A DNA stretch of 60,176 bases. Source: a virus. Below, piece after piece: positions 1-60,176 of this stretch (positions are counted from its first letter, which is position 1; every line of letters starts with the position of its first letter). The translations under genes were made by a program, and so were the position numbers. Location of the stretch: the IMG/VR virus record IMGVR_UViG_3300045988_161285, positions 1 to 60,176 of that record; one strand, written 5' to 3'. The notes under the pieces are model-generated. The model made no database searches. It was not told the DNA's origin and saw only the letters and a list, made by a program, of their open reading frames with translations.

Positions 1-72
1 TATCAAAACCAGAATGCCTATAACGGGAAGAAGGGAAATACAATCAATTAGAAGTTGTTGTTTGTCATTCAT
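1..72 (-). CDS. 5' end (24 codons) of an outward-reading membrane-protein gene, cut by the window edge
   Basis: ATG at 72-70 (rc), MNDKQQLLIDCISLLPVIGILVLI, hydrophobic; near-identical paralogous start at 60105-60176. Confidence 0.5.
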   Translation of the reverse strand, partial: MNDKQQLLIDCISLLPVIGILVLI

Positions 73-285
73 AATACAATAGGGATTAGAATACAAATAT
101 AAACATTATTTTGTATAAAACAACCCTCTATAATAGGAATTTCTGACAAAAAAGAAACGAACTATTATTACAATATAAACGAAAAGAGCGACTATTCAGC
201 CGCCCCTTTCGCATTAACGAGATAGACATAAAAGTATCTCAAATCATCTCTGTAGATGGATGCCGAACCACTACAGAGTTTCCAT

Positions 286-612
286 TCATTCTACAGTTTC
301 TCCTTTTTCATTCAGAAGTACCGTCACTTCTTCAGTGGATTGATTTTCCTTGGTGATGGTCAACACAACCTTATAAATCTTACCGGTTTCTTTCTCGGAA
401 ATGAAAGCCTCCTTTATTACAGCCCCCTCATAGTCCTTAGCCAAGACATTCATAACTGCCTGAGGCAAGTCTTTTACTTCCACTTTTGTGAACTCATCCT
501 GAGGATTTTGCTGAGTTTGCTCTACAGACTGTGTTCCAGAAACCACGTAAGCAAATGCTACTGAACTGCCTAATCCCATAACCATTGCTAATGCTACCAA
601 TACTTTTTTCAT
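286..612 (-). CDS. small secreted PepSY-like/BLIP-like domain protein
   Basis: ATG at 612; signal peptide MKKVLVALAMVMGLGSSVAFA; 108 aa; about three quarters identical to paralog at 59144-59470. Confidence 0.6.
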   Translation of the reverse strand: MKKVLVALAMVMGLGSSVAFAYVVSGTQSVEQTQQNPQDEFTKVEVKDLPQAVMNVLAKDYEGAVIKEAFISEKETGKIYKVVLTITKENQSTEEVTVLLNEKGETVE

Positions 613-741
613 AATCGTAAGTTTTAAGTAAATAAATATAGTTTTTGTATTAACTATAGGACAAACGATATGCCATGATGTACATCAGTACATAATACAT
701 TATACATCAGCATATTATAAAAACAAGAAGGAATAATTATG

Positions 742-770
742 TGTGGAAATATGTGGAACTGAGTACCACA
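742..770. promoter_or_regulatory. cluster of TGTGGAA / TACCACA boxes upstream of the PepSY-like gene
   Basis: TGTGGAA at 742-748 and 752-758, inverted TACCACA at 764-770; equivalent cluster at 58959-59006 in the right arm. Confidence 0.4.
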
Positions 771-1358
771 CATGGGGAATAATTACACAATATGGATTAC
801 TTAATTCCTGGGAAATGGAACAAGGCAGCTGAATAAGCTGCCCCTTCTATAAAACAGTCAACAAACAGACATTCACTAATCAAATGGCATAAACATAAGC
901 ATAAATAACCCGGCTAAAGCCATAGCAAATGCAATTACCATACAAAACTCTTTTTTCATAACTAATAATTTGGTTAAACACATATTTCCATCGCACGTTC
1001 AACAACGCACTCTTGTCTCCGACAAAACCTCAGCCGCATAAAAGCTGAGGTCCAGCATGTTCCTTTCAATATATACAATCAATTAGAGCACACAATGTTG
1101 GAACATTCTGCAAATCCAGTATAAAGAAACTGCAATGGCTGAAAGAAGGACTATACTAACACTATATACCGGATTCTACTATAAAGACAACTGCTTTTCT
1201 GAAATTCCCTACGTGACTTGAGGGAATTTTATAAAAGAAAGGGCCCAAATGAAAAAGCCCCGACGAAAGCCGGGACATGTCACACACAATAGATATGAAT
1301 TATTACTGAAATCTGAATATAAAGGCAGCTTATTCAGCTACCCATCTAACACATAATA

Positions 1359-1859
1359 CTATTTTAATAGAGATATTATCTCATTAGGAGTATAAATTAC
1401 ATGGTCAGCATCTGATCCTAACAATGACTCTTCATTAGCACTTCCCCATAAACAAGCAACACTTTCAATTCCCGCTCCATTTGAAGCTATCACATCACTA
1501 ACCTCATCCCCAAAAGAAATAACATCTTCCGCACTTAAACCTAATTGAGTCAATGCTAAATTCATTCCTTCCGAGTTTGGCTTTTGTAATTTAACATCAT
1601 GATAAGCAACAACTGTATCAAAAGGTATATTGAAATGATTTAATACTTTCTTTACATAAACAGAAGGGGCTTTACTCACAATTCCAACTTTTAAATCATT
1701 ATCTCTTATAAATTCAAAAACTTTATCATAAGCTTCATATAATACAAATTTAGAAATCAGTGAATAAACTATATTCCAATCGCGAGCACTTCTATACGAC
1801 TTAGCAATATTTGAGTCTACTAAGGTTTGATCAAGATCAAAAATTATACCTTTCTTCAT
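1359..1859 (-). CDS. HAD-superfamily phosphatase
   Basis: motif I DLDQT near N-terminus, VSKAP, K...GDEVSD; last gene of a 4-gene operon. Confidence 0.75.
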   Translation of the reverse strand: MKKGIIFDLDQTLVDSNIAKSYRSARDWNIVYSLISKFVLYEAYDKVFEFIRDNDLKVGIVSKAPSVYVKKVLNHFNIPFDTVVAYHDVKLQKPNSEGMNLALTQLGLSAEDVISFGDEVSDVIASNGAGIESVACLWGSANEESLLGSDADHVIYTPNEIISLLK

Positions 1860-1870
1860 AAATATACATA

Positions 1871-2860
1871 TTAGAATAATAGCTGTGATTCATAATCATG
1901 TTTATACTGAAGTTGTTTTCCTGACTGCAAGAATTTGTATAATATATTCGCTTCACGTAATTGAAGAGCTCCTTTTCTGATTAAATAACTATTTCCACAA
2001 ACATTCTCCATTTCATTCACACGCTGATCTTTATAAAAGACTGCTGCCAAAATTTTATTATTATCAATGGTCGTTTGGACAGCATGCATTGTACCACCCT
2101 TCATCCCAGTTTGAATTACAATTGTAGCAATAGCTAAACCCGCTTGTAACCTATCTCTTTCTACAAAGTTCGTTTTAAAAGCAGGAGAGCCATAAAAATA
2201 CTCGGATAGTAGTACTCCACCTTTCTCTACTATTTCTATAGCAATGCTTTCATGTGCCTTTGGAGAAATAGTATGAAGACCATGAGCTAATATAGCTGTA
2301 GTTGTTCCATTTTTTACAGATAAGGCAGCTTTATGAGCAATAGTATCACATCCTAATGCTAAGCCACTAACAATATTAAATCCTTTCTCTGCAAAATATT
2401 CTCCATAATATTGCCCTGCTTCTTCTCCTTCTATTGTAGGGTGTCTTGTCCCAATTATTGCAATTGATTTCTTATTATTAATACTATTAATATCACCCTT
2501 ATAATTAAGTACTATTGGAGCTACATCTTTAAATCTATTATTACTATATGATTTCAGTTCTTTAAGTTGTATCGGAAACAAATTATCATATTGAGAAATA
2601 ATATGTACGCCGTTATTCAAAGATTCATCTAAAACTCTTTGAGCTTCATCAATAGCTTTCTGAAAAAGATCTGGAGTCAACTCTTTGTTTAATCTTATAT
2701 AATGAGTTTTTATGCACTCCTGTACATATGACACAATGTCATTATCAGAAAATAGGTTACATTCTATCATAGCTTTAGCTACCACCTCCACAGTCTTAGG
2801 GCCAAAACCTGGTAAATGTTTCAGTTTAATAATTAATTCCGTTTCTTTAGATATGCTCAT
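1871..2860 (-). CDS. DprA/Smf-like DNA-processing protein (ShosA-like)
   Basis: LKHLPGFGPKT HhH-like N-terminus; Rossmann core IAIIGTRHPT, IVSGLALGCDTIAH, ERDRLQAGL, KGGTMH; ATG 2860 preferred over TTG 2866. Confidence 0.8.
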   Translation of the reverse strand: MSISKETELIIKLKHLPGFGPKTVEVVAKAMIECNLFSDNDIVSYVQECIKTHYIRLNKELTPDLFQKAIDEAQRVLDESLNNGVHIISQYDNLFPIQLKELKSYSNNRFKDVAPIVLNYKGDINSINNKKSIAIIGTRHPTIEGEEAGQYYGEYFAEKGFNIVSGLALGCDTIAHKAALSVKNGTTTAILAHGLHTISPKAHESIAIEIVEKGGVLLSEYFYGSPAFKTNFVERDRLQAGLAIATIVIQTGMKGGTMHAVQTTIDNNKILAAVFYKDQRVNEMENVCGNSYLIRKGALQLREANILYKFLQSGKQLQYKHDYESQLLF

Positions 2861-2866
2861 ATTCAA

Positions 2867-3460
2867 TTATAAATTTTCGTTAGCATGCTCATCATGAATT
2901 GTTCTCGCAATACAAAATAAATAAAAAGTTGCGTTAGGCCATTCTTCTTTTAATGTTTTTATTATTTCAGCAGATGTGACGCAAGCTGTTGAAATATCAT
3001 CGACAATCAACACAGATTTATTATTAAGATCTTGTTTTACCTCTATTTCAAAAACCCCCTCCATTTCTACCCTCCTAGAAGCTAAATCCGGTAATCTATG
3101 TAGAGGAGTAGTTACCCTTTTTTTCTTTAACAAACGCGGTAAATATGCCGCAGAAACAGCATCTGCAATAGCAATAGCTAAAGGTCTTAATTTTGCAGAT
3201 TTCAATGCTGTTGTTTCAGAACTTCCTAATGTTCTAATAACATAATCAAACTTTAAGTTTGCGCTATTTATGGCTTCAATGCATTTATCGATAATATACT
3301 GGTCATTTTCATCATTCTTGTTCCATTTAAATTGCTTAATCATGCTAGTCCACTTGGTTGTATCTGTATATCCTTTAGGAATATAATATACTATATGGTA
3401 TGCCTCTTCTAGACCTGCGTCTGTATATTGAGGATCATTTGATAAACTTTTTAATTTCAT
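2867..3460 (-). CDS. phosphoribosyltransferase-fold protein (ComF/ShosT-like), diverged copy
   Basis: PRPP-loop-like VLIVDDISTACVT (Gly missing); paralogous layout to the upstream gene. Confidence 0.6.
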   Translation of the reverse strand: MKLKSLSNDPQYTDAGLEEAYHIVYYIPKGYTDTTKWTSMIKQFKWNKNDENDQYIIDKCIEAINSANLKFDYVIRTLGSSETTALKSAKLRPLAIAIADAVSAAYLPRLLKKKRVTTPLHRLPDLASRRVEMEGVFEIEVKQDLNNKSVLIVDDISTACVTSAEIIKTLKEEWPNATFYLFCIARTIHDEHANENL

Positions 3461-3463
3461 ACA

Positions 3464-4075
3464 TTACTCTCTTGTTGTTTTTGATAAAAAAATACCAGTG
3501 ACACTTTTAGCACCAGTTTCTAATAGTTTAGCAGAGACTTGTTTAAAGGAGGAGCCTGATGTAATAACATCGTCAAACAGCAATACATTTTTACCTTTAT
3601 ACTGTTCTGAGTTTATTGTTAGATATGGTGTTATATTTTTATTACTAGTACCTTTCGTTTCTTCATGTTCAATTGCAGAAAGGTAGTTAAAACCGTTTTC
3701 AATATTTAAAACTTTAGCTACTATACTACAAAAATATTCAAAACGCTTATTTGTCTTTTCCAGTTTTGAAGCAGGTATTATCATCAAACAAGTGTTTTCA
3801 AGATTAACTCCTTCCTTTTTAATACTTTCCACTATTATGTTAGCAGCAGATTCAACAGCAGCTTTATGTCCATCTTTAAAACTATATATAAAATTACGAA
3901 TAGTCTTTATATTATTATCTACATCATTTCCTATTCCAGATAAAGGGTAATAATCATGAATTACATAGTACTTACATTCTTTAAAAGCCATGCTTTTTTC
4001 TTTTCTTATTCGAACTAAGCATGAATCACGATGACGGAATTCTTTAATTTTCTTATCATATTTAAGAGTGTACAT
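3464..4075 (-). CDS. type I phosphoribosyltransferase-fold protein (ComF/ShosT-like)
   Basis: PRPP-binding loop VLLFDDVITSGSS; first gene behind the promoter box at 4105-4112. Confidence 0.7.
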   Translation of the reverse strand: MYTLKYDKKIKEFRHRDSCLVRIRKEKSMAFKECKYYVIHDYYPLSGIGNDVDNNIKTIRNFIYSFKDGHKAAVESAANIIVESIKKEGVNLENTCLMIIPASKLEKTNKRFEYFCSIVAKVLNIENGFNYLSAIEHEETKGTSNKNITPYLTINSEQYKGKNVLLFDDVITSGSSFKQVSAKLLETGAKSVTGIFLSKTTRE

Positions 4076-4104
4076 AGCATTTTATGTTTAAGGATTAGTG
4101 ATTT

Positions 4105-4112
4105 CAAAAATA
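4105..4112 (-). promoter_or_regulatory. Bacteroidota-type -7 box (TATTTTTG on minus strand)
   Basis: caaaaata on plus strand, 30 nt upstream of ATG 4075. Confidence 0.45.
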
Positions 4113-4276
4113 AAAAATAAATATCAAAAAAAACAGTTTTAGAAGAATGTTTATAAACATAAAGCCAAACTTCATTACATTTGGTCGAACTCCATTCATA
4201 ATTGGAGAGTCTATATTAAGTGTTACAACAGCCATTCATGTCTGTACGCAATGTATTAAATGTAAATGAGACAAGT

Positions 4277-4310
4277 AAAAAAGTTGCCCCGAATCAGAGA
4301 GACGGGGCAA
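4277..4310 (-). terminator. rho-independent terminator after the XRE-M78 gene
   Basis: 8-bp stem ttgccccg/cggggcaa followed by a U-run on the minus strand (A-run 4277-4283). Confidence 0.65.
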
Positions 4311-4338
4311 TTATTCATGTATGAGAAAGCTAGAACTA

Positions 4339-5409
4339 CTACAACAAAATTTTTAACCTATAATTCTTTCTATTTAACATAGTACACAAGTTCTGAAAAT
4401 CAGCAACAGACAACCCAACAAGATTTGATAATTCCTCTTCAGAATAATCTAAATCATAAAGATGAGCATCAATCATCTTTTTCAATAACACTGGCTGATC
4501 TATATCGACTTTTTCTGTTTCTTCTTTTCTTTGTCCAGTCTTACTTAGAGTCATCATGTAATATTTATAACTATTATCGCTCAGAGAACCAATTTCTCTA
4601 GCTCGATGTAATATAGCAGCCTTAGACATTTTCCAATACATTTTTAGGTTGCCTAAATCGCCATATCTAATATTAAATAAAGAACGCTTACATTCTACAA
4701 ATGGTAAATTGAATTCTGCAGAAAACTCATTTGCCTGCCTTTCTTTTTCTTGATCTTCGACATCGTCAAAAGGTACGCGAAGGTGCATGACTAAGTGACC
4801 TAATTCATGTCCGATAGTAAACCTTTTCCTATCGTTTGGCATATTGGCATTTACAAAGATAACAGGTTGAGATTTTTTCGTAAACTTAGTGACTCCGTCA
4901 AACTTGTCATTATCAATATCTAGAAAGATGACTATTACCCCATTCTTTTCTAAAACATTAACGATTCGTTCTAATGGTCCCCGCTGAATACCAAGATATT
5001 CTCTTAATTTAAAAGCAATAACTGATGGGGTATTACTCCCTGATACATCGCAATGAGGGATATTCAACTCAGGAACATCTACAGACTCCATTAATTCATC
5101 TATTACCATATTAAGAATGTCAACTTTGGCCTCGAGTATAGATAATTGTTTTTGAGACATACTTACTCGCTTCCGATAAAATAGAGAACCGTTTGAACTA
5201 GCCTGGCTTTCCTTATAAAAAAAACATAGAGGATAGTCCAGTACCTTTGAGATTTCCGCAAGCAATGAATCAGATATAGATAATAACCCTTTTTCTATTC
5301 TGGAAAGATTTCCTTGAGTCAACCCTTTTACTTCTTTTGATAATCCAGACTGAGTCATACCTCTGCTTTCACGCGCTAAAGTAATATTTCGATAATTAAT
5401 AGTGTTCAT
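4339..5409 (-). CDS. XRE-family HTH fused to ImmA/IrrE (M78) zinc metallopeptidase
   Basis: N-terminal HTH MTQSGLSKEVKGLTQGNLSRIEKG; HEXXH site IGHELGHLVMH. Confidence 0.8.
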   Translation of the reverse strand: MNTINYRNITLARESRGMTQSGLSKEVKGLTQGNLSRIEKGLLSISDSLLAEISKVLDYPLCFFYKESQASSNGSLFYRKRVSMSQKQLSILEAKVDILNMVIDELMESVDVPELNIPHCDVSGSNTPSVIAFKLREYLGIQRGPLERIVNVLEKNGVIVIFLDIDNDKFDGVTKFTKKSQPVIFVNANMPNDRKRFTIGHELGHLVMHLRVPFDDVEDQEKERQANEFSAEFNLPFVECKRSLFNIRYGDLGNLKMYWKMSKAAILHRAREIGSLSDNSYKYYMMTLSKTGQRKEETEKVDIDQPVLLKKMIDAHLYDLDYSEEELSNLVGLSVADFQNLCTMLNRKNYRLKILL

Positions 5410-5436
5410 AATAAATTCTCCATAATAGCCTATTTT

Positions 5437-6084
5437 TTAAAAAGACTCTTTCCTTTTTTTCTGTTTTTTTATTGTAACAGATGCATCATTGTTAGATTTT
5501 AAAACACTAATGACTTTACTGGCATTAAATGCTAAATCGACAATATTTGATACCCATTCTTTTTTCCCATTTTCCATGTGAATTGCATATATACCACATA
5601 TTGATGTATTAGACTTATCAACCTGATAACCAATATAAGTAATGGGAAAGGTATCAGAAACATCTGTTGTTTTTTGCTCATTATACATTTGCACCTTTTT
5701 CGTATTCCACCCAGAAGGACGAAGAAACTTATCCACCTTCTTAAAGAAAAGTTTATTCACTCCAACCTTGGAATAAAAACGTCGTGCATTCCCACTCACT
5801 TCTCCACACTCAAAATAAGGAATATCACTGATTTTACCTTGTACAAATGAATTTAAATTGTTTGACTCAAAGTTTCGATTCTGGTAATGTCTTGGATAAG
5901 AATTACATAACTTTTTACTTTCAGAATACGCGCTTTCTATTGCATCGACTATATCAGCCGAATAAGGCAATATGTACTCCTCAAATTCTTGTTGAGTCAT
6001 CGTTTTACGTGGCATCATTTCCTCATCTGAAAATAATTGCATACCTTTGCCCGCAATTAAGGGGCTTTTAATCTGTTTTTTCAT
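5437..6084 (-). CDS. hypothetical protein, upstream partner of the XRE-M78 gene (candidate toxin/effector)
   Basis: start moved to ATG 6084 (MKKQIK) behind AAAGGAGG; no recognisable domain; 27-nt gap to the next gene. Confidence 0.5.
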   Translation of the reverse strand: MKKQIKSPLIAGKGMQLFSDEEMMPRKTMTQQEFEEYILPYSADIVDAIESAYSESKKLCNSYPRHYQNRNFESNNLNSFVQGKISDIPYFECGEVSGNARRFYSKVGVNKLFFKKVDKFLRPSGWNTKKVQMYNEQKTTDVSDTFPITYIGYQVDKSNTSICGIYAIHMENGKKEWVSNIVDLAFNASKVISVLKSNNDASVTIKKQKKRKESF

Positions 6085-6116
6085 TAAACCTCCTTTTTTA
6101 TTTATTAAAACAAACC

Positions 6117-6149
6117 AGCCCCTCATCCTGCCAGATCAGGGGCTTTTTT
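6117..6149. terminator. hairpin at the end of the phage lysis operon
   Basis: agcccct ... aggggct stem with T-run on plus strand and T-rich tract on minus strand; orientation ambiguous. Confidence 0.4.
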
Positions 6150-6155
6150 CTTTTG

Positions 6156-6163
6156 CAAATATA
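6156..6163 (-). promoter_or_regulatory. -7 box TATATTTG (minus strand) for the 5437-6084 / 4339-5409 operon
   Basis: caaatata on plus strand, ~70 nt upstream of ATG 6084. Confidence 0.4.
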
Positions 6164-6362
6164 CGACTATATTTTGAAATAAATAATTTAACTAAGAAAA
6201 ATATAAATATTTTGATGTAAATAGTAGCAAAAAATATGTTAACAACAAAATTTTGTTTTATCAGTAATATGTAATCAACCTCCCTATAATCACGAGAATA
6301 ATCTTGATTGAGGCAACATTATCTCATTATTTCTCCACATAGATACTGGATATTCGATAAGA

Positions 6363-6824
6363 TCACCACCAAAACAAATTATAGCTCACCCCACCACCGA
6401 CATAAAAACCACCCGGATAGCCATACCCTGCCTGTAACCCTAATCCCCAACGCTTCTTCTTCGACTTGACAACCACCGGATGATAGATATCATTCGTCAC
6501 CGTCTGATACACAGTCTTAGGAAATACCAGCAAACTATCCAGCCGAGGGTCAACATATCCGCTCACCACAGCACGATACGAACTGTCTCTATATATCACT
6601 TGCTTACGATGAAGCAAGGTATCACCTATCCGTGTCGTATCATCCGGCACGAAACGCCAGAACACAGCCATCGGTGCAGAGATAAGCATCGTATCTACCT
6701 TGACAACCGTCTTTATCTTCGTCTCTACACGAACTTCAGCCGGAGGCTGCTCATGCGGACGGAACCAAACCACTATACAAGCAATTGCCAGCAGTACAAT
6801 TAATATCCACGGTAACTTTTTCAT
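6363..6824 (-). CDS. membrane-anchored lysis accessory protein (spanin-like, tentative)
   Basis: N-terminal [22 protein letters not shown]; Gly/aromatic C-terminus [11 protein letters not shown]; 4-nt overlap with the endolysin gene. Confidence 0.4.
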
Positions 6825-7345
6825 TCCTCGAATCTCAAATCATTAATCCGATTCATCCAACCTCTCTTAAATTTATTGTTCGCCGGACGTTTTTTGCATA
6901 TATCCTCGATGAAATCGAACCGTGCAATCTTGATCTGGTCGAACAACTCACGCGGGTTCCTGGCATTCACCGCAGCAATGGTCTTAGGACCTACTATTCC
7001 ATCCACAGTAACACCAAGCAAACGTTGAGGAATCTTTATTCCGTGTGCACCGGATGCCCACACCCAATCGACAAGGATATTAGCAACTGATTGCGATTTA
7101 ATATCGTCAGCTTTCCATCTGTCCCAATAATGCGGCTTGAGCACCCGTTTAACGACATCCTCACGGGTAAGCAGATGCAGGTCATCTACGTCTATATCAC
7201 CGTCGCCGTCCTTGTCATAGCCGCATGACTTCCACGTACCGATAGTCACACCCATATTTGTAGCACCTCCAAGGTCTGCCGGATCATTCACGAAACCGCC
7301 TTCCCATTTTAGGATAAACGGTGCAAGTTGATTCACATTCGCCAT
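6821..7345 (-). CDS. endolysin, GH108 muramidase with PG_binding_3-like C-terminus
   Basis: [22 protein letters not shown] signature; C-terminal [13 protein letters not shown]. Confidence 0.85.
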
Positions 7346-7367
7346 TTCAATTTTCCTCCTTATTCAA

Positions 7368-7709
7368 TTAATACCCATTTTGCGGTTCTCTATCACCGCA
7401 CTTCTTTCTCTCACACCGTTTCAGTGCCAGTTCCAGTTTCAAGTCAGAATTAGCCTCCTTCAGTGTAAATAACTCATCCTGCACCTTACGGAGCCGGTCT
7501 GTCTGCTCCACAAACCGCTGTTCCTTCACCGAAAGCTGCTTCTGCAGGAACTCGTTGTACTCCCGTAATGCCTTGAACTCCTCGACATCAGCATGTGCGT
7601 CCTCAATACGCGCATTGGTCTTGCGCGACATCCACCACTTAATAAGCTGCTTGATGCCCTCGATGCCACCGAGGGCGGTCACCAGCATAACCCAATCATT
7701 CATATCCAT
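7368..7709 (-). CDS. lysis-cassette membrane protein (holin-like, tentative)
   Basis: one N-terminal hydrophobic helix WVMLVTALGGIEGI, then coiled coil; immediately upstream of the endolysin. Confidence 0.4.
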   Translation of the reverse strand: MDMNDWVMLVTALGGIEGIKQLIKWWMSRKTNARIEDAHADVEEFKALREYNEFLQKQLSVKEQRFVEQTDRLRKVQDELFTLKEANSDLKLELALKRCERKKCGDREPQNGY

Positions 7710-7762
7710 TTCACCAATTCATTTAATAATCTACTAATAACCATTTTTTGTCCGACACCGCA

Positions 7763-7770
7763 CAAATGTA
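7763..7770 (-). promoter_or_regulatory. -7 box TACATTTG (minus strand) ahead of the lysis cassette
   Basis: caaatgta on plus strand, ~55 nt upstream of ATG 7709. Confidence 0.3.
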
Positions 7771-7866
7771 CATCAGGCAAAATCAAACAAGTTGTTGAAT
7801 TACAATTTTCCACTGACATTCCGTGACAGCAAAAGTAATTGCTTCCACAACCTTGAAAAAGGACAT

Positions 7867-7909
7867 AAAAAAAGAGCTCGATGACAACGTAAGTTGCCAC
7901 TAAGCTCTT
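7867..7909 (-). terminator. rho-independent terminator after the invertase gene
   Basis: stem aagagct/agctctt with inner stem, followed on the minus strand by UUUUUUU. Confidence 0.6.
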
Positions 7910-7967
7910 GGTATTTATATACATTTCTACAAGCAAATATAGGAATTTATATTTGAAATCCGATTAC

Positions 7968-8561
7968 TTATTGCATCCTTTTTAAATGGTCATCCAATGT
8001 TTTAGGGTTACATTTAAGCTTACGACATATGGCTGCCTTTGAATAACCATATTCGAGCATAGTTCTAATGAGAGGTTCCTTTCCTGTAAGCTTGTAATGC
8101 GTGTTTTTATCCCCCTTTTTCCGACCAAGTCGTATTCCTGCAGCTTTTCTGTAAGCAAGGGCCTCCTTGGTTCGCTGACTGATCAAATCACGTTCAATCT
8201 CAGCGGATAAACCGAAAGCGAATGCCAATACCTTACTGTTGATGTTATTACCTAATTCGTAACGTTCCTTGACAGTAAGAACGCAAGTCTCCTTAATCAT
8301 ACAGAGGTGAAGCATTGACATAATACCCATCAGGTTTCTTCCTAATCGGCTGATTTCTGTTATGATTAGAGTGTCGCCTTTCTTCATCCTCTTGAGAAGC
8401 GGACCTAATTTCCTATCGTTAGCAATTTTGGTACCGGAAACCTTCTCGGACACCCATTTATCTATTACAAGTCCTTTTTCCGTTGCAAATTTCTGGACTT
8501 CGAACCTTTGGTTCTCGACAGTCTGTTTGTCTGTCGACACACGAATATATGCGTAAACCAT
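7968..8561 (-). CDS. small serine recombinase, DNA invertase (Hin/Gin/Cin family)
   Basis: AYIRVSTDKQ catalytic-Ser motif, GDTLIITEISRLGRN, C-terminal HTH; true start ATG 8561 (MVYAYIRV). Confidence 0.9.
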   Translation of the reverse strand: MVYAYIRVSTDKQTVENQRFEVQKFATEKGLVIDKWVSEKVSGTKIANDRKLGPLLKRMKKGDTLIITEISRLGRNLMGIMSMLHLCMIKETCVLTVKERYELGNNINSKVLAFAFGLSAEIERDLISQRTKEALAYRKAAGIRLGRKKGDKNTHYKLTGKEPLIRTMLEYGYSKAAICRKLKCNPKTLDDHLKRMQ

Positions 8562-8615
8562 TTTTGCGGTGAAGGTAGTCTTATTCAACAGCCTAACCAA
8601 AAAGGGTATTCTAAT

Positions 8616-8639
8616 GACCCTCAAAAGTACAAGGGATAT
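8616..8639 (+). repeat. invertase crossover site S1
   Basis: GACCCTCAAAAGTACAAGGGATAT; putative central AA at 8631-8632. Confidence 0.75.
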
Positions 8640-8979
8640 GATAGAAAAGGTTAATATAACAGATGCCAATGTGGTTGAGTTAATCAGAGAAAAACTGCCT
8701 GCTGCAACAGAAGCAAACAAGGGACTTATGCAAGCTAATGGATTTGAACAAGGTAAGAATATATTAAATGAAGAATACGATAGTAAAATCAGTGCCGGTG
8801 TATATTCATCTACTGATAATTTAAATAATATGGGCACTGGAATTTTATTAGCGCTAAGAGGGTTTCAATACACAGCCCATTTATATATTACCAACTCTGC
8901 AAGAATATATATTAAAACCATTCGTAGCAATGGAGAGGTTTTGAAAGATTGGACGTTAATAAATAATACCAAAACATAA
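8638..8979 (+). CDS. silent tail-fibre tip / receptor-binding cassette A (113 aa)
   Basis: ATG 8638, MIEKVNITDANV...; only the first ~8 aa are shared with the other cassettes. Confidence 0.6.
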   Translation: MIEKVNITDANVVELIREKLPAATEANKGLMQANGFEQGKNILNEEYDSKISAGVYSSTDNLNNMGTGILLALRGFQYTAHLYITNSARIYIKTIRSNGEVLKDWTLINNTKT

Positions 8980-9017
8980 GAGACTTTTGGAGTATCCATT
9001 TTCCTACCCTATCCTTT

Positions 9018-9041
9018 GACCCTCAAAAGTACAAGGGATAT
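9018..9041 (+). repeat. invertase crossover site S2
   Basis: GACCCTCAAAAGTACAAGGGATAT, identical to S1. Confidence 0.75.
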
Positions 9042-9417
9042 GATAGAGAAGATTGATATTACAGACACAAGCGTGATAAATGCCATCACAAGGCAGCTCA
9101 ATATAAAGAATATCAGGAATGAGATGTTCCCTACCTGGAGACTGACATTGCAACCGGGGGAGGAATACGATTTGAAGACATCCTATTATGGAATGTACAT
9201 GGTTCGATGGGCTGATGCTGGGGCGACAGCCTTGATAATGATCGGCGCCGGAGTATCGGCCAATATATTGTTGAATAATGGTGCGAGTATTTCCACGGAC
9301 TTCACAGAGGTCGGCAAGATTATTTTGAATAAGAAGGCTGTCAATGGCACTGTATTTGTTAAGAACAACGGAAATAAAGAAACGGGAATAAATGTCATGC
9401 AGATAACTAATTATTAG
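9040..9417 (+). CDS. silent cassette B (125 aa)
   Basis: ATG 9040, MIEKIDITDTSV...; followed by hairpin gcagggg/cccctgc. Confidence 0.6.
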   Translation: MIEKIDITDTSVINAITRQLNIKNIRNEMFPTWRLTLQPGEEYDLKTSYYGMYMVRWADAGATALIMIGAGVSANILLNNGASISTDFTEVGKIILNKKAVNGTVFVKNNGNKETGINVMQITNY

Positions 9418-9526
9418 CAGGGGTTATTCCCCTGCCTTCCTTACTCGTTCTCGATATAAATTGCTCAGTAACTTTTACTTTTATTGTGCTCATTGCTGTT
9501 TATTGCTTATTTCCGTCATATCCTTT

Positions 9527-9549
9527 GACCCTCAAAAGTACAAAGGTAT
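9527..9549 (+). repeat. invertase crossover site S3
   Basis: GACCCTCAAAAGTACAAAGGTAT; right half diverged. Confidence 0.7.
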
Positions 9550-9952
9550 GATGGAAAAGATTAAGTTGTCAGAAGTGGAGAGAGGTTTGCCTAACGGAAT
9601 AATTGCTCAGATACGCGGGCTGAACACCCAGGGAGAGGGCATTTTAGAACCGTTGGATTCTTTTTTGAGTGACATATTATGTGCAAGAGGCTCCTTTATA
9701 TATAACAGTCAAGAAGTTATAGATAACCTCAAGAAACCTGGTGTGTATAAGCATGGGGACCCCATAATTGGTACGGGGACTTCCTATGGCGCGCATGGTG
9801 TGCTCTTGGTCTTGTATATAGATGAATATACAATACATATTGATTTTCCTGCAAGGAAAAACTTTATCCTTGTAAGAAAGTGTGTCACTGCCAACGGGAA
9901 AGATGAGTGGTCTTCATGGAAATATATATCGTTAACAGACATATCAACGTAA
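9548..9952 (+). CDS. silent cassette C (134 aa)
   Basis: ATG 9548, MMEKIKLSEVERG... Confidence 0.6.
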   Translation: MMEKIKLSEVERGLPNGIIAQIRGLNTQGEGILEPLDSFLSDILCARGSFIYNSQEVIDNLKKPGVYKHGDPIIGTGTSYGAHGVLLVLYIDEYTIHIDFPARKNFILVRKCVTANGKDEWSSWKYISLTDIST

Positions 9953-9988
9953 TAGGCTTTGCAGGACGGTCAGAGTGAAAAGCACCAA

Positions 9989-10424
9989 CTCTTACTTAAA
10001 ACTGTGGAATTATTCCACAATACCGTGGAGCACTCCACAATATTCCACAGTATTGTTAAAAGAGGATTTTGCCTTATATTAATGAAAATGAATGCAATAT
10101 TGTTGCGCAATCATTCTGGCATCAATTTTGTACTATGGTTTATGCCTTAAAAGTTATCAGTAACTTGTAGTTGTTATGGTTAGACAATAGGTATTAGTTG
10201 CATTAAGGTTTAAAGACATTTTGTTCATATTGATTTTCATTCGGAAACTCTCTTTGTTTGGCATTGCATCCCGGTCTGTGAAGTATCGGGATGTTTTTAC
10301 TTAGATGGTTGCTGTTTCCGACTAAATACTGTAACTTTGTATAGTTAGCCGATATACTACTTAACTAATACTATTTTATTCTTTGGAATAATGAAAGTAT
10401 TCTCAGCCTGTGAGGGTCGGATGC
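9989..10424 (+). repeat. ~430-bp noncoding element, direct-repeat partner at 54732-55158
   Basis: alignable by eye over the whole length (roughly 85% identity); box cluster 10003-10049, conserved core, terminator hairpin. Confidence 0.8.
10267..10298 (+). terminator. rho-independent terminator inside the repeated element
   Basis: catcccgg ... tcgggatg stem followed by TTTTT; conserved at 55008-55040. Confidence 0.6.
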
Positions 10425-10691
10425 TTTTGGTGGGTAATGCCGCCAATTATTCCAGTTAAGTGTTTAGGTTTTATGCAGTTTGCCCCATGAACAAACTGCA
10501 TTGACAAGAAGTATTCTACCCGTTCAGACCGCGATGGTTTGAGCGGGCTTTTATTTGGCATTCTGATTGATTTTTATTAATTTTACCGCATGTCTTTTTA
10601 GGCATAGTAAGTAGTTCTTGTTCTATAAAGTAAAGTCCGAAGAGTTGGAATTTATAGAACTTATACTTAATCAATTAGTTAATACAGACTT

Positions 10692-10723
10692 TCCGTCTTG
10701 TCCGTGAGGATAGGACGGATTTT
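10692..10723 (+). terminator. 12-bp hairpin with GTGA loop plus T-run
   Basis: tccgtcttgtcc GTGA ggataggacgga tttt. Confidence 0.55.
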
Positions 10724-10749
10724 AATTATAGGCAGAAAATTGGAAAGAC

Positions 10750-11331
10750 TTATGAAATGGTAATTTTATTTTCCTTGGAATGAGAGCCAATAACATATTC
10801 CGATGTTACCGCTTCCATGGAGAGAATTTGGTTCTTGTTTCCATTAACATTTGATATGGCATACAACATAAGATAGCCGCCAGAATGGTTTGGGTATTTA
10901 CTGTTTAAATAAAAACTGAAAGTATTGTCATTATCAACGTAGCATACGATATAGTTACATATTGTTGAACTGTAATTTTCTTTGGATAGACGACTGTCTG
11001 CGAATTTGTTCTCCCAATACTTTATATTAACAGAGAAATTCTCATTACTCATATTGTTTTGGTTAAAACCTATAGAGCATTGCAACCTTATGGCACGATA
11101 TTGTGCCGTACTTATTGCTGTTCTAATTATAAAGCCTTTTACATTTCCAGCTGAAGGAGTGGAAAATAACTTTGGAAATAAGCCTCCTATTAATGTATTC
11201 ATCACATTTGCCAAATCACTTTTCTTTATTTTCCCCTGACTACCATCTGCCAGTTCCACATACACATAGTTTGTATCAGTCACTATCTGACACTGGTTCA
11301 TTACTTGGCTTATGTTTACCTTCTCTATCAT
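10750..11331 (-). CDS. cassette D, currently in the expression locus (193 aa from MIEK; 213 aa if started at ATG 11391)
   Basis: MIEKVNISQVMNQ...; lies 33 nt downstream of the last constant tail-fibre gene with no terminator between. Confidence 0.65.
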   Translation of the reverse strand: MIEKVNISQVMNQCQIVTDTNYVYVELADGSQGKIKKSDLANVMNTLIGGLFPKLFSTPSAGNVKGFIIRTAISTAQYRAIRLQCSIGFNQNNMSNENFSVNIKYWENKFADSRLSKENYSSTICNYIVCYVDNDNTFSFYLNSKYPNHSGGYLMLYAISNVNGNKNQILSMEAVTSEYVIGSHSKENKITIS

Positions 11332-11355
11332 ATATCCCTTGTACTTTTGAGGGTC
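11332..11355 (-). repeat. invertase crossover site S4 (inverted relative to S1-S3)
   Basis: rc reads GACCCTCAAAAGTACAAGGGATAT; followed by ATATG, 2 nt longer than at S1/S2. Confidence 0.75.
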
Positions 11356-11424
11356 GTCATTTTCGGATAAAAACGACAACCGGTTTAACATTTTGTTTTT
11401 ATTCTCGTTTTGTTTAATATTTTG

Positions 11425-12345
11425 CTAATTAATTGGGTCTTCGTAAGTACGTTCTTCCAATTCCGCATAAGAATAGGCTACGTCCGTTCCTTTAGTTAGA
11501 ATCCATATTGCACCTAATGACATGAACTCATATACTCCGCTTTTTGATATAGCGATCTTATTGCAATAATGATATTCATTATTTTCAAATGTAAGTTCAT
11601 TAAATCCATCTGTTGTTACAACTGAAGTATAACCATAAGTGCTTCCCATTGCTGCATTATATATTGTCAACGAGATTTTCATCCCATTATATTGGACAGC
11701 CTCTGGAAGCATATACATACTCTGGGAAATTCGGTTTGGACGGCCATTCCGAAATTCAGAGCCAAAAGCCGGATTCAAAAAGAAATACCCCTCGTTTGCA
11801 CGGAAATCATGCATCCGAACAAATGATGCATTGGCAATAATTGTCCCCTCAACTTCAACATTACGTCCCTTGAAGCTCCCAGTCAGAAAATCAAGGAGTA
11901 AGTTTGGTCGAAACTTGTTTGCCGGATTCATCGGGTCATTGTAATTAAAATCTTTATATCCGCCTACCGTTTCTACAGCAGAGCCATCGGCTTTTATTCC
12001 GTATTGCGAAAACATATACTGCCCATAGAACACCGCACTTGCCAGCTTGGCGAAATTCGCCATCAGTACCTCGATAAAGGCATACTGTATCTTGTCCATC
12101 ACTACCCATGTCGCCTTACTGCCGTTTGCCGCATAGTCTGTCTTGGGGTTGACACCCTTAAATGTGCCCTCCTTAGCCAACACGTAGTATTGACCTTCAC
12201 ACAGTACCATCGGTGTCGATAGAGCCGTACGGGTGTAGCCTGTGGATGCGGAATATTCTCCAGCCGGATAGACCAGCGGACCGATCGGTCCCTGCTGGAG
12301 ATACTTCACTTCTCCCGTCTTGCTTGCCAACGCTTTCTTTGCCAT
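11425..12345 (-). CDS. tail-fibre / host-specificity protein (last constant gene)
   Basis: start at internal ATG 12345 (MAKKAL...), 1 nt after the upstream stop; the longer ORF to 12531 overlaps in another frame. Confidence 0.5.
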   Translation of the reverse strand: MAKKALASKTGEVKYLQQGPIGPLVYPAGEYSASTGYTRTALSTPMVLCEGQYYVLAKEGTFKGVNPKTDYAANGSKATWVVMDKIQYAFIEVLMANFAKLASAVFYGQYMFSQYGIKADGSAVETVGGYKDFNYNDPMNPANKFRPNLLLDFLTGSFKGRNVEVEGTIIANASFVRMHDFRANEGYFFLNPAFGSEFRNGRPNRISQSMYMLPEAVQYNGMKISLTIYNAAMGSTYGYTSVVTTDGFNELTFENNEYHYCNKIAISKSGVYEFMSLGAIWILTKGTDVAYSYAELEERTYEDPIN

Positions 12346-12346
12346 A

Positions 12347-13399
12347 TCATGCTGCCGTTGAGATTGTCCATGAAACATTGCCGCCTGCCTGCTGGCACAT
12401 AGCTTCAGTGCAGGTACCGCTTGCCGCAGCCACATTCGCCGTAGCCGGATTGAGAATGACCCCTGCCGAATCCATAAAGACAAAATAGAACAGCATATTC
12501 TTTGCCTTCGTGGTCTGTCCCCGCTTGACAAGGATAGGCGTATAAGTCACCGAACCTCCGGAACCGGAAACAATCGTCTCATCCTCGGGATTGGGATTAG
12601 TTATGATGTCGTAGGGGTCTGACAAGTCCATCACCGTCTGCGTGTCAAGGCCTATCAGATTGCCGCCCTGCGACACCTCCACCTTAAAGATGCCCGTAGT
12701 GTCAACCAGGCTGTCCGTAACGGTCAGACTCTTGCCGGTCTGGTCGACGAGTGTCTGCCAGGCACCGTTAACCATCCTGGACCACTTGTAGGTTAGTCCG
12801 GAGGTGATCTCTGACGCTCCACGTCTCGCCATTGCCGTGAGAACGACACTGCCTCCCTTCTCACGGATGGCAAAGTATTTGTCATCTCCGGAAACGATGG
12901 TCACCACGTTCTGGTTGCCCACACCCTTGGTGATAGGGATGCTGTAAACGAACTGCACCTCATCCGACACGTTGCCCACGGTCACCGTAGCCACCGCCTT
13001 GACGCTGCAGCTCGCACCGGACGACGCCTTCACCAGGTTCTTCACGATCTGAAGCCCGTAATAGTTCGTAGTGCCCGCCTTGTAGGGGATGTACTTGAAA
13101 TGCCCCGTCTCGCCGCCGAACGTGTTCGTGGAAACGTTGGATGTGAAGCTTATCAACACGTCATTGAAATACCACCTGATGGAAGAGGGCACCACACCCC
13201 CCTCAGCCACCCGTGAGGAGGTGAGAAGGAAGGAGAGCGTCGGCTTCATCGTGGTGAAGTCGGGGGCTATGTTTGTCGGAGCACCCGATTCACCATCATA
13301 CTCTTGATAGAGGTCGCCTTTGTCGCACATAATCGCTGGCATGTAAACGCCAGACTTTTGCGAAAAGATTACCTGCCCGACCTTACTCGCTACGCTCAT
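12347..13399 (-). CDS. tail-fibre-associated virion protein (repeat/Ig-like, tentative)
   Basis: 350 aa, Thr/Ser/Val/Gly-rich beta-type composition; inside the GC-rich block. Confidence 0.45.
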   Translation of the reverse strand: MSVASKVGQVIFSQKSGVYMPAIMCDKGDLYQEYDGESGAPTNIAPDFTTMKPTLSFLLTSSRVAEGGVVPSSIRWYFNDVLISFTSNVSTNTFGGETGHFKYIPYKAGTTNYYGLQIVKNLVKASSGASCSVKAVATVTVGNVSDEVQFVYSIPITKGVGNQNVVTIVSGDDKYFAIREKGGSVVLTAMARRGASEITSGLTYKWSRMVNGAWQTLVDQTGKSLTVTDSLVDTTGIFKVEVSQGGNLIGLDTQTVMDLSDPYDIITNPNPEDETIVSGSGGSVTYTPILVKRGQTTKAKNMLFYFVFMDSAGVILNPATANVAAASGTCTEAMCQQAGGNVSWTISTAA

Positions 13400-13667
13400 C
13401 GGTCACCTCCTCCCCGTCTTTATCCATGAAACCCTCCGGAGTGGCGACCTCCACCGGATCTTCCACGCCGTCTATCTCACCCTTGGCCTGCTGCGGGGAA
13501 AGGCACACGCCCCCGACTACTGCCGCCCGGTCGAATACCGTATCGCCGGGAAAGCCTGCCACATCGGCCTGCCATAACAGCACATTGCCGTCGGCAGTGC
13601 TGTTGCGGATTCCTGCCACTCCCAGCTTGTCCGCAACCTCTCTCGTCACTTTGATATAAAATGCCAT
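13383..13667 (-). CDS. small acidic virion-module protein
   Basis: 94 aa, ATG 13667, 17-nt overlap with the downstream gene. Confidence 0.45.
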   Translation of the reverse strand: MAFYIKVTREVADKLGVAGIRNSTADGNVLLWQADVAGFPGDTVFDRAAVVGGVCLSPQQAKGEIDGVEDPVEVATPEGFMDKDGEEVTDERSE

Positions 13668-13685
13668 ACTGCTATCGATTAATGG

Positions 13686-14843
13686 TTAAACATCCCTTTT
13701 CCTTGCCACTATAAACTTACCGCTGTCATCCGTCACGTACTTGCCGTCAGATGTCACCACCGCCGCATACGGGCCCTTGTCAATCACCTTCAGCTGTAGC
13801 ATCATGCCGTCGGTGCATGGGATGGAGGGCGAGTACCCGGCAGCGGCCAGCACGTATGAGGAGGCGCCGGCCGCCTTCGTGTACCATTCGCACTCAAGGA
13901 TGGCCTGGGGATTGGGGACAATCCCTGCCGTATCACGGATGACCGGTTTCGGGTATATCATCTTGGTTCCGTCGGCCACCTGCTGCGGAAATCCCTCCCA
14001 GTCAATCTCGATGCTGGGAATACGCCTGCGGATGGTGGTGGAGACATAGTCTATGTCACTGTCCGGCTTGGATGAAGGAGCACCGTCCTTCGAGTACGAT
14101 GCTTTCACGACGTAGGTCTGTTCGTGGCCGATATAGTCCCGGTCTATGGTAAGCACGTTCTTTGTCAGTGATACGAACTCCCAGTCATTGTCGCCGTTAC
14201 CGTCGGTAATCTGCTCCAGTGCGCCCGTATTCAGCTTCCGATAGAAGAAGAACTTGCACTTGTTGGTTGCTGTGACATCTACATCACCGACAAGCAGTCT
14301 GGCGGTGATGGCCTGCCTGGCAATGTCCCGACACGGGTTCCAGTCAAGTGCCGACGGAGAGTCGACCATCAGCTTAGGTTGCGCCTCGCTGCCGTCAACG
14401 GCGCGGACAAGACGGCTGAAACGGTAGACGTGCGTCTGTCCAGTACGCTTCACATCGACATACTCGGCGTAGAACTCCAGTGTTACCGGACTGCCGGGAA
14501 CGGTATTCTTTTTCACTTGTATCTTACCCTTCTCGGCTCCGGTCTCGGTAATGACATAGCTCTTGTTGGCAGATGTAATCAATGTCCGCACACCGTTCAA
14601 GCGCTCGTACCACTTCATGTTGACCAATGACGCGTTGACCGCACCCACCTTGACCACCGCATCCGGGTCGGTGGCATTGCACCGGGGGAACAGCGTCAGG
14701 GGGGTAAGCGTGTAGTCCGGAGTGTACTCGGCCTTGTCAGCCTGGTACACCTGCACGTCCGGCACGCTGCCGACAACCTCTATCCCGCCGCTGGTCTGGA
14801 GAGGGCGGTAGTTGACCTCTATCTTCTTCTGTATAGTCTGCAT
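13686..14843 (-). CDS. tail/baseplate structural protein (unassigned)
   Basis: 385 aa ORF in the co-directional late operon, GC-rich block. Confidence 0.5.
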   Translation of the reverse strand: MQTIQKKIEVNYRPLQTSGGIEVVGSVPDVQVYQADKAEYTPDYTLTPLTLFPRCNATDPDAVVKVGAVNASLVNMKWYERLNGVRTLITSANKSYVITETGAEKGKIQVKKNTVPGSPVTLEFYAEYVDVKRTGQTHVYRFSRLVRAVDGSEAQPKLMVDSPSALDWNPCRDIARQAITARLLVGDVDVTATNKCKFFFYRKLNTGALEQITDGNGDNDWEFVSLTKNVLTIDRDYIGHEQTYVVKASYSKDGAPSSKPDSDIDYVSTTIRRRIPSIEIDWEGFPQQVADGTKMIYPKPVIRDTAGIVPNPQAILECEWYTKAAGASSYVLAAAGYSPSIPCTDGMMLQLKVIDKGPYAAVVTSDGKYVTDDSGKFIVARKRDV

Positions 14844-14845
14844 AA

Positions 14846-16276
14846 TTAGAAAGTTATATAATTCATTGTCTCATAATTGTTCTGCCCGTCACGCAGCAAT
14901 ACCCGTGCGATGAACTTGCACCCGGTCATGTTCATATAGTCGGGGCCGAGGTCGTTGACCGTCAGCGGCAGTGACTTGCCGGTTTCCGCGTGTGCGACCG
15001 CCCAGGCGTTGTCCTCGGTGACGTTGCCCGTATCGCGCGTCCACTCCACATCACTGTCAAGGATATGCGCCGTAACGTCACGGTTGTACAGCTCACCGGT
15101 AATGGTGAGGGTGGTCGCAAAACGCTCCGCATCGAAGTACCAGCCATTGGAGCTTTCTATATCGATGCTGAAATCCGGATTGCCCTCGACCATTGCCCAG
15201 CCCGCTGCTCCGTACTTCGGTTCGTCGGTAGTGCCGGAAACAAGACACATCCACTTGCATCCGTAGTGCCACACGGTATCGTACATCATCACACGTACGG
15301 TCTCGGTCTGTGCCTCGCGGTCGGCTTGGTAGGGTTCTGCTCCGGTGGCGGTCTCCATGTTCCACTCTCCGCGGTCGTTGGCGATGCGGGGCAATACGCC
15401 TTGGAAGTCGATGCGGTGGATGTCCTGCGCTACCAATCCCCGGACGTAGATATAAGAGTGCAGGTAGTTGATGGGCAGGTTGTCGAACAGAGACAGATGC
15501 TTCAGCCTGCCGACGATCACCGAATAGTTGCTTTCCTCAAGGACGGGTTTTGTGACCCCGTTAAGCATGCAGATACAATGCTCACGGGATGACAGATACC
15601 AATAACCCTGCCGTTCAGTATCAACCGGGTTGCCACGGTGTGATAATATCATCAACGGCTCAGGAGGATAATTCTTGCCACCCGGCACCTCGCTATCAGG
15701 GTACATCACAGCGTTGATCGTATTGGCTGAGATGTCAACATGCAAGACACGTAGCCAGGAGGTATAATACTTGCCGCCACCTGATGCAAGGTCATTGACA
15801 ACACCATATACAACATCGTTTTCTGCCAGTGCAGTAAAGTCGTTATCCCACCGTTTCTTCATCTTCAGGCTGTATGTGCCGTCTTCAAGCTGCGATACAC
15901 TTTCGATGGTACCAGACTCGGAGAAGGAATAGTCGCTCTCCATGGCGGAGAGACGGTTGAAGATAAGCTCAAGGACGGTAAGGCTGTCGCGGACCTCGAG
16001 GCGGGACAGCTGCATACGGCCGTCAGGGAATATTCCGGCACCCTTGCCCGCGACCATCGAGTCGATAAACTCGCCGAACTTCAACAGAAAATTTGTGCCG
16101 TCAGCTCGATCTTTCCTCAGAAAAATCTTCTCCAATTCTTCAGGGGAGTATTTGGATAACAGATTCAAGATTCCGACCAGCGTGCGTCCAACCCTCTCTG
16201 CGGTATTCTCTCCCTCAGAAGAGGCGTTCCTTATCTGTAGAGCAAGTTTCCTTAATATGTCAAGTGTATCAGGCAT
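14846..16276 (-). CDS. tail/baseplate structural protein (unassigned)
   Basis: 476 aa ORF, 2-nt gap to the next gene. Confidence 0.5.
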   Translation of the reverse strand: MPDTLDILRKLALQIRNASSEGENTAERVGRTLVGILNLLSKYSPEELEKIFLRKDRADGTNFLLKFGEFIDSMVAGKGAGIFPDGRMQLSRLEVRDSLTVLELIFNRLSAMESDYSFSESGTIESVSQLEDGTYSLKMKKRWDNDFTALAENDVVYGVVNDLASGGGKYYTSWLRVLHVDISANTINAVMYPDSEVPGGKNYPPEPLMILSHRGNPVDTERQGYWYLSSREHCICMLNGVTKPVLEESNYSVIVGRLKHLSLFDNLPINYLHSYIYVRGLVAQDIHRIDFQGVLPRIANDRGEWNMETATGAEPYQADREAQTETVRVMMYDTVWHYGCKWMCLVSGTTDEPKYGAAGWAMVEGNPDFSIDIESSNGWYFDAERFATTLTITGELYNRDVTAHILDSDVEWTRDTGNVTEDNAWAVAHAETGKSLPLTVNDLGPDYMNMTGCKFIARVLLRDGQNNYETMNYITF

Positions 16277-16791
16277 TATTCACCAAGTACTCTAAAAGTT
16301 ACACGATTAGCATTAATCCCTCCACTTCCCCTATACAGCGGAAAGTCTTTTTTGTTATCATTCAAATACCGAACACATTCTTTCATATACCTATCAGCAA
16401 CAGAGAAAGCATCATTATAAGCCATAAGTTTCTCCTTAAAATCAGAACGCGATGAATATTCGTTATCTTTATTGACAAATCCAAAACGGGTGACATTTCC
16501 ATCTCCATTTTTCACGATACGAGCATAGGTATAATATGCCAATGTCGTTTTCAGCCCTACAAAGGAACGTTTTCCTCCACATTCTATGGTATAAGAACTA
16601 CCATTAAGCAACTCACTATAATTTTCCGGATGTTCTTTCACATCTAAGAATAAAGCATCACCCAAAGCTGACTTCAAATCAATGTTCTCCGACTCCCGAA
16701 TATATGCCTCTATCTTTTCCGTATCGATGTGTATTGACATCGTACGAGCCAACTTATAGACCTCATCTGTTGTTATTAGACATCGCAGCAT
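16276..16791 (-). CDS. virion-module protein (unassigned)
   Basis: 171 aa; start uncertain (ATG 16791 overlaps the upstream gene by 29 nt; alternative ATG 16740). Confidence 0.45.
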   Translation of the reverse strand: MLRCLITTDEVYKLARTMSIHIDTEKIEAYIRESENIDLKSALGDALFLDVKEHPENYSELLNGSSYTIECGGKRSFVGLKTTLAYYTYARIVKNGDGNVTRFGFVNKDNEYSSRSDFKEKLMAYNDAFSVADRYMKECVRYLNDNKKDFPLYRGSGGINANRVTFRVLGE

Positions 16792-17959
16792 TTCTTATAT
16801 ATTTAAGAGGTTGTACACTAAAGTCATTGGAAGGATTGAGAGGTTCATACCAATGCGCAAAAATTTTCTGAAAAGCCCGTTCAATCATGCGTTGTTGCTT
16901 TGACACAATAGAGTTATAGTATTCAAAAGCATCTTCCAATATATCCCCAGAAAAACCGACCTTACCAATCCGGATACAATACCAAGGCTCCTGCCCGAAA
17001 GCCGAATAAATACGTTCAACCACACTGGCATCAGTAACGGTAAACTCCTTATCATAATTTTTAGGACTAATATCCACAAACTCCGGTTTTTCTTCATCAG
17101 ATTCCAAGGTTACCTCTAAGACCTTTGTCGCATTGGTGTCTCCTTGTAATTGCACGATAGTATCAGAAAAACCAGTATCTTCATTAGTCCTATCCTCTTT
17201 TATAGGATTTCCGTTTTCATCAAAACGTACCGAAGAAGCACCTTTCTTTGTAATTATCATCCCGGAAGGCATGAAGTTACAACGCACATTACGATACTTC
17301 ACATTGGCTAATCCCTCATCCGTACTCATTTCCGTAATCACACGGTCAGCTCTTCCGATAGGATACACGAATTTCCCTGTGTTGCTAATCCATAGTATCT
17401 GCCCCTTATAGTTTTCAATCCCTCCGGCAGCCCGAATTTGCGCATAGACCACCTCTTTACGTGGATTAAATACATCTATAAACTCTACATTTTCTGGTAT
17501 TACCTTTATGGCTTTTCCCTGACGGGTTTTCTTTCCTGTCCAATCCGGATGAACTGCGATTTTTGCGATATATCCGGATTCATCCTCCTCCAACAAACGG
17601 CAATTTTCAAAGGGGATGTGCTGTACTTCCACTATATCTGCGAACATATTATAATTAACATGTATCGCCATCCCATCGTAATCAGCAACATCCTTGCAGA
17701 CGAAAGCATGGATGTCATCTGCCGTATCTCCACGGCGGTTAACCACATATTCAGAAAAAGCAACCTCACGAAACCCATTTCCCTCTATGAAATTGGCATA
17801 ACGTTCTGCACATTCACTACCCGTTGAACTCGCAGCGATGATATTTCTTAGATGTTGGGGATATAAATTATCATCACCGTAGCTTTGGATGCCAAGATTA
17901 CGTAAATAGCCCGTGTCAACACGCCTATTACTCTTCTTCTTTAATTCATTTACATTCAT
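16763..17959 (-). CDS. portal-like protein (tentative)
   Basis: 398 aa, acidic; size and position in the head module; no other portal-sized candidate next to terminase. Confidence 0.4.
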   Translation of the reverse strand: MNVNELKKKSNRRVDTGYLRNLGIQSYGDDNLYPQHLRNIIAASSTGSECAERYANFIEGNGFREVAFSEYVVNRRGDTADDIHAFVCKDVADYDGMAIHVNYNMFADIVEVQHIPFENCRLLEEDESGYIAKIAVHPDWTGKKTRQGKAIKVIPENVEFIDVFNPRKEVVYAQIRAAGGIENYKGQILWISNTGKFVYPIGRADRVITEMSTDEGLANVKYRNVRCNFMPSGMIITKKGASSVRFDENGNPIKEDRTNEDTGFSDTIVQLQGDTNATKVLEVTLESDEEKPEFVDISPKNYDKEFTVTDASVVERIYSAFGQEPWYCIRIGKVGFSGDILEDAFEYYNSIVSKQQRMIERAFQKIFAHWYEPLNPSNDFSVQPLKYIRNAAMSNNNR

Positions 17960-17978
17960 CGTTCCGTGAGGTTGTTCT

Positions 17979-18578
17979 TTATTTCACCGTTTCTACGGCT
18001 TCTATAGTCTGCTTAGAGTCAACTACAGATTGAGCCTCTTTAATATGAGCATCCAATACTTTAGCTGTAACTTTCTTCCCGTTCAGTTTATAAGTCTTGA
18101 ACGCATCTCTCACAAACTCAGAAGTAGCACCTTCCACTTCAAAGGCTTTCACCAATTCTGAAACCAAAGTTTCATCCAATGGTAAAGCAGGACTCATCCG
18201 TCTTTCAACCCTTTTCTCCCAATCGGAAGGCGTTGAAGCAAAAAAGACTATCCCTTTAGGATTTTCCGCAAGATACCTTTCTGCCGCTTCGTCAGTAAGA
18301 TTGTTGTTGGTGTACATTTCACTACTTCCAAAGCCTACTTGGAGCAATACACCATTTTTCAATGCATAACTTGATTTTTCTTTCATTTTTCCATATCTTT
18401 TTAAGTACGAATACATTTCAATCACAGCGTCACGATAGCAATCACCACATGAGGTCTTGGTAAATGTCCTACCAAGAACTTCATGAAACATCAGTTCAAT
18501 GTCTGATTTATCAGAAGAAGAAAGGGAGACCTTATCCCCCAATCTCTTCAACTTATCAACCATCTCCAAGACAAGCAT
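17979..18578 (-). CDS. head-module protein (unassigned)
   Basis: 199 aa, ATG 18578 behind AGGAGGG. Confidence 0.5.
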   Translation of the reverse strand: MLVLEMVDKLKRLGDKVSLSSSDKSDIELMFHEVLGRTFTKTSCGDCYRDAVIEMYSYLKRYGKMKEKSSYALKNGVLLQVGFGSSEMYTNNNLTDEAAERYLAENPKGIVFFASTPSDWEKRVERRMSPALPLDETLVSELVKAFEVEGATSEFVRDAFKTYKLNGKKVTAKVLDAHIKEAQSVVDSKQTIEAVETVK

Positions 18579-18586
18579 ATTCCCTC

Positions 18587-19198
18587 CTATGCTGCCGGTT
18601 CAGCCGTCAAAGTGTTGACAGCAGTCTTAGTTGCTTCATAACTCGTCTTGAACAAGAATAATGCAGATTTAGGCGTTTTCTGCTCTTCCAAGGTAACAGC
18701 CCATCCACCTTCAGTATCCTCGCTATACTTATCGTTGTCGATAGCTGTAGCTGTAAGCCCTTGGTAGTAACCATACACCTGAAAAGCGGCATCACCAGGG
18801 TTTCCTTCTTTCTGTAAACCCTTATATTTATTCTCCAACACCACAACATAGGTACCGTTAGCCAATCCGTCAATAACATCAGCGCATACATCCGGGTCGT
18901 TTGCCAATATCACAATCGCGACAGTATTGGTAAACGAACTACGATATGTGCCAGCCACTAATGAGGTCTTTGTACCCGTAAATGGATTTTTACCAGGAAC
19001 AACAACCTTATAAGCCTTCTTCCCGGTTTTCATAGCCAGCGTTTCAATCACATTCTTTTTTGTAGAATTGAATACTGTGGCTGCAAAGTCCACATCCGCA
19101 CGATTCATTATTACCCCTTCCTGCTCCAATCCTTGTACTACTGGATCATCACACGACGGAACAATATCTTTCTTTAAAATATCATCACATACTCCCAT
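18587..19198 (-). CDS. head- or tail-tube-associated structural protein (unassigned)
   Basis: 203 aa, ATG 19198 behind AAAGGAGG, directly after the capsid gene. Confidence 0.5.
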   Translation of the reverse strand: MGVCDDILKKDIVPSCDDPVVQGLEQEGVIMNRADVDFAATVFNSTKKNVIETLAMKTGKKAYKVVVPGKNPFTGTKTSLVAGTYRSSFTNTVAIVILANDPDVCADVIDGLANGTYVVVLENKYKGLQKEGNPGDAAFQVYGYYQGLTATAIDNDKYSEDTEGGWAVTLEEQKTPKSALFLFKTSYEATKTAVNTLTAEPAA

Positions 19199-19214
19199 AG
19201 AATACCTCCTTTTG

Positions 19215-20282
19215 TCAATATGCTACTTGCACCAAGTTGTCCTCGCCAATCATAGAACCGAGTTTACCAGTAGAATAGATATAATTCTTACGGGGTTTTC
19301 TTTCAAACCAGATATCAAGGTCAGATATCGGGTTATCGCCTTCACAACCGTACATTAAATTGTCCGGAGAACATAGAACCGCACGGTGAGGAAGGTTCAG
19401 TTTCGTTTTATCGTTCTGATACGCTTGAATAAATCTATCCCAAATAGAACATTTTACGACCGTAACGCCGTCATACTCTCCTACTTCAAGGCCGTCAAAA
19501 ATGACCGTCCAAGGCATAATAACCTTATATTTCTCCCTCACATCACGTGACAAAGAATCACATAATGATTTTGTAGCAAAAATTGCATGTCCGGACTTCT
19601 GGAAAATACGGCTATCCGCATCTTCAAGCATCGTGTCAAACACAGATGTAGCAGCCCCCAATTCTTTCATCTTGGACTTCTGCAAAGCATAAGATGCTTC
19701 AGAGTTGGCTGATATAACGGTATGCTGACCGGAATTCTCTGCACATATGGCAAACAGGCGTTTAAAGAAACCGTCACATGTCTTGAACAATTCTACATTC
19801 AATCCATCCGTAATTTGACCGGAACCGTCAATATTAGCGGCATCCTTGTCTCCAAACCAAGTGAAGCGCCATAACATTTTCATCATTGCTTCCGTCAGTT
19901 TTGGAAGGACAATCCCATCCATATATTCAGTAGAAGTAAGGTCCGCAATATTGGTACCGGTCTTCAAGCAGTACTTTGCAATAGTATTCTCCAAATCCTC
20001 ATAGCACATTTCCAACGGAACTTGCCAGTCGCCAATTTCCCATACTTTCTGGGCGGCAGCGATAGCCACTTTTTGATATTCAGGGTCACATCCGGCACCT
20101 GCGATACCTACATCCTCCATCTCACCGATGAAGCCAACTTTCTTGCCATTGGTCACTTTAGGCATGAACGTCATAAAACGCTCCATATCCTCATTTTGAA
20201 AGACTGTCAGTTCAATCAAGTCTTTCAAATCCTTCACCGCCTGATTGTCTGGCGTCAATTTTGAAAAATCTAAAATAGGCAT
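19215..20282 (-). CDS. major capsid protein (HK97-fold type, inferred)
   Basis: 355 aa immediately downstream of the ClpP-type prohead protease; ATG 20282 behind AAAGGAG. Confidence 0.65.
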   Translation of the reverse strand: MPILDFSKLTPDNQAVKDLKDLIELTVFQNEDMERFMTFMPKVTNGKKVGFIGEMEDVGIAGAGCDPEYQKVAIAAAQKVWEIGDWQVPLEMCYEDLENTIAKYCLKTGTNIADLTSTEYMDGIVLPKLTEAMMKMLWRFTWFGDKDAANIDGSGQITDGLNVELFKTCDGFFKRLFAICAENSGQHTVISANSEASYALQKSKMKELGAATSVFDTMLEDADSRIFQKSGHAIFATKSLCDSLSRDVREKYKVIMPWTVIFDGLEVGEYDGVTVVKCSIWDRFIQAYQNDKTKLNLPHRAVLCSPDNLMYGCEGDNPISDLDIWFERKPRKNYIYSTGKLGSMIGEDNLVQVAY

Positions 20283-20299
20283 ACTCAATTCTCCTTTCT

Positions 20300-21436
20300 T
20301 TACTTTTTAGTTCTCTTCTCCCTTTCCTCTCTCAACTTTCTTTGAATAGGTGTCTCCTCTGCACTTGCTTGTGTCTCAACAGTATTCTTGAAGGATTGGG
20401 TACGCAAAGAGACTCTATAGGTTGAACAATGTTTTGCTAGCCAATTCTCACCTCCTGCCATCTTTACAGCATTCAGTATCTTATTGTCCTCAACTGTACG
20501 GGCATTGGTTTTCAATGCCGCATTTTCCTCTTCAAGTTCTTCAATGCGCGCCTTTAAAGCTTCAATCTCCTCGTCACCGTTTGCTTCTTCCGGGTCTTTG
20601 ATTTCTGTAATCACTCCGTCTGTTACAATGATAGTCTTACCATCGGGCATAACATGCTCGCCATCGGGGGATGCCGCATCTCCCACCTGCGGTTCTCCTT
20701 CTTCACGTTCCACCGTCAGTGTATTACCTTCGGCATCTGTCAGTTCCATAGATACTACCGGAATGTCTTCTATCTTCTGGTAGCCACATTTCGCAAGCAG
20801 TCTGTCAATGATAGATTGCTTTACCGTTACTTGTTTCTCTTTGTTCATTTTCTCACTATTAAGTTTATAATCAGTTCCTTTTGCTGTAGTCGGTATAAGA
20901 ACATCAGATATAAATCCAAGTTGTTTTGCAACCTCACCGCCAAACCATGCCTCCTTGTTCATCTGGACCTCCAAAATGGTCGATTCAACTCCTGTCCGTT
21001 CAACATATACAGCCATCATCTTATCCTTTTCCGCTTCCAGACTTGATTTGATGGATTCTATAGTTTCAAGGTCCAATAAATCATCATATCTTGCCAAATA
21101 TGGTTTGTGGATGAGAAACTTTGCATGAGGATAAGCTTTTCTGCGTTCAAGTGGAGCAGAAAGCAAAATGATGGTAGCCATAGAAGCACATCGTCCAACA
21201 ACGGTACAAGATATTTCCTTGCCCGACGCACGTAATGCATCATAAATAGCATACCCCTCAACCGTATCACCGCCGCACGAATGGATTTCAATGTCAATTT
21301 TAGGGTCAGCCGGGTCAAGCCATGAAAGGAAGTATTGGATATCCGGAAACGAAAGCCCCTCGTCACCGGTCAAATACCAATTTTCCATTTTATCCTTATC
21401 AGCTACAATGTCCTTGTTAATGTATAATTTAGCCAT
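20300..21436 (-). CDS. ClpP-family prohead protease fused to an acidic scaffold-like C-terminus
   Basis: IHSCGGDTVEGYAIYDAL, CASMATIILLSA, HKPY; coiled-coil EEIEALKARIEELEEENAALK; start ATG 21436. Confidence 0.75.
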   Translation of the reverse strand: MAKLYINKDIVADKDKMENWYLTGDEGLSFPDIQYFLSWLDPADPKIDIEIHSCGGDTVEGYAIYDALRASGKEISCTVVGRCASMATIILLSAPLERRKAYPHAKFLIHKPYLARYDDLLDLETIESIKSSLEAEKDKMMAVYVERTGVESTILEVQMNKEAWFGGEVAKQLGFISDVLIPTTAKGTDYKLNSEKMNKEKQVTVKQSIIDRLLAKCGYQKIEDIPVVSMELTDAEGNTLTVEREEGEPQVGDAASPDGEHVMPDGKTIIVTDGVITEIKDPEEANGDEEIEALKARIEELEEENAALKTNARTVEDNKILNAVKMAGGENWLAKHCSTYRVSLRTQSFKNTVETQASAEETPIQRKLREEREKRTKK

Positions 21437-21455
21437 ATCACATAATTGTTTGTAA

Positions 21456-21463
21456 CAAAGGTA
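21456..21463 (-). promoter_or_regulatory. -7 box TACCTTTG (minus strand) for the head operon
   Basis: caaaggta on plus strand, 20 nt upstream of ATG 21436. Confidence 0.45.
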
Positions 21464-21532
21464 GAAAACATGATACGGCTTGAAGAAAATAAGAAGTCTA
21501 TTCCACTGACACGCTTTGTCAGCAACTTTTTC

Positions 21533-21561
21533 AAAACAAAAAAAGAGCGGAATAATTCCGC
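21533..21561 (-). terminator. rho-independent terminator
   Basis: perfect hairpin GCGGAAT-A-ATTCCGC followed on the minus strand by UCUUUUUUUGUUUUG. Confidence 0.7.
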
Positions 21562-21566
21562 CCCCC

Positions 21567-21800
21567 CTAAACATCCACCTTACTTGAGAACTTATCTATT
21601 ATCCGATAAATTGTCCTTTCCGCAATATTATACTCATCGGATAAATATTGCATGATATAAGTCTTTTTATGTCCCTCCTTTGACAGACGGACATATTCTT
21701 GATACACGGGAATATATTTCACATCCCCGACATCAAGCGAAGCATCCCCCATCATTTGAAGAAGACTCTTATTCAATATCAATAGTTCATATGCTTTCAT
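21567..21800 (-). CDS. small HTH DNA-binding protein (Mor-like late regulator, tentative)
   Basis: 77 aa, C-terminal ERTIYRIIDKF helix-turn-helix-like segment; 4-nt overlap with the upstream gene. Confidence 0.45.
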   Translation of the reverse strand: MKAYELLILNKSLLQMMGDASLDVGDVKYIPVYQEYVRLSKEGHKKTYIMQYLSDEYNIAERTIYRIIDKFSSKVDV

Positions 21801-24520
21801 ATACTACCAAGATTTTCAACGTACTTAACCCTATTAGCAACAGAGGTAAACTCTTCCACAGAAACCACCGGAGCAGGCGCCATCATCATACCTTTTGCAA
21901 CAGCTTTGGCCAGCATGTCCTCTCCTAACGCCTGATTGGAAGAAGCTGTTACATTAATGGGAATACCTCCTCCTATCTGATTGAAAGCCGACAATAACGG
22001 AGCAAACATCGAGGTTGCAGCAGCCGTCATTACACTTTCACCGTTGGACAACATAGCAGGTATGGAATCGCTTGTACCGGAACCTGGCCCTTCAACTTTA
22101 CCTCCTTGTGCAAATTTAGCACTTTTCACCGATTTCATAGCCTTTCCCATAACAGTAGTTACAGATGCCACTACAGTACCTATCGCAGCAAGCATGTCAA
22201 TCCATGTTGCAGATGAGCGGGTAGCTGTTTCTACGGCTTTGGCAATGGCTACCCCTTGCGCAATAGAAACCTCCGCAATAGCCAGTATTTTCGCCAACTG
22301 AGCCATATTCTCGTTATCTCCTGCCGCTTGTTCCAACAAATCAGAAAGATTCCCTGCCAAGACAGAAAGGGATTCACCTTTATTTTGCTGCATCTCCACT
22401 TCCTTGTCAATGACCGCCTGCTTTGCATTCAAGTATTCTTGGTCTGCAGCAAGCTGCCTGGCCCGGAATTCGGCATCACTCTCCTCTCCCATCCGTCTCA
22501 AGCTGTCTTTCAGTTCAAGCTTCTGCTGTTCCTGCATACGAAGAAGCTCAAGTTCACTATCTCCATTCAATTTAGCTTCTGCCAATTCATTATCCAATCG
22601 AAGTTTGAGTGCATCAGCTTGTTTCTTTGCTGTATCATTCTCATGTTGAACGGACAAATCATCAATCTCTTTATTGTACTTCTCCGTGACAGCAAGCTTC
22701 ATCTGTTCAGTAAGCTCTTTCTGACGAAGTTCTACGTCACGTTGGACAACAAGTTGCTGTATTTTGAGTTGGTATTCCTGCTCACTTCCAGCTTTTACGG
22801 ATTCAAGTTGCAGAGAGATTAGTTTCTGCCGGTTCTCCACCTCCTTCATCAGTTGTTCTTCCGATAATTGCTGTAATGCATCATTTTTTTGCTGTTCAAG
22901 TGCAATAATCTGATTATTTATAGCTCCACGTGCTTTCGTTGTAAGGTCTTGTTCCTCAATCAAGCGAACACGCAAATCTTCTATTTGACGAGAAAACTGA
23001 CGTTCTATCTCAATGGATTGTTTCTCTCTACTGTCCTTAACCAGCTTAAGCATTTCATCCTCAGCCTTACGAATTTCTGAAAGTTCTTTTTCTTTTACAA
23101 CTTTAGCCTTATCTACTGATTCTTTCCGCATCGCATTTATTTTATTCTGGGTTTCCTTATTACGGGTATAGCTCTCCATTTCCTTTTGAGCTACGTCCGA
23201 AAAAACTTGAGAGAATTCCTTTAAATCTTTCACTGTACTTTCTGATATACCCAATCGGCTAATAACCTCATCAGCCGTTATTGCACCTTGTGCCATATCA
23301 TCAAGCAATTTATTAGCTTCACCAGTAAGTTCTATTTGCCCAAGAAGATTTGCCAATTTCTTTCGGCCAATATCAATACTTTCCTGCTGAAGTTTATTTT
23401 CCATATCGTATGCTTTTGTAGCCGCATCAGTACGCTCTTTCAGGCTTTTTGTAGTATCATCCGCAATGAGCTTCAATCTTTCAATCTCAGAGCGACTTGC
23501 CGCACGCTTCATATTAAGCATTGTTTCCGATTTCTCTAACTGTTGCAATGCATCATTCAGTGCCCACGCTTGTTTCGCATCATTTGAAATTTCTTTTCCA
23601 ATACCGGAAAAACTATCCTTCATATCCTTTGCTGCGCCAGAAAAATCACCAGAGAAGAATTTAGCAATAGCTCCACCAAACTTTGCAATCCGGTCTATAA
23701 TCACATCAATAATTGCCCCAAAAGAGGACATTACATTAGAAAGAAATTCAGTACCTTTTTGCGTTTTAGCCAACCATGCGACCAATGAGCCCAACAAAAC
23801 AACAATAGTCCCAATACCAGTGGAAATTAGTGCAAGTTTCAACACTTTTAAAGCTGCAGATAACAAATTACTTGTTATAGCCGCTGCTTTTTGAGCACCA
23901 GAGAACATATTCGCAGTGACCGTTCCTGCTTTGTACTGGACTGTTATTTTAACCAATTCATCCTTCAAACCACCAACAAATTCCTTTGTACCTCGCAAGA
24001 CGCTAACGCCACTGCGCAATATGGAAACAAAAGGTACTTGGGCTTCTGTAGCCTGAAGTATCGCATCTTTATAATTACCCACATTCCGATAAAAGCGCTG
24101 CGTTTCTTCTTCCGCACCTTTCAGTTCATCGGTAATGGCATTTATCTTATCTTGCAGCTCTTTGCCTTCGCCCCCCTCACGCTCTACACGACTTAATCTG
24201 TCATAAGCAGCGGTAAGATTGGAAAGCTCAGCCCGCAACCTAACAAGGCTTCCTTCCATCTCTGTCTGCTCTTTACGTTCATTTTGAATTTGTTTATTCA
24301 GTACACGGATGGATTCGGTGTATTCTTTGGCGGCTATCTTTGTTTCTGCCATCATTAAGTTGTATTTTTCCCTCTCTATCCGCCCTTTACTCACATCCTC
24401 CTTCAACTGCTTTTCCCTTGCTTTTAATTTATCAAGTTCAGTACTGTATTCAGCTATCTTAGTAATGGCTTTATCATACCTCACTTTAATCTCTAATATT
24501 TTCTCTTCCGCATTTCCCAT
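21797..24520 (-). CDS. tape-measure-like protein
   Basis: 907 aa; long coiled coils; central hydrophobic segments LISTGIGTIVVLLGSLVAWL; C-terminal GPGSGTSDSIPAMLSNGESV motif. Confidence 0.65.
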   Translation of the reverse strand: MGNAEEKILEIKVRYDKAITKIAEYSTELDKLKAREKQLKEDVSKGRIEREKYNLMMAETKIAAKEYTESIRVLNKQIQNERKEQTEMEGSLVRLRAELSNLTAAYDRLSRVEREGGEGKELQDKINAITDELKGAEEETQRFYRNVGNYKDAILQATEAQVPFVSILRSGVSVLRGTKEFVGGLKDELVKITVQYKAGTVTANMFSGAQKAAAITSNLLSAALKVLKLALISTGIGTIVVLLGSLVAWLAKTQKGTEFLSNVMSSFGAIIDVIIDRIAKFGGAIAKFFSGDFSGAAKDMKDSFSGIGKEISNDAKQAWALNDALQQLEKSETMLNMKRAASRSEIERLKLIADDTTKSLKERTDAATKAYDMENKLQQESIDIGRKKLANLLGQIELTGEANKLLDDMAQGAITADEVISRLGISESTVKDLKEFSQVFSDVAQKEMESYTRNKETQNKINAMRKESVDKAKVVKEKELSEIRKAEDEMLKLVKDSREKQSIEIERQFSRQIEDLRVRLIEEQDLTTKARGAINNQIIALEQQKNDALQQLSEEQLMKEVENRQKLISLQLESVKAGSEQEYQLKIQQLVVQRDVELRQKELTEQMKLAVTEKYNKEIDDLSVQHENDTAKKQADALKLRLDNELAEAKLNGDSELELLRMQEQQKLELKDSLRRMGEESDAEFRARQLAADQEYLNAKQAVIDKEVEMQQNKGESLSVLAGNLSDLLEQAAGDNENMAQLAKILAIAEVSIAQGVAIAKAVETATRSSATWIDMLAAIGTVVASVTTVMGKAMKSVKSAKFAQGGKVEGPGSGTSDSIPAMLSNGESVMTAAATSMFAPLLSAFNQIGGGIPINVTASSNQALGEDMLAKAVAKGMMMAPAPVVSVEEFTSVANRVKYVENLGSI

Positions 24521-24522
24521 AA

Positions 24523-26400
24523 CTACACCTCCAATTGTAACAATTTACATTCACATATTCCCGTATCTTCTGCCTTAATGGAAATAATGGCATAATATCT
24601 ACCATATTGGGCCAAATAAATTGGAACAGTCATATCTAAGTCTCTCAACTCAATATCATTTATTTCTATCTTTTCTGTAATAACAATAGGCCTTCGTATG
24701 ATAGATTGGTATGTTTGGTAATACATAGAAAGGAGTGTATTCCAATCAAGACCAGTAAATACCCCTTTCACACCATTATAAGCCAATAATCTTGGCTCAA
24801 CTGAATTGTATTCCAAATTACCTTCCTCATCATATGAATATATTGGTATCTTGGCTACATCCGAGAATTGGTCACTAGCAGCAAACGGCAATTCAACAAC
24901 ATCTCTTTCACTTTCTATCGTTTCGTTTTCTACAAACAAATACCCATCATATTTCCCCACTACCGTATCATCCTCCTTCCATCTATAAAAATTCTTTTGA
25001 GAAAAATCATCAAGAGAATAGGCAATCGCATTAGGTTTATTATCTTTATATGTAGCAACCAGCCTACGGGTCCAATCCAACGCTTTCGCCTTATTAGACA
25101 TAATTGTATCAAATGATACAAACACAAGGCCGTTACTTTCTGTGAACAAAGGGAAAGTACCTATGATTGCCGATATAGCTTTAATAAAATCAGACTGCTT
25201 TATATCTGGCAGATTAGGTATTATCCAATATCTACCACCCAATAATATTTCTTGCTCTATATTCGTTATCTTCAACGTGCCGCTAATAGAAACGACATCA
25301 GATGGCTTGCCTATATTCTGCAAAGCAAATTTCAGATGAGGAATAGAAGAATGTAGAGTAGAAAGCATCTCTGTTTGCCTATTCTCAAATTGAAACAAGA
25401 CCTCATATACACCGTCACTTATAAAATTTACATTCAGTAATGGAATTGTAAGTACAGTACTTGTATCCAGTTCGCTACCGACTTCATTGAAGTTGTAATT
25501 ATAAACTTCCAATGTAGCAGATAATGGAGCCACATTTGTATTTACTTTAACTTTAAAATTACCCGATATCTTAGGTACAGCATTTATGACTTTAGACCTA
25601 TAGCCATTGTAATATCCTCCACTCACTCCGTTTCCTATTACTGCAAGGTTTCCATAAAACGAACCAACATTTCCCATATCGTTGAAGTATATGTTTGTCT
25701 TGCCAGCCCTATCCTCTGCAACGCCCTTTAAATCAATGGTTATAGCTTCGATTTCTGCATACTCTTCGCTTGGATTTTTTTCCAATAATGGAACAAACAT
25801 GTTTTCCAATAAAGCCTCTTTGTCTTTTGGAAAAATAAAAGATATGCCGTTATCCTCTTCTATGTATTCCATGATTTGTTTTACAGACTGAACAGGATGA
25901 TACCACACCATTGAATCTCCATTTCTGAAACCATAGTCAACCTTTGGATATACACGATCATTTTCTCCCCAATCTTTCCATTCAATATATTTCGGATAAT
26001 ATATACCTCCCACATATTCACCAGCATCCATATCTCTCAGGCTTTTTCCACTTTCAAGCATTGATGATAGTGCTGTTATATTTCCCCACGTCATGGCAAT
26101 CTCAATCTTATCAGATATAGATATAAGTACAGCCTTAGCAGTTGGAATAACCTCTACCCCATTACGAAAATATCTTGCATCATGATATTTCCGAGGATAA
26201 CCGGAGTCTGCAGATGGAAGCTCAGCATGCGATATGATACGTTGATTCCTTATTGTCTTAGGTAATTTGATTGTATAACTATTATTGCTCACAATTTTAC
26301 TCAAGTCTGTAAAAATATTGCTCTTGAAATTAAGTGTAATCTTGGTATTATCGTCCAAGTCTACCAACTTACCATCAATAAATAGCATGTCATTTCTCAT
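24523..26400 (-). CDS. tail structural protein (unassigned)
   Basis: 625 aa, 2-nt gap to the tape-measure-like gene. Confidence 0.5.
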   Translation of the reverse strand: MRNDMLFIDGKLVDLDDNTKITLNFKSNIFTDLSKIVSNNSYTIKLPKTIRNQRIISHAELPSADSGYPRKYHDARYFRNGVEVIPTAKAVLISISDKIEIAMTWGNITALSSMLESGKSLRDMDAGEYVGGIYYPKYIEWKDWGENDRVYPKVDYGFRNGDSMVWYHPVQSVKQIMEYIEEDNGISFIFPKDKEALLENMFVPLLEKNPSEEYAEIEAITIDLKGVAEDRAGKTNIYFNDMGNVGSFYGNLAVIGNGVSGGYYNGYRSKVINAVPKISGNFKVKVNTNVAPLSATLEVYNYNFNEVGSELDTSTVLTIPLLNVNFISDGVYEVLFQFENRQTEMLSTLHSSIPHLKFALQNIGKPSDVVSISGTLKITNIEQEILLGGRYWIIPNLPDIKQSDFIKAISAIIGTFPLFTESNGLVFVSFDTIMSNKAKALDWTRRLVATYKDNKPNAIAYSLDDFSQKNFYRWKEDDTVVGKYDGYLFVENETIESERDVVELPFAASDQFSDVAKIPIYSYDEEGNLEYNSVEPRLLAYNGVKGVFTGLDWNTLLSMYYQTYQSIIRRPIVITEKIEINDIELRDLDMTVPIYLAQYGRYYAIISIKAEDTGICECKLLQLEV

Positions 26401-27491
26401 AAGCTTTGTACTCTTGTTTCTGGTAATATGATTGTTGCTACGAAATCCTGCAATACGGCTCTTGTCTTATTGAAGTTACCAACAGATACATTCACCGCCT
26501 TCCAGCTATCAACTCCATTCACATTTTTACCTGCATACATATCAACGATGGGTGACAACGCGAGTTGAAACAAGAAGTCAAACGTTTCAGAGTCCACTAA
26601 AGGAGCACACACCAACAATGTATTCTCTTCTGTTTTTCTCTGCTTACGTCCTGAACCTCCATGATAGCCATTAACATAGTTATAGTCTTGCATATTATTA
26701 CGAATAAATTCACCATCATTGGCAATTTGTTTACTCTCATCACCACGTTTAAACAACCAATAGCAATAAAAGCCATGACGATTTATCCAACGTAAATAAA
26801 TTCCATCCGTGCATTCATCAACTAAAAGCCTCACGTTTACAGCCATATTCGTCAATGCATGAAAAGTAAAATCAAATGTATTGTCGAACACGTTTGCCCC
26901 CACACTCGTTCCCGGCAATTTCAATACGACCTCATTGTTTGCATCAATTCCATTCAAAGTAATATTATACACCTTTCTTTCAGACAATGTAATAGCTGGT
27001 AAAGAAATGCTGTCAGCGGTCACACTCACATTAGCATTACCGGCCGTATACATTCCTACCGTAAACGGAAGGTTTTTAAACCACGTCAATATACGATTTC
27101 CATTATACCGTTCACCCACCTTCATTGCCCCCCAAATGATGAACGTATTGAATTGAAAACTTTCAGACATTGAACTGTCCGAATAAAAGTCAATATCTAC
27201 AGAGAACACACGTCCTACCCCGCTATCTTTCGGAATCGTCTGTGAATAATCAATTTTCCCAAATTCTACAGTGTCAAATGTAGACTGCATGTAAAACGAC
27301 ACATCAAAAAAGCATGCATTATTAAACAGAGCCCTCTTCTCCTTGTATGAAATTTCAGAAACGATATCAGTCACCGTCACCTCCACGTAATCCCAAGCAT
27401 GCCCGTAAATGTTTATCACTACCGGATTAAAACAGAAAGATATTTCATCCGGATATTCTATGGTTGTTTCCCCTATCTTATGAGTTCTCAT
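26397..27491 (-). CDS. virion structural protein (unassigned)
   Basis: 364 aa, 4-nt overlaps on both sides. Confidence 0.5.
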   Translation of the reverse strand: MRTHKIGETTIEYPDEISFCFNPVVINIYGHAWDYVEVTVTDIVSEISYKEKRALFNNACFFDVSFYMQSTFDTVEFGKIDYSQTIPKDSGVGRVFSVDIDFYSDSSMSESFQFNTFIIWGAMKVGERYNGNRILTWFKNLPFTVGMYTAGNANVSVTADSISLPAITLSERKVYNITLNGIDANNEVVLKLPGTSVGANVFDNTFDFTFHALTNMAVNVRLLVDECTDGIYLRWINRHGFYCYWLFKRGDESKQIANDGEFIRNNMQDYNYVNGYHGGSGRKQRKTEENTLLVCAPLVDSETFDFLFQLALSPIVDMYAGKNVNGVDSWKAVNVSVGNFNKTRAVLQDFVATIILPETRVQSL

Positions 27492-27945
27492 TACTATGTA
27501 GATTTATATGTGTCACATCATCAACGAGTATATCAAACACACGGTCCATAATGTCCCGTATTGTTTGCTCCACGTCCGTTGTATATATATCCTCGTACGT
27601 ACCAGAGCGATAAAGTGATGTGCCCTCTGTTGCTATCTTCCGGGCCACAAGGTATGCAAATGACCTTGGTCTCTCCACTTGGATACCCTTGTCTATCATC
27701 CATTGCTGAATAATCTTATAGAATCCTTTCGGTACTTTCCCCGAGGCACGTCCCACCTCCAGAACTCCGAACGCTTGACGACCATAAAGAGTACCATGAT
27801 TATCATCCACGACAACGTGCAGGCTCTTGATAGTTTTGCCACTTGCACGCTGCCCAGCCCGTATATGATTTTCTATGATGCGCTGCCGAAGATTATCCAA
27901 CTCCTCACACAATATCGCCTTTACCTCTTTCCTCCTATCTTCCAT
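27478..27945 (-). CDS. head-tail joining-type small protein (tentative)
   Basis: ATG 27945 (MEDRRKEV), 2 nt after the upstream stop; the track start 27954 is GTG. Confidence 0.45.
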   Translation of the reverse strand: MEDRRKEVKAILCEELDNLRQRIIENHIRAGQRASGKTIKSLHVVVDDNHGTLYGRQAFGVLEVGRASGKVPKGFYKIIQQWMIDKGIQVERPRSFAYLVARKIATEGTSLYRSGTYEDIYTTDVEQTIRDIMDRVFDILVDDVTHINLHSNENS

Positions 27946-27947
27946 AA

Positions 27948-28379
27948 CTAGCACATGGGCGCTCCTTGAACCTCTTTCAATTTCAATTCTATTACTATTC
28001 CAGTAACATTTACATCCAGCTTATCATAGAAAACGGAATAAGGGACCTCATCGCTTACCCACTCAAACAGCCCGCTCCTATTCAACTCACGGATAAATTG
28101 AACTGCATACCCTTTGCACCTCTCAATAACCTCATCATTCTCCACCCCGTCAAAATCAAACGCCGTCTTGTCTACAAAAGCAATCATGCAATTTGGGCAA
28201 TCTCTTAACTGAGTCCTTGATATGACGAACTTCCCAGATGCAGGAAGCAGATTTATAATGGCCGGCAATGGCATCTTATCCAGCCGAACGTTGGCGGTCA
28301 CCCAGTTATCAAATAAATAGGTAACTCCTTCCAGCTTCTCTGCGATAGAAGCGATTTTCCTTTCTACACTTATATTCAT
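27948..28379 (-). CDS. small virion-module protein
   Basis: 143 aa, ATGA start/stop overlap with the upstream gene. Confidence 0.45.
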   Translation of the reverse strand: MNISVERKIASIAEKLEGVTYLFDNWVTANVRLDKMPLPAIINLLPASGKFVISRTQLRDCPNCMIAFVDKTAFDFDGVENDEVIERCKGYAVQFIRELNRSGLFEWVSDEVPYSVFYDKLDVNVTGIVIELKLKEVQGAPMC

Positions 28380-28912
28380 TGCTTATTCTGATATATTTCT
28401 CGTAATCGACGTTCATAACGTATTTTCTCCGCGTCCATATCAAGACACTTGTACACTCTTACCCATAGAACACTCTCTACCTGCTCATGGTCAGTTATCC
28501 CCATACGGGTAGCATAGTAATCTACCAAGCCAAACAACCCGAACGAAAGCTTATCCACTCCGGCACGTCTTTCTTCCGGAGTCGGTGCCACGCTTGTAGT
28601 TTCAAAGAGCTTGGTAATACGTTCAACTTCCCTAGTTACCCATGTGGAGAATCCCAAAATATCCGCTGCTTCATACTTCTCTATCTTATCAATAGGCAAA
28701 CCGAGGACAACACGACATGGAACCATTATACAGTCTATTACATTGCGTACGGATTGCAGTTCCATCAACTGACCTATGGTGAGGTCGTTCAGAGTCTCCG
28801 GAACTCTGACACCTGCGACAAAGTCCGGTTTAGGCAACTTTCCTATCTGCTCCAACAATTCAGCAGCATTGCTCGCCACGTCACTCAATATCAAAAACTC
28901 TTTTACTGTCAT
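28376..28912 (-). CDS. small virion-module protein
   Basis: 178 aa, ATGA overlap with the terminase large subunit stop. Confidence 0.45.
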   Translation of the reverse strand: MTVKEFLILSDVASNAAELLEQIGKLPKPDFVAGVRVPETLNDLTIGQLMELQSVRNVIDCIMVPCRVVLGLPIDKIEKYEAADILGFSTWVTREVERITKLFETTSVAPTPEERRAGVDKLSFGLFGLVDYYATRMGITDHEQVESVLWVRVYKCLDMDAEKIRYERRLREIYQNKQ

Positions 28913-30225
28913 ATCTGTCCTAATTTTGCTTTTGGTCTTTTAGGTATCGGTTTTATACGAAAAAGCATTGCCATTATCAACATGTCGAGGTAATCCGGAG
29001 AATGCCCGAGTATATCTTTCATATTCTCCTTGCTGATTATCCCTTTCTTCCGGGTATCGGCATCTATATGGTCTTGCTTCAAGACGGACAATTCTTCCAT
29101 TATGCGCTCTCTTTGCGCTTCCGTACATATAATTCTTATCTGCCGATTATTTATTAGCTCTGCAAGCTTAAATGCACATTCAGATTTCAGGTTGTCGTAC
29201 TCTGGATTAATTGGTCGGGTACCACCATGAAATTCTTTGATACCATTCAAATAACTTTCAAGGTAGCTTCCAAGTCCATCACTATCAACTATCATCATGC
29301 TACGTGGAATCTTCCACTGTATCATCATGTTTTTAAGGTCCGTCTCAATAGATTTACCCGTGCTATATTCCTGGTCTAACCGGATATAACACACATTACC
29401 CACCCAGTGCCCCCCGACAAAACGGTCGCGTCCTTTCATGGCAAGGTCAGCTGCTCCCGTCGATAATCCTATCGGTTTTACGTGCTCATTTGCGAATAGG
29501 TCACAAATAGCATCATAATCACAGAGTGCTGTCGGGTCGTTGTCATACTCCCAATTACCATAGTACAAGCGCTCCTTTGTCACTTTGTCCCTGGTATTGC
29601 GGAGCGTATCTATGTAGTCCTCGGTAGCGTAGGGATTATCCTGCACCAATGCTTGAATAAAAGCGTATGGGGCTTCCAGCTTGCCTTCTTTCCACGGTTT
29701 GTAGAACTCACGATAAAGCCAGTTCTTCTTTGGATTGCAAGTGATAAGTATCTTCCCGGATATTCCATACACATCATTCAAGTGCCGTCCTATACGCGTC
29801 TTCAAAACCTCAAATGCGAGGTAGTGAACCTGCCCGGCTTCTTCAATCCACCCTCCAGTAAACTCCTTGGAGCCCAATCGCTCATACATCGGGTCTTTGA
29901 CGGGATAATATGTCAAGTCAAGAAAGATGATTTCCGACCCATTCCCTAAAAGTATACCGTCATTGGTCTGCTTGTAGTCAGTGAATCGATGCCACTTTGC
30001 CACCTTGTCGAAAGTGACAGAGATAGACTCACGGCTATCTTTCAAATTATTTCGGCCAGCGAACCATCGAGTGCCCGGGAGATAGTAAGCACATTGCATA
30101 AGCCATTCACACCCAAGCCATGACTTTCCACCTCCACCAGCTCCACCATAACACAGAAATTTCGTAACATCGTCACGAAGGTAGTTATAGGCTAACCTCT
30201 GCTTTATATTGACCTTATATCCCAT
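28909..30225 (-). CDS. terminase large subunit
   Basis: Walker A YGGAGGGGKS, Walker B-like GGWIEEAG, C-terminal nuclease DSDGLG and GHSPDYLD. Confidence 0.85.
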   Translation of the reverse strand: MGYKVNIKQRLAYNYLRDDVTKFLCYGGAGGGGKSWLGCEWLMQCAYYLPGTRWFAGRNNLKDSRESISVTFDKVAKWHRFTDYKQTNDGILLGNGSEIIFLDLTYYPVKDPMYERLGSKEFTGGWIEEAGQVHYLAFEVLKTRIGRHLNDVYGISGKILITCNPKKNWLYREFYKPWKEGKLEAPYAFIQALVQDNPYATEDYIDTLRNTRDKVTKERLYYGNWEYDNDPTALCDYDAICDLFANEHVKPIGLSTGAADLAMKGRDRFVGGHWVGNVCYIRLDQEYSTGKSIETDLKNMMIQWKIPRSMMIVDSDGLGSYLESYLNGIKEFHGGTRPINPEYDNLKSECAFKLAELINNRQIRIICTEAQRERIMEELSVLKQDHIDADTRKKGIISKENMKDILGHSPDYLDMLIMAMLFRIKPIPKRPKAKLGQI

Positions 30226-30767
30226 TACTTGACTTTCTCCGCATCTTCTGTATATGGTAGAAAATTAAATCCTTTGAACTCTTTTCCTGCATTCGTATGG
30301 TCCACTTCCTGCTTGTCAGCAAGCCCTAACTTTCGGGCAATGATATTCGCATTGAAAGCTCCAACGCACGCTCCTTCAAACTGCTGCGTCTCGATGGTTT
30401 CCTCCACGCGTGCGATGACCTCCAAAAAATCTTCATCATTCTTATTTCTACATTCTGTACGAAAGGTGCTCCACCATTTGGATGAAGCGCCTACATAAAT
30501 ACAGAATCCGGTTAGGGAATACGGACGAGAAGTCGGGGAAACTTCTTGTTGTACTTGTTGCTCATTGACTGTCTCCACCTTCTTCCCTTTCTTCCTTCTT
30601 ACCGGAACTGTCTTTTGAATGGCCTTTTTAGATAACCATGGGTTTTCATCGCACCATTGGAAATACTCACATGCCGCCTCCCATAAGAGTTCTGGCGTGG
30701 AAAAGAGCTTATCCCTTCCGTGCTTACTTCTTAACATCCAAAATTTATTTCCAGTTGGTGCCGCCAT
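30225..30767 (-). CDS. terminase small subunit
   Basis: GRDKLFSTPELLWEAACEYFQWCDENPW N-terminal motif; stop overlaps the TerL start. Confidence 0.7.
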   Translation of the reverse strand: MAAPTGNKFWMLRSKHGRDKLFSTPELLWEAACEYFQWCDENPWLSKKAIQKTVPVRRKKGKKVETVNEQQVQQEVSPTSRPYSLTGFCIYVGASSKWWSTFRTECRNKNDEDFLEVIARVEETIETQQFEGACVGAFNANIIARKLGLADKQEVDHTNAGKEFKGFNFLPYTEDAEKVK

Positions 30768-30768
30768 C

Positions 30769-31623
30769 TTATTTTTTCTTGAATCGTTCGTCCAATATCT
30801 TAGGAACAGTGTTATTCCAATTAATCACGTGGTGCAATCTTTTCGTTTCCTCGCTATGGCCCATCACGCCCACCTTCACAGAGGATGGCATCATCATAAC
30901 CGTATAAAAGCTCTTGACATACGTCCCTTGACTCATGTATATATCCGTCATACCTCCTTTATTCTTCTGTGTCTGCTTCTGGTTTAGCGCCACTTGTGGA
31001 ACCTGCAGAAGCAGACATCCCCTGCTCCCAAGTGTGGTATAGGTGTTCACATCTTCATTAATGCGACCAACGAATTGGAACGGTCTATCTACGGAACAGA
31101 TGAAAGAATTCATCGCTTTTCGTTTCATCTTCTCGCCTTTCAAAATATCGTTCTCCTTTCCTCCTACAAAATCGCCTCTCTGAGCCATAGCCAAAGTGAG
31201 AGCCGGAATACTTTCATAAAAACGTAGCATAGCTTCAAATACCACGTCCAATTGCTTTATTGCCCTCTGTTTGACTGTACCATCTCTGCCGTAAGTAAAA
31301 GAAAAAACATCGTAATCATCATCCAGTTCTATGAAGTATTTGTAACCAAGTTTCCTTGCTATCTGAAAGCAAGCATTGCGCGCATAAACAATAGCTCTGC
31401 GATCATCAAAATTATCCGCTTCATCAAAAGTCTTTGCAATCTTCGGTTTATCGAACATTATAACGTTTTTATATTTCGCGTAATAATCTGCGGCCGCCTT
31501 ATCTTCATTGTCTATCACATAAACAATTGGTCCCGTATAGCCACACTTCCGCAAAGTCTTATCTGTGATGACGGAATCGGCACGGCCATGCGTCAGTATG
31601 AACGCTACAAAATCACTCCTCAT
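30769..31623 (-). CDS. GT-A-like glycosyltransferase-fold protein (tentative)
   Basis: Rossmann-like N-terminus, DxD-type motif FIELDDDYD; 284 aa. Confidence 0.35.
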   Translation of the reverse strand: MRSDFVAFILTHGRADSVITDKTLRKCGYTGPIVYVIDNEDKAAADYYAKYKNVIMFDKPKIAKTFDEADNFDDRRAIVYARNACFQIARKLGYKYFIELDDDYDVFSFTYGRDGTVKQRAIKQLDVVFEAMLRFYESIPALTLAMAQRGDFVGGKENDILKGEKMKRKAMNSFICSVDRPFQFVGRINEDVNTYTTLGSRGCLLLQVPQVALNQKQTQKNKGGMTDIYMSQGTYVKSFYTVMMMPSSVKVGVMGHSEETKRLHHVINWNNTVPKILDERFKKK

Positions 31624-32377
31624 CTTCGGTATCCTCCAGCATTATTTCATAAATATCCTCCTTGAACCGAGAATAACCGTTCTCTATCGCCTTATCAAAA
31701 TCTATTATTACCAGTGCAGATGCCTCCATCAGTTCCTGGACTTCTTTATCTTGATGAGCATAGAACTCTGCTATCTGTCCGTAATCAAATACTATATGCC
31801 TCAATGCTGCTATCCGAAGAAATTCCTTCACACAGTCCGGGACATCTGAATCGTCTATTGCCGAAAGCAGTTCTTCATATTTACTTTTGTCATAGAGAGA
31901 ATCTATTTCCGGGCATACAGGGCTTTTAGGCTCATACACCGGAGCTTCAATCTTTTTCGTGTATTTATTCCGGGCATCACTTTCACTATCTACCAGACTA
32001 TCATAGTCAAAATCAAAGTTTAATCCCCAATCCATCAAAGACTCTGCATTCCACTCCTTCAATAGTTTTTCGTCCCATGTACCATTATTCACGTTATCAC
32101 GGATAATAATCTCCCGTTCTCGTTCTTCTGTCAACCCATGAAGCAGAACCGTCGGCACGTCAGAAAGTCCTAGTTCCACACTGGCATCATACCGTTGGTT
32201 TCCGGCTATAATCACCAGTTCCCCAGTCCGGTCAGAGAGTATGATGGGACGTGCCTCGAAGTAGTCCGGATTACTATGAATAGACTCTTTGAGTATCCGC
32301 ATCTGCTCCTCTGATATGGTTCTGGGATTGTTACCCAGTTTTTTAAGGTCTTCTATTTTTCTATAAATTATCTCCAT
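31613..32377 (-). CDS. ParB/Srx N-terminal-domain protein (ParB-like nuclease family)
   Basis: LGNNPRTISEEQ...PIILSD...VIIAGNQRYDAS; ATG 32377 preferred over GTG 32383. Confidence 0.7.
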   Translation of the reverse strand: MEIIYRKIEDLKKLGNNPRTISEEQMRILKESIHSNPDYFEARPIILSDRTGELVIIAGNQRYDASVELGLSDVPTVLLHGLTEEREREIIIRDNVNNGTWDEKLLKEWNAESLMDWGLNFDFDYDSLVDSESDARNKYTKKIEAPVYEPKSPVCPEIDSLYDKSKYEELLSAIDDSDVPDCVKEFLRIAALRHIVFDYGQIAEFYAHQDKEVQELMEASALVIIDFDKAIENGYSRFKEDIYEIMLEDTEDEE

Positions 32378-32600
32378 TGGCACACTATTTTACGTTACGA
32401 AAATAAAGATACCGAATAATCCACGAACGGACTATTCGGCATCAAAGAAGTTACTGACACGATTTGGCAGAAGATTTTGCTTTAGCCAGCAATACCTTAA
32501 ATAAATCCCAACCTTCAATTTAACAATTACACCGTTAATGGTTAACAAGTACATTTACCAGCTAAACCATGTTATAAGATGGCTGAACAAAGGCTCATAA

Positions 32601-32631
32601 TTTGCATAACTTCCACAAAACCTTACCTTTG
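32601..32631 (+). promoter_or_regulatory. consensus Bacteroidota promoter on the plus strand (TTTG -33, TACCTTTG -7)
   Basis: TTTG 32601-32604, TACCTTTG 32624-32631, 19-nt spacer containing TTCCACA (32611-32617). Confidence 0.55.
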
Positions 32632-32637
32632 CAATGT

Positions 32638-32703
32638 GTTTTTCATAGTATTAGATTAAGGTTAACAAAAAGATTGGCTGTCCGTGAGGATAAGCCCGTT
32701 TTC
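32638..32703 (+). ncRNA. candidate ~65-nt small RNA (promoter plus terminator, no ORF)
   Basis: hairpin ggctgtcc GTGA ggataagccc plus GTTTT at 32676-32702, ~45 nt downstream of the predicted start. Confidence 0.35.
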
Positions 32704-32785
32704 GTTCCTTCCGGCAGTATAGAAAAAAGAGAGAAATCCATATATCCATTTCCCCGTATCAATGCTTTTCCCTCTGAATTTTATT

Positions 32786-33379
32786 TCACGTTTCATAATC
32801 AATACTTTTTCCATGTTTATTTTCTCTCAATTCATTGTATCGCATCTTCTGCTCCACATGCCATATAAGGTCTATGTTCAGATGTTTGGCAAACCCGAAA
32901 ATAGCCAATAGCATGCTATTTAATTGATTTTCTAATAGACTGTCATATTCATACTCACACCGTATAGGAATTGTAGATATAGCGTATATGCTTTCTGTGA
33001 AGGTCTCATTATTGCAGCTTTCTGTTGCTTCGTATATCATTTCACCTGAAAAATCATCAATGGATATATTTCTTAATCCAGCCAAATCAAGCAGGCGTAT
33101 GCAGGCGTCGGCAAGCTCGTCTTCCACACAGTCTTTGATATATGTTTCAAAGTTTTCCGCAAAATACTTATTTTGATAATGAAAAGTCCGTTCGTCAAAT
33201 ATTGTACCTTTTTTATCGACCGGAACTTTGGCAAATCGTCCTTTCCTGTCAGCTTTCACAGCTTCCATAAGCTCGGATATGACAAGGCAAAGGCAGTGTT
33301 CGTTACTCAGTTCTTCATCGTGAAAACCGTGCGTTACTGCGTTACGGTAGGCTTTATCTCTTAATTCATTTAAGTTCAT
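32786..33379 (-). CDS. MazG-like nucleoside triphosphate pyrophosphohydrolase
   Basis: all-alpha pattern ISELMEAVKADRKG and EDELADACIRLLDLA. Confidence 0.6.
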   Translation of the reverse strand: MNLNELRDKAYRNAVTHGFHDEELSNEHCLCLVISELMEAVKADRKGRFAKVPVDKKGTIFDERTFHYQNKYFAENFETYIKDCVEDELADACIRLLDLAGLRNISIDDFSGEMIYEATESCNNETFTESIYAISTIPIRCEYEYDSLLENQLNSMLLAIFGFAKHLNIDLIWHVEQKMRYNELRENKHGKSIDYET

Positions 33380-33589
33380 GATATTTGGGTATTAATTGGT
33401 TGGAAATACAATACCCGATAACCGCCACAAAGCAGTTTCCGGGTATTCACAAAGCACTGACAAGGATTGTCTGTAGAAATTTTACGCTGGTTAGTTATAG
33501 TCGATGTTTCTATCTAACAAACGATGTAAGAATAATTTTGATACTTGAAAAACTCTTAATATTGATTGTATATCGAATCCATATTAATC

Positions 33590-34273
33590 TCATTTTATTG
33601 CGTACGGATACCTTAAATCATGAATATCGACAATATCCTTACACAAACTATCCAAAGAAGGCATTATAAATGATCTTGTGATTCCTATTTTTTCAAGTTT
33701 ACTCAATATGTTTTGTTTATATTGTACAGGGATTATATATTTTGCATAGATAAATTCGAAATTTTCCTTCCAAGGTTCTGGATAAAGTACAAATATGCCA
33801 TTTTGATTTTTATACCTAACATCTGTCATATTAGGAACTAATAAAGTTATTGCGGGAAATGAAAGTATGTCATCTTTATCTTCATTGAAAACCCTCATTG
33901 AGAATGGATAACTATGATAAACAACTCCATCTTTATCAAAATTTGAACAACATGCAAAATATAATGCAATCAAAGGATTATAAGTCCAATCAAGAAGTCT
34001 CGTTGGAAGTCCATAGTGTTGTGCTAGAAATAGAAATTCCTTATCATTTTTAGGGCGTGCACCCGTAAACATTGAATATTTTCTTTTAAAATCCTCAAAT
34101 ACCTCCTTCTCATATTGCTTCAACACGTCCTCCTGTCCTTCCTTGAACCTCCGACCTATTGAAGGTATCAATTTATATTCAGAAGAAGATTGACCTCTGA
34201 AGAAATCCATTTCAGGGAGGCCGTTTTGTAAAGACATAAAATTTTCCAAGGTTTGTACAGTAAATACCTTCAT
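33590..34273 (-). CDS. FRG-domain protein
   Basis: FFRGQ...LIPSIGRR, LAQHYGLPTRLLDWT, RYKNQNGIF; ATG 34273. Confidence 0.75.
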   Translation of the reverse strand: MKVFTVQTLENFMSLQNGLPEMDFFRGQSSSEYKLIPSIGRRFKEGQEDVLKQYEKEVFEDFKRKYSMFTGARPKNDKEFLFLAQHYGLPTRLLDWTYNPLIALYFACCSNFDKDGVVYHSYPFSMRVFNEDKDDILSFPAITLLVPNMTDVRYKNQNGIFVLYPEPWKENFEFIYAKYIIPVQYKQNILSKLEKIGITRSFIMPSLDSLCKDIVDIHDLRYPYAIK

Positions 34274-34866
34274 CACTTTTTTTATTAAGGTTATAATATC
34301 ACTTAAATTCTACATTCAAGTCGTGTATTCACTGCAAATATACGATTTTAATTTACGGAAACTCAATAAAGTTTTTCTGCTATTAAAAAAATCAAAAGAT
34401 AAACATTAATTGTGATAGAGATAACTTTTAATATCCTCTCACTTGATATTAAACTTGCCCATGGTTGTTTTATGGTTATTGACTTCATTGCATTGAATTT
34501 TAAAGATTAATGATTATTTTTGTAATCCCAATAGCATCTCTGAAATACAAACAAAATCAGAGGGAAAACTAATGGGTTAAATTAATGGTAACATTAAATT
34601 ATAGACATCCTCATTCTTTTTAGAACTGTTAGAATGAGGCTCTGTCTCAAAACAGTAAAACAGTCCAGTGTTGTAGCGACAAACCTGTACATGTTCGTTC
34701 CTATTACAGATTCCGGTTTGGCAAATGTGAACACGTGAGAGAACATTGTAGAAGACTACCTTGTAGTCATCGTTAAAAGAATCATCTTTCCGAGGATACG
34801 TGACAGGTATCCTCGTTTCAATCTCCTTTCTCTTTAATTCATTATTGCTAGCATCTCATCGAAAAA

Positions 34867-35178
34867 CTAAATAGGTCTCCAATGAGTAACATATCCAGTC
34901 TTGATGTAGGGGTATATCCATTTATCCACTTCTCGCATTGCCATTTCATCAATACTACCATCAACAAATTTCACTTGACACATGCCTTTTGCTTGTTTGT
35001 TTGGTATTGCATCCTCTACGCTTATCCACGGTGATTGCTTTGCCTGCCATTCGACACCTTTTCTGAACATGTTTAGCATTGCTTGTTGCTGATATGCAAA
35101 CTCACCTTTAACCACTATTGCATAGCTTGACATAAGCTCTTGCCATGCAGCTTCTTCTACCGTCTGTTTCATAATCAT
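34867..35178 (-). CDS. DUF551-like phage protein
   Basis: C-terminal W...P...VTHWRPI pattern; N-terminus KQTVEEAA shared with the upstream paralog. Confidence 0.55.
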   Translation of the reverse strand: MIMKQTVEEAAWQELMSSYAIVVKGEFAYQQQAMLNMFRKGVEWQAKQSPWISVEDAIPNKQAKGMCQVKFVDGSIDEMAMREVDKWIYPYIKTGYVTHWRPI

Positions 35179-35531
35179 TACTCTTCAGTTGATATTAAAT
35201 CATCCAAATACGCCCATTCATCAATGGCATCTTTAGAGCACTCGTAATCATCGCACTCTTCATCGTCCCAGCATTGCTCTGTTACGTTCCAATAGCGGAC
35301 ACCGTAACCAGTTCCAGTGCTTAACTTTCCATACACAAGGCATGGTATCTGCGGATAATGTTCATTTTCGTATTCTCCATGAGCTTGTGGCACTTCATCT
35401 TTAGTCTTATGCCATACGCTATTGATGCGCCAGTTCGCACCGACAATAAATCCGGACTTATAAATATTCTGCCCGACGATATTATATCCTTCAGCTCCTT
35501 GTTTGGCTGCTTCTTCTACTGTCTGTTTCAT
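35178..35531 (-). CDS. DUF551-like phage protein (paralog)
   Basis: ATG 35531 (MKQTVEEAAKQ); acidic Cys-containing C-terminus. Confidence 0.5.
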   Translation of the reverse strand: MKQTVEEAAKQGAEGYNIVGQNIYKSGFIVGANWRINSVWHKTKDEVPQAHGEYENEHYPQIPCLVYGKLSTGTGYGVRYWNVTEQCWDDEECDDYECSKDAIDEWAYLDDLISTEE

Positions 35532-35619
35532 ATATTTCTTATTGTGAGCAAGAACCACCGGTTTCCGCTCGTGTTAATACTTCATGTGCAGAAATGGCTT
35601 CTTTTTGCACATGTTAATC

Positions 35620-35943
35620 TCAATTCATTTTCCTTTTTCTATTCCGCTCGCTCTGTACCTCTGCCATACACATCTTGCACCATGACGCTTTCAGATGGTA
35701 TTCCTTACCGTTACGACGGGCTGTCCTATCGAAGAACCGGGATAATGGAAGTGCTCTACCACAACGGGTGCACAGTTTACGCTCCACTCCGTCAACGACC
35801 ACCCGGTTACGGGGTTTCCTCCTCACGATTTCACATGGTCCGCATTCGGACGCACCGTACCTCCTGCAATAGGCAAGTGAGTGCTTGCCGCACTTGGCGA
35901 AGGAGGTGCAATCCGAACGGGGAACTATCTGGTGAATGTTCAT
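35620..35943 (-). CDS. Cys-rich zinc-finger protein
   Basis: multiple CxxC pairs (CGPC, CTRC, CKMC); 4-nt overlap with the upstream helicase-MTase gene. Confidence 0.5.
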   Translation of the reverse strand: MNIHQIVPRSDCTSFAKCGKHSLAYCRRYGASECGPCEIVRRKPRNRVVVDGVERKLCTRCGRALPLSRFFDRTARRNGKEYHLKASWCKMCMAEVQSERNRKRKMN

Positions 35944-38456
35944 ACGGCATCATTCATTAAGTCGAACAATGTGGGTGCGCTGACCTCCATCTCTGCCTCA
36001 TACAGATATGAAAGACTATCTTTCCAGTAGTCGTAATTGAGTTCGGTTGACAGACCTTTCCTCCCCAGATTGATAGCGCAATATGGAACAGTGCCGATAC
36101 CTCCGAAGGGGTCAAACACCAGTTCACCCCTGTTTGAATACCGTTCAATCAATCTTTCGACAATATCTAACTGAAGGGGGCAGATGTGGTTCTGCCGTTT
36201 CTTCTGCGACTGCTTGGTATTGAGCGTGCGCATCCGGGTGACATCATCCCATATCCAGGGCTTCTTGCTTACCGGGTCAACGGCCATGAATGTCTTTGGC
36301 AGTTTTCCGTATGCCTCCAGCTCTTCGGCGAATGATACGTGTTCCTCATAATCATAGACGTGCCCACGCTCGTAGTTCCTGAATAGGTGGCGTATCTTAT
36401 CTATTCCGGCTCCTTTCATGTCCTCATAGCTCAATAGAGAGTTACCAGAAGATTTCCAACTTGCATGGGCATCTATCTGCCAACGGGCCAACGAATATTC
36501 GCTTTTGTTCTTGGTCACCGGCAAATCAGCATAGGCCCGTGAGGTGTCGGAAGGCAACTTGCGGAAAAGAAGGACATACTCAGGACAACCGATACCCATC
36601 TTTGAACCGTCCTTGCACATCTCCGTATATCCAAGCCGATAAGTCTGGTTGTTCTCCCTTACCACATCCGTATCCACCGTGATGCGCCCCATGTAGCGGA
36701 ACCCGTGTTTCATGTAGTGGAATACAGTCATTTCACTGAACGGGTCGATGGTGGGCATACCGTCACCAGTGGCGTTGCCGAACAAAACACGGTCTTTCAC
36801 ATGGATGCAAGCTAACCTACCGGGTTTAAGAATACGCATAAGCTCCGGTGTAAGATAATCCATCTGCTCGAAGAACTTGCCGTTGTCCTCATTATGCCCG
36901 AAGTCGTTATAGGTCGGAGTGTACTCATAGTGGTTGGAGAACGGGATGCTGGTTACAATCAAGTCCACCGAATTACTTTCCATAGTCTGGCATTCAAGAA
37001 CATTGTCATTATTGATTGCCCTCCACAGTTTGCCGGACTTTTCTTCCCTGCTGGCAAACATCCACCGCATCATCTTCTCCTCTGCCTGCAAGCCGAACAA
37101 ACCGTTCTCGCGGACTATATCGGTCATCTTGGCTACCATCTCGCGGTGTTGCGCCCACTTCTGCATGAAGCTCTTGTATATCTCTCCCTCACTTTCCGCA
37201 TAGACCAGATAAAGGTCAACCGGATGCTGCTGCATGAAACGGTAGATACGGGCTATCGCCTGGAACTTGTCGTTAAAACGGTAGTCAATGAACATGATTG
37301 CCTTATGGCAGTGGTACTGGAAGTTCAAACCTTCACCAAGCATCTCCGGTTTGGCAGCCAGATATTTCAGACGGCCGTCCTTAAAGTCCGCTATCACTTC
37401 GTCGGCTTCCTCATCATCCTGCGAGCCGTACACAGCCTTACATCCGGGTATGGCGTCACACAAAGCCTTCCGTTCATTCTCCAGGTCATGCCATAAAAGG
37501 AAATGGTCGTCTTTGTTTTCAGGACGGTTAATGATTTCCACCACACGGGCAATCTTTTCCTGCATGTTGTCCCGACGTTCTTTCGCTGCGTCGGCAAGTC
37601 CGAGAGCAGCCTCACGGAACATCTTCACTTGTCCGTCACGGTCGGTTCCGGCAGTGGAGTTATCAACACTAACCACTTCTTCATGTACACGCAGTTCCGG
37701 CAATTCATATCCGGTATCGGGGTAACCAAGGTCGGACGGTCTGGTGAGGAACAACGCCCATGTACTTACCCACAACCAGAACTCCTTCTCCTTGTGCGGA
37801 TAAAGGGTAAGGTTATTCGCCTTCGTGCTGTCACGCTGAAAGAAACGGGTAAGCGCCTGCCCGGTATCCATCACACCGAGATAACCGGCATAATGTATCA
37901 GCTCCTTGTATCTATTGGGCGATGGCGTGGCGGTGGCGACAAAGCGGTAGGGAACATCCGCAAACAAGGGAAGGAACTCCTGGTAGGTCTTGGTACCGAA
38001 ACCACGTAATACGCTCGCTTCATCCAATGATGTTGCGGTGAAGGAGGAAGGTTCTATTCTTACACCATCTTCACCGTCGCGCACACGCTCGTAGTTCGTA
38101 ACCATGATGTCAGTCGGGCATATCATCACATCAGCCATAGTTCGTACATAGGTCACTTTCATGTGCAGATGTTGTTCCGCTTGTGTAAGGAACTCAACCA
38201 CTACACGTTTAGGACAAACTATCAGCCCTTTGCCGCCTTTGTGTTTCAGGACTACCCGAAGTATCTCCAACTGAGTAACGGTTTTCTGCATACCGAAACT
38301 GGAGAATATCGCACGGCAACCACCGGACACCGCCCAGCGAACAGTATCTTTCACATGGGGATATAACGACGGTGTCAGTTCATCCGGATTGACCTCGAAC
38401 CCGGTCTGACGGCTGATGGCCATCTTGTCTTTTAAAAATTCTATATATTCTTTCAT
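35940..38456 (-). CDS. SF2 (SNF2/ResIII-like) helicase fused to an N6/N4 DNA methyltransferase
   Basis: LDEASVLR (motif II), ATATPSPN, QAIARIYRFMQ; C-terminal IVTSIPFSNHYEY and VFDPFGGIGTV. Confidence 0.75.
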   Translation of the reverse strand: MKEYIEFLKDKMAISRQTGFEVNPDELTPSLYPHVKDTVRWAVSGGCRAIFSSFGMQKTVTQLEILRVVLKHKGGKGLIVCPKRVVVEFLTQAEQHLHMKVTYVRTMADVMICPTDIMVTNYERVRDGEDGVRIEPSSFTATSLDEASVLRGFGTKTYQEFLPLFADVPYRFVATATPSPNRYKELIHYAGYLGVMDTGQALTRFFQRDSTKANNLTLYPHKEKEFWLWVSTWALFLTRPSDLGYPDTGYELPELRVHEEVVSVDNSTAGTDRDGQVKMFREAALGLADAAKERRDNMQEKIARVVEIINRPENKDDHFLLWHDLENERKALCDAIPGCKAVYGSQDDEEADEVIADFKDGRLKYLAAKPEMLGEGLNFQYHCHKAIMFIDYRFNDKFQAIARIYRFMQQHPVDLYLVYAESEGEIYKSFMQKWAQHREMVAKMTDIVRENGLFGLQAEEKMMRWMFASREEKSGKLWRAINNDNVLECQTMESNSVDLIVTSIPFSNHYEYTPTYNDFGHNEDNGKFFEQMDYLTPELMRILKPGRLACIHVKDRVLFGNATGDGMPTIDPFSEMTVFHYMKHGFRYMGRITVDTDVVRENNQTYRLGYTEMCKDGSKMGIGCPEYVLLFRKLPSDTSRAYADLPVTKNKSEYSLARWQIDAHASWKSSGNSLLSYEDMKGAGIDKIRHLFRNYERGHVYDYEEHVSFAEELEAYGKLPKTFMAVDPVSKKPWIWDDVTRMRTLNTKQSQKKRQNHICPLQLDIVERLIERYSNRGELVFDPFGGIGTVPYCAINLGRKGLSTELNYDYWKDSLSYLYEAEMEVSAPTLFDLMNDAV

Positions 38457-40195
38457 TAAGCTACTTCTTTTAATTTCTTCAATCTTAAATCTCTAAGTTT
38501 TGCACAAAGTGCTTCGGCATTCTTCTTTGCCTGTGTAACCTCTACCGCATTTCCGATAAACTTCTTCTGGTCAGCTTGTGTACCAACTAACACATAATCT
38601 TCCGGAAAGCCCATGATACGTTTTAGTTCAGGAATGCGAAGCATCCGCATTTTAATATCCACTATGCCATACAGTGCCATGAACTCCTTTATCTTCACGG
38701 TCATAGGACTATCATTGTCGTAGATTTCAATCGCTATCTGACCGCTTTCTGTTGCTACCAGATAGGGCGGCATCTTATCCATTCGTGCTATCAGGGTGAA
38801 GCAGGGGTTATCAACGGAGCCGCCAGCACTGTTGAACTGTGGATTCATCAGATAATGCCATTTCCGGTTTGCGGTTATTGTCTGTGCCGGTTCCTCTATG
38901 TTGCTACCAATATTTGAGAAAGAAGTATTCATAATCCAAGGCTTGCATGTTATAAGTTTTTGCTTGGGATTGGTTAAAATTGCCGGACAAATATTGTCAA
39001 TACTTGTATGTTGTCCTCCGCCGGAATACTCATTGGCGATAAACCTTGGAGTTACTAATGATAATCTGTCTTTTGTTGTAACTGTCGCAGACGGCTCGTT
39101 TACCGAACGATTAAAGCCGTTCCCATAGTGCGCTGATACGAAGGCATGATGGTCCCTGCATGTGATTGTTCCGGCAGGCTCTTCCACTGATACATTCTTG
39201 CTTTCGGGATGTCCGCTGAATTGTTTGGAAAGAAAGCAAACTTGCGCTACTCCAAGTCTGTTTTGTGTTGTTACCACCGGACATGGTTCGTCAATCCCAG
39301 GAGCGTTATATTTCCCCGTACGGTTCATAGAATTATACTTCACGAGGAAGGCATCCTTTCCTCCGGCTACAAACTTGATAAGTCCGTTATAGATACGCTC
39401 AAGCGTTTTCTCTGCAAGAGGCTTTTCCCTGAAGATGGTAGTTCCTTCATCAGAGAAATCAAGTACATCCTTTACCGGCTTCCACTTCTCCAGCCGCGAA
39501 AACATATCTTGCCTACCACCCTTACAGTGGGTCGGTTCAGGGAATACTATCGGCAAACTCTTTTTAGCAAAGATGCCGAAGAAGCGTTTCCTTGTGGTGT
39601 AGGCACCAAAGTCGGCAGCGTTCAGGATGCGGTGCTCAAAGTTGTAACCGTACTTCTTGACATTGCGCACCCACTTCTGATAAAGCCTGCCTTTGTCCAT
39701 GCTGATAGGCTTCCCTTTTTCGTCCATATCTCCCCAGCTCATAAACTCTTCCACATTCTCAATCTGAATGTAGTCAGGATCTATAACATCAATATAACGG
39801 AAGAGATGTTCTGCCAGCGTCCGGCTATCAGCATCTCTCGGTTGACCGCCTTTAGCTTTCGAGAAGTTGGTACACTCCAAAGAAGCATGAAGCATTATCA
39901 TCGAATCAGGATATAATTCACGGATACGTTCAACAATAGTATTTATCGGTGAAAGCTCCAGTGTACGAATATCCTCAATGAAATGAAGTGCATCAGGAAT
40001 GTTGGCATCATGTGAAAGGATAGCATTCTTATCGTGATTCACACAGCAAACGACTTTTGCACATCTATTGCCATTTAAACGGGCTTCTTCCACGCCTTCC
40101 GACAAACCACCGGCCCCACAGAATAGGTCTATGACAAATAATTCAATGTCGGACAACCCTTCTAAGCTGCATAATATCTCTTTCAATGATTTCAT
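38456..40195 (-). CDS. DNA (cytosine-5) methyltransferase
   Basis: DLFCGAGGLSEG, ASLECTNFS (Cys motif IV), IQIENVEEF, TRKRFFGIF, GFPEDY...IGNAVEV. Confidence 0.85.
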   Translation of the reverse strand: MKSLKEILCSLEGLSDIELFVIDLFCGAGGLSEGVEEARLNGNRCAKVVCCVNHDKNAILSHDANIPDALHFIEDIRTLELSPINTIVERIRELYPDSMIMLHASLECTNFSKAKGGQPRDADSRTLAEHLFRYIDVIDPDYIQIENVEEFMSWGDMDEKGKPISMDKGRLYQKWVRNVKKYGYNFEHRILNAADFGAYTTRKRFFGIFAKKSLPIVFPEPTHCKGGRQDMFSRLEKWKPVKDVLDFSDEGTTIFREKPLAEKTLERIYNGLIKFVAGGKDAFLVKYNSMNRTGKYNAPGIDEPCPVVTTQNRLGVAQVCFLSKQFSGHPESKNVSVEEPAGTITCRDHHAFVSAHYGNGFNRSVNEPSATVTTKDRLSLVTPRFIANEYSGGGQHTSIDNICPAILTNPKQKLITCKPWIMNTSFSNIGSNIEEPAQTITANRKWHYLMNPQFNSAGGSVDNPCFTLIARMDKMPPYLVATESGQIAIEIYDNDSPMTVKIKEFMALYGIVDIKMRMLRIPELKRIMGFPEDYVLVGTQADQKKFIGNAVEVTQAKKNAEALCAKLRDLRLKKLKEVA

Positions 40196-40198
40196 AAC

Positions 40199-40300
40199 TC
40201 AATCAATCTCCTTCGGTTTCCAGTCATTAGGAACTTTTGCCCATTCTCTGAAGCTACCATTGGCTACGGCGGCGTCAATTAGTTGTTTTCTTGGTTTCAT
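40199..40300 (-). CDS. possible 33-aa ORF upstream of the C5-MTase
   Basis: MKPRKQLIDAAVANGSFREWAKVPNDWKPKEID; stop 4 nt before MTase ATG; read by eye, below the ORF-track cutoff. Confidence 0.25.
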   Translation of the reverse strand: MKPRKQLIDAAVANGSFREWAKVPNDWKPKEID

Positions 40301-40430
40301 AATCGTGTGTCTTTTTTCATCAGTTACAAGTAAGTCCTTAAACAATAGTCTGCTATCCAGTAGCAGACAAAATAAAAAGCGGCATATACTGCCAGGATTG
40401 ACAGAATAGTCGCTATCAGTTTGGTCTCTT

Positions 40431-41063
40431 TCATTTCAAATTCAGTTTTGCCCGTAAGTCGTCGGGCGGTTGGTGATTCCGTTTTACCGGAGCTTGTTGT
40501 TCCTCCAAAGCTTGGTTATTGCGTCGACGAATGATAATATCCAGTTCATCTGACCGTTCCCGAAGAAATTTCCGAAATGCTTCGCCAACGGTTATCGTAT
40601 CGAAATAACCATAGAACTTACCATACCTTCCCAGCTTGAACCGTGCGACAAACAATATGAACTCCGTCAGTTTGATGTAGTGATACTGGCTAACGAACAG
40701 TCCAGAGAACTCATTCAAGGCATTTTCATCGGCCCCCTCCTTCGTGGAAGAAGCAAAATCAATGGTCAGTAACTGCGTCTTTACCCACAGAGACGAGGAA
40801 CCATATCCGTACATCCGTTCAAGGTCTGACAGCGTGGGAGACTTCTCGCTGTACGCTTTCTCGGTATCTGCAAGAAGCATAGACTGGAGTGATGTCGAAT
40901 ATACGGCAGAAGCCTTACTAAAGGTCGGGTATTTCTCCTTGATGGCTGATAGCATTACTTCCCTGCTCGATGGCTGCATATTCGTCAAGGAGGTTTCTTG
41001 CCTTTGCTGCCTTATCAGCATCCCGATTGTTTTGTCTTTGGGCTTGATTTTCTGTTTTTCCAT
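40431..41063 (-). CDS. replication-module protein (unassigned); start uncertain
   Basis: ATG 41063 gives a 146-nt out-of-frame overlap with the upstream gene; alternative ATGs at 41021, 40979, 40955. Confidence 0.5.
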   Translation of the reverse strand: MEKQKIKPKDKTIGMLIRQQRQETSLTNMQPSSREVMLSAIKEKYPTFSKASAVYSTSLQSMLLADTEKAYSEKSPTLSDLERMYGYGSSSLWVKTQLLTIDFASSTKEGADENALNEFSGLFVSQYHYIKLTEFILFVARFKLGRYGKFYGYFDTITVGEAFRKFLRERSDELDIIIRRRNNQALEEQQAPVKRNHQPPDDLRAKLNLK

Positions 41064-41685
41064 TGTCCTGTTGTTTTTTCTCGATTATCCAAAGATTGGC
41101 CCGACTATCCCAACGTTCCACCTTGGCACCGGTAGCAGTTTTCCAACCGAGACCGGAAAAGTGATTGTAGAAAATATCCGCTTGCAGTTCCCAATCGGGA
41201 AGTTTATCACGGAAATACTCTTTCACCTCTTCGGCGGTAGGTGGAATGAACTCTACCTTGGGTTTCGGAGGTTTCTTTTTCGGAGGTTGGTCCGGTGGGA
41301 ATAACTCGCCAGAATTACCCACCTGTTTTTGTTTATGTTTATGTTTTATTATCTCGGCACCAACCTCGGCACCAACCTGCGCACCAACCTCGGCACCAAC
41401 CTCGGTAAATTTTACCAAGGTGTACACTACATTCGGGCTTCCATTCTTCGTTTTGAAGTCAATCAATCCTACTTGTTTTAATCTATTCCGAGCATTTGAC
41501 AAAGTCTTTAGAGAGGCTATGCTAAGGTCTGCAAGAACTTTACCATTGTTACGGTTAAACGTATTCGCCCACCTACAGAGGTTGTTAGTTTCTAACAGGT
41601 AGAAATACAAAGCGGTTTCTGTGACAGTTAGCGAATATGCGTTATGTTGCAACCAGAAGTTCTTTATTAGCTCAATATAGTTCAT
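40918..41685 (-). CDS. DnaD-like replication organiser / initiator (winged-helix N-terminus)
   Basis: N-terminal wHTH-like region, VGAE repeat linker, C-terminal EEVKEYF...HFSGLGWKTATGAKVERW. Confidence 0.5.
   Translation of the reverse strand: MNYIELIKNFWLQHNAYSLTVTETALYFYLLETNNLCRWANTFNRNNGKVLADLSIASLKTLSNARNRLKQVGLIDFKTKNGSPNVVYTLVKFTEVGAEVGAQVGAEVGAEIIKHKHKQKQVGNSGELFPPDQPPKKKPPKPKVEFIPPTAEEVKEYFRDKLPDWELQADIFYNHFSGLGWKTATGAKVERWDSRANLWIIEKKQQDNGKTENQAQRQNNRDADKAAKARNLLDEYAAIEQGSNAISHQGEIPDL
41353..41405. repeat. 12-bp tandem repeat x4.4 (ctcggcaccaac) inside the replication gene
   Basis: units at 41353, 41365, 41377, 41389, partial at 41401; encode (VGAE/VGAQ)n. Confidence 0.85.
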
Positions 41686-42047
41686 AATAGGTAAGAATTG
41701 ACTTCATTCATAAACTCAGTAAGAGAATGGCATACCACATATTTATTTCGGAATTTTTCAGCCTCTCTCTGCCATCTTATCTGCTCCTCGCTTTGTTTCC
41801 CTTTCGGTCTCTTCATTTCGATGCAAAGAGCGGAAAATCCTTTCTTAGGTACAAGCAGTATCAAATCGGAAACACCCCTTACACTTCCCTCGTACTTCAT
41901 TTGTGCTCCAGTCCTGGCATCACGCTTTCCACCGTTGGGAACGGCGAACAACATAAGACTCAAAGACGGGTATTGAATCCGGAACCAAGTCAGACAGCTA
42001 TGCTGTATCTGACTTTCCGATTGCGGTGTAGTCTGTCTTTTTCTCAT
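41682..42047 (-). CDS. VRR-NUC domain nuclease
   Basis: GVSDLILL...LCIEMKRPKGKQSEEQ (D...ExK core). Confidence 0.75.
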   Translation of the reverse strand: MRKRQTTPQSESQIQHSCLTWFRIQYPSLSLMLFAVPNGGKRDARTGAQMKYEGSVRGVSDLILLVPKKGFSALCIEMKRPKGKQSEEQIRWQREAEKFRNKYVVCHSLTEFMNEVNSYLL

Positions 42048-43732
42048 AATTTACCTTTGAATAAGTCCATAGCCATATCTACCACATTCTCCTTAACCAC
42101 ATCGTCCGTTCCGGTGACACCGTTAGCTATGCCTTTCTTCCGTTGGATAACACCATACATGTATTCATCAATGGTATTCCTGCCAAGGAAATAGTAACAG
42201 TTGACGTTATTCTTCTGCCCATTACGGTGTGCCCTATCTTCTGCCTGCTCACAGTCAGAAAAAGTCCATGGGAACTCGATGAAGGCTACACGGCTGGAAG
42301 CAGTCAAGGTGAGCCCGGTACCGCCCGATTTGTAGTTAAGGATAATCAACGTACAATCCGGATTGTTCTGGAAAGCATCGACGGCCATCTGTTTCTGCGT
42401 AGCGTTATCCTCACCCGTAACCGTTACAGCTTTGGGAAACATCTTCTTCAGTTCCAACACTACTTCTTTTAGGTAGGCAAAGACAATCAGTTTCTCGCCT
42501 CCATCTATCACGTCATGGATGAATTCGGCAGCCGCCTTGATTTTCCCACGTGCAGAGATGGCTTTCAGAATGCCCATACGAACCATTACCTCGCCCCTCA
42601 TGGACTTGGCTATCTTCTCATCATCCGCATTCTTGTAGACACGCAGATATTGTATGAGGTCGCTTTCCGCTTTCTCATACTCCAACCGCGTAGTGATATC
42701 CATCTCAATATACTGCCTCGTCTTGTCCGGAAGCTGGGTCAATACCTTGGCTTTTTCACGCCGGAAGAAGCAGGTATTCCAAAGGCGCCAGTTCAGTTCT
42801 TTCAGATTGGAGGCTTTCTTCGGCCCATTACAGAAACGTTCGGTGAATGTCTTATACCCTCCAAAATCCTCCAACCGTCCCATTATCTTGAGTTGCTGTA
42901 TAAGGTCAGTATTATCGTTTACTACCGGTGTTCCCGTCAGTTCAAGAATGAAATCCTTGCCTTTACAAATGCCCTCAACAAACTTGCTCTGCTGGGTCTT
43001 GGTAGACTTGCACTTATGCGACTCGTCAATGATTACAGACTTGAAAAGGGTTATACGTGGGTCAAAGGTGATTGATTTCAGCGTAAACCGCGTATCATTC
43101 TTCACATCCAATACAAAGAACTTTTTCAAGCTCTCGTAGTTAGTGATGAAGATGTCACAACACTTGGTTTCAATGAAGCGCTGCCAAGTATTTTTGTTCT
43201 TGTCATCAAGGATTAGCGCTTGCTTTCCAGCAAATTTCTTGAACTCACGCTGCCAATTTATTTTAAGTGCTGCCGGACATACAACAAGGCACGGATAGGA
43301 TTTTGCAATCGTCACCGTGCCTATTGCCTGCAAGGTCTTACCGAGTCCCGGCTGGTCACCGAAGATACACCGTTTATGGGCCAGAGCATAGGCTATGCCC
43401 TCCTTCTGGTAATCGTACGGTTCAAGTAGCAATCCGTGGGGAACGGTCAGCTGCGGCATCGGAGCAATGTCAAAACTCATATCGACCTTTCTTTGCTCCG
43501 ACCGTTGTACGGAACCGCAGAATCCCTGCTGTACCGCCCATTTCGCCATTGTATCAACATACCATTCATCAGCCAAGTCAACCCACCACGCCTTTTCATT
43601 GAAAAGATATGCTTTCTTTGCGTTAGCCTTGACTGATGGAATATTGTTCACGCATTTAACCAACATCGGATGATACATGAATTTCAGTTTGAAGCCGTCC
43701 GGATATTTGGTGATACAAAAAGGTGCTGCCAT
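42044..43732 (-). CDS. SNF2-family helicase
   Basis: DQPGLGKTLQAIG, IIDESHKCKS, LTGTPVVN, AEDRAHRNGQ. Confidence 0.85.
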   Translation of the reverse strand: MAAPFCITKYPDGFKLKFMYHPMLVKCVNNIPSVKANAKKAYLFNEKAWWVDLADEWYVDTMAKWAVQQGFCGSVQRSEQRKVDMSFDIAPMPQLTVPHGLLLEPYDYQKEGIAYALAHKRCIFGDQPGLGKTLQAIGTVTIAKSYPCLVVCPAALKINWQREFKKFAGKQALILDDKNKNTWQRFIETKCCDIFITNYESLKKFFVLDVKNDTRFTLKSITFDPRITLFKSVIIDESHKCKSTKTQQSKFVEGICKGKDFILELTGTPVVNDNTDLIQQLKIMGRLEDFGGYKTFTERFCNGPKKASNLKELNWRLWNTCFFRREKAKVLTQLPDKTRQYIEMDITTRLEYEKAESDLIQYLRVYKNADDEKIAKSMRGEVMVRMGILKAISARGKIKAAAEFIHDVIDGGEKLIVFAYLKEVVLELKKMFPKAVTVTGEDNATQKQMAVDAFQNNPDCTLIILNYKSGGTGLTLTASSRVAFIEFPWTFSDCEQAEDRAHRNGQKNNVNCYYFLGRNTIDEYMYGVIQRKKGIANGVTGTDDVVKENVVDMAMDLFKGKL

Positions 43733-43733
43733 A

Positions 43734-44384
43734 TCAAGCTGCCGGCTCTTTAATCTTCACTTTTTTACTTTTGTTTCTCGGCTTCACTTTCTTCCCGTCA
43801 ATCGTCAGAGTAGTGCCACTCTGTTCCACCACTTGTTTAAGGAACTCATTCGCTTCCTCTTCAAATGCAGCATCTCCCACCGGGTCGGCTGCAATGTCCG
43901 TAGGAATATCCCCATCGAACGGAAGTTCCTGCTGGACTACCGCCCATTTCTTAGCGGTAAGATACTGTTCCACCTCATAATTACATGCCTCAATTGCCTG
44001 CTGCAGTTCGAATGCATGCTTATATTCCTCGTTCTCATTGTTGAACATGGTAAACGGAGCTATAAGGTTAAGCACCTTCTTACTTTTAAGAAAACGTTTT
44101 CCAACCAATACCACACCTTCATTGTCATCCGAACCGCTAACTGTGTAGCCCGTGACCTCGAATGTAGAGAAGATTTCTTCCGGCAGTTCATCTATGGAGT
44201 CCTTTCCATCAGCTTCTTTCTGCTCACAGAGGAAAGCAAGGTGAGGAATCAATTCGTTAAACGCTGCACGCAAATCCTTATGGATAAGATTCTTTCCCTC
44301 AATGGTTACATTGTCCTCATTCTCGTTCTTGAAAGAGGCAACAAGCGTGTTGTCTTTCGTGATTTTTGCTTTGGTGATATTCAT
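43734..44384 (-). CDS. hypothetical early protein (acidic, basic tail)
   Basis: 216 aa, 1-nt gap to the SNF2 gene. Confidence 0.45.
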   Translation of the reverse strand: MNITKAKITKDNTLVASFKNENEDNVTIEGKNLIHKDLRAAFNELIPHLAFLCEQKEADGKDSIDELPEEIFSTFEVTGYTVSGSDDNEGVVLVGKRFLKSKKVLNLIAPFTMFNNENEEYKHAFELQQAIEACNYEVEQYLTAKKWAVVQQELPFDGDIPTDIAADPVGDAAFEEEANEFLKQVVEQSGTTLTIDGKKVKPRNKSKKVKIKEPAA

Positions 44385-44386
44385 TT

Positions 44387-44812
44387 CTACCTCCTGTCTT
44401 TATACTCGTTGATAAATTCGTTATAGTAACGGTCAGCCGGAAGAGGGAGCGTTATTCCCAGTTCGGCAGCAGCATCGGCCTGAACCTTATTTAGAAAGTC
44501 AGTCATCTGTACTGTATTGAGTTTCGATGTGCTTCCGGCAATGACCATTTCTTTTCCTCTGAAATACGAAGTCCTTCTGAGAAAGCGGTTACAATAGTAA
44601 TCGTGTACATCCTGCTTGTCCGTCCCGGTCTCCTGCTCAATACAAGTAAACCACAACCACATAAGCGCATTCTGTGACAGCGTCCTTGGCTCTGTGAACC
44701 TTTCGATTTTTACACGATACCGACCATTACGAAGCTGGGAACACATGAAGTCAAAAGACTTGCTTATGTGTACCTCGCCGTTGACCTTTTCCAGAATTGC
44801 TTCTTGTGCCAT
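44387..44812 (-). CDS. NinB/Orf-like recombination mediator
   Basis: RTLSQNALMWLW motif resembling lambda NinB RSLDQNRKLW. Confidence 0.5.
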   Translation of the reverse strand: MAQEAILEKVNGEVHISKSFDFMCSQLRNGRYRVKIERFTEPRTLSQNALMWLWFTCIEQETGTDKQDVHDYYCNRFLRRTSYFRGKEMVIAGSTSKLNTVQMTDFLNKVQADAAAELGITLPLPADRYYNEFINEYKDRR

Positions 44813-45633
44813 TACTCTAATCCAAAGATTTTTTTATCAGCAATAATGTCTCGGTTTGCTTCCAAAAACTCTATGAAATGCTCGCAGTGTGCCGTAAGCA
44901 GCTTAATCGTCTGTTCATGGTTATAAGTGTAGTATTCCGGGTATTGCGTTCCGCTAATTAGTGGCGTCCGGCTGGTACCGCCCTTCATCTGATAGGCAGT
45001 GTACTCAAACGCTTTCACGCTTTCCATCTGACCGGAAGCAATCAGACAGTAAGGATATACATGGCGCTGCCAGCCGTGTTCATACTTGCCAAAATCATAC
45101 TTAGATGTTGTCTTGATATCATATACAGTATCACGAACGAGCTCATCTATATACCCATAAAGCTCCACATCACCATAGCGAGTGGGAATGACTGCGGACA
45201 CAAAGACTTGGGACAATGCACCGGAAAAATACTTCGACTGCTCTATACACCAGCTACGGTCAAATAAGAAATTACGCTCTGGCGCGATATCAGTAGCAGG
45301 AAAATATACCTGAATGGTATTCGTTTCTCCATCACCGATAATGGTGTATGGCTCCCGTTCGCTTGGTATATGCTTTTTCTTGTGGATATAGCAGTCTATG
45401 ACAGCATTAAAGGCCGTTCCTTTATCAGCTGCCTCACTCTCAAACGGGACACGGTTTATCGCATCAAGTAGGCTTTGCTTCAGCTCCGCTTCAATTACTT
45501 CCGGACTTTTCTTATATTCCCCCGTTTCATTATCGACATTCCAGAAGCTCTCTACTTGTTCATCAGCCCGTAAATACTGCTCGAATTTATCAAGCAGTGA
45601 CGGGTAGAATCTGTATTTAGGCTGCTGGTTCAT
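44812..45633 (-). CDS. PD-(D/E)XK nuclease (RecB/Cas4-like exonuclease)
   Basis: GYIDEL...VYDIKTT catalytic pattern. Confidence 0.55.
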   Translation of the reverse strand: MNQQPKYRFYPSLLDKFEQYLRADEQVESFWNVDNETGEYKKSPEVIEAELKQSLLDAINRVPFESEAADKGTAFNAVIDCYIHKKKHIPSEREPYTIIGDGETNTIQVYFPATDIAPERNFLFDRSWCIEQSKYFSGALSQVFVSAVIPTRYGDVELYGYIDELVRDTVYDIKTTSKYDFGKYEHGWQRHVYPYCLIASGQMESVKAFEYTAYQMKGGTSRTPLISGTQYPEYYTYNHEQTIKLLTAHCEHFIEFLEANRDIIADKKIFGLE

Positions 45634-46555
45634 ACCTTTTGCTGAGTTTGTTAAACTTCAAGCCAAGTCTCTTGCACTTCTCATTGAGCATCATGCCTGC
45701 CCGTACCTTGCTGTCAAAGATATGCGTCATGGTGTCTAAAGCTTCCCGAACAGAATTGGCAGATTGTGTATCAGTCACTTGTTCCACTGCGTCACGGATA
45801 GCATCAAGAACCGCATCATATTCGGAAGATAGTTCCGTCTGCTTCGTCTGATACTCCTTATAAGTACTGATGATTTTCGTCATGAAATCATTCTCACCCG
45901 TTACGGTACCAGACTCATCAATGATTACGGGAATTTTGATATGTGAAGGAAGATTACAAGTATTCTTCCCGTAGAACTTCTCGCACGGGTCAAAAGAAAT
46001 AGTTCTATCTTTACCGATAGCTTCCATGTAACCAACCAAATCCAACTCCTTAATCAAATCACCGGCAGATGAGCCACCAATCTCCGGACGTATCTGTTTT
46101 TCGTCGCCTACTTTCTCCTCCCGTTCATGAGCCACGAAGATAACAGACTTGCCCATGAGTGTGACTTGATTAACGAAGTTGATGAACATGTTCTTACGTA
46201 CTCCATACCCCTGCAGGGAAGGGGTACCATCCGCTTTCTTCATCTTCGGATTCGCTGCCATAATCGCCTTATCCATAAAAGAAAGCATCTTTCCGGCAGT
46301 ATCAATCACAATAGTGGAAAACTCCTTGATTTCTTCGGACGAAAGTACCTGGTTCGTCTCGTCCCAGCTTGTAATCTGGACGGTCGGTACACGATGGGCG
46401 GCATTGACACGGTGAATACCGCCGTCATAATCGAACAATACCGGATTGGGAGCCGATAATGCAAGAGTTGTTTTTCCCATGCCAGGTTGGCCGTAAATCA
46501 GTGCTGACAAGGTAGTCTTAACGGTCAGCTCGTTAGGTCTTTTGATAAGTCCCAT
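45617..46555 (-). CDS. Sak4-like RecA-fold ATPase (AAA_24-type)
   Basis: Walker A LIYGQPGMGKTTLAL, Walker B TIVIDTAG; start ATG 46555 (MGLIKRP). Confidence 0.65.
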   Translation of the reverse strand: MGLIKRPNELTVKTTLSALIYGQPGMGKTTLALSAPNPVLFDYDGGIHRVNAAHRVPTVQITSWDETNQVLSSEEIKEFSTIVIDTAGKMLSFMDKAIMAANPKMKKADGTPSLQGYGVRKNMFINFVNQVTLMGKSVIFVAHEREEKVGDEKQIRPEIGGSSAGDLIKELDLVGYMEAIGKDRTISFDPCEKFYGKNTCNLPSHIKIPVIIDESGTVTGENDFMTKIISTYKEYQTKQTELSSEYDAVLDAIRDAVEQVTDTQSANSVREALDTMTHIFDSKVRAGMMLNEKCKRLGLKFNKLSKRYEPAA

Positions 46556-46590
46556 AATAGAAAATATTAAAGTGGTTAATAAAAAAATAG

Positions 46591-46624
46591 CCAAAGGAAA
46601 GCCCCGAAGCGTATTCTCCGGGGC
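46591..46624 (-). terminator. hairpin terminator closing the tRNA-like transcription unit
   Basis: gccccg/cggggc stem followed on the minus strand by UUUCCUUUGG. Confidence 0.4.
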
Positions 46625-46770
46625 GCAAACGACAAATACTCCTAATCCTATCCGATTTCGCATTACCTTTCAGATAGAGTCAACGGCTAACCGATGCTGC
46701 GCGGATGATTCCCTGCGCTATCTTCGCCCTACTCTCGGACTAAAAGCGGATTTTCTCTCATAAAGGCTTG

Positions 46771-46901
46771 TAGAAACGGATGGATTCGAACCACCGACCG
46801 CCGCTTGTGGTGCTCTCCCATTAAGCTAAGAATCTACTTGAGAGAATCGAACTCTCAACCTTCCACCACACACGGTGCTCTATCCACTGAGCTACGTTCC
46901 C
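46771..46901 (-). ncRNA. tRNA-derived RNA A (131 nt) with a 12-bp extended anticodon helix and a 51-nt insert
   Basis: acceptor GGGAACG/CGUUUCU, D arm GCUC-AGUGGAUA-GAGC, T arm GGUGG-UUCGAAU-CCAUC; helix 46801-46812 with 46864-46875. Confidence 0.5.
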
Positions 46902-46995
46902 AGAATAGGTGAACTATTTTCACAAACCGTTCACCTTGAAACACAAACAAAAAATAAAACACGACAAAACTACTAAATAACCCTCTCTTGGATTG

Positions 46996-47063
46996 TGGAC
47001 GTTGACGGACTCGAACCGCCAATCTCCTCAAATGAGTTGTGTTAGCCATTACACCGAACGCCC
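46996..47063 (-). tRNA. compact 68-nt tRNA-like gene, possibly degenerate tRNA-Gln(UUG)
   Basis: acceptor GGGCGUU/AACGUCC, D arm GUGU-AAUGGCUA-ACAC, T arm GGCGG-UUCGAGU-CCGUC; only 18 nt between arms, loop AUUUGAG. Confidence 0.4.
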
Positions 47064-47244
47064 ATATTTGCCTACCATATCTTCACAGACTGGGCAGGCA
47101 GGTCAACAAAGTTGCTCCCGGATAGGCGGTCAAGCCACACCGGGATAGTCACTTAAAACAAAAGCAAAATAAAAACTTAAATGAGGACTCTCACCTCACG
47201 TTGTCCTTTACAACGGAATTATAGATTAAACAATAAAAAGCTTG

Positions 47245-47358
47245 TGGACAATGCGGGATTTGAACGCCGCGACCTGTACATGAAACCTTTAAACAATACC
47301 ATGACAAATTACCAATACTAACTACATGTACCGCTCTACCAAGCTGAGCTAATTGCCC
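47245..47358 (-). ncRNA. tRNA-derived RNA C (114 nt) with a 7-bp stem enclosing a 42-nt U-rich loop
   Basis: acceptor GGGCAAU/AUUGUCC, D arm GCUC-AGCUUGGUA-GAGC, T arm with bulged C; stem GUACAUG/CAUGUAC. Confidence 0.5.
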
Positions 47359-47591
47359 GTGTCTGTCCCTGCTCTCACGAGTAGAGACAACTCCCATGTC
47401 TAATTCTAAATCAATCTAATTATGTGTGAAACACTTCCTCCGCTGAGGTCTATATCTTGAACACCTTTTTCAGGACATTGTGATAAAACCAATACGAATA
47501 CACAAGGCCAAAAAGGTTTATACCATAATTCCAGTCTCCCGTTACCGAGTCTACATCATTAAACATCAATAAACATGGTAGTGCCAATACG

Positions 47592-47891
47592 TTAAGCAGT
47601 AGCACGTTTATAATGATTCTTCTTTTCATTGTTCTTTCCCTTTCTTACTTTTGCAAAGCTCAACACATCCGAAGCATTGTAATAGCTTCTCCCATTAGAT
47701 TTATACTCAACTCTCACTCTTTGAGTATTTACCAACACTCTTAACCTGCCCGGACCTCCTACTATTTTTTCAGATTCTCTCTTTGGGAAAGTGCGCTTAT
47801 CCATAATAGTGAGGATGTCTGCCAATCTCGCCTCCGCTGTCCCGTCAATCAACATGGAACTGCGTAAATCACCATTCACTTCGTATATCAT
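47592..47891 (-). CDS. hypothetical early protein
   Basis: 99 aa, basic C-terminus. Confidence 0.45.
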   Translation of the reverse strand: MIYEVNGDLRSSMLIDGTAEARLADILTIMDKRTFPKRESEKIVGGPGRLRVLVNTQRVRVEYKSNGRSYYNASDVLSFAKVRKGKNNEKKNHYKRATA

Positions 47892-47895
47892 ACCG

Positions 47896-48276
47896 TTAAA
47901 AAATAAAGTCGTTATTATTCTTTCGGCCAGTCCTTATATATCGCATGGCTGTCCGTACCCGTGATGGTATTCTCATTCTCCGTAAATCAATATCATTGCA
48001 AGTGACCTGCATCAATAAGAATAGAATGGAAAATAGGAATTCAAGCCCGTGTCTGCGTAATTCCTTCAAGTCAAAATCACGCTTAAGCCTATCGCAAATC
48101 ATATACAGAAGCAGTTCCGTATCTTTGGAAATACCCAACTTCCGGTATATCGTTCTTTTCTGGGTCTTGACAGTCCAAACCGATTTATTCAGATTGCCCG
48201 CCACCTCCTTGTCGGCAAGCCCCTTGCAGTACTCATTCGCGACAAGCAGTTCCGTAGGAGAAAGGGAAATCATCAT
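47896..48276 (-). CDS. LuxR-type HTH protein with hydrophobic C-terminal region
   Basis: LSPTELLVANEYCKGLADKEVAGNLNKSVWTVKTQKRTIYRKLG. Confidence 0.6.
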   Translation of the reverse strand: MMISLSPTELLVANEYCKGLADKEVAGNLNKSVWTVKTQKRTIYRKLGISKDTELLLYMICDRLKRDFDLKELRRHGLEFLFSILFLLMQVTCNDIDLRRMRIPSRVRTAMRYIRTGRKNNNDFIF

Positions 48277-48485
48277 GCGACCCTTTCCACATCAAAAATA
48301 CCTTTCCTCTTGTCAACCTCCCCTACTTTCCAGTCAGCATCCTCAACGCAGAACTCCAATCTCAATCGGGGGATAATTGTCCCCTTTATGGAATTATACG
48401 CCTTAACCGGAAAAGTTAGAACTTCCCCTACCTCCATATCTCTCAAAGCCGGAGTGTAGTTTTCTGTGATTATTCGCTTTTTCAT
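48273..48485 (-). CDS. hypothetical early protein
   Basis: 70 aa, ATGA overlap with the downstream gene. Confidence 0.45.
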   Translation of the reverse strand: MKKRIITENYTPALRDMEVGEVLTFPVKAYNSIKGTIIPRLRLEFCVEDADWKVGEVDKRKGIFDVERVA

Positions 48486-48569
48486 CGCTATAAAATTTTA
48501 ATGATTAGTATTTGAGCTCTCCCGAGCCAATCCGATTGGCGGCATCACGCTTTATTCGGGAGATTTACT

Positions 48570-48577
48570 TAACTTTG
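48570..48577 (+). promoter_or_regulatory. -7 box TAACTTTG for the plus-strand membrane gene
   Basis: 28 nt upstream of ATG 48605. Confidence 0.4.
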
Positions 48578-48604
48578 CATTGCCACATTTAAAATTAAGT
48601 AAGC

Positions 48605-49045
48605 ATGAGTAGTGAAAGAAATCTAATCAGACTCTACATGCGTTCTCTGGATGAACGAACAGAATGGGTATTCAAAATACAAACAACACTTTTAATGGTA
48701 GCTTCAACCACCTTTGCAGTAATCATTTCTTTAAGCAGTCCTTCAGAGGACAGTCTTTGCAACAAGCTTCTCCTTGTGACTGCAATATGCGTAAATGCAC
48801 TCTGTATCCTTTTCTCTGGAATATCTTTATACGAGAATAGAGTGTTGAGCAATCAAGCTGTGCGCACCTATCGGGAATACCTAAGAAAATATCATAACGG
48901 GGAATTACCGCACGGTCAAGCTTACGTATATGAAAGCATACCAAAAAGAAAAATCTTCGTATTCTGTGAAGGATGTTCGTATGTTTCATTCCTGCTGTTT
49001 ATCATCGTATTGGTTACATATACTATTGTAAGGAGTTTCTGTTAA
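48605..49045 (+). CDS. three-TM membrane protein (moron, opposite strand)
   Basis: 146 aa, hydrophobic segments LLMVASTTFAVIISL, LLLVTAICVNALCILFSGI, VSFLLFIIVLVTYTIV. Confidence 0.55.
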   Translation: MSSERNLIRLYMRSLDERTEWVFKIQTTLLMVASTTFAVIISLSSPSEDSLCNKLLLVTAICVNALCILFSGISLYENRVLSNQAVRTYREYLRKYHNGELPHGQAYVYESIPKRKIFVFCEGCSYVSFLLFIIVLVTYTIVRSFC

Positions 49046-49210
49046 TTATTTCATGTTACGAAGTATCTTTTTAAAAACCCTCCAACAAAAGTATAGCACA
49101 AAGGGGAACAGTACCATTTGAACAATAGTCTGTATCACATAATTTACAGACAAGGCATCAATCGCATACTCGATTGGTGAATCCTTAATGTAATCTATTA
49201 TTTCATTCAT
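49046..49210 (-). CDS. possible 54-aa single-TM protein, convergent with the previous gene
   Basis: MNEIIDYIKDSPIEYAIDALSVNYVIQTIVQMVLFPFVLYFCWRVFKKILRNMK, read by eye. Confidence 0.3.
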   Translation of the reverse strand: MNEIIDYIKDSPIEYAIDALSVNYVIQTIVQMVLFPFVLYFCWRVFKKILRNMK

Positions 49211-49229
49211 ATTCTCTCTATTTTCGATT

Positions 49230-49630
49230 AATATTCGTGCCCCGATAAGCTCTCTCTGCTCTTCCCACCGGAGTTATCAGCTACTGTACTTCGCTGCATG
49301 ACCGTTCGGGGCATGTCGGCTTCTTATTTCGCACCGTTGCAAATCTTTCGCTCGTTCTGAACTTCCATTCAGACATCGTCGCAAATTCTTGCTACTCCGG
49401 GTATCTCTCGCGTCCTCTATGCTGGGATTGAGGGTAAGCGCCAGTATCGCTTTCTGGAACGGATTGCTTAGGGCAATCACTCCATCTCGTTCTCCGTCTC
49501 CCATCAAAGGGTAGGCTCAATGACCGGACGGAGAATCTTTCAATTCGCCCATGCAAGGCTTTGCACGCCACTTGCGCAAGTATTCATGTTAAGCGTACAG
49601 CTGTTCTGCATGGTATATGTAGCTGCCTTT
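49230..49630. ncRNA. candidate ~400-nt structured RNA (GC-rich, no convincing ORF); strand unresolved
   Basis: nested long-range pairings 49278-49284/49619-49625, 49267-49273/49395-49401, 49237-49244/49307-49314, plus several local hairpins. Confidence 0.3.
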
Positions 49631-49646
49631 TCTGCGAATAATTATC

Positions 49647-49949
49647 TTAATCGCCTACGTAACGGGAACCGAAGGCACCTTTGCTGTTCTGATTGTAGTA
49701 AGCTGAAGCTGGAGCGTTGCAGTAATCATAAGAACTTCTTCTTTCCGGTCGTACCAAAGCTGCTTTCATTACTTCTTTCTCAGCCTTTCTCGCTTCTTCA
49801 TCAGCAACACGTTTCTTTTCGTTAGCCCAAGCGAGTTTCAAGCAATCACCGAAAGTCTGTACACCGTGAGTAAGCTGGTATAGCTTGAAATACTTTCTGT
49901 ATATCTCGTGAGCCGCTTTCATAATCTTGTGTAAATCGTACTTTTTCAT
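49647..49949 (-). CDS. first early-left gene (hypothetical, 100 aa)
   Basis: ATG 49949 (MKKYDLHKIMKAAHE) behind AAAAAGGAG; the longer track ORF is an upstream extension. Confidence 0.5.
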   Translation of the reverse strand: MKKYDLHKIMKAAHEIYRKYFKLYQLTHGVQTFGDCLKLAWANEKKRVADEEARKAEKEVMKAALVRPERRSSYDYCNAPASAYYNQNSKGAFGSRYVGD

Positions 49950-49954
49950 TGTCT

Positions 49955-50045
49955 TACTCCTTTTTAGGTATGTTGTTTTTTTGGTTATCTCACTCAAACT
50001 TCGCATCTTTGCTGCTGTTGTCGTTGTTGACGTTGCAAATATACT
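49955..50045 (-). promoter_or_regulatory. early-left promoter/leader, copy 1 of a ~90-bp duplication
   Basis: -7 box TATATTTG (50036-50043 rc), GTCGTTGTTGACGTTG tract, leader TACCTAAAAAGGAGTA. Confidence 0.5.
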
Positions 50046-50110
50046 ATCATTTTTGATTATAACAATCAATTATGATATATTTATTAGTTAATAAAATATA
50101 ATATGATTGT

Positions 50111-50392
50111 ATGACCTTAAGAGAATTGCTGAAAGAAAAGGGAATAGCCTATAAAGTTGTATCCGATGCCTTAGGTATTCACCCCAACAATATGCCACGA
50201 TATGACGACTTAATGAAGCGTAGCGTAGAAGAGGTGATGATTATATCTAAGGCAACGAATATAGACCTATCAGAATTGATTGGAATTTCATTACCAAGAC
50301 AATCAGAAGTACCAACCCCCATCACCAACGAACGCCTGTTCTCCGTCATAGAGAGCCAGCAACGTACCATCGAGAACCTTTCAAAGAAATAA
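50111..50392 (+). CDS. small HTH regulator (Cro/CI-type)
   Basis: LRELLKEKGIAYKVVSDALGIHPNNM; palindromes ATCATTTTTGAT and TGATTATAACAATCA just upstream. Confidence 0.55.
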   Translation: MTLRELLKEKGIAYKVVSDALGIHPNNMPRYDDLMKRSVEEVMIISKATNIDLSELIGISLPRQSEVPTPITNERLFSVIESQQRTIENLSKK

Positions 50393-50394
50393 CT

Positions 50395-50637
50395 ATGGGG
50401 AACTGGAGCGAACAACAAGCAGTAAAGCAAGAACGGAAAGAAAAAGATAAGACTAGACGAGACAAACTCGCAGGATATTTCTTCGACTTATCCAAACTTT
50501 CTTTCGCTGGGTTGGTCATAGGAATTACACTACCTTTGTTCTCTGACACCCAAAACGCAACAATGTGGCTCGTTGCTATGTTTGGAATAGTATTAACCGT
50601 ATTGTCGGCATTGCTGGCAAACAAAATATTAAAATAG
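50395..50637 (+). CDS. two-TM membrane protein
   Basis: 80 aa, FAGLVIGITLPLF and WLVAMFGIVLTVLSALLA. Confidence 0.5.
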   Translation: MGNWSEQQAVKQERKEKDKTRRDKLAGYFFDLSKLSFAGLVIGITLPLFSDTQNATMWLVAMFGIVLTVLSALLANKILK

Positions 50638-50638
50638 T

Positions 50639-50743
50639 ATGGAAGTATTAATATTCGTTTTCGCAGTAGGAGTAGCAATAGTAGGCGGTATTTACCTATG
50701 GACATTCACCAAATCAGGCAAGAAGTGGCTTGCAAGTCTGTAA
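50639..50743 (+). CDS. possible 34-aa single-TM peptide
   Basis: MEVLIFVFAVGVAIVGGIYLWTFTKSGKKWLASL, 1 nt after the previous stop, read by eye. Confidence 0.3.
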   Translation: MEVLIFVFAVGVAIVGGIYLWTFTKSGKKWLASL

Positions 50744-50805
50744 TTATTGCATCCTTTCAAATAGACAGCCGTCAGAACGAACCCATAGAGGTTAAGAACT
50801 GAAAG

Positions 50806-50830
50806 GGTGGTAGAAATACTACCCCTTTTT
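50806..50830 (+). terminator. rho-independent terminator of the 50111-50743 module
   Basis: ggtag/ctacc stem extended by GG/CC, then TTTTT. Confidence 0.55.
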
Positions 50831-50859
50831 AAATTTGCAACATCAATAAATCAAAGAAC

Positions 50860-50950
50860 TACTCCTTTTTAGGTATTACTTTAATTTTGCCAACTCAACT
50901 ATTTTTCATTATTTTGTAGTCGTTGTTGACGTTGATGTTGCAAAGATACT
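50860..50950 (-). promoter_or_regulatory. early-left promoter/leader, copy 2 (adjacent to cI, no ORF behind it)
   Basis: -7 box TATCTTTG (50941-50948 rc), GTCGTTGTTGACGTTG tract, same leader TACCTAAAAAGGAGTA. Confidence 0.5.
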
Positions 50951-51022
50951 AACAGTTAGTACAAATACAAACTTTTACTATCTAAAAGTTAGTTTATTTA
51001 CAACATTTAACTAACTGTTAGT
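50948..51022. promoter_or_regulatory. three palindromic operators ACTAACnGTTAGT
   Basis: 50948-50960 ACTAACAGTTAGT, 50981-50993 TCTAAAAGTTAGT, 51010-51022 ACTAACTGTTAGT; centre spacing 33 and 29 nt. Confidence 0.6.
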
Positions 51023-51032
51023 ATATTCAAAT

Positions 51033-51743
51033 ATGGAAGCTTGGAAAAGAGTTGAATTTATTATTGAAAAAGAAGGCTTGAATAAGAATTCATTCAGTAA
51101 AGCTATTGGTATATCTAATAATGTAACTATCACTCGCATTATTAACGAGCATCGTACACCTTCACGTGCAACATGTGAAAAGATAGTTAGTGCATTCCCT
51201 GCATACAATTTAGAATGGCTACTAACTGGTGAAGGAAATATGCTTACCGATGCTCCATCACAGACGTACCACTCCAACGCCCGCCCAGTTGACGATTTAA
51301 GCTACATGAACGTGCCCGTTATACACATCAAAGCACAATGTGGTTATCTCGCCGGATATGGAGATACCGAATATATAGACACCTTGCCCACAATGCCGGT
51401 AATCGTAGATAAGACCTATCACGGAAAATACCGCATATTTGAAGCAGAAGGTGACAGTATGGATGACAACAGCAGGCTTGCCATCTGCGATGGTGACAAG
51501 GTTTTAGCAAGGGAAGTAAGACGTGACCTTTGGCTTCCCAAACTTCATATTAACGACTGGTACTTCGTTATTGTACACCGTACAAACGGCATATCCATCA
51601 AGCAAATCACGGCCCAAGATGATAAAGGTAATATCACCTGCCACTCGCTCAATGAGTTATTCAATGACTACACCGTTAACCTTGATGATGTAGTGGAGAT
51701 ATACAACGTGATTAAGGTTGTTGAACGCAATATGAGACTATAA
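51033..51743 (+). CDS. CI/LexA-like repressor (HTH plus S24 peptidase)
   Basis: NSFSKAIGISNNVTITRIINE HTH; EAEGDSMDD Ser motif and SIKQI Lys. Confidence 0.8.
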   Translation: MEAWKRVEFIIEKEGLNKNSFSKAIGISNNVTITRIINEHRTPSRATCEKIVSAFPAYNLEWLLTGEGNMLTDAPSQTYHSNARPVDDLSYMNVPVIHIKAQCGYLAGYGDTEYIDTLPTMPVIVDKTYHGKYRIFEAEGDSMDDNSRLAICDGDKVLAREVRRDLWLPKLHINDWYFVIVHRTNGISIKQITAQDDKGNITCHSLNELFNDYTVNLDDVVEIYNVIKVVERNMRL

Positions 51744-51767
51744 TATCAATCTAAAAAGTAAAATACT

Positions 51768-52859
51768 ATGGATTTTAAAGACACTATTAAACAGCTTGCT
51801 GATAGAATTGAAAAGCTGAAAGATAACATTCAGACAGAAGAAGCTACTAAAAATGCTTTCATCATGCCCTTTATTAATGCTCTGGGATATGATGTGTTCA
51901 ATCCTTTGGAAGTATTGCCAGAAATGACCTGCGATATTGGGACCAAGAAAGGAGAAAAGATTGATTATGCCATCATGAAGGACGACCAGCCTATATTGCT
52001 GATTGAATGTAAGCATTGGAAGCAAGATTTAAACCTACATGATAACCAACTACTACGCTATTTCAACGTATCAAAAGCTAAGTTCGGACTTTTGACCAAT
52101 GGAATTATCTACCGCTTCTATACAGATTTGAAAGAACCCAATATAATGGATGATAAGCCTTTTTTGGAAGTGGATATTACGGATTTAAGGGATAATCAAA
52201 TCGAGGAACTGAAAAAATTCCATAAATCATACTTTGATGTGGACAATATTCTGAACTCAGCCAGCGAATTAAAGTACATGGGAGAATTAAAGGCTATTAT
52301 CCAAGAAGAATTCTCCTCGCCTAGCACTGATTTTGTGAAAATGTTTGCTACCAAAGTTTATGAAGGTAGAATGCTTCAAAATATAATAGACCAATTCACA
52401 CCTTTAGTCAAACGCGCTATCTCTTCACATATCAACGATATTATTAATGACCGTTTGAAAGGAGCTTTGACAGTTAGTGATTCCAAAATAGAGGAAAGCC
52501 AAACAAAAAACAGTGGAAACACATCAGAAGAGACTACAGAAGAAGTAAATACAGAATCCAAGATTGTCACTACAGAAGAAGAGTTAGATGCATACAGAAT
52601 TGTAAAAGCTATCTGTAGAAAGAAAGTAGATATATCCCGCATAGTATATCGTGATGCACAGACTTATTTCAGTATTCTGCTTGATGACAACAATCGCAAA
52701 CCTATTTGTCGTATGTATTTCAATACAGCCACTAAGTATGTAGCCACTATTGATGAAAACAAGAAAGATGTGAAACATGTTATTGAAACCCTAGATGACA
52801 TCTATAATTACGAGGATGATTTCTTCAAGACAATAGACATGTATGAGCACAAAGATTGA
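51768..52859 (+). CDS. HsdR-N-like PD-(D/E)XK nuclease-domain protein with uncharacterised C-terminal half
   Basis: EEATKNAFIMPF...IDYAI...LLIECKHW core; acidic linker; 363 aa. Confidence 0.55.
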   Translation: MDFKDTIKQLADRIEKLKDNIQTEEATKNAFIMPFINALGYDVFNPLEVLPEMTCDIGTKKGEKIDYAIMKDDQPILLIECKHWKQDLNLHDNQLLRYFNVSKAKFGLLTNGIIYRFYTDLKEPNIMDDKPFLEVDITDLRDNQIEELKKFHKSYFDVDNILNSASELKYMGELKAIIQEEFSSPSTDFVKMFATKVYEGRMLQNIIDQFTPLVKRAISSHINDIINDRLKGALTVSDSKIEESQTKNSGNTSEETTEEVNTESKIVTTEEELDAYRIVKAICRKKVDISRIVYRDAQTYFSILLDDNNRKPICRMYFNTATKYVATIDENKKDVKHVIETLDDIYNYEDDFFKTIDMYEHKD

Positions 52860-53157
52860 TGTCAATTCGATTATAGCAAATATGAATCAAATAATTACCG
52901 AATGCTCATGTCAGTGGAAAACTCCAAACCATTGTTCCCTCACCCCTACCTGCAAAGGCTGGGGGTGTCGGTTCCTTGCCACTCCCATAGATAAGTTGCC
53001 GACCACCGACAAGGAGAAAGCAAAACTGTTCTCCAAGGTATACCGGGAAGCGAAAGAAAAGGGTGTACTGGAATGTCCGCACTATCGTTCGCTTTTCATC
53101 GACGAGGTTCTAGAGAACATTGAGAAAAGTAACGTTATACAACAAAACATGAGCTGA
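52843..53157 (+). CDS. Cys-rich small protein
   Basis: 104 aa, CSCQWKTPNHCSLTPTCKGWGC; 17-nt overlap with the upstream gene. Confidence 0.45.
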   Translation: MSTKIDVNSIIANMNQIITECSCQWKTPNHCSLTPTCKGWGCRFLATPIDKLPTTDKEKAKLFSKVYREAKEKGVLECPHYRSLFIDEVLENIEKSNVIQQNMS

Positions 53158-53264
53158 TTTTTCCTATTTATTGTCGACATCAGATTTAAACCAGCCTATA
53201 AAGAAGTGATACACAGATTATAGCTATATTTTCAATACAATAAGTCTAGTTTAGTTTTTGTGTG

Positions 53265-53305
53265 AAGCACTTCCTCCGTAAGCGAACGTTGGAAGTGCTT
53301 TTTTA
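53265..53305 (+). terminator. rho-independent terminator ending the cI operon
   Basis: aagcacttcc ... ggaagtgctt stem plus TTTTTT. Confidence 0.7.
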
Positions 53306-53834
53306 GGTGCAACAAGTACTTACGAAAAACAAGCAAATTAAAAATAGTTTCACTTTTGGGGCTAAATAATTGCCGAAAAATTGCAAAAACAAAAATAAAT
53401 CAGAAAAGCTATATAGACCTGCATCAAAAACATTTGTAAAGTATGAGGGCGATTTGCAGAAGTGGAATTAGACCATTCGAGCGTACCTGGGATTTTTATA
53501 TCAATTACCCAATATCAGCTCCCAGTTATCCATAATGGCCATCTCTCAATGTAGCACATCAGGCTGATAAATTGTATAATTTATTCAAAAGCAATAAAAT
53601 CTATGCACAGCTCTACCTTCCTTAAATATTATTTGTAGACTTTTATATATTTTGTCCTGTTTTATAAAAAAACATGTCATACTTTTGCATATATAAATGT
53701 TCTCCTGAACATTTTACATTTTTATTCTTTTGTGTCTGTGAAGACACAAAAAATGTTTGTTTTGTTTGTATCATCCTCTCTTTTAGCGAAAAGAGAGGAT
53801 GACTTTTATTATACTTAAGATATGAAAAGAGCGA

Positions 53835-54077
53835 CTATTTAGCCGCTCCTTCTATTATTTCCTTCAACCGACACAATCTATCAATGGCCGGATTATAGAA
53901 TGCATCCGGATAATGTTGCTTAATATCGCAGATATTCGCATTAACATACAGAGAGGTGTCAAAGATATGTTCCGCCTCACTTAGCATCACCTTTTTGGGT
54001 AATTGGGCTGTTTGTGCCCATTCAATTATTACCTTGACGGATTCCTCGTCGTATGCATATTTACTCTCTTCTGCCAT
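53835..54077 (-). CDS. small acidic hypothetical protein
   Basis: 80 aa, followed by terminator-like GAGCGACTATTTAGCCGC. Confidence 0.45.
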   Translation of the reverse strand: MAEESKYAYDEESVKVIIEWAQTAQLPKKVMLSEAEHIFDTSLYVNANICDIKQHYPDAFYNPAIDRLCRLKEIIEGAAK

Positions 54078-54096
54078 AATTGCTTTATCTAATCAT

Positions 54097-54279
54097 TTAT
54101 AATTGAAAATACGTATCGTTCGCCATATCAACGGCATCCTCCAGACTACCGCCGTTCTCCTCCACAAATGCGACTATGGTATCCAAGAGCTCATCAAAGG
54201 AAGGCATGCTCTCATTCGTTGTCTTTTGAATATAGTCTTCCTTTGTAAAAGCTATATTCTCTATCAATTCAGTTTTCAT
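54097..54279 (-). CDS. small acidic hypothetical protein
   Basis: 60 aa, 19-nt gap to the downstream gene. Confidence 0.4.
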   Translation of the reverse strand: MKTELIENIAFTKEDYIQKTTNESMPSFDELLDTIVAFVEENGGSLEDAVDMANDTYFQL

Positions 54280-54731
54280 TGAAATAAGCAGATATAATTA
54301 CACAAAGGTAAGGAGATTCGGAATATAAAAAAATATCAGTGTGATTTCCATAGTAAAAAAACAGAGGACTTGACTATAAATTCAGAACACTCATCCTTTA
54401 AAAAGATAAAAGCAGGCATTATATTTGTACACATGAAGCCGTGAGGCTTATGATTCTTGTTTAGCTGTATAAAGCCTTCCCTCCTCAATCTAAAGAAGAG
54501 AAGGCTTTCATTATGAAACAAAAAGCCTCGACATAAGCCGAGGCACACTATACAATAAAAAAATACCGCATTTGTCATAAACTTGTTAAATGCCCAATTC
54601 CAAATGGATATAGCTTCATAGCGACAACCGGTTATTCCCCTGCTTGGATAACTCAAATTATGAGTACAATGGGAGGAAACGGAGGTATAAGAACTTTCGT
54701 GCGTTTACTTGGAGCGAATGGGAGTCAGTAG

Positions 54732-55158
54732 CTCTTACTTAAAACTGTGGAGTTATTCTACAATACTGTGGAATGCGCCACGATATTCCACAAGGAAGTA
54801 AAAAAGAGTTTGCTTTATATTGCTGAAAATGAATGCAACATTGTTACATTGCCATTTTGGCATCAATTTTGTACTATGGTTTATGTCCTAAAATTTATCA
54901 GTAACTTATAGTTGTTATGGTTAGACAATAGGTATTAGTTTCATTAAGGTTTAAAGTTATTTTGTTCATATTGATTTTCATTCGGAAACTCTCTTTGTTT
55001 AGTATTGCATCCCGGTCTGTGAAGCATCGGGATGTTTTTCATTTTGGAGGATTACAGTTTTCGACTGAATGCTGCAATCTTGTATAGTTAGTCAATACTG
55101 CTTTCATTATTCTTTGGGGGAATAATGAAAGCAGGCTTAGTCTATGAGGATTGGATAC
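54732..55158 (+). repeat. ~430-bp noncoding element, partner of 9989-10424
   Basis: same order of boxes (54746-54792), conserved core ggcatcaattttgtactatggtttatg, terminator 55008-55040, hairpin ttcattattc/gaataatgaa. Confidence 0.8.
55008..55040 (+). terminator. rho-independent terminator inside the repeated element
   Basis: gcatcccgg ... tcgggatg plus TTTTT. Confidence 0.6.
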
Positions 55159-55330
55159 ACTTTATTTAAAGGCTTTATATTTCTAATGAGGCAAGATATA
55201 AAAAATCAATCTGTGTTTATCTACTCTGAGAAGTATGCAGTACTGTTCATTAATTCCGAAAAAAAAATCATAAACTCTTTTTATTTGCTTTTAGACATTG
55301 TCGGCTGCTGATTTATCGATGCTTTATATG

Positions 55331-55338
55331 TAGATTTG
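55331..55338 (+). promoter_or_regulatory. -7 box TAGATTTG for the AsmA-like gene
   Basis: 22 nt upstream of ATG 55360. Confidence 0.45.
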
Positions 55339-55359
55339 CAAGTGTCTTTTTATCAAGAT

Positions 55360-58317
55360 ATGGAAAAACAAACTAGAAAAATTTTAAAAATATCCGGCAT
55401 TATATCAGGAGGGCTGATTATAGCCGCCTTTATAGTAATTGCAATTGCTCTGAATTTTGTGTTTACTTCTGAAAAGTTAACTCCGGTGGTATTGAAAACT
55501 GCCAATCAGAATTTGAATGCAAAATTGGATATAAAAGATGTAGAACTTACTTTCTTTTCCACCTTTCCACGGCTCGGATTGAAACTGAAAGACGGAACAT
55601 TGGTTTCAAAGGTTATCCGTGACACCATGTGGCAAAGGACTGACACATTATTGTCTTTCAAGAAAGCCGTATTGGTAATTGATGTAATGGATTATTTGCA
55701 ACAGCAAAAGGTAAATATCCATCAGCTTGCCTTAGACAGTGCCAATATCTATGCATACAAGGACGGGACTGGAGCTGCAAATTGGGACATTTTGTTCCCC
55801 GACACGACAAATATAGCTTCATCATCAACAGATACGGCCAGGCATGTGAATGAACTTAATGTCGAACAGGTTGCCATAAAACATGCTACGGTAACCATGG
55901 ATGACCGAGACACACATATCTTTGCCAATCTATGGGACATGAATCTGGACTTGAAGGCAAACATGAAAAAGGAACATTCTGTATTGGCTTTGGATTTCAA
56001 GAACAAGAATGTCCTTTTCTGGCAAAATGGGCAACTGATAACTAATCGTGTCGGCATTCATCTGAGGACTGACATTGAACTGGATGCCGTTCATCGCACT
56101 CTCCTTCTGCGTGACGCTCTAATCAATATAAACGGTACTAAATTAGGGGTAAAGGGAACATTGCGTCATGATGCAATAGCCCAAACCCTTGATTTAGACC
56201 TGCAATATGGGTTGCACGCTCCTTCGTTGGAAACCGTATTGCACATGATTCCAGAAAGTATTCTGCAAAAGAAAGAGGTATCTGTCAAAGGAGAGGTTGC
56301 TTTCAAAGGAGAGCTGAAAGGAACCTATGGAAAACAAAAATTACCATTGGCCACATTGGACATCAAAATTAAGGATGCCTCTGCCCGGTATGCCGGATTG
56401 CCTTATGGCATAGACAAATTAGAAGCCGATTTTTTTGCTCAAATAGATCTGATGCACGATAGCCCCTCCTATCTGAATCTGAAGGCATTCCATTTTAAAG
56501 GGGCAAATACCAGCATACAGGCTGATATGAAAGTAGAGAATCTGTTGGCTGATCCCGATATCACTTTCCATGCTGAATCAACCATAGACCTGAATGCGCT
56601 GAAGCATGCTTTTCCATTACAAGAAAGCATCAGTATGGAAGGGGAAATGGAAACCGATTTGGGAGTACGCTGCCGTATGTCCTCTATAAAGAAGCGGGAT
56701 TGGGGACGTATCACGGCTGAAGGAAAACTCAAGACTGATAAATTCATGCTACGTGATACTCAGAGGAATTTTGAGTTCATAAGTAACGCATCTTTGGCCT
56801 TTGCCGGCAATGAATGGTTAGGGGGGCATGCCCAAATCAAGGATATGATTCTCCGTTCTCCTCAATTAGACTCTGATATGAAAAGTCTTGTGGCTACCGT
56901 CAGGACCATTCCTTCCAAAGACACAACCCGAATGGCTCAGGTAGAATGTAAAATGGAAATGCACAAGCTAAAAGTTGCTTTAGGGGATTCTCTTGGTTTG
57001 TTTTGCGGAAAATCCTCTGCTACATTGAAAGTACAGCCGGGGGAACATAATCCAAGCAAGCCCCAAATAGAACTTGTTATGGAGACAGACACCTTGTTTT
57101 GTCGCATGGGAGGAGTCAAAGCTGGAATGAACAAAGCAGGTATAGGAATCACCGCAGAAAAAATACGTGATTCATTGTGGATGCCCGATGGCATCGTGGG
57201 GTTTAATCATATGGCTGTCTGTATTCCGGAATGTGCACTTCCCATACATATGCAAAAAACCGCTGTAACAGTGGGAAACCGTACTGTCACCTTACGTAAC
57301 GCTACCATGCGTATAGGTAGATCTGACATTACGGCAAGTGGGGTAATCCATGATTTGTATGGAGCTGCGAAACATCACAAAGTTTTACGTGCCAAGCTGA
57401 ATGTTTCGTCGGAGCATTTAGACTGCAACCAGCTGATACATTCAATATCCTTTCCCTCGGATACAATTATGGCAGAAACAGATACAATTTCTACGAATCT
57501 CAAATTGTTTGTCATACCACCGAAGTTAGACTTTGAATTGCAAACCCATTTCCGACAAGTATTTTATGAAAAAGTGATCTTCAATGATGTCCACGGGGCC
57601 GTAGATATTCGTAACCAATCTGTGTACCTGAAGGAGCTTAGCATGAAGGGTATGGGTTCGGAAATGAACACTACGCTTGTTTATCAGGCAAAACGTCCGG
57701 AACAAGGATTTGCGGGTTTTGATTTCCGCTTGCATAACATTAACATAGGAAAGTTGGTCGACCTTGCACCCTCTTTGGATACAATCGTGCCCATGTTACG
57801 TTCATTCGAAGGAACTGTGGATTTCAATATGGCGGCAGCTGCGGCATTAGATTCCAACCTTAACATCAAGATACCGACCTTGCGCTCGGCCATTCATGTA
57901 AAAGGGGACAGTCTTGTACTGATGGACGGTGAGACTTTCGCTGAAATCTCAAAGAAATTCTTTTTCAAGAACAAAAAGAAGAATTTAATCGATAGTATTT
58001 CAGCAAATATTAGTATCAGAGACGGTAAAGTGACAATCTATCCTTTTGAAGTTTCGATGGACCGTTACAAAGCGGCGGTAGGGGGTACGCAAGGATTGGA
58101 TATGAACTTTGACTATCATATTTCCATCTTGAAATCACCGGTACCGTTCAAATTAGGTTTGAACATATCGGGGACTTTGGACGACATGAAATTCAAGTTG
58201 GGCAAAGCCAGATACAAGGACGCTGTTACACCGGCAGAAATACATAAGGTGGATAGTGCTATAGTAAACATGGGACGACAAATTGAAATTGATTTCAAGA
58301 AAATAATGAAAAGATAA
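55360..58317 (+). CDS. AsmA-family outer-membrane biogenesis protein
   Basis: 985 aa from ATG 55360; N-terminal TM ISGIISGGLIIAAFIVIAIAL followed by a long beta-rich domain; track start 55336 is TTG. Confidence 0.6.
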   Translation: MEKQTRKILKISGIISGGLIIAAFIVIAIALNFVFTSEKLTPVVLKTANQNLNAKLDIKDVELTFFSTFPRLGLKLKDGTLVSKVIRDTMWQRTDTLLSFKKAVLVIDVMDYLQQQKVNIHQLALDSANIYAYKDGTGAANWDILFPDTTNIASSSTDTARHVNELNVEQVAIKHATVTMDDRDTHIFANLWDMNLDLKANMKKEHSVLALDFKNKNVLFWQNGQLITNRVGIHLRTDIELDAVHRTLLLRDALININGTKLGVKGTLRHDAIAQTLDLDLQYGLHAPSLETVLHMIPESILQKKEVSVKGEVAFKGELKGTYGKQKLPLATLDIKIKDASARYAGLPYGIDKLEADFFAQIDLMHDSPSYLNLKAFHFKGANTSIQADMKVENLLADPDITFHAESTIDLNALKHAFPLQESISMEGEMETDLGVRCRMSSIKKRDWGRITAEGKLKTDKFMLRDTQRNFEFISNASLAFAGNEWLGGHAQIKDMILRSPQLDSDMKSLVATVRTIPSKDTTRMAQVECKMEMHKLKVALGDSLGLFCGKSSATLKVQPGEHNPSKPQIELVMETDTLFCRMGGVKAGMNKAGIGITAEKIRDSLWMPDGIVGFNHMAVCIPECALPIHMQKTAVTVGNRTVTLRNATMRIGRSDITASGVIHDLYGAAKHHKVLRAKLNVSSEHLDCNQLIHSISFPSDTIMAETDTISTNLKLFVIPPKLDFELQTHFRQVFYEKVIFNDVHGAVDIRNQSVYLKELSMKGMGSEMNTTLVYQAKRPEQGFAGFDFRLHNINIGKLVDLAPSLDTIVPMLRSFEGTVDFNMAAAAALDSNLNIKIPTLRSAIHVKGDSLVLMDGETFAEISKKFFFKNKKKNLIDSISANISIRDGKVTIYPFEVSMDRYKAAVGGTQGLDMNFDYHISILKSPVPFKLGLNISGTLDDMKFKLGKARYKDAVTPAEIHKVDSAIVNMGRQIEIDFKKIMKR

Positions 58318-59143
58318 CATAGACAAATTATCAAGTGGATATGGCGGTAATATCATTGATGTGGATGGCGAGGAGTTCAAGGCGGGAGTGCAACATGTTC
58401 ATTCAGAAGTGGGTTTCAGAGAAGAAATGGCGATTTGTGAAACAGCTTGAACGGCTTCGTAAGGCGCAGGATGAATAATTGATGTTGAAAAAACTAATCT
58501 GGATTTAAAAATGGAGTTGGAGCTGAAACAGTGAGAGAAGAAGAAGCGTAGTGACAAAGAATCGCAAGATGGGTAATGATACGTGGAAAGGGATTGAAAA
58601 AAACACCTTCCTCTTGCGCTCAAAAGGAAGGTGGCCTTAAACGAAACATACAAAGCTTAAAAAAATGCGTTTTTTTGAAACTGCTACAGATAAAGGTGCT
58701 TTGATATGAAATTTTAGGCTAAAGTAGCTCTCTTTTTTCTTTTTCTCAAATATAGGCATAGAAAAATTGTTTTAATGTCCGTTTTATGTATCTTATTGTC
58801 TCTTTTTTGTAATTTTGTTCAGTCTTATGGAGGGAATAAGGCATAAGAAAGTTCCTTTTCCTTAGTCCAGACTTTCCCAAGTACGGACTTTATTGTTATC
58901 CAAGGTTTATGTAACTTTTAATGTCATCTCTCATTTCAGGAAATTAAAGCTATTCTACTGTGGTATTATTCCCCTTATGTGGTATTCTGTTCTACACATT
59001 TCTACACATGATAATTCCTTGCTTCTTTATTAAAACCCTATTTAATAGGTTATTATATTCTCATTTCTGTTTTGGCATTTGTTTTGTTCTATAATTACTG
59101 TAATGAAAGGCATAAAATTAATATCCATTTAAAAATTACGATT

Positions 59144-59470
59144 ATGAAAAAAGTATTAGTAGCATTAGCAGTGGTTGTGGGATTAGGTAGTTCAGTAGCA
59201 TTCGCTCACGTTACATCAGAAGTACAGTCTGTAATTCAGGCTTTGCAAGATCCCCAAGATGAATTTACAAAAATCGAAGTGAAAGATCTTCCCCAGGCTG
59301 TAGTAAACACATTGGCAAAGGACTATGAGAGGGCTACAATAAAAGAAGTGTTTGTTGCAGAGAAAGAAATCGGCAAGGTTTATAAAGTCGTATTGGTTCT
59401 TACTAAAGATGACCAGTCCGCTGAAGAGGTAACGGTTCTTCTGAACGAAAAAGGTGAATCTGTTGAATGA
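59144..59470 (+). CDS. small secreted PepSY-like/BLIP-like domain protein (paralog)
   Basis: ATG 59144, MKKVLVALAVVVGLGSSVAFA signal peptide, 108 aa. Confidence 0.6.
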   Translation: MKKVLVALAVVVGLGSSVAFAHVTSEVQSVIQALQDPQDEFTKIEVKDLPQAVVNTLAKDYERATIKEVFVAEKEIGKVYKVVLVLTKDDQSAEEVTVLLNEKGESVE

Positions 59471-60104
59471 CAATTTTCTTTTTCCCTATTGGGGAAAATT
59501 ACATAATTGATGGAAATGAATGTCAATAAGTAATTGATATGAAAAATCGGTACCATTCATAAGATTGTGTAAATGATAACTCGGATATAAGATATCCGAG
59601 TTGTTTTTTACCTTTATAATTGAAAAAACGATGGATACTGGGTTAAAGAACACAAAGCTGTTTCTGCAGAACTATTGAGTAAAGAGTTTTAAGCCAGTTT
59701 AAGACTGAGTAGGAAGGCAGGCTATTGTCATAAATATTTGCAAGTCAGATATGTTAGAGAAGATGTTTGAGGGAAAGTTGGATGCTTATCTTGGTTACTT
59801 TCAGCCATTATTGTGTGCTTTAATTGATTGTATATATTGAAAGGAACATGCTGGACCTCAGCTTTTGTGTGGCTGAGGTTTTGTCGGAGATAAGAGAGCG
59901 TTGTTAAACGTGCGATAGTAGATATATGTTTTACTGATGATTAGTGGATATTTGTTGACTGTTTATGGAAAAGGCGACTGAATAGTCACTCTTTGGGTTT
60001 ATAATTGTAATAATAGTTTGTTTCTTATTTGTCAGATATTTCTGTTATAGAGGGGTGTCTTATATAAATAATGTTTATATTTGTATTCTAATCTCTATTA
60101 TGTT

Positions 60105-60176
60105 ATGAATGACAAACAACGACTTCTAATTGATTGTATTTCCCTTCTTCCCGTTATAGGCATTCTGGTTTTGATA
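60105..60176 (+). CDS. 5' end (24 codons) of an outward-reading membrane-protein gene, cut by the window edge
   Basis: ATG 60105, MNDKQRLLIDCISLLPVIGILVLI. Confidence 0.5.
   Translation, partial: MNDKQRLLIDCISLLPVIGILVLI

Follow-up and report, generated by a model that had tools for sequence, protein, structure and literature searches.

Organization of the locus

The window, that is, the whole 60,176-nucleotide stretch of DNA that was analysed, contains an array of four small genes, referred to here as cassettes, between an invertase gene and a constant tail-fibre gene (K1). The features of this region are as follows:

7968..8561, minus strand: Mpi-family small serine recombinase (invertase), 197 aa, assigned by Pfam, PHROG and NCBIfam matches
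8605..8641, plus strand: site S1, core at 8616-8632, adjoining the invertase
8638..8979, plus strand: cassette A (family F2), ORF of 113 aa starting MIEKVNI
9007..9043, plus strand: site S2, core at 9018-9034, a full internal site
9040..9417, plus strand: cassette B (family F1), ORF of 125 aa starting MIEKIDI
9516..9552, plus strand: site S3, core at 9527-9543
9548..9952, plus strand: cassette C (family F4), ORF of 134 aa starting MMEKIKL
9953..10749, no strand: non-coding tail-to-tail junction, made up of a C trailer of ~200 nt and a D trailer of ~570 nt
10750..11331, minus strand: cassette D (family F6), ORF of 193 aa starting MIEKVNI, in the slot directly behind K1
11330..11366, minus strand: site S4, core at 11339-11355 in the opposite orientation, adjoining the constant gene
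11356..11424, minus strand: fixed flank from K1 to S4, holding an ATG at 11391
11425..12345, minus strand: constant tail-fibre gene K1, 306 aa, assigned by tblastn matches

The recombinase carries its catalytic Ser9 in the motif YIRVSTDKQ and matches Pfam Resolvase (1.5e-31), PHROG 125 “DNA invertase” (4.7e-41) and, over residues 1-196 of 203, the NCBIfam model NF009949 “master DNA invertase Mpi family” (300.4 bits, cutoff 272). Its best PDB match is Gin (4m6f, E 4e-10), to which it is only about 30% alike; the Hin/Gin/Cin-type assignment made in an earlier note on this DNA is therefore replaced by the Bacteroides Mpi family. The coordinates given there for the gene hold, and the reported 198 aa correspond to 197 aa plus the stop codon. 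The exact protein is present in 1817 blocks of public assemblies, and no Bacteroides-type promoter could be assigned to its gene. A 52% identical Mpi-type recombinase is encoded by phage B124-14 in its early region, far from the tail genes.

At the other end of the array, K1 matches tail-fibre-like or collagen-repeat proteins of crAss-like and Bacteroides phages. Relatives match over about half of the query. Conservation among them covers the N-terminal ~55-60%, and the remainder towards the C terminus varies. Genes upstream of K1 match PHROG 3267 “tail protein.” The ATG at 11391 is in frame with cassettes D and C and out of frame with A and B, and so is probably not a real start. The previously described 33-nt gap between K1 and D is correct from the K1 stop (11425) to this ATG, but the MIEK start codon of D lies 93 nt from the stop. 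As had been claimed, no terminator-like site is found on the minus strand between the two genes.

The four cassette ORFs have the lengths and MIEK/MMEK starts attributed to them before. Their layout consists of a mosaic N-terminal module, presumed to dock to the fibre, and a variable C-terminal domain, which in cassette C ends in the knob-type motif DEWSSWKYISLT. The tail-to-tail junction, which falls within every possible invertible segment, contains terminator-like hairpins on the plus strand at 10266-10292, 10519-10547 and 10692-10719.

Crossover sites

The window has exactly four copies of the 17-nt core GACCCTCAAAAGTACAA, three on the plus strand and one on the minus strand, at the positions reported earlier. 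No further match exists in the window even when 3 mismatches are allowed, and four matches were reached in 0 of 100 shuffles. Repeat identity extends to 24 nt in S1 and S2 versus S4, while S1 and S2 share 92% identity across 49 nt. Each core is followed, after 4-7 nt (not 5-8 nt, as first counted), by the ATG that opens a MIEK/MMEK ORF.

The complete site is a 12-13-12 imperfect dyad centred on core position 8, whose right arm overlaps the start codon of the following cassette and whose conservation extends back from the core by ~18 nt, into trailer sequence that is non-coding. In S2, arms of 12 nt each (CCCTATCCTTTG and CAAGGGATATGA) surround a 13-nt asymmetric spacer. The left arms of the two outer sites belong to the fixed flanks, ending in GGTATTCTAAT on the invertase side (S1) and in TCCGAAAATGAC on the K1 side (S4).

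Polymorphisms among related sites place strand exchange within core positions 2-11, at the dyad centre. Core position 12 is A at 44 of 50 sites of F3 cassettes regardless of the upstream flank, and G at 369 of 377 sites of the other cassettes (all families except F3 and F8); position 1 is C at all five sites of one upstream flank, which precedes at least 3 different cassette families. This contradicts the hix-like layout suggested in the earlier note, which would put the exchange at the AA in core positions 16-17.

Related arrays and inversion isomers

A search for relatives carrying the core, which the earlier note had called for, yielded 164 loci with 451 sites in three collections. All 164 loci follow one order, without exception: tail-gene flank, plus sites, one tail-to-tail junction, minus sites and invertase flank. 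The invertase gene always occupies the same array end, and the site at its flank is directed away from it in every case. The element is a prophage within Bacteroides chromosomes and is common in the human gut. The terminase of the window is closest to that of Bacteroides phage BS-TP3, and BS-TP3, the closest phage in GenBank, has no such module. The notion that the core is merely a conserved translation start in non-inverting relatives is excluded; the orientation rule and the constant tail-to-tail pair expected of inversion are found in all 164 loci.

The 50 complete arrays hold 2-9 cassettes each, drawn from at least 21 families, and identical families appear in the K slot, in the I slot and within arrays; cassette A, for instance, is found at all three kinds of position in other loci. 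Twelve cassette sets were seen in two or more arrangements, and the tail-to-tail pair is constant in each. Five pairs make up 78 of 85 tail-to-tail junctions, and the D-side part of the junction moves together with D in L044, L046 and the F9-F6 arrays. This stability of the tail-to-tail pair points to inversion as the dominant reaction.

For the set of A, B, C and D, seven arrangements were observed. Sign compatibility would permit 72 arrangements, and all seven belong to the 12 of these that are reachable by inversion. The flanks of L157 match the window over 8,615 nt at 100% and 5,206 nt at 99.98%, and its four cassettes are 100% identical, but the order is A> B> D> : <C (colon, tail-to-tail junction) in L157 and D> : <C <B <A in the window. 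L004 corresponds to the full S1 x S4 inversion, with A to C 100% and D 99.8% identical to the window. All three junctions predicted for the replacement of D behind K1 were found in public assemblies: K1 with A in L004 and L157 (cassettes 100% identical), with C in L025, and with B, as an allele of 83-84% DNA identity that is common in other loci, in L063, L022 and L065. Breakpoints between arrangements fall exactly at the core in every case. The isomers compared come from different assemblies. Signs of mixed isomers within single samples are that 31 of the 74 viral loci stop less than 100 nt from a core and that L043, L063 and L163/164 have the invertase flank at both contig ends. At the level of assembled genomes, we demonstrate that inversion isomers of one prophage exist. 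The earlier proposal that A, B or C enters the D slot by inversion at S4 is borne out, whereas the four states that it implies are too few, given that inversions between internal sites raise the number to 12.

Cassette proteins

Searches of the cassette proteins against sequence families gave no match. The AlphaFold model of cassette A (pLDDT 78.5) consists of an N-terminal helix and a C-terminal knob domain, with residues 35-110 of the knob at 84-92. Among PDB folds it comes closest to the R1 pyocin fibre 6cl5 (probability 1.0, TM 0.48, with a weak E-value for matches to solved structures, 0.03), and it also matches the phi812 baseplate and the phi11 receptor-binding protein. Seven BFVD matches have E-values of at most 1e-3, and many of the named top ones are tail fibre, minor tail or BppU proteins. 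The predicted model thus shows cassette A to have a knob fold like that of pyocin and phage tail-fibre tips. A knob profile search returned 1510 representative clusters, including proteins of 600-1500 aa with 4-8 tandem knobs. Family F7 ends in a Pfam Lcl_C domain, and in the sister locus L167 the Lcl_C domain is the target of a diversity-generating retroelement. Such targeting is typical of ligand-binding surfaces. The predicted structure of cassette D has a pLDDT of 40.

The cassettes most likely encode short tail-fibre tip proteins that would attach to the fibre; A and many other families have a knob, whereas F7 has a lectin-like Lcl_C domain.

Proposed switch and alternative explanations

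Because otherwise identical prophages carry the cassettes in different orders, it is very probable that the phage uses DNA inversion to change the tip with which it recognizes hosts. We consider it highly likely that the invertase flips segments between opposite sites and so changes the K1-proximal cassette and, with it, receptor specificity. Adjacency and family membership point to the neighbouring invertase as the catalyst. The enzyme would recombine any site with any oppositely oriented site, internal ones included, and each inversion would move whole genes, since a site stands directly before each complete small gene. Every event would change both the cassette directly behind K1, presumably the one mainly made, and the set facing operon transcription; n cassettes would give 2(n-1)! 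reachable arrangements, or 12 for the window. Given the variable knob and lectin-like C-terminal domains, receptor specificity is what the switch most likely changes, and host range would change with it. Receptor switching would help against Bacteroides hosts with phase-variable capsules.

Sense-oriented cassettes behind the first one may be co-transcribed, so calling three of the four silent, as the earlier note does, is presumptive. A tenable, if rather unlikely, extension is that all sense cassettes behind K1 are co-transcribed with the late operon, giving virions with mixed tips, so that the state of the switch would be the subset facing forward, beyond the first cassette alone. Each cassette is indeed a complete ORF with its own start codon, unfused to a constant exon; arrays with 2-5 sense cassettes are common; no terminator-like site separates A from B, and after B there is only a weak hairpin; and the three strong hairpins at the tail-to-tail junction would end an A>B>C transcript. 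These terminators are nevertheless confined to the D trailer and absent from the junctions of other lineages, and rival tips on one fibre would seem wasteful. In Mu, P1, p15B and R64, moreover, segments that are not joined to the constant part reportedly stay unused, and the same applies to Rin (PMC6109161).

Cassette number differs among near-identical prophages, and therefore events other than inversion also occur at the sites. In L155, a 6,117-nt flank as well as C and D are 100% identical to their counterparts in the window, yet A and B are missing, which is the exact product expected from recombination between the direct sites of C and A. The sites might thus also serve cassette gain and loss, with excision circles from direct repeats re-entering at sites of the same or another phage in an integron-like manner, and the switch would then also be a platform for tip-gene exchange between phages. 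The range of 2-9 cassettes per array, from at least 21 families sharing a site, and near-identical cassettes beside different K1 alleles fit this idea. We regard it as unlikely all the same: co-infecting phages could produce the same pattern by homologous recombination at their shared 17-49 nt sites and shared N-terminal modules, neither circular cassettes nor empty sites were observed, and the five predominant tail-to-tail pairs speak for inversion as the main reaction.

That the switch is real but moves genes for lysogenic-conversion proteins or for chaperones of tail-fibre assembly, comparable to Mu U/U' or lambda Tfa, appears quite improbable. In favour of this reading are the small size of the proteins (113-244 aa), their lack of matches to named families, the variability of K1's own C-terminal half and the small assembly genes that the invertible segment of Mu and P1 also carries; against it stand the resemblance of cassette A to knobs of tail fibres and receptor-binding proteins, the tandem knobs of the 600-1500 aa proteins, and the retroelement-targeted domain type of F7. 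Scarcely credible, finally, is that a repeated translation-start region gave rise to the isomers through RecA-type recombination between homologous copies or through faulty assembly, with no programmed inversion and another role for the recombinase. Part of the conservation could serve translation, as the repeat overlaps start codons, and both the early-region enzyme of B124-14 and the module-free BS-TP3 agree with it. Yet the breakpoints lie at the core every time, the orientation rule is broken in 0 of 164 loci, conservation runs ~18 nt into the non-coding sequence before the core and forms a dyad, and the invertase gene keeps its array end; exact repeats of 17-24 nt also fall below the length needed for efficient RecA recombination and below the k of 119-141 of the isomer-bearing assemblies.

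Comparison with known systems

The inversion system of the window is of the same kind as the known Min, Rin and BV01-like shufflons. Min of the plasmid-prophage p15B, Gin with the G segment of Mu and Cin with the C segment of P1 likewise pair a phage-borne small serine invertase with an adjacent invertible region that ends the tail-fibre genes, and their presumed purpose is also host-range variation. In Min, as here, multiple crossover sites allow many isomers: six cassettes under the present scheme compute to 240 states, the number reported for p15B. In contrast to this enteric Hin/Gin/Cin/Min group, the recombinase belongs to the Bacteroides Mpi family, its 12-13-12 dyads are unrelated in sequence to the 26-bp cix/gix/hix sites, and the units swapped are entire genes, each with a start codon of its own, instead of 3' exons fused to a constant part. 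No Fis is known in the host phylum, and an enhancer mechanism therefore cannot be assumed.

Mpi of Bacteroides fragilis shares the NCBIfam equivalog family and the host group of the window enzyme. Mpi, also a serine recombinase, inverts stretches of DNA between short inverted repeats; its gene is chromosomal, and its targets in trans are 13 dispersed regions, among them seven capsular-polysaccharide promoters (PMC4747536). The window enzyme, by contrast, is phage-encoded and would act on an adjacent array, moving coding cassettes through multiple sites in one locus where Mpi moves promoters. The R64/IncI shufflon (Rci) also selects an adhesin tip (PilV) by multi-site inversions, but with a tyrosine recombinase and by C-terminal exon swaps in a plasmid pilus gene.

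In the Rin shufflon of Bifidobacterium prophages in gut bacteria, variable receptor-binding-protein genes likewise each follow a short asymmetric repeat, with the constant gene on one side of the array and the invertase on the other, and isomers were seen between prophage and virion genomes (PMC6109161). Rin differs in its tyrosine recombinase, its 11-bp site TTCCCTAACCC, its Actinobacteria hosts and its variable genes, which are C-terminal parts of the receptor-binding protein (PMC6109161). The tail-fibre shufflon of BV01-like Phocaeicola vulgatus phages (preprint PMC13596623, Sept 2026) belongs to another phage lineage, and its site TGGGAGAACT is absent from the window. Three non-homologous cassettes occupy 1.7 kb there; they overlap the tail-fibre gene at its 3' end and shift the stop position, giving six isoforms (PMC13596623). 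Like the window, however, it is a recombinase-flanked, multi-cassette invertible region at the tail-fibre gene of a temperate Bacteroidaceae phage; its activity was shown by read analysis, and it was proposed to counter phase-variable capsules (PMC13596623).

Organization of the probable switching locus

The 17-nt core, GACCCTCAAAAGTACAA, occurs exactly four times in the 60-kb window: at 8616 (site S1), 9018 (S2) and 9527 (S3) on the plus strand, and at 11339-11355 (S4) on the minus strand. No further copies were found in the window with up to three mismatches allowed, and four matches were reached in 0 of 100 shuffles. All four sites identified in the scan lie within a single 2.7-kb locus beside the invertase gene. 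At each of them the core is followed, 4-7 nt downstream, by the ATG of an ORF that begins with MIEKVNI (cassette A, 113 aa), MIEKIDI (B, 125 aa), MMEKIKL (C, 134 aa) or MIEKVNI (D, 193 aa) and is divergent thereafter. The identity of S1 and S2 with S4 extends to 24 nt, and S1 and S2 are 92% identical over 49 nt. The gene order along the minus strand is as follows.

Gene order along the minus strand
Tail genes, two of them matching PHROG 3267 "tail protein"
11425-12345, minus strand: K1, the constant tail-fibre gene (306 aa), whose distant relatives are tail-fibre-like proteins of crAss-like and Bacteroides phages
Site S4, cassette D and then a 0.8-kb spacer
Cassettes C, B and A in reverse orientation, with one site per cassette
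Invertase gene, then lysis genes including a GH108 endolysin

The core recount, the ORFs and the gene order bear out the layout of four cores, four ORFs and one recombinase described in the earlier note, with trivial numerical corrections only. The tail genes upstream of K1 (window 12001-16000) have a G+C content of 0.55, compared with 0.32-0.50 elsewhere in the window, which suggests that this block may have been acquired from a different source.

Family of the invertase

The product of ORF 7968-8561 (minus strand, 197 aa) matches Pfam Resolvase (1.5e-31, residues 2-142) and PHROG 125 "DNA invertase" (4.7e-41). It has the architecture of a small serine recombinase, in which Ser9 of YIRVSTDKQ aligns with the catalytic serine of Gin and about 50 residues lie C-terminal of the Resolvase domain. 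The NCBIfam model NF009949 (PRK13413, "master DNA invertase Mpi family") matches the protein over its full length, residues 1-196 on model positions 1-196 of 203, with 300.4 bits against a curated cutoff of 272 (E 5.8e-90). Among solved structures Gin comes nearest, with E 4e-10 and a match confined to the catalytic domain; the gamma-delta and Tn3 resolvases are about equally distant. From the match to the Mpi model and the distance of Gin, we conclude that the enzyme is a Bacteroides-type serine invertase and not a member of the Hin/Gin/Cin group, in which it had been placed from the sequence alone.

The Mpi enzyme of B. fragilis inverts 13 dispersed regions, seven of which are capsule promoters (PMC4747536). 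Unlike Mpi, the enzyme described here is phage-borne and shuffles coding cassettes that adjoin its own gene; action in trans on dispersed promoter regions has no match in the 60-kb window, which holds one locus, made of coding cassettes. A sigma-70 promoter scan, using a model not suited to Bacteroides, gave no excess over shuffles, and no Bacteroides promoter (TTTG / TAnnTTTG) was seen by eye in the 54-nt invertase flank.

An Mpi-type recombinase with 52% identity is also present in B124-14, a lytic B. fragilis phage (NC_016770.1, 44660-45313), where it lies among early/replication genes and distant from the tail genes. Given this different genomic context, the homologue was rejected as a parallel case.

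Inversion isomers across related loci

Related loci were collected in three ways: a search of IMG/VR with the core (74 loci), retrieval of public assemblies that encode the exact invertase protein (10 loci, contigs of 200-460 kb) and a search of metagenome contigs with the core and its flank on the K1 side (79 loci, human gut assemblies). Sites were classed by the family of the ORF that follows and by what lies upstream, which is the K1 flank, the invertase flank or the end of a different cassette. The total came to 164 loci and 451 sites. Read from K1, every locus shows a run of plus sites followed by a run of minus sites, with 0 exceptions in 164; the K1 flank is always joined to a plus site with an ORF behind it, and the invertase flank always to a minus site. 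Complete K1-to-invertase arrays, of which there are 50, hold 2 to 9 cassettes each. Relatives carry up to nine sites and the window four, in both orientations within one locus.

Four to seven arrangements were seen for a single cassette set. If cassettes in sense from K1 are written X> and those in antisense <X, so that the tail-to-tail junction falls where the two meet, the window reads K1 D> <C <B <A. In one related locus, L157 (ENA ERZ24860299, 232-kb contig), the flank on the invertase side matches the window at 100% over 8,615 nt and the flank on the K1 side at 99.98% over 5,206 nt. All four cassettes, A to D, agree with those of the window at 100%, and they stand in the order K1 A> B> D> <C. 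A second locus, L004, reads K1 A> B> C> <D, a single S1xS4 inversion of the window, while L025 matches the S3xS4 product and L063 the S2xS4 product. The arrangement in L162 is D> <C <A <B. All three alternative junctions predicted in the earlier note therefore exist in related loci, the one with B as an 83-84% identical allele.

In a simulation of inversion between any plus and any minus site, n cassettes reach 2(n-1)! arrangements, which for four cassettes gives 12 out of the 72 that obey the orientation rule, and cassettes that meet tail to tail never part. The seven arrangements observed for the set A, B, C and D all belong to these 12. Similarly, the same tail-to-tail pair is kept in each of the 12 cassette sets found in more than one arrangement. 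The isomers and the orientation rule therefore uphold the earlier reading of the locus as an inversion switch, with the recombinase family, the site anatomy, the number of states and the claim about expression corrected.

Several features of the assemblies bear on where the isomers come from. Among the viral loci, 31 of 74 end within 100 nt of a core, and in L043, L063 and L163/L164 (GCA_964084985.1, contig CAXKYG010000002.1) the invertase flank occurs at both contig ends, each joined to different cassettes; these contig ends and double flanks suggest that isomers coexist within samples. In the same loci, the invertase flank or the whole invertase-lysis module stands at both array ends in inverted orientation. 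Such contigs probably arose where assembly passed through a mixture of isomers; the other reading of this structure is a true duplication. Assembly error is an unlikely source of the isomers themselves, because the exact repeats are far shorter than assembly k-mers. We infer that switching takes place within one clone, and we consider it very likely that the locus works as a programmed multiple-inversion switch on genes for tail-fibre tips.

Irregular arrays were also observed. In L039 (3854-5271), part of the invertase 5' end comes after the K1 flank and core; next stands another copy of the invertase-side flank, and then a normal site and cassettes. Positions 1-3400 of L036, a 5.3-kb contig, link a second invertase (70% identical) and a cassette of the sister type (MADKQDI...) to C via spacer sequence; this is either a hybrid array or a chimeric assembly.

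Site anatomy and position of strand exchange

Internal sites are conserved well outside the core: the preceding trailer ends in ...TC(A/C)TATCCTTTG, and the next cassette opens with CAAGGGATATGA. Each consists of two 12-nt arms with near-perfect inverted symmetry around a 13-nt asymmetric spacer, ACCCTCAAAAGTA, which sets the direction of the site; the dyad centre is core position 8, and the start codon lies within the right arm. The left arm is diverged at the K1-side and invertase-side sites.

Polymorphisms within the core help to locate the exchange. Position 12 is A in 44 of the 50 sites with cassette family F3, irrespective of which flank (that of K1, of the invertase or of a different cassette) lies upstream, and G in 369 of the 377 sites of families other than F3 and F8. 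Position 1 is C at all five sites with one particular upstream flank, ahead of at least three different cassette families. Because position 12 segregates with the cassette on its downstream side and position 1 with the flank ahead of it, strand exchange lies between core positions 2 and 11, an interval that agrees with the dyad centre. This segregation contradicts the hix-like layout of 26 bp proposed earlier (12 nt / AA / GGGATATGATAG), with crossover at the AA of positions 16-17; together with the 12-13-12 dyad, the polymorphisms rule out a 26-bp site with two 12-bp half-sites and a central 2-bp crossover.

Expression and the tail-to-tail spacer

The cassettes are whole genes, and the K1 stop codon stands 93 nt ahead of the D start codon. 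An ATG at 11391 opens a 20-codon leader that shares the frame of D and C but not that of A, of B or of most other cassettes; because it fits only some of them, it was rejected as the true start or as a "constant exon". The R64-type feature of 3' exons fused in frame to a constant 5' part is accordingly absent at the locus. The start codons chosen by gene callers vary with the upstream flank.

It is plausible, by analogy with known switches, that one cassette would be expressed while three are silent. The main rival is co-expression of all forward-facing cassettes. In its favour, the sequence contains nothing that would keep forward cassettes beyond the first from being expressed: A has no terminator-like site behind it, and B is followed by a weak hairpin only. 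Strong terminator-like hairpins are located in the spacer between C and D.

Features of the tail-to-tail spacer
9953-10749: non-coding spacer, tail to tail, formed by the C trailer (~200 nt) and the D trailer (~570 nt)
10266-10292, plus strand: strong terminator-like hairpin, antisense to D and sense for A, B and C read in that order
10519-10547, plus strand: strong terminator-like hairpin, same sense
10692-10719, plus strand: strong terminator-like hairpin, same sense

The D-side ~570 nt of the spacer moves with D in other arrangements. A blastx comparison with all cassette families revealed no decayed cassette in the 0.8-kb spacer, and Rfam returned nothing credible on 7700-11600. A role of the spacer as a general cis enhancer was rejected, as the junctions measure ~70-120 nt in other lineages of the system; since these lineages lack it, the large spacer is not a general requirement.

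Cassette proteins

The ORFs behind all sites cluster into 21 families. Searches of Pfam, PHROG and NCBIfam assigned no family to cassettes A-D or K1, and among the 21 cassette families one database match was obtained, a C-terminal Lcl_C domain in F7. The N-terminal parts are mosaic, assembled from a small set of 20-40-aa modules, for instance MIEKVNISQVMNQ.QIVTDADYVYVE.GNSQGKIKKSDL; another, ..VEVIRTAMPVATQ.SKGLM, is a motif that we take to be typical of fibre shafts. Variable C-terminal domains come after these modules, and many of them end in W..W..I.T.

The only confident structure model is that of cassette A, for which AlphaFold, using 39 cassette sequences, gave a pLDDT of 78.5 (84-92 over residues 35-110) and a helix followed by a small beta-sandwich. 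For cassette D, with 18 homologues, the pLDDT was 40 and there was no usable fold. When the cassette A model was compared with solved structures by Foldseek, the R1 pyocin fibre (6cl5) ranked first, with probability 1.0, TM 0.48 and a weak E of 0.03, and the phi812 baseplate and phi11 receptor-binding protein were also among the matches. Predicted viral structures gave better matches, seven of them at E<=1e-3, and the named top matches include many tail fibre, minor tail and BppU proteins.

A profile of the knob cassettes returned only noise from PDB sequences and Pfam. It matched 1510 representative clusters, many of them stand-alone proteins of 110-150 aa, and the knob domain was also found in proteins of 600-1500 aa with four to eight tandem copies (P0325-P0450). 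The stand-alone cassettes may be units excised from tandem-knob fibres, or the reverse.

These comparisons lead us to propose, with moderate confidence, that the cassettes encode detachable tail-fibre tips, which the shared N-terminal modules would dock onto the constant fibre. That the switch changes host range is probable, and we hold this with less confidence than the switch itself.

Cassette gain, loss and sister systems

In L155, positions 6118-7946 correspond to window 8616-11355. A 6,117-nt flank and cassettes C and D are 100% identical to the window, and the array reads only D> <C: A and B are missing, with edges exactly at the sites. This arrangement is the exact product expected from recombination between the directly repeated C and A sites, indicating that deletion or insertion of cassettes also occurs at the sites and leaving room for cassette exchange besides inversion.

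Sister systems with a diverged core have cassette ORFs preceded by ..PLKCKN and starting with MAEKQDI. One related locus, L167 (GenBank MT836212.1), has two inverted CGTCCCTTAAAAGTACA-like sites, at ~393 (plus) and ~3690 (minus), that adjoin a 67% identical Mpi-type invertase.

Contents of L167, 390-4341
414-1124: Lcl_C cassette
Avd-like ORF
1788-2993: reverse transcriptase
3159-3668: inverted F9-like cassette
3733-4341: Mpi-type invertase

At its 3' end the Lcl_C cassette consists of a variable repeat (VR 1014-1120, TR 1661-1767), in which 10 of 10 mismatches fall at template adenines. By sequence, L167 is a sister switch combined with a diversity-generating retroelement. A broader reading would make the locus an open integron-like platform, in which the Mpi-family recombinase inverts, excises and captures tip cassettes, gut Bacteroides phages share a pool of at least 21 modules, forward cassettes are co-expressed and a diversity-generating retroelement is added in some lineages; we regard this combination as unlikely.

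Host, distribution and implications

The element is a prophage. The exact invertase protein is found on contigs of up to more than 1 Mb, beside integrases and chromosomal genes such as Lon and Tgt, and is indexed in 1817 blocks of the public assembly collection. Genomes of Bacteroides uniformis contain annotated close homologues of cassette A, and relatives of K1 are annotated for B. caecimuris and Mediterranea. Bacteroides phage BS-TP3, the closest GenBank phage, has a terminase with 83.6% identity to that of the window and lacks both the invertase and the cassettes, which shows the switch to be a module. A megablast search of the region against GenBank phages gave no match. Scanning species-representative genomes for the core yielded 80 single matches, none accompanied by a blastn match to the window; these are probably due to chance, and the scan thus points to no host.

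The prophage also encodes, at 35940-40195 and 42044-43732 of the window, a C-5 cytosine methylase, an 838-aa fusion of SNF2 helicase and N6-N4 methylase, and a second SNF2 helicase. These genes look like a large anti-restriction or epigenetic module.

Bacteroides species evade phages via phase-variable capsules and surface proteins. The locus looks like a matching counter-move, namely programmed variation of the host-recognition tip of the phage. Because the element is very common in human gut data, it is relevant to host-range prediction, strain-level phage-host dynamics and the choice or engineering of Bacteroides phages. Such loci now break contigs and receive inconsistent start codons between gene calls, and the orientation rule and the invariant junction offer a simple means of recognizing them in assemblies. 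The system is compact, with a 37-bp site, a 197-aa enzyme and interchangeable cassettes of 0.4-0.8 kb, which makes it directly testable and perhaps reusable.

Comparison with known systems

Multiple sites in both orientations and isomers of the same element, the traits of the shufflon class (R64, p15B Min, Rin), are both found here. In its logic the present locus corresponds to Min of p15B, or to Gin of Mu and Cin of P1 extended to several sites. A parallel system, the Rin shufflon, occurs in prophages of bifidobacteria and uses a tyrosine recombinase and an 11-bp site (PMC6109161), whereas the enzyme described here is a serine recombinase of the Mpi family. A recently described shufflon of BV01-like Phocaeicola phages uses the site TGGGAGAACT, and its three cassettes overlap the fibre gene at the 3' end (PMC13596623); its motif is absent from the window. 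Neither the core sequence nor this locus appears in any paper of the freely accessible literature searched.

This kind of system is known, and the Mpi-based whole-gene variant is abundant in the human gut and mechanistically tidy. With it the Mpi family, whose known role is to flip host promoters, also includes a phage-borne shuffler of coding cassettes. In contrast to Min, Gin, Cin, Rin and the BV01-like shufflon, it combines an Mpi recombinase with a 12-13-12 dyad that overlaps the start codon, the swapping of a complete gene, a large pool of cassettes and a variable array length.

What the first reader, a model, noticed from the sequence alone, without database searches (positions are those of the whole stretch)
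46591..47358. Cluster of three tRNA-derived genes with intact acceptor, D and T arms but replaced or expanded anticodon arms
Read on the minus strand, three genes have textbook acceptor stems, D arms (with GG) and T arms (UUCGAAU, UUCGAGU, UUCAAAU). All three are followed by the same trailer ACAAKC instead of CCA. Gene A (46771-46901): the anticodon stem continues as a 12-bp helix (CCGUGUGUGGUG with CACCACAAGCGG; one GU, one mismatch). It is capped by a 51-nt insert that itself contains a T-arm-like hairpin UUGAGAG-UUCGAUU-CUCUCAA and a D-arm-like GCUUAAUGGGAGAGC, as if a second tRNA fragment were nested inside. Gene C (47245-47358): a 7-bp stem GUACAUG/CAUGUAC encloses a 42-nt U-rich loop. 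Gene B (46996-47063): only 68 nt; its best fold gives loop AUUUGAG (anticodon UUG) with an A-A mismatch and almost no variable loop. The ~150 nt between gene A and the terminator at 46591-46624 also shows nested pairings (tccga/tcgga, agatag/ctatct, gcgcagg/ccgcgc). Bacterial tRNA genes are not known to carry 40-50-nt anticodon-arm inserts; group I introns are much larger. These may be tRNA mimics, for example decoys for anticodon nucleases or tRNA-modifying or tRNA-sensing defence proteins, scaffolds presenting an antisense loop, or decayed tRNAs.
Basis: seen in the sequence. Interest (0 to 1): 0.65.

Follow-up and report, generated by a model that had tools for sequence, protein, structure and literature searches.

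The report
Phage tRNA-shaped RNAs carrying cargo inserts
A Bacteroides prophage carries three conserved RNA genes that keep the body of a tRNA but have lost the anticodon loop, which is replaced by a stub or by a conserved insert; they most likely use the host's tRNA-processing enzymes to make non-decoding small RNAs, and relatives are common but unannotated in phage genomes.

Summary
The Rfam tRNA model finds three minus-strand tRNA-like genes: A 46771-46901, B 46996-47063 and C 47245-47358. ARAGORN finds none, because no gene has a 7-nt anticodon loop. They are not decayed tRNAs. Acceptor and T stems covary across relatives. A's 75-nt insert is 0-5% diverged while its tRNA body is up to 31% diverged across five scaffolds. 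C's loop core is invariant, and B keeps a 4-bp/tetraloop stub in 63 loci.

The 150 nt after A is a separate conserved RNA, here called D. In 65 viral contigs it almost always abuts the 3' end of some tRNA-like gene. Related phages hold a whole family. One identical Leu-type scaffold at one locus carries four unrelated inserts, and at least 120 viral contigs carry Leu-type versions.

Best explanation (inferred, not shown): these are tRNA-shaped handles cut by RNase P and RNase Z. They release and stabilise insert or trailer RNAs and punctuate the early transcript. Invariant G3:U70 plus A73 in A and B suggests charging by AlaRS. A decoy role remains open. They are not members of the YrlA, tmRNA, C4 or intron-tRNA families. 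I found no prior description.

The parts
47245..47358 (-). Gene C: a tRNA-like RNA of 114 nt. It has a 7-bp acceptor stem, a D arm, and a T arm with a 1-nt bulge. The anticodon arm is replaced by a 7-bp stem and a 42-nt loop.
   Evidence: RF00005 gives 40.2 bits. In 15 variants, compensatory changes occur at acceptor pairs 4:69 and 5:68, at T-stem pairs 49:65 and 50:64, and at one pair of the 7-bp stem.
47280..47315 (-). Conserved, mostly unpaired core of the C loop (UUGGUAAUUUGUCAUGGUAUUGUUUAAAGGUUUCAU).
   Evidence: It is invariant or nearly so in all C variants while the scaffold varies. RNAalifold predicts little structure in it. No complementary site above chance exists in the window.
47403..47430 (-). 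Sigma-70-like promoter match upstream of C (TTCACA-16-TAGAAT).
   Evidence: Consensus scan only. The number of matches is not above the shuffled expectation, and Bacteroides promoters differ from this consensus, so this is weak.
47181..47199 (-). Terminator-like hairpin plus U run after gene C.
46996..47063 (-). Gene B: a tRNA-like RNA of 68 nt. The anticodon arm is reduced to a 3-4-bp stem with a tetraloop (47027-47036). It has G3:U70, A73 and C8.
   Evidence: RF00005 gives 43.2 bits. In 14 variants 98% of cells are paired; pair 4:69 switches AU/CG; pair 50:64 is GU, AU or GC; G3:U70 is kept in 14/14. B is present in 63 of 81 loci and in Bacteroides clarus YIT 12056.
46771..46901 (-). Gene A: a tRNA-like RNA of 131 nt. 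The outer body is Ala-type (G3:U70, A73, G15:C48).
   Evidence: RF00005 gives 43.9 bits. The minimum-free-energy fold gives the nested structure. Six outer pairs show compensatory changes, reached by 0/500 shuffles.
46801..46875 (-). The insert of A. It comprises a 10-12-bp helix, GAAGG, a T-arm-like hairpin (46838-46858), an 11-nt linker, and UA plus a D-arm-like hairpin (46812-46828). Together these form a second, circularly permuted tRNA elbow without an acceptor stem.
   Evidence: Infernal aligns the inner D arm to the tRNA consensus. There is a weak YrlA-like match of 22.6 bits. Divergence is 0-5% against 5-31% for the scaffold. The insert is unchanged in 29 metagenome contigs even when the inner T stem was allowed to vary.
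46644..46752 (-). Element D: a conserved structured RNA core that starts about 19 nt after A's 3' end. Its helices are P0 AAUCC/GGAUU, P1 UCCGA/UCGGA, P2 AGAUA/UAUCU and P3 GCGC-GG/CCGCGC, plus a small hairpin.
   Evidence: Found in 65 viral contigs and 22 variants. In 20 of the 22 it lies directly after the discriminator and CAA of a tRNA-like gene, and the type of that gene differs between variants. It has no Rfam match.
46601..46624 (-). Intrinsic terminator that closes the A-D unit, 46 nt upstream of the Sak4-like ATPase start codon (46555).
   Evidence: Two pairs show compensatory changes across variants. The same hairpin follows other tRNA-like genes in other loci.
46916..46924 (-). Motif UGUGAAAAU about 22 nt upstream of A. 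B has the equivalent UGUGAAGAU at 47079-47087. It may be a promoter or a leader element.
   Evidence: It was seen upstream of A-type and B-type genes in several scaffolds and loci. Its function was not tested.

Best explanation
What is shown. A, B and C are tRNA-derived genes that have lost the anticodon loop and so cannot decode. They remain under purifying selection as folded tRNA bodies: a 7-bp acceptor stem, D and T arms, G18G19 and the T loop, and a 15:48 pair that matches in each module. They belong to a large, modular family in Bacteroides phages and other phages. The insert, where present, is the most constrained part.

What is inferred. The tRNA body works as a processing and stability handle. 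The host RNase P cuts at G1. RNase Z cuts after A73, because the trailer is CAA rather than CCA. The CCA-adding enzyme then finishes the 3' end. This would have three consequences. First, it releases stable small RNAs that present an insert in place of the anticodon loop: a second tRNA elbow on a long helix in A, and a 35-nt conserved single-stranded loop in C. Second, it frees the 5' end of whatever follows: element D after A here, and in relatives that lack A and D, the Sak4 mRNA that starts 35 nt after B. Third, it thereby punctuates the early leftward transcript.

What is speculative. The inserts are the effectors, either protein-binding or base-pairing modules that are exchanged between phages. 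In A and B the invariant G3:U70 with A73 means that AlaRS, which does not read the anticodon, still charges the RNA.
For: Non-decoding but selected:
- ARAGORN finds nothing, while the tRNA model scores 40-44 bits.
- Stems covary in C, B and A (6 compensatory pairs, 0/500 shuffles).

The insert is the constrained part:
- A's insert is 0-5% diverged against 5-31% for the scaffold, across five scaffolds.
- The core of C's loop is invariant.

Modularity:
- An identical 45-nt flank and an identical Leu-type scaffold carry four unrelated inserts of 53, 57, 60 and 103 nt.
- The C-type scaffold in the cultured phage BS-TP3 carries a different U-rich loop.

Handle for the downstream RNA:
- Element D abuts the 3' end of tRNA-like genes of different types in 20 of 22 variants.
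- B ends 35 nt before the Sak4 ATG in relatives.

Wider picture:
- The related phage loci hold almost no canonical tRNA.
- No partner protein is conserved next to these genes. None of 50 window ORFs is a Ro60/TROVE protein, an RNA ligase or a nucleotidyltransferase. Host enzymes are therefore the likely processors.

Precedents for processing at tRNA-like elements: the phage P1/P7 C4 RNA, tmRNA, mascRNA and mitochondrial t-elements (PMC4919922).

AlaRS identity: G3:U70 is kept in 10/10 A variants and 14/14 B variants while pairs 1, 4, 5, 6 and 7 turn over. The other scaffold type is Leu-like with its long variable arm retained. By established knowledge, AlaRS and LeuRS do not read the anticodon.
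Against: There are no expression, end-mapping or charging data, so every processing step is an inference from shape.

B carries no insert. The handle model gives it only a punctuation role, yet it is the most widely kept gene and keeps G3:U70.

G3:U70 is not kept in every family. C has G:U, G-C and A-U at this position, and the first 82-nt family has G:U and A-U. Charging therefore cannot be general.

No target or partner was found for any insert.

The inner helices of A and the core of D never vary, so their folds are not supported by covariation.

The promoter assignments are weak.
Confidence: 0.5

Rival explanations
1. Body decoys or sponges. The RNAs imitate the acceptor, T and D body of tRNA in order to occupy a host factor that recognises that body. 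Candidates are a defence nuclease or toxin acting on tRNA ends, elbows or anticodon arms, or a processing or charging enzyme. Removal of the anticodon loop would keep the RNAs out of translation and make them uncleavable.
For: B is a bare tRNA body and is the most widely retained gene. The insert of A is a second tRNA elbow. In L111 and L208 a complete B-like tRNA body is nested inside a Leu-type scaffold, so inserts repeatedly add further tRNA-like bodies. These phages carry almost no decoding tRNAs. tRNA-directed defences are common, and one that cuts tRNA CCA tails (Cas12a3) is enriched in gut Bacteroidota (PMC13594972). Anticodon-arm nucleases are described in PMC13056530, and phage tRNAs are known to escape them (PMC10264068).
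Against: The model does not explain C's invariant single-stranded loop. It does not explain the many unrelated inserts in one scaffold, or why element D is tied to the 3' ends. No defence gene or target was identified. A decoy for anticodon nucleases would be expected to keep the anticodon loop that those enzymes read.
Confidence: 0.25
2. Aminoacylation is the point. A and B (Ala-type) and the Leu-type relatives are charged by anticodon-independent synthetases. They then act as charged, non-decoding tRNAs. They might titrate AlaRS, LeuRS or EF-Tu, donate the amino acid to a non-ribosomal transferase, or work in some tmRNA-like way.
For: G3:U70 with A73 is invariant in A and B despite turnover of the neighbouring pairs. 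The scaffolds are Ala-like and Leu-like, and these are two of the three synthetase systems that ignore the anticodon (established knowledge). tmRNA is a precedent for an Ala-charged tRNA-like RNA whose anticodon arm is replaced.
Against: 3:70 becomes a Watson-Crick pair in part of the C family and part of the 82-nt family. No tag reading frame or pseudoknots are present, and ARAGORN finds no tmRNA. No aminoacyl-tRNA-dependent transferase was seen among the ORFs scanned. Charging was not tested.
Confidence: 0.15
3. These are intron-containing tRNA genes. The inserts would be removed to give ordinary decoding tRNAs.
For: The inserts sit in the anticodon region, where tRNA introns occur.
Against: B has nothing to remove and still lacks a 7-nt loop. 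The inserts are far too small for group I introns and there is no intron match in Rfam. The flanking stems are continuous helices with no bulge-helix-bulge motif. The inserts are more conserved than the exons. A's insert has tRNA-like tertiary signatures of its own.
Confidence: 0.03
4. These are decaying tRNA pseudogenes with no function.
For: tRNA finders reject them.
Against: There are compensatory changes in the stems, invariant inserts, retention across many phage lineages and scaffolds, and each appears to have its own terminator.
Confidence: 0.02

Closest known systems
C4 antisense RNA of phages P1 and P7 (RNase P substrate; cited in PMC4919922, its reference 206)
   Same: It is a regulatory RNA of a temperate phage, encoded in the early/immunity region. 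Host RNase P matures it because part of it looks like a tRNA acceptor. By my own knowledge, its loops carry the specificity that differs between related phages.
   Different: There is no sequence or Rfam match to the C4 family. C4 is not a full cloverleaf with D and T arms. The antisense targets of C4 are known, whereas none was found here.
tmRNA tRNA-like domain
   Same: It has an acceptor stem with G3:U70, a T arm, and an anticodon arm replaced by a long helix leading to other RNA. It is charged by AlaRS and processed by RNase P.
   Different: The genes here have a full D arm, no tag reading frame and no pseudoknots, and are 68-131 nt long. ARAGORN and Rfam find no tmRNA.
YrlA, the bacterial Y RNA with a tRNA-like domain (PMC4201824)
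   Same: A's insert has the same permuted order as YrlA: helix, variable-like stretch, T arm, linker, D arm, helix. YrlA is modified and processed by tRNA enzymes and also occurs in phages.
   Different: The score is 22.6 bits against a gathering score of 69. There is no acceptor-like hairpin between the T and D arms. By inspection the GNCGAA motif is absent. No Ro60/TROVE gene was found in the prophage. Here the module is nested inside another tRNA body.
mascRNA/MALAT1 and plant mitochondrial t-elements (PMC4919922, PMC1920247); MHV68 tRNA-miRNA units (own knowledge)
   Same: These are tRNA-shaped elements used only as RNase P and RNase Z cleavage signals. They define the ends of adjacent RNAs and are themselves non-decoding.
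   Different: They are eukaryotic or organellar and not homologous. They carry nothing in the anticodon position.
Engineered 'tRNA scaffold' for expressing recombinant RNA in bacteria (own knowledge, not checked here)
   Same: The design is the same: the RNA of interest replaces the anticodon stem-loop, so the chimera is processed and protected like a tRNA.
   Different: That design is artificial. Here the same arrangement appears to have evolved naturally and to be exchanged between phages.
Phage T4 species 1 and 2 stable RNAs (own knowledge, not checked here)
   Same: They are small stable RNAs of unknown function encoded among phage tRNA genes and matured with them.
   Different: No sequence relation was tested. 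T4 also carries decoding tRNAs, whereas these phages mostly do not.

Membership tests
Canonical decoding tRNA | A 5-bp anticodon stem with a 7-nt loop (U33 plus a 3-nt anticodon). | tested here: not met
   ARAGORN finds 0 genes. Infernal skips 69 nt in A and 45 nt in C, and aligns no anticodon loop in B. B's hairpin is a 4-bp stem with a tetraloop in relatives.
Canonical decoding tRNA | Acceptor stem, D arm, T arm and the tertiary-contact nucleotides. | tested here: met
   G18G19 and the T loop UUCRANU are present. The 15:48 pair is G:C in A and C, and A:U in B and in A's inner module. Exceptions are C8 in B and a 1-nt bulge in C's T stem.
Group I intron-containing tRNA | A self-splicing intron of about 200 nt or more with the P1-P9 core, located in the anticodon loop. 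| tested here: not met
   The inserts are 42-51 nt. There is no Intron_gpI match even at E up to 10.
Archaeal-type (bulge-helix-bulge) intron tRNA | A 3-nt bulge, a 4-bp helix and a 3-nt bulge at the exon-intron junctions. | tested here: not met
   By inspection, both inserts are closed by continuous helices of 7 or 10-12 bp with no bulges.
tmRNA | G3:U70 and A73 in the acceptor stem. | tested here: met
   True for A, for B and for the window's copy of C. It does not hold for all C relatives.
tmRNA | A tag-peptide reading frame with a stop codon, pseudoknots, and a degenerate D arm. | tested here: not met
   ARAGORN and Rfam find no tmRNA. Full D arms are present. No reading frame is conserved in C's loop across variants (inspection).
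YrlA / bacterial Y RNA (RF02553) | A covariance-model score at or above the gathering threshold. | tested here: not met
   22.6 bits against 69.
YrlA / bacterial Y RNA (RF02553) | Encoded next to a Ro60/Rsr (TROVE) gene. | tested here: not met
   No TROVE domain among 50 ORFs of the window scanned with Pfam or PHROGs. ORFs under 90 aa and a few others were not scanned.
YrlA / bacterial Y RNA (RF02553) | Binding to the Ro60 ring through the conserved helix. | not testable with these tools
   This needs immunoprecipitation.
C4 antisense RNA (P1/P7) | Sequence and structure match to the family. | tested here: not met
   No Rfam match other than tRNA and weak chance hits.
C4 antisense RNA (P1/P7) | Loops complementary to sites in the phage's own downstream mRNA. 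| tested here: inconclusive
   The longest complement of C's loop in the window is 11 nt, which is typical of shuffled loops. Short split pairings like those of C4 would not stand out in this test.
RNase P / RNase Z substrate (tRNA-like processing element) | A 12-bp acceptor/T coaxial stack, a T/D elbow, and a 3' trailer that is not CCA. | tested here: met
   The trailers are CAAGCC, CAAUCC and CAAGCU. The base at position -1 is U for A and B, and C for gene C.
RNase P / RNase Z substrate (tRNA-like processing element) | Actual cleavage at G1 and after A73. | not testable with these tools
   This needs end mapping or in vitro cleavage.

The most novel reading that the evidence does not exclude
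Phages of Bacteroides, and apparently of many other hosts, maintain a natural tRNA-scaffold cassette system. Constant tRNA bodies of the Ala and Leu types, the types that can be processed and probably charged without an anticodon, display interchangeable insert RNAs and are linked to a conserved trailer RNA (D). The inserts would be fast-swapping specificity modules in a conflict between phage and host or between phages, acting as RNA-based counter-defence or immunity determinants. This would be a class of phage small RNAs that current tRNA and sRNA annotation misses completely.
Probability: 0.3. Interest if true: 0.85.

Novelty: new variant of a known kind. Interest (0 to 1): 0.72.

Why it matters
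Non-decoding tRNA-like RNAs are known only as isolated cases: tmRNA, YrlA, mascRNA and the phage P1 C4 RNA. Here the same design recurs as a modular family in gut Bacteroides phages. The family has Ala-type and Leu-type bodies, inserts that are either frozen or swapped wholesale, and a linked conserved RNA. A looser scan finds at least 120 further viral contigs from many environments.

These genes are invisible to ARAGORN, are lost by Rfam's fast filters, and are unannotated in the one cultured phage record examined (BS-TP3).

If the inserts are effectors, this is a new reservoir of phage regulatory or counter-defence RNAs in the gut virome. It would also be a natural counterpart of the engineered tRNA scaffold. 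If A and B are charged with alanine, this would be a second class of charged, non-decoding tRNA-like RNA after tmRNA.

Testable systems exist: phage BS-TP3 on Bacteroides salyersiae BG8, and the Bacteroides clarus YIT 12056 lysogen.

Tried and rejected
- **Antisense targets.** The complement of C's loop was searched in the window as a 14-mer with 2 mismatches, as a degenerate 15-mer, and as longest exact complements against 200 shuffles. It was also searched in all fetched loci. Only the gene itself and chance-level matches were found. The four Leu-type inserts were compared with their own loci and also gave chance-level results. A slower duplex-energy scan timed out.
- **Conserved neighbouring protein.** ORFs within 3 kb of 119 Leu-type genes were clustered. 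The best cluster occurs in only 19 loci and looks like an ordinary replication or recombination gene.
- **Partner enzymes in the prophage.** 50 ORFs were scanned. No TROVE protein, RNA ligase, CCA enzyme or aminoacyl-tRNA transferase was found.
- **More divergent copies of A's insert, to test covariation of the inner arms.** A metagenome scan that left the inner T stem free still returned only the same sequence. The inner fold therefore rests on similarity to tRNA arms, not on covariation.
- **Host range.** The exact-protein look-up gave only metagenome contigs.
- **A short coding frame in C's loop (tmRNA-like).** The frame is broken by indels in relatives (inspection).
- **Literature.** Eight full-text searches found no description of anticodon-less tRNA-like families in Bacteroides phages.
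Full report
**1. Setting**

The window is a Bacteroides prophage, roughly 1.3-53 kb, with host DNA at the right end. Most genes are on the minus strand.

- On the plus strand, a CI-like repressor (HTH plus S24 peptidase, 51033-51743) and Cro-like HTH genes face a leftward early operon. That operon contains a LuxR/GerE-type HTH protein (47896-48276).
- After the region in question come a Sak4-like AAA ATPase (45617-46555), a nuclease-like protein, NinB, helicases and DNA methyltransferases. Packaging, head, tail and lysis genes follow.
- Rfam matches just below threshold to the Bacteroides sRNA families FopS, BTnc201 and BTnc049 fit the host assignment. A related prophage sits in Bacteroides clarus YIT 12056.
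- The finding lies in the 900-nt non-coding gap between the last small early ORF and the Sak4 gene.

**2.

They score 40-44 bits against a gathering score of 29.
- The model has to jump 69 nt in A and 45 nt in C, and finds no loop in B.
- ARAGORN finds nothing in the whole window.
- With Rfam's fast filters on the full window, only fragments of A survive. This is why such genes go unannotated.
- One correction concerns B. Its relatives read CCUC-AUUC-GAGG followed by a 5-nt variable loop. B therefore has a 4-bp/tetraloop stub, not a 7-nt loop with anticodon UUG.

**3. They are selected RNAs, not wrecks**

Searching with the neighbouring ATPase gave 273 related IMG/VR stretches, of which 80 loci were fetched. 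B and C occur in 63 of the 81 loci compared. A plus the following 180 nt occur in 29.

- **C (15 distinct sequences).** Compensatory changes occur in the acceptor stem (4:69, 5:68) and the T stem (49:65, 50:64), and once in the 7-bp stem that closes the insert. The centre of the insert (UUGGUARUUUGUCAUGGUAU... GGUUUCAU) does not change and is predicted to be mostly unpaired.
- **B (14 sequences).** 98% of cells are paired. Pair 4:69 switches between A-U and C-G, and 50:64 runs through G-U, A-U and G-C. The tetraloop varies.
- **A.** Two further scans recovered the same insert in five different outer tRNA bodies: a viral scan (51 contigs) and a metagenome scan (29 contigs), the latter with the inner T stem left free. 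The acceptor stems are GGGAACG/CGUUUCU, GGGAAUG/CAUUUCC, GGGCGGU/ACCGUCC, GGGGAUG/CGUUUCC and GAGAACG/CGUUUCC.
  - On this alignment six outer pairs show compensatory changes, reached by 0 of 500 shuffles.
  - The slid controls drop from 96% to 36-57% paired.
  - Relative to the window copy, the body differs by 5-31% and the 75-nt insert by 0-5%.

In A the insert, not the tRNA body, is the most constrained part.

**4. Anatomy**

All three genes keep what makes a tRNA an L-shaped substrate. Each has a 7-bp acceptor stem on a 5-bp T stem, the T loop UUCRANU, G18G19 in the D loop, and a 15:48 pair. That pair is G:C in A and C and A:U in B.

A's insert is a 10-12-bp continuation of the anticodon stem, topped by:
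- GAAGG;
- a 7-bp hairpin with a perfect T loop (UUCGAUU);
- an 11-nt linker;
- UA followed by GCUU-AAUGGGA-GAGC, which Infernal aligns to the tRNA D-arm consensus.

Its own 15:48 equivalent is A:U. This is a second tRNA elbow in circularly permuted order with no acceptor stem, the order found in YrlA (PMC4201824). It explains the weak YrlA hit of 22.6 bits against a threshold of 69. A is thus two tRNA-like bodies joined through a shared anticodon helix.

Two cautions apply. The inner helices never vary, so this fold rests on resemblance and on the energy model. The minimum-free-energy fold also draws a different small hairpin in place of the D-like arm.

**5. A family, and its modularity**

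A simple scanner was written that looks for a T arm, a complementary 7-nt acceptor and a D arm, with any distance between them. It found many more such genes in the related loci:
- two 82-nt types with 14-16-nt loops;
- a 63-nt type;
- a series built on a tRNA-Leu-type body (D arm UGGCGGAAUUGGUAGACGC, long variable arm kept, A15:U48) with 50-125-nt middles.

One locus (L087) holds five in a row. In L111 and L208 the Leu-type body carries a complete B-like tRNA body in the anticodon position. ARAGORN either misses these genes or reports 2-nt or 4-nt anticodons.

Four phages share an identical 45-nt upstream flank and an identical Leu-type body (GGUAUCG...CGGUACC). They nevertheless carry four unrelated inserts of 53, 57, 60 and 103 nt.

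The cultured phage BS-TP3 (host B. salyersiae BG8) has an unannotated C-type body with a different U-rich 44-nt loop at the same genomic position.

Of these, 85 were parsed. Most have 7/7 acceptor pairs, discriminator A and a trailer starting with C. ARAGORN is blind to them, and the Rfam tRNA model scores them at 31-41 bits.

**6. The stretch after A is a separate element (D)**

The 146 nt between A and the terminator folds no better than shuffled sequence. It is nevertheless conserved.

- A scan for its core found 65 viral contigs and 22 variants.
- A core of about 105 nt is almost invariant (46644-46752 here). It is followed by a variable linker and an intrinsic terminator with two compensatory pairs.
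- In 20 of the 22 variants D begins right after the discriminator and CAA of a tRNA-like gene. That gene is A-type here, Leu-type with any of four inserts elsewhere, and of yet other types in other contigs.
- The downstream protein gene differs between contexts, which argues against a riboswitch for one pathway.
- D has no Rfam match.
- In the relatives that lack A and D, B ends 35 nt before the Sak4 start codon.

**7. How it most likely works**

Shown:
- The genes are non-decoding.
- The tRNA body is under selection.
- The inserts are conserved or swapped as units.
- The 3' end is linked to D or to the next mRNA.
- No dedicated protein partner is present.

Inferred: host RNase P, RNase Z and the CCA-adding enzyme treat these as tRNA precursors. 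This yields stable small RNAs that display the insert. It also defines the 5' end of D or of the downstream message, so the elements punctuate the early transcript.

Precedents are the RNase P-processed C4 RNA of P1/P7, tmRNA, mascRNA and mitochondrial t-elements (PMC4919922, PMC1920247). The engineered tRNA scaffold is a further precedent, from my own knowledge.

Speculative: the inserts are the effectors. A frozen insert (A and C) suggests a fixed partner. Wholesale swapping in one scaffold suggests specificity modules in a conflict. I put about 0.5 on this handle-plus-insert model.

**8. The alanine signal**

G3:U70 with A73 is the AlaRS identity set (established knowledge). It is kept in 10/10 A variants and 14/14 B variants, while pairs 1, 4, 5, 6 and 7 of the same stem turn over. 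The second scaffold type is Leu-like.

AlaRS and LeuRS, together with SerRS, are the synthetases that ignore the anticodon. This fits a requirement that the RNA still be charged.

However, 3:70 is G-C or A-U in part of the C family and part of the 82-nt family. Charging therefore cannot be universal, and nothing was tested. I treat it as an add-on hypothesis with probability about 0.15 as the main function. The probability is higher that A and B are merely chargeable.

**9. Rivals**

- **Body decoy or sponge (about 0.25).** This model explains B and the repeated nesting of extra tRNA bodies. It fits a gut setting rich in tRNA-directed defences (PMC13594972, PMC13056530, PMC10264068). It does not explain C's loop, the insert swapping or the link to D.
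- **Intron-containing tRNAs (0.03).** Rejected by the tests in sections 2 and 3.
- **Pseudogenes (0.02).** Rejected by the same tests.

**10. Membership and novelty**

The genes are not members of the decoding tRNAs, group I or bulge-helix-bulge intron tRNAs, tmRNA, YrlA or the C4 family. In each case a defining feature was tested and failed.

They work most like tRNA-shaped processing elements and like a natural tRNA scaffold. Eight full-text searches found no description of them.

I rate this a new variant of a known kind, namely tRNA-like non-coding RNAs. The wider prevalence, the cassette behaviour and element D raise its interest.

Noticed in passing
window 46644-46752 (-), with terminator 46601-46624; alignment A5: Element D is a conserved RNA of about 105 nt that is absent from Rfam. 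It was found in 65 viral contigs, almost always fused to the 3' end of a tRNA-like gene, and that gene's type varies.
   Followed up: partly
L213, L286, L288 and L300 (upstream of their D elements): These four loci share the same 45-nt flank and the same Leu-type tRNA body but carry four unrelated inserts of 57, 103, 60 and 53 nt. This is cassette-like polymorphism at one locus.
   Followed up: partly
L134-L252 (IMG/VR, many environments): At least 120 viral contigs carry tRNA-Leu-type bodies with oversized middles. A recurrent body, AGUCAGG...CCUGACU, carries very diverse inserts. ARAGORN finds none of them.
   Followed up: partly
L111 6188-6341 and L208 about 3502: A Leu-type tRNA body holds a complete B-like tRNA body nested in its anticodon position, that is, a tRNA within a tRNA.
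   Followed up: no
L310 3176-3285 (PQ571276.1, about 27702-27811): The cultured Bacteroides phage BS-TP3 has an unannotated 110-nt C-type tRNA-like gene with a different U-rich loop, located between gp35 and gp36. The GenBank record also labels the Sak4/DnaB-like gene 'terminase large subunit'.
   Followed up: partly
L087 2398-2469 (-) and L105 550-620 (-): One relative has a canonical-looking tRNA-Phe(GAA) with a 7-nt loop. A close copy in another contig has lost one loop base, leaving a 6-nt loop. This may be a snapshot of how decoding is lost.
   Followed up: no
window 32636-32708 (+): This is a match to the Bacteroidetes FopS sRNA family, at 54.8 bits against a gathering score of 56. It lies in an intergenic gap of the prophage, antisense to the main operon. 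The overlapping GibS match is weaker.
   Followed up: no
window 53213-53305 (+) and 53724-53812 (+): These are sub-threshold matches to the Bacteroides sRNAs BTnc049 and BTnc201, at the right-hand edge of the prophage.
   Followed up: no
window 30769-32383 (-): A TET-associated glycosyltransferase (TAGT) lies next to a ParB_N-domain protein beside the terminase genes. This may be a DNA hypermodification module.
   Followed up: no
window 1359-5409 (-): A cluster at the left end of the prophage comprises a HAD/PNK3P-like phosphatase, a DprA-like protein, a phosphoribosyltransferase and an HTH plus M78 peptidase (ImmA/IrrE-like) protein. It may be an accessory or defence module.
   Followed up: no
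window 46916-46924 (-) and 47079-47087 (-): The motif UGUGAARAU lies about 22 nt upstream of A-type and B-type genes and is conserved across different scaffolds and loci. It may be a promoter or leader signal that moves with the genes.
   Followed up: no
window 7968-8837 (-): A serine recombinase (resolvase domain) lies inside the prophage. No tyrosine integrase was found among the ORFs scanned.
   Followed up: no
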